Positions 1-64,000 of a DNA stretch of 64,000 nucleotides are shown in pieces; positions within the stretch are counted from its first letter, which is position 1; each line of letters starts with the position of its first letter. The translations under genes were made by a program, and so were the position numbers. This DNA comes from Phoronis australis. Taxonomy: Eukaryota; Animalia; Phoronida. The notes beneath the pieces were generated by a model that saw only the letters and a list, made by a program, of their open reading frames with translations, ran no database searches and was not told where the DNA came from. Location of the stretch: the NCBI GenBank assembly GCA_002633005.1, contig NMRA01000488.1, positions 160,194-224,193 on the forward strand, in the 5' to 3' direction.

Positions 1-374
1 TATCCTCAGCTTTAAATATGCGAGACAAGTTTTAAAAATTTCTAATCCTAAATCAACTTGTCAATGCAGGGCCTCCACTCACCTGAGGAGAAAAGTGCCT
101 GTACCTTCTAAGAGGGTAATTTTTTGGTTTAGTTGGAAAATGAGCAGTTGCCACACCTCACCAGCAATGCCTCAAATAACCAAAACTAACGTTTTTGCAG
201 GAGTAATTTTAATCTTGAGAGGAAGTTTTTAATCACTGCAGGGGAATTTTAAGGCATGAGGAGACAAATTTCATGTCATCATTTTTGAAATATTTTTCAT
301 AGGGGAATGTGACTGATATTTAGCCCCTAAACTGAATTTTCAATTGTCATGTAAAATACGTTTTTCAATAGTAC

Positions 375-459
375 CTTGGGGTCAAGTAGATAGTTGTAAG
401 GCATGAATAGGATGTCTGCTTCTTGTTTGGTCTCCTTAGCCATGTAGTATGGGCATACA
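375..459 (-). CDS. RTEL1: RTEL1 coding exon 6
   Basis: tatttcag|...[28 protein letters not shown]|gtacta; 85 nt. Confidence 0.93.
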
Positions 460-3400
460 CTGAAATAAGAAGCAATGTCAAGACACAGTCAAAGGTGGAT
501 TTGCATGCGAGTCAGGGTGTTAAGCTCCAATTTTCACCATTAAAGCTGCATTTCTGCCAGTTTATCTTACTGTCTAACAAAACAAAAATTAAATTATGCC
601 TTTCACTCAAATTGGTCTCTAGTAATATTCCTTGTCATCATAGTCCTAGTCAATAGTTCTTAATGCTCCGACCTTGAAAATCCGACAATTTCAGAAATTA
701 AAATCGTGTCAAAAAGACAGAGTAAAACAGACAAAGGACGGTAACGTGCCACTGCCAAAATTATGTTGGTTATTAATGAAAATAGACCATTTTATCTTGT
801 CCATTAATGATGAAGGGAGATACGCCAACTCAGTTGATCATTAGGCCAAAAGAGCATAGTTGGTCCTAGTCTCAACCCATGTTCACTGATTAAAAAAGCC
901 AGACAGCAGCTATATCAGCAGTACAAAGACAGGTAAGCAAGGTTAGACATGCCAGGTGATGAGTAAAACTTAAATGTTGGATTAGTTCTCGACTGTTGCT
1001 ACTCTTACCGATGTTTTTCACCAATCTTAACCAAATCTTCAATGTCCACCACATTGGGTAGAAAGCTGCCACCAGTTTTCTTGGCTGGAAAAAAAATGAA
1101 TTGCGACATTTAATGAAGTGCAAGAAGGTTTGCGTATGGCATCAGTAAGGCTAAATAAGAGTTTTTCATTTCGTAGGCACTTGAAAGTTCACCAAAACTG
1201 TATTACCATCGAGATTATTGTAGTACCGGCACGTGCGGCTGTTGACCTTGGCTCGACACAGATTGACCTTGACACTGTTACTTGTTTCCTGGGAGACCTT
1301 CTCATGGATACACAGTTGATCACGTGATCCCAACACGCCCACTTTGACACTGTAAACAAAGTATCAAATATGACCATTTCCACTACAGCAGAATGGGTGA
1401 ACTACGAACACGATGGGCCAAGCAACTCAGCACAGTCCATACACAGACATGCAAGCATGAATTGTCTGGTCTACTAAACAACGCTAGCAGGGAAAATATT
1501 GATTGAAACTGGAGGATTAATGATGACGAGTCACATGAGGTCGACTCCTACTAATTCATTGTGCCTGACCAGTCACACGAAGTCGATTCCTACAAACTCC
1601 TTGTGCCTGACCAGTCACATGAGGTTGATTCTTACTAACTCCTTGTGCCTAACCAGGTCTACTGTTTCATGAACCCTCTTGAGGGAAAGCAAGATGCCAT
1701 TTCTACTAGACATACGTACTCTTGTGGATAAGCCACGGCAAAAAATTTATAGTCCTACAATTTTGTGAAGGTCATGTGCGTGAATGTTAGCATGAAAGTA
1801 GAAAAAAGCAATGCTTCAGCAATATATTAAACAGGGTGTGTGTGNNNTGTGTGTGTGTGTGTGCTGTTTTAAGGCATCAATCTACTTTTCAGACAGGATT
1901 TTGTTTGCCACTGAGTCCTTTCCTACACTGCTTTTTTTAAAGACAATTTTTTGTAAATTGGGCTGTGTATTCTGATTGTAAGTAGTATTTTTCTAAGAAC
2001 AATCTTTGACGTATTAGAAAGGACACTCACTAACTGTAAGCAGTGCGCCGTAGTTCCTGGATTGCTTGCGTGAGCTGGGAGTGGGTCCTTGATGAGTAGA
2101 TAATCTTGGAAGGCTGCTCAAGAAATCCTAATGAAAATAACCGAAGTGAAGGGTATAACTAAGGACTAGTTTGAGCAAATTACAAGGATGTCACTGACTG
2201 CGCGATCGCAAATGTCTCGTCAGTCATTGGCTAATCAACAGACAGACTAAATAGTATAGGAAAGAAAATGTCCATTGCTGAAATAAAACCAAATGGCTAG
2301 GCAATGTTAACTTTAAAGTAAAAAGTTTCACACTTTCCTTTAAAAACACCGTCATTTAATATTTGATTCATTTGTAGAATATTTCTCATAGCTTAATACT
2401 CACAAATCATTAATTTGTGTGCCTGTCACTCAATCTTTCCTACCTTTGCTTCCACCAGCTGCAGTGTCCAGTTCGTTACCAAGTAACTGCTGGTAGGTAG
2501 CACCACCTTCATCAGGACCAGTCACAGCTCTTTGACTCTGCAACTGAGCTTTCTTGCTTTGTAGCCATCCTAAACTTGCGCATAGTAGACACACGGTCTT
2601 CCCTGTACCTGTTGGACTTTCTAAGATGGCATTCTCTGACTGAAGAAGGAATTTATGCACAGTATGTTATTTGCTCTAATGACCATCGCCTACGTATTTT
2701 GTAAAAGTCAAATAATTTTCTAAATATCTATTGCTTACTTACAGCTTACATTCGTTTAAAGGAATTAAGAAACAAACTAAAACAAAATTTAATACTTAAT
2801 TAATAACCATTTCTAACTGACTTAAAGCAGATACAGACCTGGCTTCTATCACAATAATGTTCGATTCAGACCTTTTAAATGCCATGAAATTGGTGTAAAA
2901 AATTCATAAAACAAATTGGAGATGATTCCTGGACTTCAAAAGTTGAACAATCAGTTATTTAATACTCGAGTTCATTCTTTACAAGTTGGCTTGTCACGTT
3001 GGTTTATTTTATGTGCAAAGCATAGTCTCAAGCTAGCAAACGGTCAGTCCTTTGCAAGCTCAGCAGCTTCTCATCTGAGATAGGACAAAGTGGAGACAAA
3101 TTTGATAGCAGTGCATGTGGTCTAATACAAAAGTTACAGTAAATATTCTATAATTTAAGACAGTCTCTAGTATTTGGAACACAGAAACTCACACAAAAAT
3201 TGAATTTTCTTGATTCTGGAATTAAGGACGAGGGCAAGTTTGATTTTCACCATATTTTTTCAAATTTTGGACGTGTCTTCTATCTAAAGATTGGCTAATT
3301 TTGCAGTCTTTCCAGTGATTCGTGAATTTGGGACAACCAACATTGCCCATTACTAGAATTTGGGACAAGCTCCAATCTTGAGCAGCTGTTTCTTAAATAG

Positions 3401-3536
3401 AATGGGGGTTTATAGCAGGTTCAGTTATATTTACCTTTTGCAGACATTCAACAACTTTCTGCATGTAGTCCATTTGACACGGATAGGGTTGGAAAGGGAA
3501 AACAATGTTGACATTATTAATTTTGAGATCCGTCAT
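375..3536 (-). CDS. RTEL1: Regulator of telomere elongation helicase 1 (XPD/DinG-family Fe-S helicase), 5' part; 6 coding exons, continues beyond position 1
   Basis: Spliced translation: [34 protein letters not shown] / [25 protein letters not shown] / [25 protein letters not shown] / [18 protein letters not shown]...[18 protein letters not shown] / [15 protein letters not shown] / [28 protein letters not shown]. It has the Q motif, Walker A, motif Ia and four Fe-S cysteines. All introns are GT-AG with consistent phases. SRTHSQL and the short motif I-Ia spacer favour RTEL1 over FANCJ. Confidence 0.95.
1009..1084 (-). CDS. RTEL1: RTEL1 coding exon 5
   Basis: ttttttccag|...[16 protein letters not shown]|gtaaga; 76 nt. 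Confidence 0.92.
1207..1349 (-). CDS. RTEL1: RTEL1 coding exon 4 (Fe-S domain)
   Basis: tttgtttacag|...[47 protein letters not shown]|gtaata; 143 nt. Confidence 0.93.
1529..1656. repeat. 42-bp tandem repeat, 3 copies
   Basis: Units AGTCACATGAGGTCGACTCCTACTAATTCATTGTGCCTGACC start at 1529, 1571 and 1613. Confidence 0.9.
1837..1863. repeat. (TG)n microsatellite containing an NN assembly gap
   Basis: gtgtgtgtgnnntgtgtg... read directly. Confidence 0.9.
2031..2127 (-). CDS. RTEL1: RTEL1 coding exon 3 (motif Ia)
   Basis: ttttcattag|...[25 protein letters not shown]...|gtgagt; 97 nt. Confidence 0.93.
2444..2639 (-). CDS. RTEL1: RTEL1 coding exon 2 (Walker A)
   Basis: ttcttcag|TCA GAG AAT...[11 protein letters not shown]...AAA G|gtagga; 196 nt, phase 0 to 1. 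Confidence 0.93.
3435..3536 (-). CDS. RTEL1: RTEL1 coding exon 1 (start codon, Q motif)
   Basis: ATG at 3536; 102 nt; FPFQPYPCQ; donor AAG|GTAAAT. An upstream acceptor ttttcag ending at 3604 implies a non-coding 5' exon further right. Confidence 0.93.
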
Positions 3537-4179
3537 TCTGTCTCAGATTGGCAAGCAGCATCAAATGATTATTTCTTGCAAGCCTGATATTTGGCACTTT
3601 TACCTGAAAATAAATAAATCGAAGAAGTCGTTCATTTTAAGTTTACATTAAGGTCAAGTATAAACATAGCTTAACAATAACTTGATGTCCAGAAGCTCAT
3701 CTTGACATTTCAAAACGGTTGCGATTTGAGTATAATCGCCAACATTCCAAAAGTGGAACACCTGGATCCAGGATGCCCTAAGGGGAAAGTGTCACGTAAC
3801 TTCCAAGAACAACATGCCGGTGGCATTTGAAGATGTGCCCGTGAAACATGGCATGGAAAATATGGGGACATTCTGATACTGCTGTAGGACGTGAGATGAA
3901 ACTTCAAAAAGTGAGACAGTTGGCAACTATGTTAAAGTGACATACATAATTATTCAAGTTCCACTGGGACGCACTGCTAGACCCCTGAGTCATTAAGTCT
4001 GTAGCTTCTCAGTTTGGTTTTAACTAATTATTACAGGGCCCTTGATCCCTCAAAATTTTCCTTCCGAAAAATATTTTAAAAATCACGCAAAATTAGAGAA
4101 CGGTACTAGGCACTTACTTGAATTCAGAAATCTGATTCAATTGAAATTTCCACAGAAACAGCCAATCAAGGTGTTTGTT

Positions 4180-4426
4180 TATCTTATTTTTCACTGAATT
4201 CTCACTCAGAAATTTTCTAAGTCTGAAATTTTCATTGATTCTCACTCAGAATTTTCCTAAGACCAAAATTCTCACTGGTTTCTTACTGTTACATAGCATT
4301 TTCTCACTTTTTCTCACTGACTTCCCAATTCCCAGTAGGTTCTCACTGGCATTTCTAACTATAATGGGTGATTTAGTGAGAATCTAACTGGAATCCAGTT
4401 AGAGTCTCACTCTCTTTTTCATAAGG
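4180..4426. repeat. Probable MITE remnant with repeated TTCTCACT sub-repeats
   Basis: TCTCACT recurs about 7 times, with one inverted copy (AGTGAGAA); no coding potential; TIR pair not resolved. Confidence 0.4.
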
Positions 4427-5029
4427 ATTAAGCCGATTAAGGGTACATGTTGCCTAGTACGCAACATGAAATCGGTTACCTTCAAGCTTCATAAAAGCTC
4501 AGCCCAAGACCCTTAATGGGTCAATGAACCTAAAGGACGAGCTTGAGTTGAACTGAACCAAAGTCTAAGCTAGTGGTACTTCAGCGATCATCACCAACTT
4601 TCAACTGGCTGCCAGTTCCATCTGCCTGGCCCTTGCCCTTGCCCTGGCCTTGTCCAGACTTGACAAGTCTGGAGAAGAAGAGTTGCGAAATACACGTATG
4701 AAATTGGCAAAACTAAACACATTATGCTTACAGGTAAGAAAATACCATGTGCACCATATTTCCCACAGCAAAGTAAAATCGGTTAGGTAACTTTGGATAG
4801 GACCTACTTGAAGATGAAGACATGACCAAGTAATGAAATAAAATAAATATTCCCGGGTGTACAGAGCGTCACCTACTGGTGAAAATAATAAAACCTTTAA
4901 AATTATGGGGTCTTTTGTCCCATATCTAATACTTTAACATCCTAAGTTTCTCAAATATTAACGTACTTATAAAAATGATTTATCTAATTGTTTGCTACTC
5001 GTGGCGTTGTCGAATTAAAACATTTTGAG

Positions 5030-5075
5030 GTAAACAGGAAGTATGGTGGTTAAAATTTAAAATGGCGCGGCAAGG
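5030..5075. promoter_or_regulatory. Candidate shared RTEL1/TICRR core promoter: ETS-, CHR-, YY1- and E2F-like motifs
   Basis: CAGGAAGT 5035-5042, TTTAAA 5056-5061, AAAATGGCG 5059-5067 and TGGCGCGGCAA 5063-5073 cluster 40-80 bp before the TICRR ATG. Motif match only. Confidence 0.5.
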
Positions 5076-5111
5076 TGTTTGTTTGGTTGTAGGTTAGGTA
5101 GGGATTTAACA

Positions 5112-5870
5112 ATGAAGCATAGTTTAGAGAAATATAGAGTCGTGTTTTTAATAGACTGTAGACTTTCAGTCACAGATAAAGACGCTTTTAGTGACAAAAT
5201 AGCGATCGTAATTCGTCAAGTTGCCTTAAAGTTGTTGACTTATTTCTCCAGTCGGAAACTTTCGGACGTCGAATGGGGATTTAAATTTTTCAACTCGTGC
5301 TCCCTGGAAGGATTTGCCAGGAAAACAGAGTTGAAACAGCTTAGTGTGGAGTCTTTTGAGGAGTTTGAAGATGCGGTGGACACTGTCCTCGATGGTGAAC
5401 GTTTCCGTGGAACTGGTTTGGCGAAGTCTCCTTCTAAAAAAGTGAACTCTGATGACTTTGTTCTGAACAACCAGGTTAATCATGCGGAATTTGACACTTT
5501 GCAGACCCTAAGACAAGCTCTCACTGAGCTCATATACGATTTCCAATGGACTTCACCAGATGTCAGTTCACCAGTGTCTGCGCGAAAACGACCAGGTCTT
5601 GCAAAACTGCAAAAGGCAAAATCTTCAAAAAAACATTTCACATTTCTTATTATGAAATTGCCGCACCAGGAAAGCAGCTTCAAGGATTTCTTCGAAATCT
5701 ACAAGGACAAGTACTCTGGAGCGAACCTTTTCGAGGCATTATTTACAAAGCTGTTGTATGAGAAGTTTTTCAATGATAATGGCATCCGATTGTTTTGGTT
5801 GGATGTTAGTGAAAGATTTGTGGTTGCTAACAGCACCCCATGTACAAAAGACAACTGCAAGAACGAAGAG
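5112..5870 (+). CDS. TICRR: TICRR exon 1 (N-terminal CIT/vWA-like region)
   Basis: ATG 5112; donor GAG|gtaaat; 759 nt. Confidence 0.92.
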
Positions 5871-8800
5871 GTAAATTAGTGTACAGTTTTGTTGGTGTGG
5901 GCCTTTATAATAACTGATGAAAATACTTTGCTCTGCTTTGCTTTGTATTGTTTTGACTAGAATGCTGCTTTCTACTGTACCCACTACTGTTTCAAAAAAA
6001 GAAAACTTTTGAGTTGGCCACTTACTGACATCGAGTCAGTCTCAATTAATATTCCTTTCTCCGACAGTTCACAAACATTTTAAGTCTGGTTTACACTTCA
6101 CCTGTTGGCCAACAGGTGGCATGCAGATTAGACTTTAAGATATCTTATATTTCCATGCCGGTTTAAGATTTACAAATTATCGACTGAAGATGTTTTGTGA
6201 ATCATCAATGTGTATTGGTTTGTAATATAACTTAACTTCGAGCATGTAGTTTTTCTACCCAATGTAAGAAGCCGTTTAAATTTGTTGTAGGACTTCTCTT
6301 GCATGGCAGCTATGACAGAAGCTCTTCAGAATCTCCAAGGTGCTGTTGTCCCTGTAAATGCGCTGCTTCAGTTGCAACGCAGTAATCAGCACCTCCTGAC
6401 CCAGTTACTATCCTCATCAACCAACCAATCAACAGGGGACAACAACTTGCTGTCTGTTTTACCGGCGTCGTCCATTTTGAACTTTTACCTGCAAAACTGT
6501 GCCCAGTTGACCGTTGAGGGCTTGTTGATTCGAAATGGTCGTCTGTTAGGTAGCTGATTTATTCTATCAGTTTTCAGATTGTCAGGAATTCTGAAAGTTT
6601 TCATTGAGGTTCATGTGCTTAAATTAATGTGTTTTTCTAAAATGATTCTACTCTTGAGAACTTGTACTATTTATTGTTTCGTAACGACCTGCTATAACTA
6701 GGGTTGAATATTTATTATTACACATTACACATTTCATGTAACTGGTGCAGGTATTTGTTGATTATTATATTTTTAGCTTTAACAACTCTCTTTTAAATGT
6801 GCCTTTCATTATGATTTCCGTTCTTTTCCAGATTGTGGTGGTAAAGAGCTGGCATTTTTGTCTGTGAAATCATTGATTAACAGTGAAAGGTGAGCTACAG
6901 ATTAAGCTTTTTTGCCTGACAGTGAGTCATTGGAAACAACAAAATATGAAATTGTAGAAATTGATTGACGAATCCCATTTCTGCTACATAGTTTAGTTCA
7001 GGTGAACAATGTTCTTGTTCCCAGGGTCTTTTCTAAATGTTCAATGTAACCAATGCTCACTGTAACCAAATCAAACTTCCATGCAATATAGAGCTGGTTT
7101 TCAATTGTGGGATGGAATGTTACAAGAAAGTGATTGTTGTAAACCAAGCACATTGTTTGACTGTGCATGTGCAGCTTTTTACGAAAGAACGAGTAGAACG
7201 ATATGTTTCTGAAGGGAATTCTATGTCACAAACAATAATTAAATAGAAAATGATAATGAAATTTTGTGTCATGATCTGTGTTCAACAATCTGTAGGAATG
7301 AAAAAAATAGAAATGTCATGTGGTTTTTTATTTCAGCTTTGCTAAAAGGGTTCCGAACCCCCCCCCCTAACCTCTCTTGTGGATCCGCCAATGTTGGTGT
7401 GTCTACTTGCGTGCTTGCTTACTTTGTCGGTACTAAAATATATTGAAATATCACCCACATTTCAAGCGATGCACTCTTTGTCAAGGGTGTGCTACAGACT
7501 GCTGAGTACATGCAGTCTGTAGCACACCCTTGACAAAGAGCGCATCGCTCGAAACGTGGGGATATTGCAAAATGGAAAGTTGATCAGGCTTTGGTCTGAT
7601 GGAAATTCTGGTTATGTTGGCGTATCTGTATTGTGTTCATCCTGTCTCATGTTGTTTCGTTGGGACCAGATCATCCTCCTCCCCACCAGATGGCAGCAGT
7701 TCGCAAGATTTAAAGTTGAACATTCGAAGCAGCAACTCGAGGGAAAGAGAAACCAGCTGTTGCTATGCTGTGTGTCATAAAATCTCCAGTGGCCATGCCA
7801 AGGATCCCACATTTAAAATGTTGGCCACTATGGCATATAGTGATGTACCCTATGAATGCTTGTTGTCTTCCCATGTCTACATGTGCTATGAAGATGACAA
7901 GAGGTCCCCGGCGGGGGAACAGAGTTACTTTACGGCCTTGCTACAGAGGCTGGCCAAAAGGAAACTCATTTTAGTAAGTACACCTTTAATAAGACGTTTT
8001 CCTATTGAAGTTAGTTGTTTTTATTTTGGCACATTGTGCAATTTTGAAAGCAATAAAAATAAAATAGGTAGAGGACTGTAGAGAAAAAAATCATATGAAG
8101 ACTTTAAGAGATTTGCTTCTATACAGTGAATTTTCTGTTGTGTGAGGAATGAGGCAGCATATTTAATGATCAAACTGAATTTTCTGGAAATATTCCTGCC
8201 TTGCTATACTTCAGGATTTGTGTTTTATCCATATTAGTTTCAAGATTCTGATTTTGTGTGCTTTTCTCAGGTTCTTGACTTCACTGAGGGCAGCAGCTCA
8301 GTCATGTGCTTATTGCAACCTTTGACCCCTGTCTGTGGCAGTCTGTCTTGTATCAAATCAAGCTCCGCCTACTTGCTTGAGAAGTCCTTGTATTTACCAC
8401 AATCTGTCACCAAGAGTACCGCGAATAGTCTCCAAGAGTTTGTTGAGAAGAGCATCAGTCATATTGTTGGTGATCTACCTGTAAATTCAGGATGTAAGTT
8501 TACAACCCTGCTTCAAATTATTCAATATTTGTGAGGCTAGTGAATGTAAACAATCAAAATGCCGTTGATACGTTGATAAGCGAAATTGTTAATAGCCTAT
8601 AGATTAAATTTAAGATTTGGAAAAAGATATTTCTGTGCAGTCTTATAACACCACTGGCACACTGAACATGAATGAGACTTATCTCCGACCACTTGCTCGT
8701 GATTGATTTAGTGGACTGTACATCATGTGTGGTCTAGTCGGACGAACTGGACAGTGTGAGTGAGAACATTTTGGATGAATATGTGTGGTGTGTGGGAGGA

Positions 8801-11800
8801 CAGATTGATGAAATTTCAGAGGAATGTGTTTCAACTCATCCACTATTGAACAGTGTAGTCCTGCAATCTACCACTGCTAGTTGACACATTATGAGTAGTA
8901 GATCACGTGTAAAATTACACGCGCGTTTTTGAAAATTGATATAATTTATTAGTGTAATTTTCTTTTAAAACATTCATGTGGGAACTCTACTCTATTCCAG
9001 CTCACGTCATCCCCTGCAGACCAGTTAACAACAAACTGTGTGACACTGTGAGAACTGTGGAGGCGTGGACCCTGTCTGCCGAACTGACCACAGTGTCGGC
9101 AAGGTAAGTTGAAACTTTCTTAAAGTCTTTGAACCCTAAATTTGCTTGTTAAAATTAAAACATTTTGTTATCACAGAATAATTTCTTAAAGCTCTTTGTA
9201 GTGGTGATGTGATGTCGCCATTTCTATAATCTATCAGTCTATCGACACCATCTTTTAGCCTATTTACATTGTCATTTTCGGTTGGTCATTTATTTAACCA
9301 GATATGCCACTTAATGTTAGGCCATTTCTAAAATCTATCAGTCTATCGACACCATCTTTTAGCCTATTTACATTGTCATTTTCGGTTGGTCATTTATTTA
9401 ACCAGATATGCCACTTAATGTTAGGAATGGTGATTCCCACAGAATGCTTACAGGAGAATGTCACCCAATTTAATTTGTTTTTTATCTTCTTAATTATTCT
9501 ATATACACTTCAACTCATATATGGTCAATCTCACCTCGCTGAGAGGTGTCGTGTTAACCTTTGAGGAAGGTGAGTAAACGACGTAGCGACATCAGTGGTT
9601 CTTCAGCTGAGTATGTGCCGCTATGGTGTGGCGTATCGTTCACGTTTGGGTGAACCATGAAGCTGCGCTGACAGCCTGTAGATCATTTTTTTTCGAACTT
9701 GAGAATCCAAAATGCTTCTGAAGTGGTTCCCTTTTTTAGATTTGTGTAAAGAAGGAAAATTTTCCACACAGTGCGTGTGGGCATTTGTTTGGGAAAAAAT
9801 CTGCAATGTTGGGTCCTAAAACTAGCTAGTTTCATAACAAATTTGGGAAAAAATTTGCAATGTTGGGTCCTAAAACTAGCTAGTTTCATAACAAATAGAC
9901 ACCAATACCATATCTTTTCAACAATAAACTCCTACCTGTGGAAATAATCGTACATCAGTGTGTTGTGTATCGGCTCTCTTGGTTTCAGATTCCCTGTGGA
10001 ATACAGTATTGATACACCTAGTGCATATTTGTCATTTCCAAATATACCGTCAGGCATACATTTGGTTTTAACTGATGGTCTCTGAATTTTTTTTTCCGAA
10101 TAAGTGCCGCAGGCTTATCTGCAGAAAACTAGTATAATATGTGGTAGTTTACTGAAGTAGCCAGACCATCCAGTGCTTGCAGGCTGTCCGCAAACACAGA
10201 ATTTGAGGTCAAGGCACGTGATTCCATTGTCCAGATGGCTGAACTGTAATGTTCCAGCCATGTGCATTTAACTGTCTACTTCTATCGTTTTGTCACAGGG
10301 TGCCTGGTGAGCAAGACAGTGACCTTATTGATAAGTTACAAGTTGCATACAAGAAAGAACCTCTCCTCCCTGTTCAAGTGAATAAGGACTCGAGTGACCA
10401 GTCTGAAGGTAATTTGCAACAACACGCCAATTCTTTGGATGCGTTGAAAGAGTTAATACCAATTATAGATTTTTCTAAAACTCCTTTCGTAGTGAAAGGT
10501 GATCCTTTCAAAATATCCCTGATTTTGAAAATTGATTTTGACATGAGTTGACAAAATCTCTACCAAATACCCTTCACCAGTAGGACATTCACTGCCTAGC
10601 AACTTCTGATGCTAACTAAAAACCTAAGTCTCAACTGGTATGCTAAGTAAAATCTGAGGTTGCCAAATTCAAAATTTTAATTCTGTACATGTCCAATAGG
10701 TGTCTCATTTCAAGGCAACATTGCTATTTAGACGAATCGTGTGGACATGAAACCAGTAGTTATAGATGAGATTTTGCCCAAGTTAGAATTCTTTTTTTCG
10801 GAAAATTGTTTTAATCGTTTCTAACTTCATGTAACCCAAACAATAATTAAAATACAAAGAAAAGGTTAGAAAATATGGGGATGACAATGTGCTCGTTGCA
10901 CCATATTGAAATTTTGTGTGATGTCTGAAGCTTTGATTGGCCAGTAATAATAAATGAGATTTGACCCTGATTCTGATTGGGCAGAATACTTGTAATGTCT
11001 GTATTTGGTTGCACATGACCTTTGTGACCTTATTTCACAAAAAAAAAATACAAACAGTTATATTTCGGAGCCTCGATATGTGCGAAAAGGTGAAATAGTC
11101 TATTACTTCCTCAGAAAACTTTGTAAGTGGTGAGAAATCTTTGAATTTGAGTTTGCATTTGGCAAGTTGAGCTACTAGAATCAGAAGTCACATTTGATGA
11201 GTAATACAATCTGAGGTTGTATGTTGCGAGCTTTTACTCGCCATATCGAACGGACTCTGCCAAGAAACTGTAACTTTACCTACAAAACCAGTTATAATGC
11301 ATGTCCATTTACTGATTGGTTTTGTGCAAGATAAGTTTGCTTACTTAATTAACGAGAATATTCTCTTAATCATTTTCTCTCTATGCTCTATCTTTGAAAC
11401 TGGATTGTAATCAATACATTGCTTGTTGTAAGGATCAAAAGTGAGTGCCTCTGCTTTAAAAGATTCTACAACCAAAGACCCAGTCCACGAAAAACTCAGT
11501 CGCACATTCCGAAACAGTCGGTCGAGGGCCATGATCGAGCGAAGTAAGACACGCCTTCAGAAGAGGACCAGCAACAGTCCGGTGAAGTCGGAGATTATTG
11601 TTGACAGAAAAGAAAACAAAAACACTCGCGCTGTGGCCACTGTTGGTAGGTTGAATGCTCAGGACTATGCACCTCTTATTGGTTCAAGGACAGTGTGTGG
11701 TCTAGTTGTAAAATGTTCAGATCCCAGTCGAAGACTGGCCTAAATTACTTCTGGACTTCTGGACATTTCGTTTCTCTCCAGCTCAGATTTATCGTGTGCT

Positions 11801-14800
11801 TTATATGTACAGGTATTTCACTGACCACGTTGTACATCACTATGTGTGATTGCCACAACATGAAGTCTGAAACGTAAATGGAGAAAAGAATTACTTCTTA
11901 TTTGATTTCCTGTTTTTTCTTTTTTCATCTCTTTTTATCATTATTTTGATGTTTATTTCAGTTGAATTTTCCATCACCAAAAATATTTCTATCACACAAG
12001 CCTATTTATTTGTGGCACAATACATCACCTGGAAAATTCTCTTTCTTGTCGTTGGTCATTCCAAGCCCTGTACATTGTCTGCAAAAGGGGAGAGTTGAAT
12101 ACCAGGTGTGGGAATCCAACTATATAAATCTCTAGTGTCGTAGTGTCGACTCAATCCAATGCATTCATGCAAATCACAAATAGCCTTTTGTTGCCATTTA
12201 TTAAATGAACAGCACATAATGCCTTCGTTGTATGTGATCTATTTTTAGACTTCTCAGATGAGTATGGTCTTCTAGCCTACATCACAGACAGTTACTCCTC
12301 CGCCATAGACAGATGCAGCGACCCCCTTCTTCAAGCGCAAAGCATAATCAGTTTAGTCCTACACTTCTCTCGTACCAAGTGCCCAAGTGGACCTGAGGTA
12401 GGCCAACCAGTTTCTTAGACAAAAGGCTAGGGTTTACAACAGGTTTAAGCTAAATGATGTGTGCGTGTGTCTGTGTCTGTGTCTGTGTGTGTTCTGTATG
12501 GAAATCAAGTTTCCACTATGAGAGGTAACGTGTACTGTTTTCCACAGAGCATTGGAGGACCTCGGACGGTTACTAATCACCTTTTGATGAGACGTGCAAC
12601 GTCATCAGGAAATTCTGTGTTCATGCTTTCGTGCATGTAATTTTGCTGTCTTTTTTCTTCCAGGAGTATTGTCGGTCCTTGCTCTCGCGCAGTATTCAAC
12701 AGACGAGCTCTTACCTCCGCAAGAAATACAGCGGCCTCACATCTGAGGACGACCTCAGGCGGAAGGAGAAAGAGTAAGATTGATTCAGAAGTTTTGAAAT
12801 TGGTAGCTTTGCCGAATTTTGTGGCTACTGTAGCTGATAAATTTCTTTTGAATGAAATTAAAAAATCTTTCAATTTCTGCCATAGGCTTATCATTGTAAT
12901 AACCTAATGGGATGGTTGTCTTTAAACTGCACGTTGCAAGTTGAAATAAGTGGAGGAGGTAGACATAATCTGGCGAGATTTTAAGAGTTAAAGTTTCAAC
13001 ATAATTGTGGTAAGCGTTTGTGGCGAACAGTACCCAAATATGTAGCCTGCATCGTCATGGGAATGGATTACTGGTGGTTGCTGACTAGTCTCTTGAAATA
13101 AGGTGGAATTTGTTGAGAATGACGACATTACTTTGTTACTTCGAACTTGAATATCTGAAGCTCTTCTTCAGGTATGAGCTGCAGGTGCTACTGCATATGG
13201 AGCTGGTCTCCATAGCGATGCCAGGGGAGAAAAGTCCTAATGAGGAGGAATTAGCTGAGGAGGTATGCTGGTTGTTTACTGCCTGGGTTGAGCACTCACT
13301 GCGCATGTTAGGCAGTTGTATCTGCAATTTTCAAGCTTTATCTACAAGTTGTATTTCAAGTTGGATCTGGAATTTGCAAGTTGAATTTGGAATTTGCCAG
13401 CTGTGTTGGGAATTTGCAAGCTGTATCTGCAATTTGCAAGTTGTATCTGGAATTTGCAAGCTTTATCTGCAATGTGTATGCTCTATCTGCAATTTGTAAG
13501 CTGTATCTGCAATTTGCAAGTTGTATCTGCAGCGCTCTGACATTACTAAAGAGTACAAGGTATCTAACTTCTTTGAAGAAGTGAATCTTCCATTAAAGTC
13601 TCCCTGAAGTCTAGACTGCTTGGACTATTTTAGCATCAGCATTGTTTTGTTAAAACATCTCTGCAAGCCGTCTTAGACTTAATGTTGCGTACCGTCATAC
13701 CGTGATTTATAATTATTCAAGAATAAACAAGGAAAATAATGCCAAACCAGGAAATCGCATGGCATTGTGTCTAAGTCGTAGATACTATGGAGGTGGAAGT
13801 AGTATGCATAATATAAGTAGTATCTAATGTAAGTATTCAAATAGATAAGATATTACGAAAATTTCTTAAGAACCTAAAAAGCAAAAAGTACAGGGATAGT
13901 AAACATATTGAAGTCAGAAGCAACAAGATTTATATTCCATGGTTAAAAATTAACTAACACTACTTAGGAGGAATTCAACAGAGAAAAGGGTCGAAGTTAA
14001 GGCTACCTTTTAATAATAACGTTAGTTTATTAGAAATGTTATAGGAATTGAGAGCGTTTTCAATTAATTGGTTTCCATTGAGTGCACGAAAAAGTGAGTT
14101 CCTTTGGCATTCGCTGAGGGCACATTTGAAGAAAATGTGATGATAGGATTGATGGTGACCACATTTACAGTGTACTGTCATTTGTGGTTGACTCTTTGAC
14201 CTACACAATGGCACACATTACAGATTGCACGTCTGGTCACTGCTGCATTCATTGGAAGTCCTGAAGCTCTTCGTCACTTTATGGAAGAAATATTGGTAGA
14301 CAAGTAGGTCACACTTTTCTCTCTTGGAAAGCAGCTCATAGTACACTTTTTGTTAGTGGTTGTTTCATGCTTTATGGGTTGTATACCTTACAATGTATGT
14401 CCAATGCTGTTTCACCACAGAAACTGGGCTATGTTTTTACGGTGAATATAGAATGCGTCAATTCAAAGGCAGCAAATTGTTTCTGTCTTGTAGTAGGTTT
14501 CAGTACAGAAGCAAGATTTTTGGACGCAAATTTCACGAATGTACATTGAAGTTTTTATGTACTTTCCCATGGTGAAAACATCATTGGCATCACGTAAAAG
14601 CTTGGTACATCAAAATTTATCAACTGATTCCAAATGTTTATATATTGCCAAGAGGAAAACTGTTTGCATACATCTTCAATATCTGCCATATTGCAGCTAT
14701 ATAGATATAAGTCCATCACTGCTTAGGGAGATCTACTTGGAACTGGGTCAGGACCCACCCTGCCGTCTTGCACCTGGTGGAATCTTCTCACCGCAGTCGC

Positions 14801-17800
14801 AGCAACTCCCTTCAGTCCAGCAGCCCGGTAGTATTGGGTCATCCTACAGCAGTCGAGGGTCGGCGTCATCTAATCCTGGATCAAACAGGTAGAAAATGCT
14901 GAAGTCGTACTATTATTCGTTGAACAGTTGAACACACAATGAAAAGAAATTTTAAACTCGAGCTAAGGATTAAAAAATAAAAATGTTCAAGAACAATTTG
15001 CAATCATACATAGTGATCTTCACAGATTAAATTTGGGCTACAGCTCGATAAGAAAAAATTTTCTTGAGCTTATGTGGTGGTTTTCAAAAATCATTCTGTT
15101 TTGGAATTTTTTATGACCATGACTTTTTGTGTGAATGGAAGAGAGTTATAATATTCCTGTTGATTTATCCTCTAACAGTCTTAGGAATGAAGTATAGTTT
15201 TTTGAAAAGTCAGTCGTCATAGTTTATTTTCATGCCATATGTCTCTCTGCTCATAGTACGTTTTAATATTGTTTTCATGAAAGATGATACATAAGACCTA
15301 ATCATTTAACAGGAAACAATAAACAATATTCAACTTCATATATACATATACATACACAAACACATACATATATATCTTTATCTCTTAACATGTGTAATAG
15401 TACCGGGTCACTTCAAGTAAACAATTTATACTCGTTGGAGATGATCGAGACCAAGGAATACGTCAATAATTCAGTGTACAAACTAGACGCTGACAAAGTG
15501 CTACTTGTCAAAGTCTGTCTCGTCGATCAGTTTTCGGAATAAATTGACATTGTTCTGTAAACAGGAACACTGCTGTCGGTTTTCATTAGAGCTGTTACAA
15601 ATCCATGGACGATTGCTTTTTCGATACAAAATTGGTCTCAACTTGTTCCTTACTCGGATGTCTAGTGATTTCTGAGTTTGCAAAGAACTAACACTCGGTT
15701 TTTTCAAGATACCAAGCTCGGGGGACAAAATGACACGTGACGAGTCAATGTTTAGAACCTGATTTCCAGCAATAACTTTTGAAGCTCTGGCATCACCTGA
15801 AATTTGACTAAGGACTAATCTGAGACCAATTTCACAATGGCAAGTGGCCTCAGTCAAAATTTGTTTTTGAGGGTTTATAGCCACTTTAAATGAATAAAAT
15901 AGTTTCGGTCTGAAAGTAGCAACAAAATAGCATGGCTTTGAAAGTAGCAACAAAATTTACCATCAACTGAAAACATAGTTGAAAGACAAAGATACCTGTT
16001 ACCACTCGCTCAAGACACTTTCTTGACTAATATAACTTGCCAATCCTATTTTCCATGCTAAACATTAAAATACACTCCTTGGTTAATGCTTGATGAACAA
16101 TTTTATCCTATTTAGGCCTCGCCGACTCGCTCGCCACTCCAGTGTTTTGGAGGCTGTTAGCCAGAGACAGATCGTCATGCCTCTGTTTAGACCTGTGAAA
16201 GTGGAGAGTAAGGCAAATGACGGGAAGGTAAAAGAGAAACAATTAGTGAGTAGCGTTATGTTTTAGAGACACATAATTTAGTTACATGGTTTTATTTTTG
16301 TAATTCTGTTGGTACTTGAGTTGATTTCATGAAAAATAGTCACCAGGGATTTCCGAAACCCTTCCAAGTCAAAGGTCCATGGGGTTCTTTTCGCAATTGT
16401 TTTGCATGTGTGCAACGTGTGAAAAAGGAAAATATTTTCGCAAAGGGTCATTAGGGTTCTCTTCCAGAAATCCCTGGTATGCTTGACACACATCCAATGA
16501 AATATCCTTGCGTTTGTGAATTAAATTTAAGGCTGAGAGTAGAGAAGGTCATGGGTTCGAGGCTAAGTCGGGGAAAGGAATCTTTTCAGACTTGTTATAA
16601 TTAGGTCATCATGTGTCTGTGATGAGATATTTGATTAATGATTTTGTCGTTTCAGAATAACGTTTGAGGTACCACATAAAAGTCATATTTATGTTTGAAT
16701 CGTATGAATTGTTTTTGCAGTGTTCCTAGTTGTATCTGTTGAACTAACTCTGTTACGGTGACATTCATGTTGACCCGCTTAATTTCTTTTTTCAGAAAGC
16801 CGCTGCAGACAATAAAGACAAACGCATCACAAGATCTGCTACTAAAAAGAAAAAAGAAATTGGTATGTGTTTCCATGGTTACAATGATTTTTATTTAGCT
16901 GATCACTTTGCGAGCAACAGTTCTTGTAATGTTTCAGGGTTTTGAGTACTGAAGGGATATCAAAATTGCTAAAAAGTGGGATTAATGAATATTATTTCAT
17001 TTGATTGTTTATTAGTTTTGTCATCTCTAAATGAAATTACAATATTGATATACAATTCGTGTTAAAAAATAAGCAAACAAACTTTACGAAAATCACCCGC
17101 GTTTTGTTGAGTACGGTAATTCTGCACTTACGTAACACTCAATATGACCAAGAAAAGAAATTCTATTTTTGTCAAATGTGTCCACAAAAATGATGAAGAA
17201 AATATTAGTCTATTACTAGCTTGACTTGTACTCTGTAGATATCACAAAACAACTTTTGGTGAATTTTTCTTGTTTTGCTGTTCAACAGTCAGCCTTGGAA
17301 AAATGGAAATTTTGGCAATTAGTTTTGTGCAAAATAAGTCGAGAATTACCTTTATAGTGGAATTCCCTGTCGTAACAGCTTAGTGCAAGTGGCATTCCGT
17401 GTCAGCTGGAATTACTTTCTAGTCACGACTGGTCGTCACCCGAATTTTGTCCAATCATTACGTCATGTACTGTGCCTTTGTTAATGAGAACACAGGTGTG
17501 ACTTTGACAGATATCGAAAATAACCCCTCCCCCCACTACAATGGTTTTCACATTCTATTCTGTTTGTCTCGTTATCAGATCCAAAGCTGGAGGTGAAAAA
17601 AGTCCGTCGGAACTTGTTCATGGGTGAAAAGCTGGAAAAGAGGCAGTCAGACTCAGCCATTCAGCTGGCTTCGTTGAAGAGACATGGCCGCCGCAGCACA
17701 AGTGACGCACGAGGTATGCTTTCAACAAGTTCACGTGAAGTGATAAATAATACCAAACTAACCCTTCCTTGGGTCCAACCTTTGCTCGACCCGAATAGAC

Positions 17801-20752
17801 GTGAGTACTAGGATATTGACAGTGGGTGTGGTCTGAAAATCATTGATTCAGACAAAATTGTTGGTAATTATTTACTGTTGCAATTTGAATAAACCAATCA
17901 GTGCGCTCGATTCACTGACTAGTTGCTGAAATCCATAAACCCAAGTCATTCTTGAGGTTTGTTCTCTGGTATTGAGATTTAGCAGCTGCCTTTGGAGCAC
18001 ATTCTTTTAGGATTTTTTTGTCGCTGCATTCTCACCTGCCGTACAAATGATAAGAGCACTTCTAAAATCCTTTCAAAAGTATGGATCTTATTTTGTGACA
18101 AACTGTTTATGTTACTGCAGTGAAAACACTGAAGACTAAGTCAGTAGCGGAAACACCTGCTCACAAGCAGGTGTCCAACGTGGCACTAAGAAAGTTAGAG
18201 AAACATCAACGCAGTCACACTGCCAGTGAAATGTTGTCGGTTGGAGAGTCGCCAAGGAAACCGGGTAAGATCGCCTTGCTTTTACAATGAGTTTTTTCAG
18301 CTGCCACTCGACTAGACAAGAAGTGTGTGCATTTATGAGGGTGCTAAAGGGCTGTTGTTCTGCAATGGGCTGTTGTGTGGATAATTAAAATGATTGTTGT
18401 GTAAATATTTGTCTTATTTTGATGAGAGGCTGTACCTTGGTTTAAAAGAGTTCATCAAATTTGTCATTTATGGTTGTCAAAAGCTGCAACTTGTGTTTAT
18501 AAATCATAAGTAAATTCACGTACAAAAGACTATCCAATAGTTGGCACATGGATGTCTTTGACGTGCATGCATTTTCATAAAAGAGACAACTGCTCACTAC
18601 TTCAGTGCAAAATGCTGGATAACAGCTGGGTGAACTGAGTATCTCAGGACTGCAAGAGTCACCTTGCTTCATGTGCATGTGAATACATGTCAGATTGTCG
18701 TCATCCCAGATGTCCACGTGTCAGTGGGTTAACGTTAGGCTGGTGTACAAATTCATCTGGTGAATGCGTAATGATTAAAATTCATTCTGGATGGCATTGC
18801 AGTTGTTCTAGGATTTAGTTGTTAATTTGAAAAAAAAATGACCTATGCCAACCTAGGCATCAACCTCAGGATCTCCTGAATACTAGCTAAGCACTCTGGT
18901 CGCTGAGCTATCGAGAATATGTTGGGAACAGTCGTCACATTCCATTTAAAGCTGTCGTAGTTGCTAAGTCCAGTCACTCAGGGATGATAAACGATATGGT
19001 AAACTTCATCTGATGAGTACTTCTGTAAACAAATTGGCTATCGGTGATATTAACTGTCTTGTAAATGTGTGGTAGACACAATGAAAACTACAGCTCTGTA
19101 AGTTTTAAGCATGGTTTGACTCTAATAACATTCTCTTGCATTTAGGTGAGAAGGACTCTCCCAGAGTGCCCCTGATCAAACAGAGATCGTTCTACTCGGC
19201 GGCATTGCAGGGTCTATCTCGCAACATGGAGAAGTACCAGAAGCTAGCGGAGCGCTTCTCAAGACCATTTGCCTCTCCAACAAAGATTATTGCGGACACG
19301 CCCAAGCGACGGGCTGCTGTGAAAAGTGTCTTCTTCTCACAACTTCTATCTAGTCCACGCACAAATGAGATGGGACAGTCATCGACGATGTCATCGATGT
19401 CTTCGCCGTCGGCTCATGTCTATGACGCTCCCCGTCCTGAAATGGATGGAGCAACAACAGCAGAGAACTTGCAGTCTGGTACAAAATCCCTTGCAGCGAC
19501 TCCTAAGAGAAAAGGTCAGCATGTGAAAAAGCTTCTGATGGATTCACCAGTTTACAACAAAGTTGAGAATATCAAAGTTCAGCTCAAAACTCCTGAGAAG
19601 GCGCAGCAGGGTGAGACATCGGATGGTCACGTGTCCAGGCAGTCGACGCCAAGAAGTTGTAATAGTCGTTACAAGCTTCCTGTCGTAGAAACTCCACCGA
19701 AAAACAGTCCAATTTTTGGTGCCAGATTTAGTGGCAAAAAACTTCAAAAGCACTTTGATGCGGTATCAACCGAGGCTGCCTGTAGTGAACAAAAACTGTC
19801 CTCCCCTCTTCATAATCGTAAGTTGTCAACAACAAATGACTCCTGTCCGTCCTGCTCTAAGAGTGCTGTTGTTGAATACTCAGGGAGACAGGGCAATGAA
19901 AAAGAGAACAAGATACAGACAAGGATGTGCTCGTTCACTCCCAAGTCAACAGGTGAGTCGGATGAAGAGCATGATTTCACTCCGCCCATTTCAAAAAAGC
20001 CAAAGCTTAGCAAAACTCCGGACTCTTTCGATTCTTGGCATCGTCGTAAACATCAGTCGCCAAGAGTGAGGAAGAACAGTTCGCACACCACGCCAGTGAA
20101 GGTCATTCCCACTCGGCAAGCAAGTGTGGATGATGAATTGATCATTTCGTTTCCAACATTAGAGAAGCAGGGATTTGATTTGCACGATCCTAAATCAGCC
20201 GAGAAACTCGACAGGAAAATTGCCCGTGAGAAAAGGAGAGAGCAAACAGTGAATTTCCCATTCTACGAAAAACAAGGTTACGATTTACGGAATTCAGAAT
20301 CTGCCGAAAAACTACGAAAAAGAATTCTGTCCGGTGAACAGACCAGTAGCTCTGCTAACTCCTCAAGTGCTAGAAAATCGCTGAGCGATAGTTATTTCTC
20401 ATCGGAGAATGAAGACGTTTTTCTCTCCGGCGAGGATCAACCGTGGGAACCGATACTGCAATCAAATCCTAAACCAACGGTGCTGCGCTTGAAGCGACGG
20501 AGCATCAACGACACGGACAAACCGTCTGCAGATAGTTGCTCACAAGACTCCAATGGTGGTTGCGTTACGAGAACGTTTTCTACAATTCAGTCATCTGAAA
20601 AGAGGAAGAAGTTTTCTCCCTTGAGCACAGGAAGTTTGCATCAGCTGTTGAAATCACCAATGGTGCTCGACAGTAGCAGCGAGAAATTGCCGAGATCAAG
20701 AACAAAGATGGCTGACAGGAATAGTAAATCACGTAGATCTTTATATCAGTGA
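5112..20752 (+). CDS. TICRR: Treslin / TOPBP1-interacting checkpoint and replication regulator (Sld3 orthologue); 18 coding exons, ~1570 aa
   Basis: N-terminal Treslin motifs VVFLID...ALKLLTYF...WGFKFFNS...FEEFE and DFQWTSPDVSSP. Sld3/Treslin domain DFSDEYGLLAYITDSY...YELQVLLHMEL...EEIL...YID. Also KVRRNLF, the TOPBP1-binding CDK sites KSVAETPAHKQ and GESPRK, SFYS, and C-terminal SLHQLLKSPMV. All 17 introns are GT-AG with consistent phases. Confidence 0.93.
6291..6537 (+). CDS. TICRR: TICRR exon 2
   Basis: ttgttgtag|GAC...LQGAVVPVNALL...VEGLLIRN; donor after 6537, or an in-phase alternative after 6549. Confidence 0.8.
6832..6889 (+). CDS. TICRR: TICRR exon 3
   Basis: ttcttttccag|...CGGKELAFLSVKSLINSE|gtgagc; phase 1 to 2. 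Confidence 0.75.
7447..7566. mobile_element. 120-bp palindrome; probable Penelope-like inverted pLTR remnant with a hammerhead-like core
   Basis: Arms 7447-7502 and 7512-7566 are reverse complements (3 mismatches, 1 indel). The right arm contains TTGACAA-A-GAGCG-CAT-CGCTC-GAAA-CGT. Confidence 0.6.
7670..7973 (+). CDS. TICRR: TICRR exon 4
   Basis: Open frame ending FTALLQRLAKRKLIL|gtaagt; the acceptor (accag 7669) is weak but phase-compatible. Confidence 0.7.
8271..8493 (+). CDS. TICRR: TICRR exon 5
   Basis: cttttctcag|VLDFTEG...CLLQPLTP...|gtaagt. Confidence 0.82.
9001..9103 (+). CDS. TICRR: TICRR exon 6
   Basis: ctattccag|...TVEAWTLS...AG|gtaagt; phase 1 to 2. Confidence 0.75.
9217..9424. 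repeat. 104-bp direct tandem duplication
   Basis: Copies start at 9217 and 9321 and differ at one visible position. Confidence 0.9.
9788..9895. repeat. 54-bp direct tandem duplication
   Basis: Copies start at 9788 and 9842. Confidence 0.9.
10299..10408 (+). CDS. TICRR: TICRR exon 7
   Basis: ttttgtcacag|...SDLIDKLQVAYKKE...G|gtaatt. Confidence 0.75.
11433..11645 (+). CDS. TICRR: TICRR exon 8
   Basis: ttgttgtaag|...SRSRAMIERSKTRL...G|gtaggt; phase 1 to 1. Confidence 0.72.
12249..12397 (+). CDS. TICRR: TICRR exon 9 (start of Sld3/Treslin domain)
   Basis: atttttag|DFSDEYGLLAYITDSYSSAI...QAQSIISLVLHF...GPE|gtaggc. Confidence 0.88.
12664..12773 (+). CDS. TICRR: TICRR exon 10
   Basis: ttttcttccag|EYCRSLLSRSIQQTSSYLRKKY...RKEK|gtaaga. 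Confidence 0.88.
13172..13262 (+). CDS. TICRR: TICRR exon 11
   Basis: ctcttcttcag|YELQVLLHMELVS...ELAEE|gtatgc. Confidence 0.9.
13315..13530. repeat. 20-bp minisatellite (YTGTATCTGCAATTTGCAAG), about 11 degenerate copies
   Basis: The periodicity is directly visible and explains the spurious Cys-rich ORF tails here. Confidence 0.88.
13900..14214 (-). mobile_element. 5'-truncated non-LTR retrotransposon 3' fragment (C-terminal Cys/His knuckle region)
   Basis: Peptide HCKCGHHQSYHHIFFKCALSECQRNSLF...LLLKG resembles the CxC...H.FF.C...R..L...LL.G tail of LINE ORF2 proteins. Confidence 0.6.
14224..14303 (+). CDS. TICRR: TICRR exon 12
   Basis: attacag|IARLVTAAFIGSPEALRHFMEEILVD|gtaggt; 80 nt, bridges phase 0 to 2. 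Confidence 0.8.
14697..14888 (+). CDS. TICRR: TICRR exon 13
   Basis: attgcag|YIDISPSLLREIYLELGQDPP...|gtagaa. Confidence 0.87.
16116..16245 (+). CDS. TICRR: TICRR exon 14
   Basis: tatttag|PRRLARHSSVLEAVSQRQIVMP...; two in-phase donors (after 16227 gtaaaa; after 16245 gtgagt). Confidence 0.8.
16796..16862 (+). CDS. TICRR: TICRR exon 15
   Basis: tcttttttcag|KAAADNKDKRITRSATKKKKEI|gtatgt. Confidence 0.78.
17579..17713 (+). CDS. TICRR: TICRR exon 16 (KVRRNLF)
   Basis: gttatcag|DPKLEVKKVRRNLFMG...|gtatgc. Confidence 0.88.
18121..18264 (+). CDS. TICRR: TICRR exon 17 (two CDK sites for TOPBP1 binding)
   Basis: ttactgcag|...TKSVAETPAHKQ...SVGESPRKP|gtaaga. The Thr (18153) and Ser (18249) codons are 32 codons apart, the spacing recalled for human T969/S1001. 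Confidence 0.92.
18847..18913 (-). mobile_element. Degenerate tRNA-derived SINE head
   Basis: The minus strand reads GATAGCTCAGCGACCAGAGTGC...GAGGTTGATGCCTAGG (A box, decayed B box). Confidence 0.5.
19146..20752 (+). CDS. TICRR: TICRR exon 18 (disordered, S/T-P-rich C-terminus; stop)
   Basis: gcatttag|...KQRSFYS...many TP/SP sites...SPLSTGSLHQLLKSPMVL...; TGA 20750-20752. Confidence 0.92.
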
Positions 20753-21797
20753 CATCCGTGATTATGCAAACTACTTGCAGTAAAAGTTCTTCAACGTTAT
20801 GACTGAAATAATAATTTTGTGAAAAAATGGCTGTATTTCTATTTTTAGAGGTTTGCACATGGCTTCAATTGTTCAAAGTTTTATTCAATGTTGTTTGGTA
20901 AGAGTTGACTGTACGAAGCATGTTAAGCACGAAGTTAATTTCATCAAGAAATTTGGCAAAATGAAACTTCGTTTGGCCGCTTTGTTGCTTCCTAAAGTAA
21001 AAAATGTTTTACCTTATAATTTTTGATGCAAGTAACATCATTGACACCCACCATTTACGTGGATGTAAGTTTTTTTGACCAGCCAAGTAAAAAGTTATAC
21101 CACCAAATTCCACGAGCTGCTGGTTTGTCCATGTCGAGAACCAGGTCATTTGGAAAATGTGAAAATTAACGGTCATACATCCAGGATGAGTTTATGTACT
21201 AGATTTAAGTGGAAGGGTGTGTAGCATTTGCAATCAGTCGAATATCTTCCACACATAGCAACAGTCTCAAATGTCTTGTGACCAGCATGGTAATTAGAAG
21301 TGGATTGTGTATCGTTATCACCATTTTTAAATGATTACTGTGAAAAGTCCAGAAATTTTGACGTTCTGTTTTAGGAAACTAGATCTTGCTTTTGCCAAAA
21401 TGGAATACTATCTCTGTAACTACAAGAATCTTCCAATTAGAGCTATTGCAAAATTGTGCATACCTGGTTTTATTTTAATTCATTTCACTTCAGTACATCA
21501 GTCTGCTTTGCCATCTGTTAAAGTTTAATAATTCTTGTAAATTTTGTACCCAATCACTACCAGTAATTGTTTATTGTTGTTAATCTTCCTTTATAATTAT
21601 AATTATTTGGCGTTGTAAATTATGTAATAATTAATCCATATTAAGTGCAAATGATATTTTTGGTATTTTAACATTAAATCGCAGGTGCTTGTGATTTAGA
21701 TTGGTATTCGGGCATGTTGGAATATGTAACAACTTTGTTGTTAATCACGTTCAATTCATCATGAATACAAATAGTTTATAGAACACTGAAAGTTAAA

Positions 21798-21963
21798 AGT
21801 CGTTTTCCCATTAGAGGTGAAACTTTGCTTTTACCGAAGTTTCGGTAAGATGGAAAGGTTAACTCCAGTAATTCATCTGTACGTGAAACTTCACTGAAAA
21901 TGGTAGGCTATAAAGGCGAAGCTTCAGTATTCACCAAAACTTCGGTGTAGTGGGAAAGCCATA
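21798..21963. mobile_element. Probable MITE with imperfect TIRs (TTTCCCAYTA...TAGTGGGAAA)
   Basis: Imperfect inverted ends and internal CCGAAGTTTCGG / ACTTCGG sub-repeats. Confidence 0.4.
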
Positions 21964-22343
21964 AGCAATACTTCGCGGAAGGTATTGGTAGAGGTGGCAA
22001 CAGTGATATACGATAACGTGAGACTCACAAAATGTGTACTTTGTTATTGTAGTGTAGCCGACATGCTCTCAATAGACACGTAAATAAATAAAAGAAAGCA
22101 TACCTTATTAAGAATGACACTGATCATTTTCATAAACACTCGTAAATGGCAGGAGAACAATTTTCAGTTAGCCTCGAAACCACTGCTCAATATTCGTTTG
22201 AGAGTACGAATGAACTGCGTTGTCTGGTATCTTAGCGATAACTTCAATGTGGCTGTCTAGTCAGAAAGATAAGCGAAGCTTCGGTAAACCGAAAGCGCCT
22301 AAAGTTGCATTTTGCCCTGTTTAGCTGGAAAAAAATCTTAATT

Positions 22344-22600
22344 AGACCTTTTACTATCATGACATTGGTCTCGTAATGCTTACCTCGATAGGATTGATTG
22401 GGATTCCATTTTGGTCACCACCTCAGGCAATGCTTACAGGTGCCATTTTTGAAGTCGCACTTTCAGGGTTGGCCAGCACCAATAAACTCTGAAGCATTTT
22501 CTTGAAAGCTGATGATTTTGATGTTTTTGTTGGTAAGGGAAATAGAATCCAGTCATGGCATGGAATGTTTTGAGACATATTTTATGGGAGTAAAGGGTCT
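22344..22600. mobile_element. Probable MITE
   Basis: AGACCTTTTACTATCAT at the left end matches the reverse complement of the right end, AGACCCTTTACTCCCAT, at 14/17 positions. Confidence 0.45.
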
Positions 22601-22871
22601 GATTTGATTTTTGTTTTTTAGTCGGTGAAAGTGGGTGAAATGCGACTTTAGTGCAATATTTGGCCTGTAAGCAGCAATATCTGAGGGCCTGCTTGGAGAC
22701 ACTTCTGTAGGTTATTTATGTACCCATCCTTACCAGTTTCCATCATTTTTCAAGATTTTTGTACTGATCTGAAAGAAATCTGAAGGTTTTAGTAGTGCTG
22801 TGGTACAATTCATCAATAATCTGGAAACCAAGAACATTCTTCAATCGTGGAGTGTCGAGTTCTAAAGACAG

Positions 22872-23150
22872 TTGCTTAAAATGAAACTTTCAAATTCTCC
22901 TGTATGCACTTATTGTGAAAAAGTTCCCGAAGATCGTGAATGTTCCAGTTATTGGGAAATTGTCTCCAGATTTTGTTCAACTGACAAGCTTCATATTAGT
23001 TGGTTGAATCTTTCAAATGCTCATTTGCACGTCGGTTCCTCAGGCGACTGGAACATTTCTAAGCTGCTGTAATTATTCGCGGAGATAAATTTCAAGGCTC
23101 TTGTTCATATAAAAATGGAAAATTGAATTTGGTGCTTGCAGTGAAAGAAA
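22872..23150 (+). mobile_element. Decayed L1/Tx1-like LINE 3' fragment (zf-RVT-like)
   Basis: LKMKLSNSPVCTYCEKVPED...YW matches the L.KM...SP.C.FC...E motif at the end of LINE RT ORFs; frame disrupted. Confidence 0.55.
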
Positions 23151-23350
23151 ATTTTAGCTGATAACTTATTAAGTTTATGGTAATATCTTATTTACTAAAC
23201 AGCATGTTACGCGACCATCAAGAGAATTTTGTTCAAGAAAGCTTTACATGAACCTGCTTTCCACGGAAAAAAAATTGATTTGCGTACAACTTATTTTTGA
23301 CTGGCATTAGAGACAATTCCTAGACTTGGGAAGAAGAGATATTTTGCTAC

Positions 23351-23547
23351 TGCTAGATATCACCCTCAAAGAGTCATTTTTATGTGCCAAGCATGGTGTC
23401 TGCTTGATATCACCCTCAATGAGTCATTGTTATATGCTGAGCATGGTCTCTGCTTGATGTCACACTCAATGAGTCATTGTTATATGCTGAGCATGGTCTC
23501 TGCTTGATGTCACACTCAATGAGTCATTTTTTGTGGCAAGCATGGTC
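23351..23547. repeat. 50-bp tandem repeat, about 4 copies
   Basis: Units TGCTTGATRTCACMCTCAATGAGTCATT...GCATGGTCTC start at 23351, 23401, 23451 and 23501. Confidence 0.9.
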
Positions 23548-25301
23548 CAGGGCTTGGAATGATCAATGACAAAAAGGAGTTTCCAGGTATCAATCCACAA
23601 ATAAATACACTTGTGTGATATAAATATTTTTGTGTTGTAAAATTTAACTTGAAATGAACATTTTTGCATGATTAATATCAAAATAATGATGAAAAAAAGA
23701 GGAGACTGGAAATCAAATTAGAGGAAAATGAAACCAAAAGAGGAAATCCTCAGAGAGGAAAATTCTAAGCCCTGATGGTCTCTAGTGCATTTGAATTGGT
23801 TAGTTCTTCCCTGTACAGAAATCATCTAAAGAACGTGGCCAATATCAGACCAGAAAGTGGTATAAATCAAACGTAATTAAGTCAATACATGAGGTTCATT
23901 GCCGCTTTAAATTGACGAGAACCTGCCAACATGATATGCTATTATATTCACTATTTGTTTAATGCTTGCTTTAATTACTATTTTCATCATTTGCATATTT
24001 TAAAATAAAAGCAACTTCAATGAGAAAACTTTATATTTTTTTTCAACTAGATAATACAGTTTAAACAAAACAGATGTACAAGAACCACAATTGCTCTCAA
24101 AACTACTGGGACGTCTTGATAACATCAGTTACCTTCATGTGTACCAAAACCTGATGGTAGCAAAACTGGCATAAGCCCGATATAGGTGAAGTGCAAAAAA
24201 CAGTCGGTAAGCGAACTCAGTAAGAGATAGCCAAGACCTGACTTGAATGTACGTGCGACTTGTGCAAGTTACACAGTGACTGTAGTTTGTTTTATGTTAC
24301 AATTTTCTGCATCCCAACAACCACACGCTAATCTGTATTTTTCAACGCTTTGGTGCACTTAATCAAGTCTCCAAAATGCTTTTGATAAAGAGTTTTTGAA
24401 GCAAGCAAAAAATAACGAGACCTCATTTTTACTAGCTTCAGAGATTCCTAACACAGTTTTTTAAAATATGCTGAAGAGATTCCACATCCACGTAGCAAAA
24501 AAATGAATGAAAATCTGAAAAGCACGCGTCTTATGACAAAGATTTCAGATAATCTATGGAGTTCATTAGTGTCTTGTATAACAAAGAGTAACCACGTCAG
24601 TCCCTAATCAGTCTGCTCCTTATATAATACAAAACTGCCATAATTAAAACCTCCAACTTTGTGTTATACCACTTGATTACTACTATATCAGCTACCCTGC
24701 ATGCAACAATTAGATGGAAAGGAAATTAACAAAACTGGTTCAGCTGTTCAGAAAGACAGTTTGCATTGTGCAACATGGTTACAACGTCACTCTTCTTGTT
24801 TGGAGAATTGTTAATGTTGCCCTCATAAAAACTGACAAAAGAGATTCAAAAAAAAGCATTTCAGTAAGTAAAATATGCTAAATTGACCAAAAAATCCCTT
24901 CATAGGTGGTGACCCTTCCTGAAGTCTCTCAAAACCCAACCCTCAACACAGTGTTTGCAAAGCAGTCTCATTTAAAGAGAATTTACATACTGGTACTCCT
25001 AATCCATACGATACGTTGATAACGTGAATTATTGACTACATTCAGGAGAACAACTTCGGACCCCAAATAAAGTTCATGTACTTGAAGAGCCTAAATGTAT
25101 GCCTGTTCCTCAGTACATTCCACCAATGAAAAGAAGGGCCATATTTCACAGCATGGGAACAAAACCATTGACACCATCCTTACAAATATGTCCAAATTCT
25201 ACGCGAGACATCTCGTACCAGGATCTTTATCAAAATTTTCTTCCTATGATAGAACAAAGATCTTGTCAAAACAAAAGCTCTCTAAGGTTGGAGGAGACTT
25301 A

Positions 25302-25548
25302 TCATTTTTCCCCATCCTGAGGTCCCTCCTGTAGTCTCTGTTGCCACCTCTCTGCGAGCAGACTTCTCCTCTTTGCACGGTCGCTACCGGAGGCCAGGGG
25401 GTTAGCAGAACGTAAAACAACTGTGGGTTTCTTTGTGGGCTCAGTAGCAGGTCCATCTACACTATCGGTGTTGGGAACACTTTTCCGAGTTGGTTCTGTA
25501 TTCGCACTCACAGTTACAGGTTGTGGAACTTTGACATCCTTTTGCTTC
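25302..25548 (-). CDS. MISP/AKAP2-like gene, last exon
   Basis: atttgcag|G AAG CAA...AKRRSLLAERWQQRLQEGPQDGEK*. Confidence 0.85.
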
Positions 25549-28500
25549 CTGCAAATATTTTTTAGACATTGTAAGTCAGTAACTAAATGCCCTAAGTGGC
25601 ATATTTTTAACACTGTAAACCGTATCCTTTTATTGACAGCATGGTTTAACAGTAACCACTGCTCTGAAAGCATGGCCACAAACTTGAATACTTAGAGCAC
25701 CTTGAAATAGGTAGAGTAACCTCTTCAACTTGCATCAACAAAATTTATTTAAATTTACAATTTTTTCCTTTCTAGTGGCTGACTAAATTATTATTAAGAC
25801 CCTGGTTAAAAACCATCATTAAAATACAACCAACTTTCCTCACGTGTCCATTTGACCTTTCAATGTAACATTACCACCTTCTTTACCCTTCATTTAAATT
25901 ATAATGAAATTGCTAGACAGCCAACCTGCCTTGGCACTGAAATCACGCAGTGACAAGCAATTTAATTGAGGCCTAGTTTAATTCTTCTCCAGCTTGGAAG
26001 TCATTTCTAATCAGAGTATTAGTATGAGGTTTCAATCAACTGTTGGTTATTGATAGAAGGACCACAAGGTTCGGCGCCCTTTTAAAAAATTCTAGAGTAA
26101 ATTTCCCCAATTTTGTTTCATGAAAGCTGCGTACAAGTCATTCTCGTGACGTTTAATCCCTTTTCTGTGTGTTAAAAATTCTCTGCTAAACTGAAGAACA
26201 AAAAAACCCACATTCAAGCCAGGTATTGAACAATATCACAAAGTTGCAGCAAAAATCACAAATTTTCATTTAATAGATAGCCAGCAGGCCCATGGCCCGC
26301 AACAGGATCAAAGGGTGATTGTTCGCTTTAAATGAGGAAAAGTAGCCGCACTGAGCTTCAGTCAACTATTTTCATGAAAATCATTTTTTATTTGCGAATG
26401 CTTGATTACCTTACAGAAATATTACCAAACGTTGTTTTGTGACATCTAATCTTTACAAAGAGAAGTGATAATAGATTAAAGTTTTATCTTAACTTTTGTT
26501 ATAGAATTTGAGAAAATGCGATTCCATTTCCCCACCATATTGTGAGAAAAATAGCTACAGAATCACCGTAATTTTCAACTCTTAAATAACACACAATGTG
26601 AAACGAAGACTCCGCATGTAGCTTGAAATGTTTCAAGTGCATAGGTACCGAGACCATCCTATTAAACAGTAACCTCAATTATAGACTGCTTTGAACTGTT
26701 CAAAAAACTTCAAACGAGTTCTAGTAAAAAATTTCTCATGACTCACTTCAATTCCTCTTCCCTTTCCTTCAATTCACGGATTTCCTGCTGGATTCTGGAT
26801 TCAGCCTTGAACGATGATCGTCTCATCACAAACTTGTGTCCCTTGCTGAATCCTTCACGTTCTTCCTCCGTGAGTGGACGATTAATGGAGTTCCTTGTAG
26901 CCTCGGCTTTCATAGGAGGTGGATCTCCAGTTTTTACCACTTGGTCTGCAGAAAACTGGTTGGCCTCTTGTATTTCAATGTTCTTTTCCACCGAGGTGAC
27001 ACGATTCAGTTTTACAGGGTCATCACTTTTAGGTTTTGAAGTAGACGTGGCCTGTGGAAACTTGCCGTAAGTAGTAACGACAGGGGATAACGGTTTCTGA
27101 CTTAAAAAGTCAATTTCTCTCCGCTTGTTTTCTCCATCCTTAACAACACAAGATGAGGAAAGCTTCTTCATCAATGTACTGTCCGTTTTTACTGGAGTTG
27201 TCGGTTTCGGGTTATTCTCGCCCTCTGCAAACATATCATCAGACACGTTTTTCCCAGAAATTCCTCGTGCCAGTCTATACTCTTCTTCTCTTTCTTTTGC
27301 GAGCCGTATTTCCCGCTCAATTGGCGTTTCTCTGCGTGTCGTCTCGTGCACCATCTGCTCCTCGGGGTCTTCGAAGGGTTTAACTTTGGGCACGCGTTTC
27401 ACAGGAACGTTATCAGACAGTATTGAGCTGGAGGTACTAGAAGCAGACGACAACATTGAATCCTGGGATGTAGAGCGCTTGAATGGGTTGGGAAGATCTG
27501 CAGAAACAGCTGGGAGAATGTGCGGCTGTTCCGACCTCGGAGTCGAAGCTGGAGACTGGTAACTCTTGTAGCCTGTGCTCGATGTGGATGTGCTGCTAGA
27601 GGTCGAGGATTTGTCAGAACTTGGAACTCTGGGAATACCTTTTGGTCTATTTGACGAGATATCAGTAGCTGCATACGCGTCCAGACTGGACTTTTGCGTC
27701 TGCATCTGTTCTTTCATTCGCTGGAATTCTAATTCTCTTTCTTCGGCCTCTCGCAGTTCACGAGCAATCCGATTCTCTCCTTGGCGCTGTACAGAGCCAC
27801 TCTGCATTTTGATAACGGCCTGGTGTTGAATGACTGGTGGTGGTACTTCGTAGAATTCCGCAACAGATGAACTGTCATCATCTTGACCAATCGAACCGAC
27901 GGGAAGGTTCAACCTCAGATGCTCTTGCCGCATGCGAGCCTCCTTTTCAGCTTGCAAACGAATTTCCCGCTCAATGATGCTCTCATTCGCTGTATCCTCC
28001 TCTTTTTCAGCTTCCATCAAGACAGTCTGTTCCTGTGTCAAAAACACAAAACTTAACTTAAACATCTGCTTTCGTCAAAGATAACACTTAACTCCTTGAA
28101 AATCAGATTCTTCTCCACTAGAACTACTATACATATTGCCCACATATAAAGGATTCTCAACATTTTATTCTTCAGTTGCGCACAATTTTCTTTTTGGTCT
28201 TTTTGGTAAAAAGTGGTATTTCATACAGTTCCTAAGTTTTCACGAAAAAGAAATGATTCCCTAATGCAATACAGCTGAGTGTTACTTTAAACGACTTCCA
28301 AATAAATGTACGTCTTTATCGACAAGATGTTTGTCAGAAAAAATGTTTTCCCTGTCATTGTTTACGCCGCACAACAAGTACCCACACTACGCAAACCCTC
28401 TCACAGAAATTTGCCGACCTCATGTCAATCGATTTCATCACGCGTCATTCTTACAAAACATCTCAAATGTGTTGTAGCTTGTAGCATTGCGACAAATTAG

Positions 28501-31500
28501 GTTTTGTTAATGAAAAAGTCTCACACCATTAAAGCCCAACTTAAACGGAATTTTGTTATTTCAGATGTATTGGGCTAACCAGGTATTTCTAGCAACGTCA
28601 AAAAAGAAAACGCAAATTCAGTCACGTAAATATAGGCCTGTTAAATGACAGGTGAAGCTGCCCTTTTTCGTGCCATATTGCATCACCGCGAGATCCCAGG
28701 TAAAACAACAGAAGACCGAAAACAGTTGTATTGAATATGGGTCTGAATAGAACACCATTGCGTGCGGGTGTTATTCGCAGCTGTTTGAATTAAAAGGTGA
28801 TTCTTGCAGTGATGTGGGCAAGCCAATATGCCTCACACTTTGTTACATTTCACAATTTATGGCATTAGTGGGCTCAGAGCGATGGTCTTAACATACTGTA
28901 GGAACCAAATTTACAGGTGGAACGTGTTAGATAGGCCTTTAACATGGAAGTTAATAGAGATTACAACAGAATAAGAGAGTGGGGGTCAAATGAGCTGGTT
29001 TTTCTGGTGCAACTAGGAGAGTTCAACTAATTACAGCACTTGCAAAATCATAACTTTTAATTTATGATGTATCACGAGATTACTTGCCATTAAAGATTGA
29101 GATCTAAAGATTGCATTTCCAAACACTGACCCACATTACTAGGGTTAATTCTATCAAAGTCACTTCCATGTCAACCAGACATTCGAGATATGTCTCCATT
29201 ACAGTGAGATAACATAGTGCACACCCCTGGCTAACAACTAGTGTTACTATTATGGTAGAACATATAACATATTTTAACAGCAAGTCTCGTTTTGTGCCAT
29301 AATTTTCATCACAAGAAGTTCCGAGATAAAGCCAGTTTAATATTCAAACTGCTGTCTAGGATGGAGTTTAAAGGTAGGCTTACTATTTTTCATAAGGTCT
29401 TAAAGTTGTTTTATCCAAGTTCAAAGTTTGGCAATTTTAGACCACCCAAACGAACAGGCCATCTCAATTAAATAAATGATTTGAAGCCCAAGTCACGGCA
29501 TGAAATCTTGCATGACAGCCAGACACAAAATTCTCACCTTACTTGGCGTCTGCTCCAAGACATGTCCCTTCAACCACTCTTTTTCCCTCATCTCCTGTTT
29601 GCGTATTTCCTGTTCTATGATACTCACACTGAGATCAGCCATGGGGGTTTCCTTCTCGCCCTCAATTATGTCGAAATCAACAACCGATTTTTCCACATCG
29701 GATTTTACCACCAGTTTCTCACGTTCCTTGGTTAATTGTATGTCTTCCTTCACCAAAGAACTATCTTGAACGGAGGAATCTCCAAAACCACTAGGTGGAG
29801 CTACTAAATACTGCGAAGTAATGAGGACTTCGTGTTCTTTATTGTCCAACTGATCTATTGATTTAGCAGGCATGCACTCATAAGAAAGTCTGTTTGTGTC
29901 CATTTCAAGAGGATCTTTATCCCAAATTTTGCCAATTACCACTGCCTTGCCACTCGGTGCATTGTAAGCTGGCTCCTGGATACGGGCTCTTTCCTCCCAC
30001 AAATACTTTGTTGCTGTGCGAACGTCTTGAAGGGAAGTATTATCTACCTCTCCTAAAAAGCAAACAGGCGGTTCATTATGAATACGAATGCATATTTATC
30101 TTCATTATGAGTCAAAAAAAGATTTAAATATCTGACCTTGCTCGTGGAAAATGTTTGGAATTTTTATCAGTGATCAGGGTACACCTTTCAATTCCCATGA
30201 CCCTGGTGGCTGACTGTAAACTATGAATGTTACATAGTACTTCAGAAAAGAGCCCAAAGTTGACTGACTTCTGGTCCTTCTATCCAGGAAATGGTTCGTG
30301 GGATTCGTATGAAACTTTTCATGCTATGCTGTTCTCTAAAACGCAGTTAAGAATTGTATTTAAAATGTTCTACTTTTGCTTGAGGTATTATCAAAAGTGG
30401 GACTAGTATGAATTCTACGAAAAGCTTAAGTCAGAGAGGCACAAAACGAAATGATAGTTGAGATTACATCTGGAACATTTATGTGAGATTTTGATCAAGT
30501 TACAGATATCATTGTTTTGCTATCATTGTACCTTTCTATGTTGTAAAAAATCAAAGTCTATGAGCCTTCCATTTTAAGAATATACAAGAGCAACACGGAG
30601 CATTGAAATGCGCCCACGAATGCATTGCAAATGGTGTGCTTTTAGGGTTATTTATTTGTATCATAAAAATGGCCACTAGCTGGAGCAAAAACATACAATT
30701 AATCCAAAAACAGGAACATGCCATATTTCATAACATCTGTCAAGGAACTTCAGAGAAACAAAGGAAAACAGAATAAAATGAAATTGCCACTAGTGGGCAC
30801 AGTGTCCAGTGGATCTGCCTGAAAGTCGTCGTCTGTAGTTATCTTCATATAAATACACTTACTAAATTAAGTAAAGATCCTGCAGTGGGTTTAGGAGTTA
30901 CAACTATGGGTGCAAAAAAACTACCACTAGGAGGCGCTAAAGTAGTTAGTCACCATCATCAAAGGTCGTCTTCACACTGAGATGCCAAAAACAAGATTTG
31001 AAAACAGCAAAAATGGCCACTAGGTGGTGCAAAATACCTCAATTCCTTCCAAAAACAGGAAGATAGCGTCATCACACGAATAGGTGGCTATGTTTAAAAT
31101 TTTATGAAAATCTGTTGAGGACCTTTGAAGATACAGAGTTAAACTTAAAAAACTAAAATTGCCACTAGGAGGCACAGCAGTAGTCAGATCTGTCCGAAAG
31201 TCATCGCCATCTGTAATCACCATCATATAAATACACTTGCTAAATTAAAAAAAGGTCCTGAGAACGGTTTAGGAGATACAGCCATAGGCGCAAAAAACAA
31301 AACTGCCACTAGGAGGTGCCACAGTAGTCAAAATCGTCGGAAAATCATCGTCAACCGTCCTCTTTTTAGTAAGCACATACATGCCAATTTTCACAATTAT
31401 CCTTTGAGCGGCTTGGTTGATAAGAGGGGTGGACGCAAAAAACACTCGAAAACAGTAAAAATGGCCACTAGGTGGCGCAAACTACGTCGAATCCATCCGA

Positions 31501-34500
31501 AAACGGGAGGATAGCGTCATCTCACTAATAGGTGCCTACATACCAAATTTCATAAAAATCCGTTAAGGATTTTTGAAGATAGAGGTAAACGAAAAAAATA
31601 AACTTGCCACTAGGGGGCACAGCGGTAGTCAGATCCGTTTGAAAGTTGCGTCGTCTGTTGTTAACATCATATAAATATACCTACTAAATTTCGTAAAGAT
31701 CCTGCGAACGATTTAGGAGGTACAGCAATAGGCACAAAAAACAAAACTGCCACTAGGAGGCGCCACAGTAGTCGAAATCGTTGGAAAATCATCGTCAAGC
31801 GTCCTCTTCATAGTAAACACATATATGCCAATTTTCACAATCATTATTTGAGCAGTTTGGTTGATAGAGGGGTGAACGCCAAAAAAAACTCGAAAACAGT
31901 AAAAATGGCCACTACGTGGCGCAAATTACGTCGAATCCATCTGAAAACAAGAGGATAGTTTCACTTTACTAATAGATGCTTTAATTCCAAATTTTATGAA
32001 TGTAAGTCGAGGACTTCCGAAAATATAGAGGTAAGGGCAAAAAACTAAAATTGCCACTAGGGGGCACACCAGTAGTCTGAGAGGTCCCAAATTCGTCTTC
32101 ATTCGTTGTCAGCTTCATAGGAACACAACTGCCACATCTCATCAAGATCCTGTGAGGGATTTAGGAGATACTGCTGTTGACGCCGGACGCCCGGACAGAC
32201 AGAGGTGACAGCAATATGCGAACGCATATAAATATGTGGGCGCATAAAAATGGAGATAATTTCTATACTTTTGTAGATGTTTGGCTAAGACACAGACTTC
32301 ACAATAAGGTCCTCACATAGAGGGACTTATTATTTCCTGAACATTAGTCAAGATAAACAGTTTAGCACATTTTATGGAGGTAAAAAAACTTTCAACACCG
32401 AAAAGAGGCCAATTCCCACAATCAGTAATGTCTACATTTCAGTTATAAATTCAACTACGTTATTGCTATCAAACACACAATAACGAAATAACATAAATCC
32501 TCATGATTTATTGACATGGCCATTATTTTCATGAAAATCAGGCCTAGGCTGTGACTGGTACTGCTGTAATGATTAAAAATGAAGAAAATGGAATTTTGGT
32601 AATTTAGGTCTGACATGTTTTCGATAAGCAATTGTCATATACAAAAAATGAAAGCCAATGCCCATCACGTCTTTGGCATGGAGTGATTGCATCAGAATTT
32701 ATGAACATAGACAGCCAATATTTTCAACATCAAAGCTAGCTCCATATTTTTCAGACAAACATAAGTTAGAATGATTTAATTTTTGAAATTGAAACAAAGA
32801 AGGGCTCATGCAATGACAAAAATCCAGAGACTGTTTCTAGAGGTCACCATGGCACGAAAAGAACGTGATGTAAACTCAGGGATTTAAGAGCCTATTAACA
32901 GCACACTTTTATCACCATGCGAGAAGGCGTGCTGGCCACTGGGGACAGTCCATCATGATCAATTAGCAACATGACATACCATTGTTCAAACGTAGCTGCA
33001 CTCCTTCAGAATACATCAATGTAGAGTGGCACCACTGACAGCATTTACAGTTTTACCAAATTGGAAATTACAATTTAAACAGGTTTATGTTTTCCTCCAA
33101 TATTATGTGACCCCATAAATGCGCATGTGTAATAAATATCTTTTTATTAGCAGTCACATAAGAACCCAATCAACCACACATTGCAGAAACCAGTTTTAAC
33201 AACCATAAAACAGCTTGCGCTATTGAAAAATGAACTCGTCCAAGAAGGACGAGACTTTTATTTGTCAAGTTCACAAAAACTGTTGCATTCACTTGTTTTA
33301 AGGAACTACTGAGAAATCAATGTCATCAACAATAAGTGACAGGATCTCACAACAGGAACAAGAAAAACAATCCAGAGTGTTGAAATGAACCTTGACTACA
33401 TCTCAAACAGTATGCTTCTAGTAATGTTTAACATTAGTGTCATAAAAATAGTCATTAGTTAGGACAGAACACGTCAATCCCATCCGAAACTTGGAAGACA
33501 TCATCAGCTTAATGAAAAAAGTATTTGCTAAATGTTATGAAAATCTGCCACAGAACTCCAAACATGTAGACACAAACATAAAAAATTAAAATGCCACTAG
33601 GGGGCCCTCAGGTAGTCGAATCGGTCCATCTCGTCACTATCCATTGTCATTTTCATCTAAGTCATATTTGCCAAATTTCATTAAGATCTTGAAAGGGGTT
33701 TAGGAGATACAGCAGCAGGCGCCAGACACTAGGATAAAGGTGACAATAAGAACATACATAATGTATCGTGGCTACACAAAAAGGCTGGCGATTCAGAATC
33801 AATACAATCACTTGCCATCACTACCGAATGAACAAATGAAAGCGCTCCGAGGAGCGACACTTGGCGAAATTAACCAAAAAAACCACGTTAGAGATGACCA
33901 GAAAAGACGACGACAGAGATGATGACAAAGATGACAGCTATGACGACGATGGTGGTGATGATGGACAATGCAAGTTACGATATCATTCATATGACGAACG
34001 TAGATGTCAGAAATCCTTAAGAGATAGGCGGGGATTGAAACGGCATATTGTCCGGCGGTCATGTTCAGTCCCCGGCGGTCCTGTTTTGTGGTGGGGCGGT
34101 CATGTTTTAGTTGCGTCAGTCCCATTTTCTGGTGCGATGGTCCCATTTGATCCCCAAAGGTCCTGTTTTGGGTGAGGCGGTCCGATTTAAGAGGACCGGC
34201 GGTCTTGTTGTTTCTCACCCGTGAATCTGTTCGCATAGCAATCGACTCCACAATCTACTATGATGGGTTTAGTTCACTAAAGCTTCAGATGTAAAATTTA
34301 CTTTGTTGAATATATCTATAGTCATTAAGTGTATGTACTCGTGGTTTTATCACCACTATATTTGTGTACGGCGAAATAACTATAAAAACGGACGTTCAAC
34401 AAAAAATGAAAAGCGATATTTAAGAACAGAAAAATTGATGACAATAGCAAATGATACTCAAAAACCCACAGCACTGAGCTTTTACATGATATTTTTGTTT

Positions 34501-37500
34501 CCTGATTTCAGTATCTATCACCAGGGCAAATTCTCATGTCTAGTGTAAACACAGCGAGAGGTGTGTACTAACTGCTACGCGTGCCAGGCTATTTTTTATG
34601 TTTACATCCCTCCCGGTTAGTGCAGTTCAAAGACATTTCAGCCCAGCAAACCATTTACCTGAGCCAAGTAATAGCAATCCGTGCTTAATTACTCCACATG
34701 CCAAGACCTGCCATTGTGAACCTGGCTAATCAGAGAACACTGATTTCCTCTTCATTAGGGAGTATTGTCTCCCGGCAACAAAATGACAGCCCATGGCACA
34801 TGATTCAACCACACAATTATTTTAACTGTTTTCAACAGTCAAGGTGAGAGAGCACCTTCAGAGACATAAACCAGATTATCAAGTAAAACCGGACAATAAT
34901 TAGAAGATAAAGTAAACATCTTATAGCTCACAATTTTGCAGGGGTTGGGGGTACACCAAAACAGAAACCTTGATACCTGAATGACAGTTAACGTGCAAAA
35001 TGAAGAAAGGTTTGGAGCATGTACAAACAAAATTAACACATTTAATATAAAGCCAGTCAGTTTTCAGTCGAGGCTGGTTTCCCAATGGTCAAACCAGGAG
35101 TAAAGACGCAGTGCAACATTCCGTGTAGGTCTGTATTGAAATTTCCAGAGTGTTCACACCAAGTAGTCATTACAGTATCAGAGGTCTAACAGATTCAGAC
35201 CACAGATGGCGTATGTGTTGATCACTTGAAACGAGACCTGGATGAGGGCATGTCTAACGAGACACTCATTCAACCTGCACTGCGTTCGATATACTGGCGT
35301 GTAACTGACCACACGAATTTACATCAAAGTGATGTGAAAATTTTAACACGAAAGACATTTTACAGCAGTGGAGTGAGCTTTCCCACAGAGTTACTCAACT
35401 GGACTAAATTTTACGCTGGTCAAAAAGTTCACGTTCTGAAGAACAGTAAATTTGATACCATAGTAAATCTTAAGTCTTCTAGTAAATGGCAGTTCCCACT
35501 CAAGTTAAGCTGCTTGGATCAGTGAAGAATGTTACACCAGAGAGGTAAAGGTTCAGTGGGAAAGCAGATTGAAGGTGCCTCAAGGTGTACAAGACAACAA
35601 CAACAACATGTTGACTTTCAAGTTATCTTAGATCTGACAATAGGTGCACATGATTAGAAGAGAGCTGATTTCTAAAGGAGAGAAAAAAACAAAGTAATAG
35701 CTATTTTCTGAAGTAACAATAGCTACAACCTACTAATAAGTACCTGTTGAATTGTAACTCGGAGATTACAGCTGGCAAGAAAAGTTGAAACAATTACCCA
35801 TTTGGATATCGTAATTAACACACCTATGACCCAATGTCGAAATCAATAACTTATCCTAAGAAACATTGACAACACTATTCATGCCATGTTAAATCCATTG
35901 TTTAGAGACAACGATTCGCCAATGAAAACAGTTGTTCATTCTCAGGTTAAAACAAAAGCTACATATGACCAAGGGCACCCTATGAAATACTAATGTGGCA
36001 TCTTGGATATACCTACTCGTATTAATCAATCCAAATCTACCAGTATATGAATGTGTGTCTGAAACTTAGTGCGGCAAAATCTCACCAATTTAGGACACAA
36101 TATGGCTGACAGGTGAAAATTTTTTACCAGTTTTTTAATGAAATGTGTGTAGTACAAAACTAAATGCATTTCCATGTACTTTTTTGTAAAGGGACATTTC
36201 TGACCTGTTTTGAACGTGATGATATAAAAGTGTGCCTTTCTTCAAAAAGTTGTGCCCAACAGCCTTAGTGTAATTCAAGTGATAACATATGAAACGGAGC
36301 CCCCCAAGGGCAATCAAAATAAGAACAGAGTTAGGTTCATGTAAAAGTTACATTTTTATTTTAAAATTACAAACAAAAAGGAAATCTAACAAAGACTTCA
36401 AACAGACTGTTCAGCTGTGGTGGAATAAGAACACACTGGCTGTAAGTCGACTAGAATCTTGCATTTTTGGAAGTGTAGCATTAAAAGATACGCCGGGGGG
36501 AGGGGGGGGGGNACTGCTGCAATGTACTTGTGCCTTTTTTAATGCGCTAATGGCACAATAGCGCGATCAGTACCAAAGATACTGTCAGACAACCTTGTGA
36601 AAATTATGGCAATGATGGAAAGACAGTACAAAAAAGCCAGCAATGAAATAATACTACAGGGGTGGGTTGCATAAAACTTCAAAGTTGGATTGTTGCAAGA
36701 TGCCAAGAGCATTGTTTAACAATAACAACCTGGCGCGTGGTAATACGACATCATTGTTGCTAATTTACTGCGTATACCTTTTATGCAACTTGGCCCTGGA
36801 GGGCGACACTTTTCTCAAGTTATGGCAGCTAACGCAAAAAATCATTAAGAAATCAATAGTTAAGACACGACCAGCACGACAATACAAAACAATGGACAAT
36901 GTGCAAGCAACAATGAAAGAAGTTATACAAGTCCAGAAGAGTGGGAAGGGCTTGGTGACAGTTTGTCCTCTCTTTAACCGTACTGGCCATACAAAATACA
37001 GAAATGGCATCACAGTCTAGCTTTTCGCCAAATGGTCAAAAAATTGCCCTTTTAGAATATCAGATTATTAGGCAACATCAGAATAGCATTTGATGACTTT
37101 CAGAGCTAATGCAGCATCAACATAGCATCCTCCTAGGCTCAGACTATTCAGAATCCCTAAGGGGTAATAAAACAATTATCTTCTCAGCCAGGACCATAAA
37201 CCTTTTGATAACAATTGTTTACTTATACAGGCCAACTGGGACAAATACATACCAAGAACAGCGTTCACAAAGAACTGCTTTCACTGACCCATCTGTATGT
37301 GAACCACACCCAAGATTTACAATCACCCCCACTATGCTGACAAGTTACCCATCCAAGCCCAAAATAAGCTGCCCATGAAGAGTAGAGTTGATTGCAACAA
37401 AGAGGATCCATGACAATGAAACTTGAAGGATAATTCAACTACTTAGCTATCGCAAGAAACGTAGGTTTGGAACTGTGTGCAGTCACAAGATCTCACATAT

Positions 37501-40500
37501 TGCGCATACTCCTGTAACAATTAAAAAAACGATTGCAGGCGTTCTGATATACGTTGTACCAGACGTGCGCAGGCCCCGCATGTGGGCCCATTGAACTAAC
37601 CACCTGGAACCATTTTTATGCTTTATTAATAAACGGTTAAAACCGAGCTGAGGAGCTAGAAACCAGGCTGAAGGGTTTAACAGTGTGACCTGGTGGGACT
37701 CGAACCCACGACCTCGAGTAAAGAAAGCGGGCGCTTATCAACCAGGCCACACTACCTCCCCCTGTACCCAAGAGCACTGAATATAAAAACTGCAACTTGT
37801 GATGCTTTGACAATGTTGCGTTTATTCGTTTATGTCTGTGACATGGCTGCTTGCTTATTTGTATTTGTCAGATTATCATACAGAAAGCTTTAAAATTTGC
37901 ATGGAAAATTGTTTTCAGCTTAATATGAATCGCGAATTTGGTTTTCATTTATCAAAATTCTCTTTCGTATTGTTTTTGTGCCGCGACCTCATAAACAAAT
38001 GTATGATGACAACCACAGGGCGACAGACAAGACAAAAGGCTGTAATGCTTTAAGGTGGCGTTTTAACATTCCACTTTCATTTCACTTTCTCGGTTGGAGA
38101 GTAGCATTTGCGAGTAGGGTATTGAATTGAGGCTTTGTACGAAGCCGAAATAACCACACGAAATTGTTTGCTAGACAAGTGTATGAGGAGCATGACAGTA
38201 AGTGCACACATTTAGGTTCATTATGCACTTATAACTGGAATTCACCTCCAGTACTTTTCATTGAACTATTATTTAATATGAAACTTAGTATCATATCAGT
38301 AGGTAATGTTTCACAACTAAACAGTCAACCTTGACTCATGCTATTCTAAAATTGTGCCCACTGCCTTTACTCGTGACAAGTGCGTATCAAAATTCTAGTA
38401 ACAGGTGTAGATTCACATATAAGTGCACGTGCCTAAGCGTGTGCGTACGGTAAAATCTCACCAATTTAGGGCACAATATAGCCTACAAGTGAATTTTTTT
38501 TCGTCATTTTTCCATCAAATTAAATGATTTTCTATGTTCAGGTTTTGTACCACAACTACCAACAAAGTTTTGAAAATTTGTGGGCATCACAACACAGTTA
38601 GAAGCCCTTAAAATTAAAAAAGGTCATTTTGGCAATTATTTTTGACCGAATATTGTGAGATTTTACTGTAATAAGAATTAATAAAATTCAGGTGAACAAA
38701 CTTTCTTCTATTTCTCATAAAAAAGATAGTAAAATTATACAACTTTCCATTTTTTCGTACGCTCATCACATTTGAAATATTTAAGAAAATAAGACGACAG
38801 CTCAGTACATTTTAGATCACAAAAAAGTTAAAAGTTTTTACTCTTATTTTTGTTGGCAAACTTTAACGAAAGAAAATCCTCACGACCAACAGATATTGTA
38901 TGTTGAGCTGACCATTAACCATATTTCCACATGGTTCATAACATAGCCAACAATCTGCGCATATTCAATTAGTACAGTGAAATCTCACCAAGTTCAGACA
39001 AAAACAATAGCCAAAATTAATCGTTTCTTGACACTGCTGTAATTTCTTGAAAAATAGTCTGATGGTACCTATGGTATGGAATTTAATAATAATCTTTTAT
39101 GGAAAAACGAAAAAACGTATCACTTCACTTGTCAGCCACATTGTGTTCTAGTTTGGCGAGATCTTACCATGCAATCACAATGAATCAATCAAGGAAGTTA
39201 TATTCCTTAAGACATTTCCCAACATTTTAAGTCTGCAAGTTCATGAACTTTGAAATAGAATCAAAAGTGCATCCGACAACAGAACAGACTGGCCTGCCAA
39301 ACACTCGGCCAGAGTAGATGTTTGGGAATATCGCAGGATGAGTCAGGAGCATCTGCTTTTGGAATTTGATGCTCGTCGGCTATGAGACAGATCTGATAAC
39401 TTTCAGCTGTACAACATCCCAATCGTATACCATTCAGTACTGTTAAGCTTCGTTTTCAGAAGTGTCACGTGATGCAGTGTTACAGACATAAATAGAAGAC
39501 AGTGTCTTCAGTTCTGATCTAACTTCTTTGTGAGTAGAAATATAAATGAAGGGACTGAAAACAGATCTCAACGACATTAAAAAACGCAACACAATCCGTG
39601 AGAAGTACACATATTCCTGCGTTACTGTGATGTCATGTTGACGGGCGTACAGCATGTACACAGCCCACACCACGGATGGAACGACAGACGTTATGAACAT
39701 GTTGAGCGCCAAAAGGAAGCCAACCTTCAGCGCCATTGTATGGTACTCCTGAGCAACAATTGTCACACCAGGCACAACTCTCGATCTAAGTTTCACAGAG
39801 ATGCTCAAATAGGAGAGCATGACGACAACCATGAGAGCAGCAGTAAAGTATGGCTCCCACTGACTATCTTGCTCTCGCAATTCCCAAGACGGCCATCTTT
39901 TGGCAAGCGATCCTTTCGGGCAGACATAGGATGTCAAGTACCAGGTTTGCTTTATAGTTTTTAAGGCGGCAACTACGATAGCCACCACGACAACTGCCAT
40001 GAGTAATACCCCAACGAATAACTTGTTTTTCAGCACATTCTTCCATTTTGAAATCGTCTGCAGCAACTGCAATATGGCAACCAAGCTAACAATAAGCAGA
40101 GACATTGTCAGACATACGAGACTGAGAAAGAAATAGGTCAAGCAGATCTCTGGCAGATCAGTTGAAACAATAGTAGTGAAGTACAGCAAGGAGTTGAGGT
40201 TGGAGTCCAAGAAGTCACTGGCGGCCATAGTCAAAATAAACCAATTGACAGGCTTCTTGAGGCGGCCTTTACGATTCAGCACAAGGACAATCAACAAGTT
40301 CCCAGTGCCTATTACCACAAGGCAAATGGTGACCATGGCGATGACGCCAATGACAGCATTCATCTCCATGGTAGACAAGAGTAAGGTATCATCATCCTCA
40401 GTTCCATTAAGCCCTGTTGCTTCAGATTTGTTACTAACATTCATTGCAAGTTGCGCAGCTGAGAATAAGAGCCAGAAAAAATGTGAGAATCAGTCTCACG

Positions 40501-43500
40501 CGCCGGGCAATTTATTGCAACGTCTGATTAATCACGTGGCATATGATTGACAGGTATAGGAAACCGTGGTAGCAGTTAGCACTGTCATCAGAAAACAGTG
40601 AAGAACTTAGTCAATGGAGTTACCCAGGTGTCTCTTAAAACTATTTGCCAAATTTCATGAAAATCTATCAAAGAACTCGAAAGTAAACACAAATGTAAAA
40701 AAATAACAACCAAAACTGTCATTAGGAACCACAGCAGTAGTAGAATGCGTCGATCTACTGTCAAGTTAATAGGAATACAATTGCAAACTTTCAAAAACAT
40801 CTTGTAAGGGGTTTAGGAGATACAGCTATAGATATGAGAAAATGTCACGGTTTTGACAACAGTTTGACCCATTTGAAAATCCACGTCAGTCATGCTTTTG
40901 TCAGTAGAAACACATTTGCCAATTTTCATAATGATCCACTGCACGGTTAGGCAAATACTTAAGAAAACAAAAAACAAACAAACTAACAAATAATTAAAAT
41001 GGCCATTAGTTGGTGCAGAATATGTCAAATCCATCACAAAAAGGAAGGGTGCTGTAGTCTTCATAATAAAAACTTGTCTTGCAAAATTTCATGAAAAAGC
41101 ATCAAGGAACTATAAAGTTAAAAAAATTAATTTGCCCCTAGGGGGCACAGCTGTAGTTTGATTGGGTCTGAAACTCGCAGTTATCGTTGTTACCTCCATA
41201 AGAACACATCTGCTTAATTTCAGAAAGATATTGCAAAGAGTAAAAGAGATACATCCATGGATGCAAAAAAAATGCCACTAGGGGGTGCCAGAGTAGTTGA
41301 CGCCCAAAATCAACGTCTGCCTAACTCCGTGGTGCTAAGGAACTATCAGTTTTCTTTGAAATACTGAATTCATGATTGGGATATGCTTTGCAGAATGTTT
41401 GATGGTGACAATGTAGTCACTTGTCAAAACATTCTAACATTTTTGCAGGACAGCGAAACACAACTTATATTTCTGCTCATAATTCTGACACAGTAGTAGG
41501 TGGCACTATTTTCCCACTAGCCAAAGTCTCGTCCATCACTACTCAATCACAACCCCTTGCCCTTCCCATTATGTTCTCTACAGCAGCGGACATCACAGTT
41601 TCCATTAGTTCTAGAGATTAAAAGCAAAATCTTCCCATAGGGAAAGACATACATGACATGCAGTTCAGATGGGTGACTTTTTCACGACACGAATCTGCGA
41701 AAGGGCGCCTTCCTGATTAAATTCCCTACACAAAGGTTACTTTATGGGCTGGAGTACTCTGTGAAAGGGTCAGTCTATTTTTACAACAAAAACTCTTTAC
41801 AGAACGTTTCATACGTTAATTGCTCCTTTAAGCAGTTCAAATGATTTAAGTTGATAAATGAAATTTAATTTGATAAATGAAATTTAAGTTCATGAAATTT
41901 AATTTTACTTAAATGAATATCTTCCCTCGTTCATCATTCTACAGTTGTTTGTCTCCTTGTACATTGCCACTGAGATCTATTTCAACACAGCAGTCTTTTA
42001 GGTGATAATTCTTTGGCCACCTGGAAGGTTAATTGAGAACTGCATTAGCTTGTCTGTACACAGACAATCAACAAGTCGCGTTTCTGGTCAGTCTTCAAAA
42101 CTTGTGTTCCCGCACCCTTCCTTTTCACAGTAATTTATACTGGTAAAACACTCCATGGTATATTTTAGAGTCTCCGTTTCGGGCATGTTTATGGCGTTTT
42201 TCCCATATTATGATAGAAAAAATATCTTTATATACCTACAATCAATTCTGCATACCTATTATACTAATAGTCTTGTACATTATTACTTTATCTTACAATA
42301 AACATCTCAACCACACTCTAGTTTTCCAACTTAACAAACTTAGCTCAAATCATCCCATCAGCAAGATATTGTCCTAGATAAAGAACCACTTTACATGGCT
42401 TAAAACACATTCAACATGCTTACGTTGGGGAAATCAAACTGTCGCATGAAAGCGCAACTAATTCATAAAAGCTCCCAACACTGTCGGTTCTCAAAAACAG
42501 TGGGTATCCAAACTATCCAGCTACACACATAGCCCAATATCCCCAAAGACGACGACGTGAAACCTCACCATTTCAAATGGCGGAATCTTTACATCCTGGT
42601 CTCCTCGACCATTCGACAAGACTCAGCTCATGGATCATAACTATGATACCTTGAGAGAATACAAGTTAACACAGCTGCAACAAGTGTCATGGCAGATTTA
42701 TACGAAAAATTTTAGCAAAATGTCAACATATTATGCCAATACCTCAATTCAGAACTCGTCAACAGAACAATAGTTTCCACGGCTGACAGCTGCCCAACTC
42801 CACTAAAGGTTTCACTTAAATTTTACTAAAATATCCTGGTGTCACCTTTCAACCAGTTCAAATGAGTCATAGCACAAAGTAATGGAGTAAGACTGCCATT
42901 ACAGCACTCCATCATCACTCTGGCCAATGAGAAACTGTGTCAGGCACCTCTGTGTTCAGGTACTCTCTATGTAAATACATAATGAGGGCTGGGAGGCATA
43001 GTTGATTGGATTAAAATACAATACTATTAAGGGCTGTGAATTTGTTTGAGGGGAACAGTCATTCTGGTGGTATTAAAATTTGCAAAATGGTACTCACTGA
43101 GTGTTGAAGGTATTACACCCCATATAAAACACATAAAATGCAGTCATGATGTGGATAAGCAACTATAACCATGATGCACTTTGTGTAACAATTGACGGCT
43201 GTTGTGAAAGAGGGCTCAGATTCAAAAAGGTCTGAGTAGGTGTAAAGGAGCTCTCTTCTAATGGTTAGGGGTGTGAAGCTAGATATTCAACTTTCAAATT
43301 AAACACCTGGCCAATCTGGAATCACAAGAAGAGATACCAGAGGGCACTACATAGCTACCTGATATGACAGGAACTCTGCCCACCACACCTGGGAGACTAG
43401 TCCAGAGGCGGATCTACAGGGGGTTCAGGTTACAACCCCCTGGAACAGGATCAAAAATCAAAATTTAAAAACACATCGTTAGGAAAACGAAATCAGCTAC

Positions 43501-46500
43501 AAATACCAAAAAATCTTACACAGGAGGGGGCAAAGCCCTCCCGACCGCTCCCCGCTCGGCGCTACGTGCCTCGGATTTGCGCGAATAATAAACCCTATAA
43601 ATAGTATTCTTGGAGCAAACTAAGTCTTCTGTTTTCTGTTAATGAGCAAAAACCTATTAACAGTTTTCCAAAAATTGCCCAACTGGTAGCTTGTCAAGAA
43701 TCAACCACTTAGGAAATACGTCATCAACTTACGTCAAGCCACAAGCTGTGAAGCATTTGTTAATAGACATTGATCACCAGAATATCACAGAAGTTTGGAT
43801 AATTGGAACATATTAGGAATACATTGAATATGATGCTATATGGATGTCCTAATACCTCAAACAGCACTGACGAAGAAAATAAATACAACATGCATATTAA
43901 CGTAGAAGATAAAATTTGCGCAAGAGCTATAATATGACTTAAAACCCATTTCGACCTAGCTTAATCCATACATAGATGCCTAAGGCTAATTATGTAAACT
44001 GTTCATACATTCCCTATAAACCTCGCGCATCCCCTGGGTGGTGGATGGGCGAAGCTCTTCTAGATGGGGGTTTCACTGAATAATACGAAATAAGGTGCCG
44101 TGAACTAACTAATGACAGAGGAGAATGGAAAACTCCGATTCCAAACCTGGGTAGATGGAGCTCGTTAGCCTTGGAAGGCAGTTGGTCTAGGAGAAGGAAA
44201 ACTCTGATTTAAAACTAGGGGCAGAGGATGCTCCTAAGCATCGGACAGCAGATTCTCTTCGAGAGGGAAACTCTGATTAAAACTCAACACCAAAGCCGGA
44301 TACACTGGGCCCCTGTGGCACGTAACAGCAGTGCAACACACATAACTTATCACGATGGTCAATATCATAGCAGATTTGACCATTTGACAAACAAGAAAAA
44401 GAAACTCAATACACCATGCTAAAACGACTGAAGTAAAATTTTCCTTGGTCAATATTTTGTTTTTGAAATTTGACGAATTAAAATCATTTTTCTTCCTAAC
44501 TAGCTTAATGGAATATTGTTTAATGCAGGATAATGAGCAGTAGTACTTTCAAAAACTGCACCAAGCAAATGTAGTTACCAAGTTAAACAATAAGTGGCAG
44601 CAGCTCTTGAGCATTCACCGGCAGATGAGTTTCAACTCAAAATGTCAAGTTTTTTCAGCATCTTCCAGAACTGAAAATGTTTTGAAAATGATGGACATTC
44701 ACATTATAGAAGCTTTGAAAAATGGCAATTGTTTTTGTTAAGAATTAGTGAGAATTTTCTGTAGATCTTTTTTGATTACGCACAAGTATTATTAAATTAT
44801 ACTTGTGTTTGGGGGCCCTAATGAAGGATTTACCAATATGGTAAATATTGCATATGTATGTGCAACAGAACAATGAGATTCCTAAACTAACCAATTCTGC
44901 CAAAATAGTGCAGAGGAGGGGTACTATCGCTCAATTTATCGTTTTCACTCAATCTCTATATAGATTATACAGTTTTAATAAAACTGTATATTTAGTCTTA
45001 TTAAAACTGTATGGTAAATATACAGTTCTAATGAGACTATACAATTTTATCTATAATTCTTATGGTATTTATAAAATCTGAAACAAACAAGTTTCAAAAA
45101 ACAAGTTTCAACAAACTTCTTTGAGATGTTTCCAAGCTTTACCTTTAAGTTAATGTATGCACAATTTATTCCAGATTGTTCACTGTGTTCAGACTGACTG
45201 CGACCACTTGTGTTACTCTCAGAAGCACAGTTATTCTACAGATATAACTGTAGAGCCCACTAATAATAATAATAATAATAATAATTATCATTATTATAAT
45301 AATTATAATAATAGAATATCCCAGTTATTGTGATCTCACCATCATTTATACGTAAACTGATCTGTAAACCGACTATTGTCGTCTTGCCCAGGCCGAGTTG
45401 CAAAGGTGCAAGACTCTAGAGTTGAGCTAGTTACTAGTGGTCACATGCTTCGCTTGCAATGCAAGGCAATATCTACCGGCGTCTTGCATTTTTCACGAGG
45501 TCCTTGAATCTATAGGACGCTGACCATTTATGGAATACCTCACTTATTATCATTTATAACAACAATTGTCTCCACTGTAATTGTATGCTTTACTCACCTT
45601 TTACTGAGTCTAGCTTTCTTTCCTTCTCAATCAGAGGCGCTGTTGTCTGTGTCATCTTCTTTCCCACAGATGGCATTTTATCTTGGGTAGTCTTCTTACG
45701 TTCCTCGAACATCTTACGGCTATTGTTAACATTTAATCCACCAGGTGGCTCAGTAACAGCGATGCCACTATCGCCTCCATCCTGAGATGTCCACTGATCT
45801 GTCAACTTCCCCTTCCGTTTCACACGCATCTGCTTAATTAAACTGCGCCGATCTTGCTCCAACTGGTCAGGCTCCAACGAGACACCAAGCTGTGATTCAT
45901 CAGTTGGTGCCGTATCAACTGGCACTGGATGGGCCGGGCTATCATTGCCCAAGAACGATGTCTCGGTGACGCTCTCTGCCACGGCCATGGCGCGTTTCAT
46001 GTCAGCTGACGAGGCCAATTGCTTCTGCAGCATGACCCGATTAAAAGCTGGGGTCGGCGTAGGCCTCAAGGTGGAGGACACTGTGGCATTGTTACCACTG
46101 TTGTCACTCTGCACCGGGGCTTCCATAATTTTCATACTGGCACTGCTCTCCAAGCCACCACTACGACTACCATCAATGGTACTTGGTTCCACCATGACTT
46201 CACGTGATGACTGGGTCGGCTCATCGATGGACAACTCCGAGAGCTTCTTACCCCATCCCTTGGGTGCCGATAGTATGGCGTAGCGTGAACTGATGGCCAG
46301 CCTCCTCGACAAGAAGGCTGGCTGCGTAGGAGAGATTTCCTCCACATTATTCTGGAAGCTCACAGCTTTCTTTGGTGGACTAGTCTCACGTTGCGTAGAA
46401 TTACTGAACTCTTCATGTGGCAAGGAAACAACTGCATTACCTGGATGGCTTGTTTCAACACTCTCCATATTATCGCTCTTTCCAAACTGCTCAGGAGGTG

Positions 46501-47938
46501 AAACTGTTTCACTCAACTCAGATATGCTTTGGTCCATCACGATTTCAGAAATTAACTCCACCGGAGAGATATCAGGAGAGCACACGGGATCAGTGAATTC
46601 CTTTCCAGTCTCCCCCGAGAATATTACTGGTGGTGCCACAAGGTCAACAGGTGGACTAAAACTGATCTCGCTGCCATGCTCACCGTCGTCATCATCATCA
46701 TCATCATCATCATCCTCATTTTCAGCTTCCCTTTCCATCTCTCGAAGTTTATTCTCCAATTGGACGCAGACATTGTTAGGCTCACTCCTAACAAATGTTG
46801 AGGGTGGTGAAATGCATTCGACGGGCGATTCATCGAACTCTGCCGGAGGTGGAAGACTCATTTCGGCGATGTCGGTATCCTCCATTTGTAAAGAGTGGTG
46901 AGAAATGAGCGTCACGTTACCGGAGTCTGTATCGCTGTCCTCGCATGTGTTGAGAACGTCTTCACCAGGAGTGAACGAGGCCTGTGTATTGTTGCCCTCA
47001 TCATCAGAAATGTCTGAATCAAGAGATTGCTGGTCCTCAGGTATATGAGATTGCTTGACAGCATTTTGCGTTAACTGGATAAATGCATTTGCATTAACTA
47101 CGCTGGCAAATAAGTCGCTAACATCGACTTTTCGTTCCTGAGTCTGCGGAATTATCTCCTCCTCGCATGCTAAGTCGTTCTCACAATTAATCTCAGAAAG
47201 AGGCTCCGGTATGACTGGAGGAGGGATAATGAAATCCTGGTTTGAGTCATTGCTGTTAAGTCCATCCTCAGGTGCATTTTCAGAGGTGTCCATGGAAACA
47301 AATTCCTGGGGGAATGTGAAATGCCTCGATGCTTTCTCAGGTAATATGACTGTCTCACCAGGAGGTTCCCCCTCTGCACAATATTCATCTCCTCCGCCTT
47401 CCCCAGTCCTGGCGGGCTCCTCCTGAGAATCGGCTATGCTTTCAGATCTCAGCTGGTAACCGAAAAACTGTGCACGTTTGTTTTCCAGATCGAGCTTTCG
47501 TGATGATAGTCCCTGCTCTGTTTGTGTATTGAATGACAACTTTGGTGATTGGGGCTGATGATTATCCATCATGGCTGATAACTTGAGTGTTTTCACAGAA
47601 AATCTGCCAGTCGATCTATTCTCATTACATTGATTGTACCTATTCTTAGTCTCCTCCTTGTCTAAAGACAAATTTTTCGGAACAGGTAAGTGTACGGGGC
47701 TGGTCAACTCGAACGGTACGCCGATTCGTGGACTTGGTGTTTTGTGAAGCACATAGCTCAGCTCCTCAAAACTATCATCCTGTGTCAATGGAGGTCTTGT
47801 ACAAATTGGTGAAACACAACCTCCTAATTGTGGCGAACTTTCAGATAAATCGCTGTTGGTATCGCTATTTTCCAGTGAAATATAACCCAATCGTCGGCCA
47901 CCAGCTGCCTCGTCGGTTACAGAATTTTTGTTCCTTTT
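25302..47938 (-). CDS. MISP/AKAP2 (PALM2-AKAP2) family protein with AKAP2_C-like C-terminus; at least 4 coding exons, at least 1462 aa; start exon not certain
   Basis: Exons 47938-45598, 30052-29538, 28032-26747 and 25548-25302 join in frame through GT-AG sites. Motifs LEQDRRSLIKQMRVKRKGKLTDQW, ETPIEREIRLAKEREEE, SRIQQEIRELKEREEELK and terminal RRSLLAERWQ match recalled MISP/AKAP2 signatures. Confidence 0.8.
26747..28032 (-). CDS. MISP/AKAP2-like gene, penultimate exon
   Basis: ttttgacacag|GAA...four IEREIR-type helices...TTG AA|gtgagt; phase 0 to 2. Confidence 0.88.
29538..30052 (-). CDS. MISP/AKAP2-like gene, internal exon
   Basis: gctttttag|GA GAG GTA...SIIEQEIRKQEMREKEW...AAG|gtgaga; phase 1 to 0. 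Confidence 0.85.
30584..32250 (-). mobile_element. Full-length non-autonomous Helentron-type element (HINE/pearl-like) with an internal tandem array
   Basis: Subterminal inverted repeats ATGCGCCCAC (30608-30617) and GTGGGCGCAT (32236-32245); terminal hairpin 32215-32246; GACGCCGGACGCCCGGACAGACAG microsatellite-like tract from 32179; ACAAGAG (CTTGT) end at 30584; 11 internal monomers. Confidence 0.75.
30671..32067 (+). promoter_or_regulatory. Array of 11 same-orientation CTCF-consensus or near-consensus motifs
   Basis: Motifs related to CCACTAGRKGGCRC start at 30671, 30785, 30922, 31015, 31160, 31304, 31463, 31605, 31748, 31907 and 32052; for example GGCCACTAGGTGGCGC and TGCCACTAGGGGGCAC. Binding is not shown. 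Confidence 0.6.
33455..33781 (-). mobile_element. Truncated copy of the same HINE family
   Basis: Shares TGCCACTAGGGGGC (33592), GCCAAATTTCAT, GGTTTAGGAGATACAGC and GGTGACA with the 30.6-32.2 kb element. Confidence 0.7.
34056..34220. repeat. Interspersed repeat, copy 1 (GGTC-rich, ending in CACCC)
   Basis: Aligns by eye with 57747-57940 (CGGTCATGTTC..TCCCC..GTTTTGTGGTGGG..TCAGTCCCATTTTCT..TTTGATCCCCAA.GGTCCTGTTTTG). Confidence 0.75.
37687..37760 (-). mobile_element. tRNA-derived SINE head or tRNA pseudogene
   Basis: The minus strand reads GTGGCCTGGTTGATAAG (A box)...GGTCGTGGGTTCGAGTCCCAC (B box with intact T-arm); no acceptor-stem pairing. Confidence 0.65.
38448..38668. mobile_element. Tc1/mariner-type MITE
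   Basis: TA|CGGTAAAATCTCAC ... GTGAGATTTTACTG|TA: 14-bp TIR with 1 mismatch and a TA target duplication. Related copies start at ~36072 and span ~38975-39168. Confidence 0.75.
39443..40444 (-). CDS. Intronless orphan class A (rhodopsin-like) GPCR, 333 aa, nested in an intron of the MISP/AKAP2-like gene
   Basis: Seven hydrophobic segments; N-terminal sequons NVS/NKS/NGT; TM1 GNLLIVLV, ICL1 LKKPVNWFI, TM2 MAASDFL, TM3 and ECL2 cysteines, TM6 FITSVVP, TM7 SPFIY, helix 8 EVRSEL. Confidence 0.9.
   Translation of the reverse strand: MNVSNKSEATGLNGTEDDDTLLLSTMEMNAVIGVIAMVTICLVVIGTGNLLIVLVLNRKGRLKKPVNWFILTMAASDFLDSNLNSLLYFTTIVSTDLPEICLTYFFLSLVCLTMSLLIVSLVAILQLLQTISKWKNVLKNKLFVGVLLMAVVVVAIVVAALKTIKQTWYLTSYVCPKGSLAKRWPSWELREQDSQWEPYFTAALMVVVMLSYLSISVKLRSRVVPGVTIVAQEYHTMALKVGFLLALNMFITSVVPSVVWAVYMLYARQHDITVTQEYVYFSRIVLRFLMSLRSVFSPFIYISTHKEVRSELKTLSSIYVCNTASRDTSENEA
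40560..41315 (-). mobile_element. Diverged copy of the same HINE family (about 5 monomers), just upstream of the GPCR
   Basis: GCCAAATTTCATGAAAATC and GGTTTAGGAGATACAGC; CTCF-like motifs at 41001, 41133 and 41273. Confidence 0.7.
44021..44286 (+). mobile_element. RTE-type retrotransposon 5' leader relic with three 69-bp-spaced sub-repeats
   Basis: AGCCTTGGAAGGCAGTTGGTCTAGGAGAAGGAAAACTCTGATTTAAAAC resembles the RTE 5'-UTR motif as recalled; GGAAAACTCYGATT variants start at 44127, 44196 and 44265. Confidence 0.55.
45261..45313. repeat. (TAA)n microsatellite
   Basis: Read directly. Confidence 0.9.
45598..47938 (-). CDS. MISP/AKAP2-like gene, 2341-nt acidic, disordered exon
   Basis: 780-codon open frame; ttttatttcag|AAA ... 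AAA G|gtgagt; contains a poly-Asp run and PPxxF repeats. Confidence 0.85.
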
Positions 47939-50900
47939 CTGAAATAAAACGAAGAACATTCCACCATTAGTCCAAACAGATCAAGCAGTATCTCGCCTTG
48001 GTAAATCCAATGCCATGCAACTGTGAACAATCAAAAGTGAATACCAGACATTTAATAGCTCGAGATGCTTACAGATCACGTAATGTTTCATTAAAGATTC
48101 TTTCGGCTGCTTCACTAGACTGTGAGGACACGTCAACATTTTGGATTCTTTTGGCAAAGTTCAACCAAAAATTCATTCTTCACATTGAAACAGACTCCTG
48201 TAGCTTGACACTCTGAGAGGCAACTCTTAGGAACTCTTCTACCTTAATTGTGATGCCTGTTATGCACAGGAAATCCAATTTTAGACATATGTATAAATAC
48301 ATCAACTAGTTCACTGACAGTAAGAGTTCAAGTCAAAAATAACATAACCTGCGAAAAACGAAATCCTGGCAATGTGTCGAACAGCCATGAATTTGACAAC
48401 GGACTAAAAAATACCAGATATGTTTCTATATGAAAACAAAAAACGACACATTGGATAGTTGTAAGATGAGTTTGATGTTGCAACTTTTGCATTGAGAGTG
48501 AAATAGTTCAAAATGCTGGTTATGAGGGTCAGTAGTTTTCACAAAACGTTCACAGCATTTCTTATCGCTAAAAACAAGCAATACCAACACTACAATATAA
48601 AGACCTTTTGACATTTACGTGATTTTCAATGTTCAATTTTTTTCAAACGAAAGAAATCCCATGCTTTTGACACTTAAAAGGCGTAACGCTTTACTAAGTT
48701 TGTTGTTATACAATGCATGTTCCTTTTACATCTTGATACGACCTCGCAATAACTGTGTCACGGGTTTGTGCAATAACCCAAAAGGTTATTGAAAAGTCAC
48801 ATGAAACTGTTATTGGACGGGACGAAAAGAAAATTAGCAAAAACATGTGGGTTGAACCTTCAATGTCTGGTATAAATAAGTTGAATTTAACGTACTTTTA
48901 TAAGGCTGGGTTATTAGCCATGGGTGCTGTGGTGAGTTTTTCACTTTTCATTTTTGTGCCCAGAAATAGTGCTTCCAATTGCTTTCTGGGTTTTCTCCAA
49001 CATATTTTTCAGAATAATTCTTTATAAAGTATTTTCACTTGGCGTTTGGACTCATGAAAATACTTCTTTGGTCCAGCACCCTTGGGTAATAAAATCACCC
49101 GTATAAAAACGCGTGTAGTTCAACGTACGTGAGTCCCGTATTGGGTTTCAAACCATAATCACGAAAACCCTCAAACATAACAATGGCCAGAAAATAATCT
49201 ATGGAAATTGCTCCAACATCAAAAATCAAATCAAGGATACGAATAGGAAGATTGCCTTACTGTGACCCAAAACATTTACACAATATTGACGTCAGCAGTC
49301 ATTTTACATTGCTATTTCTGTTTGCAACACAGCAGGGCGCTCTTCCATCTGCTGTCCTATTGCATATTACCTACGATTGCACACTGATTAAAATCATTGA
49401 TCAGCGACACAAAATCATTTTTACCTATTTGATAGATTGGCTAACCAAGAGTTGGAGTAGTTATAGTTGACCACAAACATTCAATGCTGAATCAATAACT
49501 TGCCATTCTGATCTCAACACCTGACTGCAGCTGCAGTAATGTAAACAGTAAAAGAAATGCTTCAGGAAAAGGACCCTGATTACTTCCATACAAGGGTGAT
49601 TAAAATGTGGTTTTCAAAGCAAATTACTTTGCTGTACTCAGGTTTCTTAGAATTAAAATTAAAAAGTGATCTGATATCGCCTGTGAAACACTTTCTGCTA
49701 ATCAATCATAATGAAGGGCACAGTGACCTTCAAATTGGGGCTTTTCAAAACACAAAAAGGGGTGGCAATGACGTAGACGGATCTGTTCCCCGCTGGGTTT
49801 GGTTTTTCCGTAACAGTGGTCTATACAGTCTACATTAATACTAATCGACACGTGACTTTATTGAGACAATGATCTCTGCACATCATACAATGATAGGTTA
49901 AATGTATATCGTATCAGATCTAAAACTCAAACAAGGCAAAATATTTTGTCCAAGAGATAGAAAAAAATGATATCTTCACCAACCTGCGACTGTTAACTCG
50001 TGTTAAATGTTATAGTAATGTTTGCAATCGAACCTCTAGCTGACTAGCAATCAGGGCGTTATGACAAGTACTGTTATCTTTGCACAATGAGGGAATTACC
50101 CAATACACCATAACAGATACTGGTGCACTAATGATCATACAGGAACCTATCAACATGTTTACACATTAAACCTACAAAATTACAGACTTTTAAAACAGTG
50201 AATAAAGCATGATATCTGAAAGTTTCGTATGAATCCAATTGGCCATTTTTGAGATATGATCTTCAGAAGTTAGTCAAATTTGGACATTTTTCTAGAGTCA
50301 CGTACAAACTTAATGCAAACGGTCCAATAATGTGACTCCTTCCTTTCATTTGTGAATAACCTATTAAAGGGTTTCATTGGACTTCTTCATCATCATCATG
50401 ACTCATACATGTACAGACAACAAACTTACATTGGGAAAAACAAAGCTTGCCTCCTGCTGACAAAAAAGCCGCCAAATTCTCCAATGACTGGAATTACATT
50501 TTTGGAAGACAAGGTGTTTCTCCAAACCGTATAATTAGTCAAACAAATAGAACCAATCACCTGTTCTTGCTTTTAAAAGGTCACACCATACTTCTGTTAG
50601 CTACATTTTACCTGAGAAACCTGTAGTTAATCACACGGCTTGACTTCTAATCTCTTTTATACCAACACTTGGCAAAGCATTGCTCACCAAAAGCACTCTT
50701 TCGCAAGATCATCTTACTTAAAAGTTTGAAACTGATGAAACAATATACCTCCAGTGTACGAAGGTATATTGTTTTAGTCGAAAACTGAATGTGATTAAAA
50801 GGTCATAGAAGGATAATTGAAATATTAGAACGTTTATGATAACAAATTTGTAGCAACGTAATTATAAACAGATAGCTAGAAACTGTTTTACAAGTACTTT

Positions 50901-52282
50901 AAATATTAAAAACTAAAATTTAAAAATAAGAGATAAATTTTGTAATTTCAAAGTGAGAATACTTGGTCATTAAAACGCAATTTCATAATCAAATATTTTT
51001 TTAGGAATATGCTATTATCTGAAATCGAAAAAAAACAAATAAATTCATTTTGCTCTGCTTCATTTAGAAACTGAATAATTGCAATACTGACAACACAAAC
51101 AGTTTGCAGTATTGCCTAATTTTCAAGGTTTATCGAATTGGAAGATCTTGCCTTTAGAGAATTTCTTGATAACAATCAAAATGTCAGAATACTTAAAAAG
51201 TTGGCAAAAATTGCTCATTATGAAGACACTCAAATATACGTTAAATGCACACTCGTTTTGAAAGCGTCCAACTGAACAGGACTGCACTGTGATTCACAAA
51301 ACAAAAACTGAAAGCAACTGAGAATTAGACCCTACCTTCACAAAGATCGACAGACATTCTGAAAAACAAACGGAGCACCACATCTCTACCGTAGACTGTA
51401 ATTTGATGCCGCAAATCTTCAATGCAAACTCTACAAAGCTATTTCCCCTGGGCACTAGGGACTGAGGGTTTTGAATAACTTAATAATCGGAGTCGTATTC
51501 CCACAACAAGCCAACAAGAATGCGGCAGCTATGTTCTCGCTATGTAGTTAAATCCATAGGCCCAAAAACATCTGTTCGGACATTGCACGCTTTTCACTAT
51601 CACTGACAGACTAATAAGTAAATACGATACAATGCAATTTACACCGTTAATGGTTAATTAGTTTACACTGTAAACAGCAGTGATAGTTCAGAATCCATTG
51701 TGAAAGGTGAGAAAAAAAATAGATGCCCTGTGTAGCTGTAGGGATAATGAGGGCATAACTCTCTACATGACTCCCCTACCAAAAAAGCTTTCCTGCTGTC
51801 AATTCGTGAAATTTGAATGCGTGATCTTCTTTTAAGAACCTCATTGAAAGAGTAAACCTTCATCATACAGTACGACTTAAAACGGGAGAAGCAAAAAATG
51901 TTCTTTCAAGTCACTAAGTTTCAAAGACTTTTTTCTTCAACACGCCCATTTTTCTTAATCCTTTATTTCAAAGAAGGCTTCAATGTTCTCAATAAATCTG
52001 ATACCCTTCTTGTTCAAGTAATCAACAAACAACTACCAGCCTAAAGACATAGTTCACTTTGTAATTTGTTTTTTTAAGTTTGACAAATACAAAATATGTA
52101 GTCATAACTTCATTCCACATAAAAATAAAGTTTATTAAACTCCTTGCGTGTTCATGTCGTTAAGTTGTATTAATTTCAAATACTTTGAAGTTTTCACTGT
52201 CATTAAATGTTGCTTTTGGTCAACTTCCAATGATAACTTGTGCATTTGATGCTCTTTCAAAACATTGTACAAGACATTGGAG

Positions 52283-55200
52283 TAGAACGAGACCTAATTG
52301 TTTGCGTATACACTTTTGAAAATTGTTCTTAAGGTTATCTCAAACCTTATTTAGTGGTCTCCATTCTAACTTGTATATTAAAAATAAGCTGAGTCAACTA
52401 GTGAAAAGACCCGTTTAGACATCAACTTTTGGCCCGTCGCAACTGATATGGAGCAAATTGATCGGTGTCAAGCGTCAGTTTACACACAACTCACTAACTG
52501 TGGCAAGACGGAAATTGTAGGCTGGAAAGTGTGTCACACATGCGCAGGTTTACAAATCACGGGAGTTGAAAAGACAAAGAACCCGTATTGAGGTCATTAC
52601 ACAAGCGCAGTAGAGATGATCCTTTCCGCATTGCCCCAGTTTCGCGTTTAGACACATAATTGACACGGAGCAAGATGTTTTAGTGCAAATTGCTCTACCT
52701 CAAAAACGGGTAGCAAAAGTTGTCACCGCGGTGTCAACTTGCTCCAGTTCAGTCCCGTTTGCGCACATACTTGCACTGGAACAATTCGTTCCGTGTCAGC
52801 TGATCCGTGTCAACTTCTGTAGTGAAAACAGCACTATGGCACTATCATATATATGCTTTCAGTTTATCCCCAAGCCATAGCCAATATGGTTACCTGGTCT
52901 ACCGTATTACCGGTATTCACCTGGGCTAAAGGTCCTTTGTGCACCAGTTTGGTTATTGGCCAATTAGTGGTTGAAGCCCATGCGCTATACTGATTTTTTA
53001 GAGTTAGCTGTCACTCCAAGTGTACTGCACAGTGGTATAAAGAAAAGGATTTTCAGACGGGTCAAAATGACAACTACAATTTTTAATAAAATTCTTTTCT
53101 AATGAAAATGTGAATGAAGAGTCAAAAGCTTAGGACTAGGCAGAAATGATAAATACGCAAAAATCCAAAATTCAGCATAAAAATATACATCTCAATGAAC
53201 AAATGATAGAATATCAATCTTCAAATCCTCAGTTAAACCAGAAAGATGTGCACACGGCACAATTCAGTATTTGTCAGGAATTTCAGCAATTGCAGTTAAT
53301 TTTGCAAATAAACAGAAAACGACGATTGCACACTTGACTAATTCCACGATGGAATCTCCATTTGTTACACTCCATATTTTCCAAACACGGCTCCAGGGTT
53401 GTTTCATAAAAACTGAAATTTGGTGTTCCATACAACTATTTCTGAATAATAATCAAATTTAACTTTAGCAAAAGTGCAGCCTCAGAGAATATACACATAA
53501 CTTCTTCTTACTAGGATAATTTCTATGAATTATTTCTAGAATGCGATAAGATGATAATTACAATTCAATCATTCACACAACCTTATACCAACTCTACTGA
53601 CAGAGCATTGACACGAACCAACCAGAACATGGCAGATACAAGGTAACTGTAAAGCTAAATCTGCCACTATGAACACGGCGGTAGTCACATCAGAAAGAAT
53701 TTGTCATGTGTTGCGAGCTTTATAGAAACACATCCGCCAAATTTCATGAAGATCTTGCAAAGGATTTAGAAGATACAGTAGTGGATGCCAGATGGACAAG
53801 GGATACCAGAAACGAGATGCTGGACACAAGACGCCGGACACTGAAAACCCAGATTTGCCCGAAGCGTGAGGACGCGAACAAAGATGCTGGAGGCACGTTG
53901 CAGCTGATGTTCTATGAAGTGCTAATGTACTTGCAGTTGCACCTGTCTTATTGCCTACAGATGTAATTAAACAGTAATTTAATACAGCTTTGGGCTATGG
54001 TCTAATTCAATGATTCAAGTATCTTTTTTAAGCAGACGACAGGGTCCTTGATGTCCCATTCCCCTCCGAAAAATATTTAACAACTGTTCGAAATTCTCCG
54101 CATCATGTCCAATTCCCCCACATAGATTGAAAAATTCCCTCGAGGATAGAATCACTTGAACACACACACACACACACAGATTGGCTTCAGAACGTTTTCT
54201 TCACTACAAATATCCAATTCATACGCATGCTACAGTTTACTGTCACAACGGGATAACTGAATCTGTATTTAGTTTATCTGAAGTACAGGGCTGATAATGG
54301 TAAAAATCAACCACTTTCAGACAGTGAAAAATAAGTATTCAAATCAAAAGATTNTAGAACGAGACCTAATTGTTTGTGTATACACTTTTGAAAATTGCTC
54401 TTAAGGTTATCTCAAACCTTATTTAGTGGCCTCCATTCTAACTCGTATATTAAAAATAAGCCGAGTCAACTAGTAAAAAGTCCTGTTTAGACATCAACTT
54501 TTGGCCCGGCGCAACTGATATGGAGCAAATTGATCGGTGTCAAGCGTCCGTTTACACACAACTCACTAACTGTGGCAAGACGGAAATTGTAGGCTGGAGA
54601 GTGTATCACACATGCGCAGGTTTACAAATCACGGGAGTTGAAGAGACAAAGAACCCGTATTGAGGTCATTACATAAGCGCAGTAGAGATGATCCTTTCCG
54701 CATTGCCCCAGTCACGCATTTAGACACAAGAGCAAGATGTTCTAGCGCAAATTGCTCTACCTAAAAAACGGGTGGCAAAAGTTGTCACCGGGGTGTCAAT
54801 TTGCTCCAGTTCAGTCCCGTTAACACACATACTTGCACTGGAACAATTCGTTCGGTGTCAGCTGATCCGTGTCAACTTTTGTAGTGAAAACGGCACTATG
54901 GCACTATCATATATATGCTTTCAGTTTATCCCCAAGCCATAGCCAATATGGTTACCTGGTCTATTATTCACCTGGTCTAAAGGTCCTTTGTGCACCAGTT
55001 TGGTTATTGGCCAATTAGTGGTTGAAGCCCATGTGCTATACTGATTTTTTAGAGTTAGCTGCCACTCCAAGTGTACTGCACAGTGGTATAAAGAAAAGGA
55101 TTTTTGGACAGAGGGTCGAAATGAAAACTACAATTTTTTAATAAAATTCTTTTCTAATGAAAATGTGATTGAAGAGTCAAAAGCTTTGGACTAGGCAGAA

Positions 55201-56407
55201 ATGATAAATACGCAAAAATCCAAAATTCAGCATAAAAATATATATCTCAATAAGCGAATGATAGAATATCAATCTTCAAATCATCAGTTAAATCACAAAG
55301 ATGTGCACATGGCACAATTCAGTATTTGTCAGGAATTTCAGCAATTGCAGTTAATTTTGCAAATAAAGAGAAAACGACGACTGCACACTTGACTAATTCC
55401 AAGATGGAATCTCCATTTGTTACACTCCATATTTTCCAAATACGACTCCAAGGTTGTTTCATGAAAACCGAAATTTGGTGTTATGTTCCATACAACTATT
55501 TCTGAATAATAATTAAGCTTAACTTTAGCAAAAGTGCAGTCTCTGAGAATATACACCTAACTTCTTCTTACTAGGATACTTTCTATGAATTATTTCTAGA
55601 ATGCGATAAGATGATAATTACAATTCAATCATTCACACAACCTTATACCAACTCTACTGACAGAGCATTGACACGGACCAACCAGAACATGGCAGATACA
55701 AGGTAACTGTAAAACTCAATCTGCCACTATGAACACAGCGGTAGTCACATCAGAAAGAATATGTCATCTGTTGTGAACTTCATACAAACACATCCGCCAA
55801 ATTTCATGAAGATCTTGCAAACGATTTAGAAGATGCAGTAATGGATGCCAGATGGACAAGGGATACCAGAAACGAGATGCTGGACACAAGACGCCGGACA
55901 CTGAAAACCCAAATTTGCCGGAAGCGTGAGGACGCGAACAAAGATGCTGGAGGCACGTTGCAGCTGATGTTCTATGAAGTGCTAATGTACTTGCAGTTGC
56001 ACCTGTCTTATTGCCTACAGATGTAATTAAACAGTAATTTAATACAGCTTTGGGCTATGGTCTAATTCAATGATTCAAGTATCTTTTTTAAGCAGACGAC
56101 AGGGTCCTTGATGTCCCATTCCCCTCCGAAAAATATTTAACAACTGTTCGAAATTCCACGCATCAGGTCCAAAAATTCCCCCACACAGAGTAAATAAATT
56201 CCCTTGAGGTTAGAATCACACACACACACACAGATCAGCTTCAGAACGTTTTCTTCACTACAAATATCCAATTCATACGCATGCTACAGTTTACTGTCAC
56301 AACGGGATAACTGAATCTATATTTAGTTTATCTGAAGTACAGGGCTGATAATGGTAAAAATCAACCACTTTCAGACAGTGAAAAATAAGTATTCAAATCA
56401 AAAGATT
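52283..56407. repeat. ~2.06-kb direct duplication joined by a single N
   Basis: Copy 1 is 52283-54353, N is at 54354, and copy 2 is 54355-56407. The copies are colinear with scattered substitutions and small indels; each contains a HINE monomer remnant and a (CA)n tract. Confidence 0.95.
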
Positions 56408-57719
56408 GGAGCTTGTACCAAATTTCAAAAAAAAAAATATATATTGTTTGTCTCAAATTCAAGGATTACCATTACAGACAAACCTCTGGGGAGGCATGAA
56501 ATCGTTGCGCAGGTGGCTACTTTCTACAATTTTATGAACTCCAATGAGTCTTATTTACAGATTCTGTTGATCACAAAATACAGTTTCCAATATTTGAAAA
56601 ACAAGACAAACGCCAAAATTAACTAAGTCCCAATTATCAGAATCAAGAAAATTGGGCTGAATTTCCGTGTCCCAAATTTTAGACTCTTTCCCACTCAAAC
56701 TAGAGAATTTTTACACAGTAGTGAGCCAATCATTTGTGAGAGTTCATAGTTCACTACCTGACAGTCCAACTCCTTGGAGCTAACCCATTACCAAGAAAAA
56801 AACATGGAGTATTGGTGGTGACGGGGAGGGGGGTTTTCCTCTCACCTGATAAAAAAACTCAGAAGGCAAGAACACCTTTGCCCTGAATGATGACACTTTT
56901 CCCCAAACTTGTGACTATTTTTTCAAACAGGTCGCAGGCCATTCAAGGGTGTCTGAAGTGCCAGCAAAAAGGCTGCAAACAAGTCACAGCAACACGACAC
57001 GACACGACACATGTTAAAACAGGTGGTGAACACTGGATGTAAATGTATGCAATCCATAACGGCAGAATCAATATTTACAGGGTGCTGCCAATGATGAAGG
57101 GGTCATAACCTTTTTAGATGAGGAGAGCAAGGACAGAACATTGCTCACCAGATGGAAGCACTGGCAAGGTAAAGTCAAGCCCACACTTACGTTTTGAACA
57201 AATGGACTTTGGTTTCACTGGCATCACTAAAATTAAGAGCTTCTCACTTTCTTGACCATTTTTTCTGGAATTCCCTCATGAACAAGGAAAAATAAGGAGT
57301 GGCGAACCTAGTGTTGCCGCGTCTGAAATGCGGTACGGTAAAAGGTAGGGTTTATATTGGCAGGGTGCAAGCCAAATTCACAATCAAAGTGTGGTAAAAA
57401 GTCTACAGTTTGTGACAATCTCTAAAATTAGGGAAATCGAAATTTAAGGTGATTACAGCATTCATTAAGTTTAAGATACCGGATATTGTGTTTTCGAACA
57501 GAACCTGACAATAAACTTGGCAGGAATCATAAAATTTCAATGCAAAAAATAGCCACAGATGCAAAATTATCATGCATCCCCGTAGTTTGTAACGTTGAAG
57601 CGAACGATCCATTTTTTGTTGATCGTAATTCTTAAATTAATAAAGTATACATGCAAAAAGCAGAATGATTGTACTTGGTTGGACCTTCTTTCAATTGTTT
57701 ACAGTCATCACAACTGAGA

Positions 57720-57940
57720 GGTGGGGCGGTCGTGCTTCGATCCCGACGGTCATGTTCGGTCCCCAGCGGGCCAGTTTTGTGGTGGGTGGTCATGTGTTTA
57801 GATGTATCAGTCCCATTTTCTAGTCTATAAGTCCAATTTGATCCCCAAGGTCCTGTTTTGTGGTGAGTCAGTCAGACTTGGAGGACCCGTGGCCTTGTTT
57901 TGGGTCTGGCTGGTCTTGTTTTGGGTCTGGCGGTCACCCA
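57720..57940. repeat. Interspersed repeat, copy 2
   Basis: Same family as 34056-34220. Confidence 0.75.
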
Positions 57941-60900
57941 TAAATTTGGGACAACCAATATTGCCTATTACTAAACTTTGGTCCAAGCTCTGACCTTGCG
58001 CAAAATAATAAAATTTTTCACTGTACCAAACTGGAGAGAGTTTACCATAGATTTTCCACCGTGAAGGTCTGCAAAGTTAGGAAGGTAGAAAAAATTTCTG
58101 ATAATATTAGTATTCTGATTGGTCGTTGTAGGTAACTATCTTATACACATGTAGGGCAAACTAGTGAAAACAACCCTTGCAACAGCAGACCTGCAAAGTC
58201 AACATTATTTGACCCCCTTTTTTACTAAGAATATTGAAGAAAAACATCTTTCTGAAGGCATCAACGCTACACTAACAAATGAACAACTCTGATTCTAGGT
58301 TTTACTTCGGTTTAGTGAGCACAAGCTAAAGACCAAGCAGATTGAATAATTTACTTACTCATACTTTCATTCAAGGCACAACATAAATAATTAATCATGT
58401 AAAAAGAAATTCAATACATACCTATGATTGGTATTTGTTACTCCTCTGTTAAATTACAAACACAACTTTTAACATTCACTCAGCAGGTGAGGATGTAGGA
58501 GCATACGTTAATAGCTGAGTTAGGTACAAAATAAGAAAAACTTGTATTCAACATCTTACAAATAAAGTAGAAAAAACATTGCTCCCTGTTAAATAACAGA
58601 TGTCAATCTGACAGTCCAGCTGTGGGTTTATGACACATCAACAGCGGATTCATCAACACCTACCATTATATCATGGGAGACAAACTGCTCCAAAAAGGAA
58701 GAGATTTTCACATGATCGTCACATCTCAACAACATTCTCTTGCTACAGCTTTGGCACATTCAAAGACTTGTCGTCAAAGGATTGCTATGTTTAAAAATAA
58801 ACTTTTATTCTTTAGGCCGAAAACTAAATGTTTTCTTGTTTCAAGCATTGGTCACGAATAGATTTCCACAGGAATTCTACTATGAACAACTGCATCCTAA
58901 ACAGAATGTGTCAACTATTTGAGAACTATCAGTTAAGTTGGACAGTTGAGCTTCTAAAGCTTGGTATGAAAACATAATGACTCATGTTTTATACATGAAT
59001 CTCTGCCTAAAACAGGATCATATGAACTTCATCGGGTCAGACTGTCTAGACTGTTTCTCAGAAAATGATTTGAAAATGGTGCAACTGGATACCTTGAGGG
59101 CAGATCCAAACAATAGTTTTGGAATCTCTGCGTGGTTACCCTTTATGAAATTTAATTGATTCCACAAAATAAGTTTATTTATAAATATATTAATAATAAA
59201 GAAATGGAGCCGGGCTATGTACTGGCAAATGCAACAAATTAAAACGAATATTACAATTAGCTCACTGCCAACCACTCACAGAAAGCATGAGAACAGTAGC
59301 AGTACAGGAGACTTCAAAAACTATGCAAAGGTCTCCCCAGATAACTATCAACCTTAAGGATCATTTTTGCCAACACTACTTATATCGAAATCATAAATCT
59401 GTCTTTTAAATGCCATCGTAAAATTACAATTAAACAGTATGTACGGAAATACTCAACCACCATTTTGGATTCTTCTGAATGGACAATCGTAGAAGGAGAA
59501 AATTGACAAAATCACTTGACGTCCCAACAAACACTAATTACGGTAGGAGCTCACACGATGGTCAAAAAGTAGCATCTCAATTTTCAACTACCATTTCGAA
59601 TTATAAAATAATTAGCTCAAATGTCCTCAAACAAACAGTTCGGGAACACCCCGTTGCGCTATAAGGCTAAAGTTCTACCATAGCTACATTTATTTGTAGA
59701 CGCCAGGCATGGTATGTCCGGCTAGATAAGACACGTCAGGCGGGAAAATGTAATATAAAAGAAACCAAGTATACACTGAAATGACATCAATGACATTTTA
59801 TTACAAGGAGATTATGGTTTTTGGAGTTCATGACATCATATCGCCAAGAAAACCAATATAAGAACTAGCCTTAAATTTCAATACTTCAACAATGAACGAC
59901 AAGCACATCAGGCAACCAAAATGGCAGGACTTATATTTTTAATAGTCTCATAGTGGCCATGTAATATATTGTCACTTTATAACTTAAAAAAGTGGTAATA
60001 TTTTTTAAAAACATTAAGATAAGGAATCATAAGACATTATAATCTATTGCCTGACTTCTAACCAAACATGAAATTGAATGTGGACTAGTCAAACAATCTA
60101 CTAAACTAATACACTACCAAACCTGTAAGAGCCGGACATTCCAAGTAAGAGCAACTGGTTCTCATGTAACTCAAAAGCAATCTCTAACAGTCCAACAAGC
60201 ATCACTATTCTTACCCAACAAAATAGAAAATAACCACTGCTAAAACACAACAACCACATTTGAACACAACTGAAATAAAGCAACGTAGCTAACTCAATCC
60301 TTAAGTCCAGTAATTGATTTATTTTTCATATTATGAAATTAAAGCATTTTAGTCCAAGATATTTTGGTAACCTGATGCGCGGTTAAATTTTAATACATCT
60401 TAACAAAATGACAGGGTGGATTTCAGCAGAAAAATCTCACCAAAATCACGGGTCCTCATTTAAAACGCACAGTAATACCGTTCTCCAGTAATCTCGTTAA
60501 GTCTTGCTTTTCAAGCGAGGTCCTTGCGAGGTCCAAGTGTTATTGATCTCTACCTAGGTCTCGTCGCAACGCTACTGAATGCTAACAAACTCACTAAACT
60601 GTTATGTAAGTGCACATACATTTCCAACAGAATAAGTCAGCAAGCAGTAGAGTAAAATCATTCACTAAAAACTCACTGGATGCTTCAGTCTATCTGGTAA
60701 TAGTATCCCTACTTATCATGAAAACTGGTTCACTGCACATCAAAGGCTCAGGTACAGGTATTTAATGGGTCACCAGCCTCTGATTTCCACCAACATCCTG
60801 TTCCACCTCTCTGATCATTGTATTCATACTTAAATACACTGCCTGCGTTCAAATAAAGAACTCAAGGTATCTATAGATGAACAGGTAAAATCCATACTAA

Positions 60901-63182
60901 CCAAGATAGGTGTTGTCAAACGATGCTGTAGGCAGTCAATCAGCTGAAAGAGACTACACCACCAGACTCAACAGATCAGGATCATAGACTGTTCTGGTCT
61001 TGAAAAAGTCTTGGGTATAAACTATGTGTCAATAGGATTGTGTGCCAATCAATAGCTCAGGTACAATACATGTGCCCAGTGGCAGAGCAGTGTATAGGAT
61101 TGGGTCAATACACACTCAGTAGGCCTATTCTTATGCTAAGCAACTGATAGCATTCAGAGCAGTGTCTGAATAGAAAAACAATCCCAGTCAATGGGCCAAC
61201 CTTCAGGCCTTTATCAGCTCAGCAGTGTTTGGCCAATGAAACAGTTATTGTGAAAACATGGCATAACAGTTGGTAATAACATATATGGAATGTTTGAAGG
61301 TGGAATACTAGAAAGAATTCGCAGTGCTTTGGATCCATTCATCCAAAGCTGTTTTAATGTTTAGTATTCATAAGTGAATAATGTGTGCCATGAAAAGCTT
61401 TTTTGCACCTCACCAAATGGCGCAGAAAGCCAGGCAAGCTTTTAGTTACAAGGCTTCAATAAAATAACAAATCAATTCACCAAGAATTACATTTAACAGT
61501 AAATGCTGATAATCGACAGGAATTTGTGAATGCTTTTTTACCCTTCATCCCGCGATAAAAATACCAAGCCCGCTTTTAAGCTACATGGCTGCCATAGAAG
61601 AATAAATCTATTCATGAAAAATTATATTTAGATGCAGTTAATGGAGTGTAGAATTTCTGCGGCTGTTAACTGACGGTGGTCTCACAGTTACACTAATGGG
61701 GATAGGTTTGTAAGAACAAGATATATTTATACAGTTATAGCCTACTAACTAGTAACTACTAAATACATAAATTAGGTTACACAATGAAACAAAATGTGTG
61801 TCCATAGTATGGTAGACAACAATCTCTGTCCCTTAAACACATTATTCAGGCCATTGGCAAATAAAGTCAAGTGACAAGGCTGGCCAACACTTCCAAAACT
61901 TATTCACATCATATATGTCCTTTCTTACTAAAATTTCTTTTGACAGTAGAAATCAATTACTACAATTACCAGGTTGTTGATAATCAGCCAATTGCACAAT
62001 TTTCCTGTCAAACCAATAATAAAGAAATGCCCCCTAACACCCCTTCACAGATGACCCTTTTATTTTTCATCTTCACTTATTCCGACTCATCTAACTTCAT
62101 TTACTTTTTATTTTTACTTTATTTTGTTAAGTAATGGTCAGGTGACACTGCAGTTTCTATCTTCCCATTGCTTAAATCTTTGACACCAGAATTCCAACCG
62201 TATTTTGTAAAGACCTGCCATGATGACCAACCCAGGGCTAAAACCTGAGCCAGCATTTGTTGATTTAGGAAAACCCCATAGTTGAACGATCTCAAGTAAC
62301 AGTAGTAGAAGTTTAATTATTTATATTTAAACAAGCCGTCCTTCTGGTAAGAACTGCATAAAAGCAAAAAGACATCCTGGGATATTCAAACTTTAATAGA
62401 ACCATGGCCCAAATGAATGGAAAATAGCCACAATCAATGTCCATAAATTAAGAAAGGCACATGTCAACTCATAGAAATAATTATTGCTATTAAACCCCAG
62501 GCACAGTGGACATGCCACAGGTCAATGACTGGGAAAATGTTGCTCTTGACAAAGACATAAAGACACACATTGAAATGCACCTCAGAAATGTCATGAGTGT
62601 GAAAAGGGCAGAATCTGAACCTGTTCTCCCTTGCTGTTCAAATGTAGCATAAAGTCACTCATTAAGGATTTCAAGCACCCATTTGGCCCAGAATTAGCAT
62701 CATTAGAAGAGTGACACAGACTAAGGTCATTTACTGGAGCAATTGTTATGATTGCTGACAGAATATAACTGCAGCTGCTATTATCCTAGGCAAAATGTAT
62801 TCATTTGTTTGCAATCAGTAATACTTTTCGTTTTTCACAAAAGTACAAGGGATGCCTTTGGGCTAATACTAATCACTTCAGAAGTGTTTTAAACAGATTA
62901 AGTTCATATTTCTCAGGCAAATAAGTACCAAAATAGCACTTTCCAATTCTTAAAGGCCGACTATGGGTACTGATATCAACTGAGTTTTATTACACCTGCC
63001 TACTATTGATCATGCATTTTAATCAAGTATAAGGTTCTTAATCTTAATGAAAATTTTAGTTGAGAAACTTACCAGAAAATACCACCCTGCTATACACATA
63101 TTACAGGAAGAATTTATTAGAATCATCCAAAACGCCTGGTCTGAGAAAGCTTGGTGTAGAGATCATGAAAATTTCAGCGTAC

Positions 63183-63209
63183 CTTAAACCCCAATCCATC
63201 CATAGCCAT
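63183..63209 (-). CDS. Candidate first coding exon (MAMDGLGFK) of the MISP/AKAP2-like gene
   Basis: ATG GCT ATG GAT GGA TTG GGG TTT AAG|gtacgc; the phase-0 donor is compatible with the exon starting at 47938. No homology support. Confidence 0.25.
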
Positions 63210-64000
63210 TGAATCCAATGTCAGGTATTAACTTTGAATTCTAACACTTACTACCATAAAATTGGTCTTAACTTGTCCCTTACTCAGATGAGCTGTGATT
63301 TCTGGGCTTTCTAATAACTGGCAATATGCTCTTACTTCTAATTAAATTTAACAAACTGGACTTTGCAAGCAAGACTTTCATGTGCCAAAAAGAGGACAGT
63401 GTGCTTGTCAGTAGACAATGTGACACGTAAGATTTATGCAAACGTTTTACAAGTTAAAAATCCAATAAGAATATGACCACAAGAGAATGTCTTTGAGAAC
63501 AAAATCTAGAACTTGGTTCCTTCGAAAATAACTGCAATGATTCTCAATAAAGCAATATCAACGTCTATCTTAAAACTTCAGAGATACCTCAACTCTGTGC
63601 AGTTTACGATAACCGCTTATCAACAAAAAATTCCATAAATTGGTTGACAAGTTGAATAAAAATGTGAACAGTTTTGTGCCCGGCAAGATGTTTCAAATGT
63701 CCCACACATGTGAACGGCTTTATTAAGCAGCATCATGGTCTTCAAAATTGTGTCTGCTCTGTCCAGCTTTTAATGAGACTTTCAAGTAGCAATGTGACAA
63801 ATGATAACGTGAGGCCAGATACTAGTGACCTCTATAGGACAAGGAGGTAATTAAACGTCTGCTTAAAATGCATCACATCTAATCATGTACACTATAAAAG
63901 ATACTTTCCACAAAAAATCAAAATGTTCCCCTATGTCACCCGCTGCGAACAAGAAGCACCTCCAAATGCAACCAGGTGGCGATAAGAGTCACTGGTCCCA

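Follow-up and report, generated by a model that had tools for sequence, protein, structure and literature searches.

A CTCF-consensus site in each monomer of a Helentron-type (HINE) element of Phoronis australis

Introduction

Can the internal tandem array of a transposable element supply a genome with CTCF sites and, if so, for whose benefit are they kept? The question was raised by a sequence-only reading of 64,000 nt of Phoronis australis DNA (contig NMRA01000488.1, positions 160,194 to 224,193; hereafter the window), in which a Helentron-type element was described as a phased battery of CTCF motifs and as a possible mobile insulator or boundary cassette. Tandem DNA with CTCF motifs is known from the DXZ4 macrosatellite, a single non-mobile locus. 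Transposon-borne CTCF motifs have been described in vertebrates, in lamprey hAT/Gypsy elements (PMC5504073), zebrafish non-autonomous DNA transposons (PMC7182764) and mammalian SINE B2/ERV (PMC7786948). These cases differ from the present one in that the available text of the three sources describes no Helentron and no multi-site array within one element; the CTCF-enriched zebrafish families, unnamed in the source text, could include HINE-type elements. The term CTCF occurs 0 times in the available text of the oyster HINE paper (PMC7492417). No report of a Helentron-CTCF association was found in the literature searched, within which CTCF sites in a Helentron-type element appear undescribed, as the sequence-only reading had supposed.

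Materials and methods

Sites were scored with a CTCF matrix approximating JASPAR MA0139.1, whose vertebrate origin counts against the CTCF reading. Five sequencing runs supplied the read data, of which X5 was Hi-C and the other four carried no library label. Copy number was derived from the raw reads of run X5 alone; the summed contig depth of X1-X3 was rejected as a copy-number measure.

Results

Positions 30584-32250 on the minus strand are a non-autonomous Helentron (HINE)-type element, composed as follows.

30584..32250, minus strand: whole HINE-type element (5′ end 32250, 3′ end 30584), from read edge, depth and termini
30591..30605, minus strand: 3′ palindrome, eroded; its stem of 6 bp includes two G.T pairs and its loop has 3 nt (by eye)
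30608..30617, minus strand: 3′ subterminal inverted repeat, one partner of the repeat pair
30984..32077, no strand assigned: A-B-C higher-order repeat of 444 bp, 2.4 copies, 82% matches
32179..32203, minus strand: short, eroded microsatellite-like tract, GTCY/GTCC type on the element strand (GACR-like forward), from sequence
32216..32245, minus strand: 5′ module, with subterminal inverted repeat (subTIR) 32236-32245 and inner inverted repeat 32216-32229; T5 terminus at 32246-32250

The left edge lies exactly at 30584, where 5,889 reads stop, as do 363-375 contigs per run. This 3′ edge is sharp and T-rich on the element strand; the flank outside it is A-rich on the forward strand and so T-rich when read on that of the element. 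The 5′ end consists of T5. The right-end junction was also present in a second sample (contig from 32227). Among the 15 listed of 4,349 joints, none was an empty site, which would show insertion into a TT or T-rich target without duplication. Depth was about 9,000 over the element versus 8.5 in the flanks, and read depth gave a copy number of about 1,000 genome-wide, implying motif-bearing monomers in the order of 10,000. The subterminal inverted repeats (30608-30617 and 32236-32245) form a 17-nt, 82% pair in which a 10-bp core is perfect. The inner inverted repeat pairs with 32232-32245 in 10/14 positions and folds weakly (z −1.39 versus shuffles), and the microsatellite-like tract is too short for detection by TRF. 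Three old monomer types (A, B and C) make up the array of 11. With a longest reading frame of 121 codons, stop to stop, the element was counted as non-coding. The boundaries and monomer number of the sequence-only reading hold (11 same-strand cores, read edge at 30584), and its Helentron-type assignment is supported by the subTIRs, inner inverted repeat, tract, high copy number and sharp edge. The terminal hairpin that it described is an eroded palindrome in the window copy, with folding no stronger than that of shuffled sequence (z −0.17). An older copy at about 33370 retains the complementary arm.

Like Cg_HINE of Crassostrea gigas (PMC7492417) and DINE-1/HINE (PMC4067079), the element combines a 5′ subTIR, inverted repeat and GTCY-type microsatellite with a short, non-coding central array of 140-180-bp monomers, a 3′ subTIR with a palindrome (eroded in the window copy), and T-rich termini. 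Oyster arrays mostly have at most five monomers (PMC7492417), whereas that of the window has 11, in a three-type higher-order arrangement.

Each monomer carries a CTCF-consensus match on the same strand.

30670..30688, plus strand: CTCF-like site 1, type A, shortened monomer, 15.0 bits
30784..30802, plus strand: CTCF-like site 2, type B, 17.6 bits
30921..30939, plus strand: CTCF-like site 3, type C, shortened monomer, 21.7 bits
31014..31032, plus strand: CTCF-like site 4, type A, 21.6 bits
31159..31177, plus strand: CTCF-like site 5, type B, 20.2 bits
31303..31321, plus strand: CTCF-like site 6, type C, 19.3 bits
31462..31480, plus strand: CTCF-like site 7, type A, 25.7 bits
31604..31622, plus strand: CTCF-like site 8, type B, 24.1 bits
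31747..31765, plus strand: CTCF-like site 9, type C, 23.4 bits
31906..31924, plus strand: CTCF-like site 10, type A, 15.5 bits
32051..32069, plus strand: CTCF-like site 11, type B, 23.6 bits

All 11 scored 15.0-25.7 bits (p 2.4e-6 to 7.8e-10) on the vertebrate-derived matrix, and their cores (30673, 30787, 30924, 31017, 31162, 31306, 31465, 31607, 31750, 31909 and 32054) fit the IUPAC consensus of the sequence-only reading with 0-2 mismatches. Shuffled controls had been proposed there for comparison: 1000 dinucleotide shuffles of the whole element yielded 0.5 matches on average and never more than 4, compared with the 11 of the real sequence, and none of 3000 shuffled monomers attained 15 bits. 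The A-tract noted before each motif was found at every site (7-10 A among the 12 upstream bases). Site 1 is weakened by a change of the window copy itself at 30680, where 94% of genomic reads have A; in this family form it scores 20.9 bits. The HINE family accounts for 14/18 sites of at least 15 bits in the window. The term phased battery was not borne out: cores are spaced 114, 137, 93, 145, 144, 159, 142, 143, 159 and 145 bp apart, regularly in the last seven intervals only, and phasing was rejected as evidence since 140-180 bp is the usual HINE monomer length (PMC7492417).

Between types, identity of the 19-bp site was 0.73-0.75, versus 0.51-0.62 for spacers and 0.54 for shuffled spacers, in agreement with the three monomer types of diverged remainder described earlier; within types it was 0.93-0.95 versus 0.71-0.89. 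Differences between types fall mostly at positions that CTCF tolerates, and for the same number of randomly placed differences the probability of an equally good score was 0.006 for B and 0.008 for C, or 0.015-0.07 for the core only. Type C has the minor letter at matrix position 12, a point against the CTCF reading. A spacer-only tree grouped A, B and C monomers across elements (supports 100/99, 85/87 and 88/86), so that the types are older than the separate elements. Among family reads (n = 83,512), variation of at least 15% occurred at 1/32 motif positions versus 32/184 others (Fisher p 0.025; G/C bases only, p 0.009; without CpG, p 0.023), the better conservation of the motif that had been predicted, in a test biased towards conservation because mapping at 80% favours motif-matching copies and B/C cross-mapping inflates depth at the motif. 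In these reads a 26-bp block outside the motif (31506-31531) varied no more than the sites did.

Older relatives of the element lie in the window.

33358..33782, minus strand: older member of two monomers (A+B), both ends present; the B site persists (18.8 bits at 33591) and the A site is lost
40640..41300, minus strand: fragment of an older array, with monomers B, C, A and B followed by a truncated C-like one; sites persist at 41132 and 41272, that at 41000 is weak (9.1 bits) and two are lost
53650..53800, minus strand: single old B monomer, site lost

The last of these is duplicated at 55710-55850 through a local 1.8-kb duplication. The site is kept in 3/8 older monomers, where neutral decay at 20-25% divergence predicts 1.8-2.8. 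Since older copies lose the site at the neutral rate, constraint is likely to act on source elements rather than on host loci.

A CTCF-like site is likewise present in HINE arrays of metagenome contigs, homologous as well as unrelated ones. In L010, a complete homologous HINE from a different sample (spacer homology 1 in 30,000 shuffles), six sites scoring 24-29 bits match those of the window element in position and polarity. In the homologue L054 only 2/5 aligned monomers have the site, which is thus optional; the other three hold an ATGGC...GCCAT-type inverted repeat scoring below 0 bits on the CTCF matrix. The G-rich box of one oyster CL1 monomer scored only 6.9 bits, and from this and L054 it follows that HINEs also spread without CTCF sites. 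The site has the reverse orientation relative to the element in L004, L057 and L116. Exact family-specific patterns had no match in viral or metagenome contigs, and BLASTN of the element against the 173 loci retrieved gave none at E<1e-3. Following a BLAST and motif-count screen, 51 genome-contig and four viral matches to a paired-motif pattern were treated as chance. A search with a GPCR-like reading frame returned no homologue.

Discussion

We give roughly an even chance to the reading that this HINE of about 1,000 copies keeps a strong CTCF-consensus site in each monomer, probably since source copies that recruit CTCF stay open and mobile, while inserted copies probably let their sites decay. 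The element would be mobilised in trans, by rolling circle, by an autonomous Helentron; host CTCF would bind the monomer sites, and its recruitment may benefit the element through protection from silencing or through accessibility. Young insertions would place 5-11 same-orientation predicted CTCF sites 142-159 bp apart and, the free gaps of 123-140 bp being shorter than a nucleosome, full occupancy would give an open, nucleosome-poor patch. Where young copies affected host genes as insulators or boundaries, this would be a by-product, co-opted only occasionally. Judged from sequence, the element thus likely spreads candidate CTCF landing sites for its own benefit. The host was placed among the lophotrochozoans, and in an annelid the CTCF motif dominates open chromatin (10.1101/2020.05.07.078311).

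The GC-rich box may instead be kept for another role, as a quasi-palindrome or hairpin, a site for a YY1-like or other zinc-finger protein, or a Helentron Rep signal, with the CTCF match as a by-product. We consider this unlikely but still a serious competitor. At the type A site a perfect 5-bp stem encloses a loop of 3 nt, the reversed sites of L004, L057 and L116 are expected of a palindrome-derived motif, further monomer blocks are conserved too, and in 3/5 monomers of L054 the inverted repeat at the homologous position has YY1-like half-sites. A hairpin was nevertheless weakened when tested: the stem is complete at only 2/11 sites and is broken, with no compensating change, in B, in C and in the family form of site 1, the stem-breaking letters in B and site 1 remain allowed by CTCF, and the L010 sites of 24-29 bits are non-palindromic. 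YY1 cannot account for the B and C sites, which have no upstream ATGG core.

That the ancestral monomer had a CTCF-like site by chance, preserved without function by copying and gene conversion (which can homogenise short similar patches), appears quite improbable. The 11 sites are not independent, since all monomers come from one ancestral unit; homologues can do without the site; and non-allelic gene conversion is known among Helitron copies (PMC4384637). This neutral account is already weakened, however, as simulated neutral divergence to a pairwise identity of 0.59-0.66 left all three types at 20 bits or more in 0.1-0.6% of runs, the differences that did arise fall on tolerant positions, and type-specific letters persist inside the site, which conversion would erase. 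The proposal of the sequence-only reading, that copies are true insulators or boundary cassettes maintained by the host at their loci, is very unlikely in our estimate. It would fit the 14/18 share of strong sites, the some 10,000 motif-bearing monomers (order of magnitude, read depth) and the junction shared with a second sample, and a precedent for transposon-borne tandem insulator-protein sites exists in the gypsy insulator, which packs 12 Su(Hw) sites into 350 bp (PMC7168160), although gypsy is an LTR retrotransposon with Su(Hw) instead of CTCF, tight spacing and experimentally shown function. Against host maintenance at most loci stand the neutral loss in older copies (3/8 kept) and the site-weakening change at 30680 in the window copy. 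In the available text of the respective sources, moreover, echinoderm boundary CTCF motifs have no orientation pattern and are not enriched at loop anchors (PMC13317027), and annelid motifs are mostly single and at promoters (10.1101/2020.05.07.078311).

Selection on source copies, as preferred here, bears on the purpose of the conserved boxes in HINE monomers. HINE/pearl-type elements are the dominant dispersed 'satellites' of molluscs and further marine invertebrates. A wider and more doubtful possibility is that their nucleosome-length internal repeats have been shaped, more than once, into real CTCF-site batteries that would supply a large share of strong sites (14/18 in the window, about 10,000 genome-wide) and might act as mobile multi-site barriers, shielding the element and reshaping host domains. 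If the sites are bound, spiralian genomes would have in one transposon class a major source of CTCF sites with rapid turnover. Echinoderm (PMC13317027) and annelid (10.1101/2020.05.07.078311) motifs are without the orientation logic of vertebrates, and, given binding, about 1,000 insertions that range in age and in number of sites would offer a natural experiment on whether invertebrate CTCF insulates. Most of these sites would escape repeat-masked or uniquely mapped ATAC/ChIP analyses.

Rolling-circle elements likewise spread clustered host-factor sites in Caenorhabditis, as Helitron-acquired HSE clusters (PMC6927752), and in D. miranda, as the MSL sites of ISX/ISY Helitrons (PMC4384637; PMC7168160). 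Both differ from the present case in the factor concerned, in ChIP-shown occupancy and, in the available text, in having no nucleosome-length arrays with one site per monomer. Internal tandem repeats of Helitrons are also tied to insulation in the PATC barriers of C. elegans, which differ in being CTCF-independent, with a 35-bp unit and a signal gained after insertion (bioRxiv 10.64898/2026.08.08.743475). In the window family, by contrast, the site is present in the family majority and decays after insertion.

Structure and copy number of the element

The main element fits the layout of a HINE (non-autonomous Helentron), as defined in PMC7492417 and PMC4067079, when it is read on the minus strand. 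The following features were recognized:

5′ end of the main element, minus strand: T5 terminus
32236-32245, minus strand: 5′ subTIR with inner inverted repeat
Between the 5′ module and the central array, minus strand: GTCY-type tract
30608-30617, minus strand: 3′ subTIR, inverted
3′ end of the main element, minus strand: 3′ palindrome, eroded (z -0.17)

The Helentron-type identity proposed by the sequence-only reading was retained: the main element is a HINE by structure, with its 3′ palindrome eroded in this copy to the point of folding no better than shuffles. The 5′ hairpin folds weakly (z -1.39). An older two-monomer member (33358-33782) has both ends and retains the complementary palindrome arm.

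Copy number was estimated from raw Hi-C reads (run X5, approximately 4% of the run) mapped at 80% likeness. Read depth was 8.5 (range 5-12) in the unique flanks; it rose to 9,061 at the left end of the element and reached 28,100 at most within the array. A sharp edge was found at 30584: the match ends there in 5,889 reads, and in 363-375 contigs of each older run, and the sequence beyond is unrelated A-rich DNA. Allowing for the uneven coverage of Hi-C, which makes these numbers rough, there are approximately 1,000 elements (four end bins: 500, 978, 1,070 and 1,278); for the A site and for the B site, read depth corresponds to 4,000-5,000 copies each. No empty insertion site was present among the 15 joints listed of 4,349. 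A small separate repeat at 30304-30404 has a depth of approximately 150, versus 8.5 in the flanks.

CTCF-like sites in the array

Eleven matches to the CTCF consensus were located in 30584-32250, all on the plus strand and with 0-2 mismatches each, as had been claimed. Successive sites are separated by 114, 137, 93, 145, 144, 159, 142, 143, 159 and 145 bp. All 11 score 15.0-25.7 bits with the CTCF matrix JASPAR MA0139.1. The dinucleotide-shuffled element (1000 runs) gave on average 0.5 matches and at most 4, and none of 3000 shuffled monomers reached at least 15 bits. Because the monomers share a common ancestor, the 11 sites do not count as independent events; what is informative is how unlikely the chance origin of even one such site is. 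The A-tract reported before every motif was also confirmed (the 12 bases ahead of each site include 7-10 A). The monomers, of three types, are ordered A B C A B C A B C A B; TRF detected a 444-bp unit in 2.4 copies.

Constraint on the site

Between monomer types, identity was 0.73-0.75 for the 19-bp site and 0.51-0.62 for the spacers (shuffles 0.54); within types, values were 0.93-0.95 and 0.71-0.89, respectively. In an unanchored alignment the site was the best 16-column window (0.83; next best 0.65). The types differ mostly at positions that leave the matrix score intact, and randomly placed differences did equally well with P 0.006 (B) and 0.008 (C); the same test on core positions only was weaker (0.015-0.07). 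In type C, matrix position 12 shows a minor letter.

Family variation was assessed with 83,512 reads on 31435-31650, counting all 36 variant rows at ≥15%. With the caveat that mapping favours reads matching at the motif, 1 of 32 motif positions was variable versus 32 of 184 outside (p 0.025; p 0.009 for G/C bases, p 0.023 without CpG). The sole variable motif position is a CpG transition (18%). The motif is more conserved than the rest of the monomer, in line with the sequence-only reading, but 31506-31531, a 26-bp non-motif block of type A monomers, shows no variant at ≥15% across the family, CpG included. This block is a second candidate functional site. Judged from these comparisons, the candidate CTCF site is constrained at the family level.

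Decay after insertion

In older copies within the window, a site of at least 15 bits was kept in 3 of 8 independent monomers (33591, 41132 and 41272); one of the other five scores 9.1 bits and four have lost it. At 20-25% divergence, 1.8-2.8 retained sites would be expected from neutral decay. Monomer 55725 was dropped because it duplicates 53665. At approximately 3% of positions (6/216, in 31435-31650) the main copy departs from the majority of reads; outside that stretch, a change at 30680 lowers site 1 (type A, 30670-30688) to approximately 15 bits from the 20.9 bits of the form present in 94% of reads. A spacer-only tree clusters A, B and C monomers each across separate elements, so the types are old. 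The putative site appears spared through long divergence of source lineages and decays once inserted, a combination suggesting that selection acts on the element and not at the host loci.

A local direct duplication of approximately 1.8 kb (52529-54353 and 54601-56407) carries an old B monomer twice.

HINE arrays in other samples

A paired-motif scan of metagenome contigs yielded 118 loci from 42 of 64 parts; being built on the motif itself, it gives existence and not frequency. Sixteen loci are AT-rich with at least two same-strand sites of ≥15 bits, 130-175 bp apart. We infer that the source organisms are animals. L010 is a complete HINE (subTIRs, inner repeat, microsatellite) with six sites of 24-29 bits in the polarity of the main element, and with the motif masked, its spacer shows homology to type A (1/30,000 shuffles). 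L054 is likewise homologous (0/30,000 shuffles) and carries the site in only 2 of 5 aligned monomers, the other three having an inverted repeat in its place (-8 to -13 bits). L004, L057 and L116 were recognized by eye as HINE-like arrays of 160-165 bp, L005 being similar; sites of the former three reach 25-28 bits and run in the opposite direction relative to the element, with T instead of A ahead of them in L004 and L057. In one oyster CL1 monomer, the G-rich box scores 6.9 bits. The predicted site thus recurs in HINE arrays yet is optional, and both A-tract and polarity are variable.

L004 and L057 also contain inverted AARATGGC...GCCATYTT pairs (2 and 6 matches, respectively), which resemble YY1 sites. 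Five other loci (L074, L078, L083, L086 and L092) hold 38-bp tandem arrays of 9-20 copies with a strong CTCF-consensus match in nearly every unit, a denser and different kind of CTCF-like array.

Possible explanations

The most likely reading, given an even chance, is that the site is a real CTCF site, kept because source copies would gain from recruiting CTCF; a partner element would presumably mobilise the HINE. At 123-140 bp, the free gaps between sites fall short of nucleosome length (147 bp), and full occupancy of the array would therefore give an open chromatin patch. Another protein, or a palindrome, may instead keep the site, the CTCF match being a by-product; this is possible at clearly lower probability, and for the palindrome, just 2 of the 11 sites have an intact 5-bp stem, with breaks uncompensated. 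Neutral inheritance of the site is unlikely, as neutral simulation at 0.59-0.66 identity kept all three types at ≥20 bits in 0.1-0.6% of runs.

Equally improbable, if not slightly more so, are copies maintained by the host as insulators, and an insulator role is doubtful for most copies. According to 10.1101/2020.05.07.078311 and PMC13317027, CTCF in invertebrates may act otherwise than in vertebrates. Full-text searches of a largely open-access literature found no description of Helentron/HINE repeats carrying CTCF sites. Close precedents in kind are the Su(Hw) site array of gypsy (PMC7168160), Helitron HSE clusters (PMC6927752), ISX (PMC4384637), TE-borne CTCF sites in lamprey (PMC5504073) and zebrafish (PMC7182764), and CTCF-independent, Helitron-derived barriers in C. 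elegans (bioRxiv 10.64898/2026.08.08.743475).

Genomic setting

Judging by ORFs, the main element is likely intronic to a large gene on the minus strand. An exon of this gene matches proteins of Lymnaea, Mya, Saccostrea and Dreissena (four named of six matches) at 26-34% identity, over approximately half of the exon or short stretches. The adjoining treslin gene matches a scallop protein (one match); Treslin/TICRR was identified at 5061-5879 (Pfam Treslin_N, E 6e-16), and a second ORF at 19109-20752 is likely a later exon of it. By these protein matches the host is a lophotrochozoan, probably a mollusc. HINE-related pieces across 30584-55850 all share one orientation, on the strand of the surrounding minus-strand ORFs. 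A single-exon, rhodopsin-type GPCR-like ORF (39443-40489, minus strand; 7tm_1 E 2.4e-5, below cut-off) adjoins an old HINE array, and a homologue search with it found none. An isolated CTCF-like site of 18.3 bits (29785-29803) lies 800 bp away from the main element, within a coding exon.
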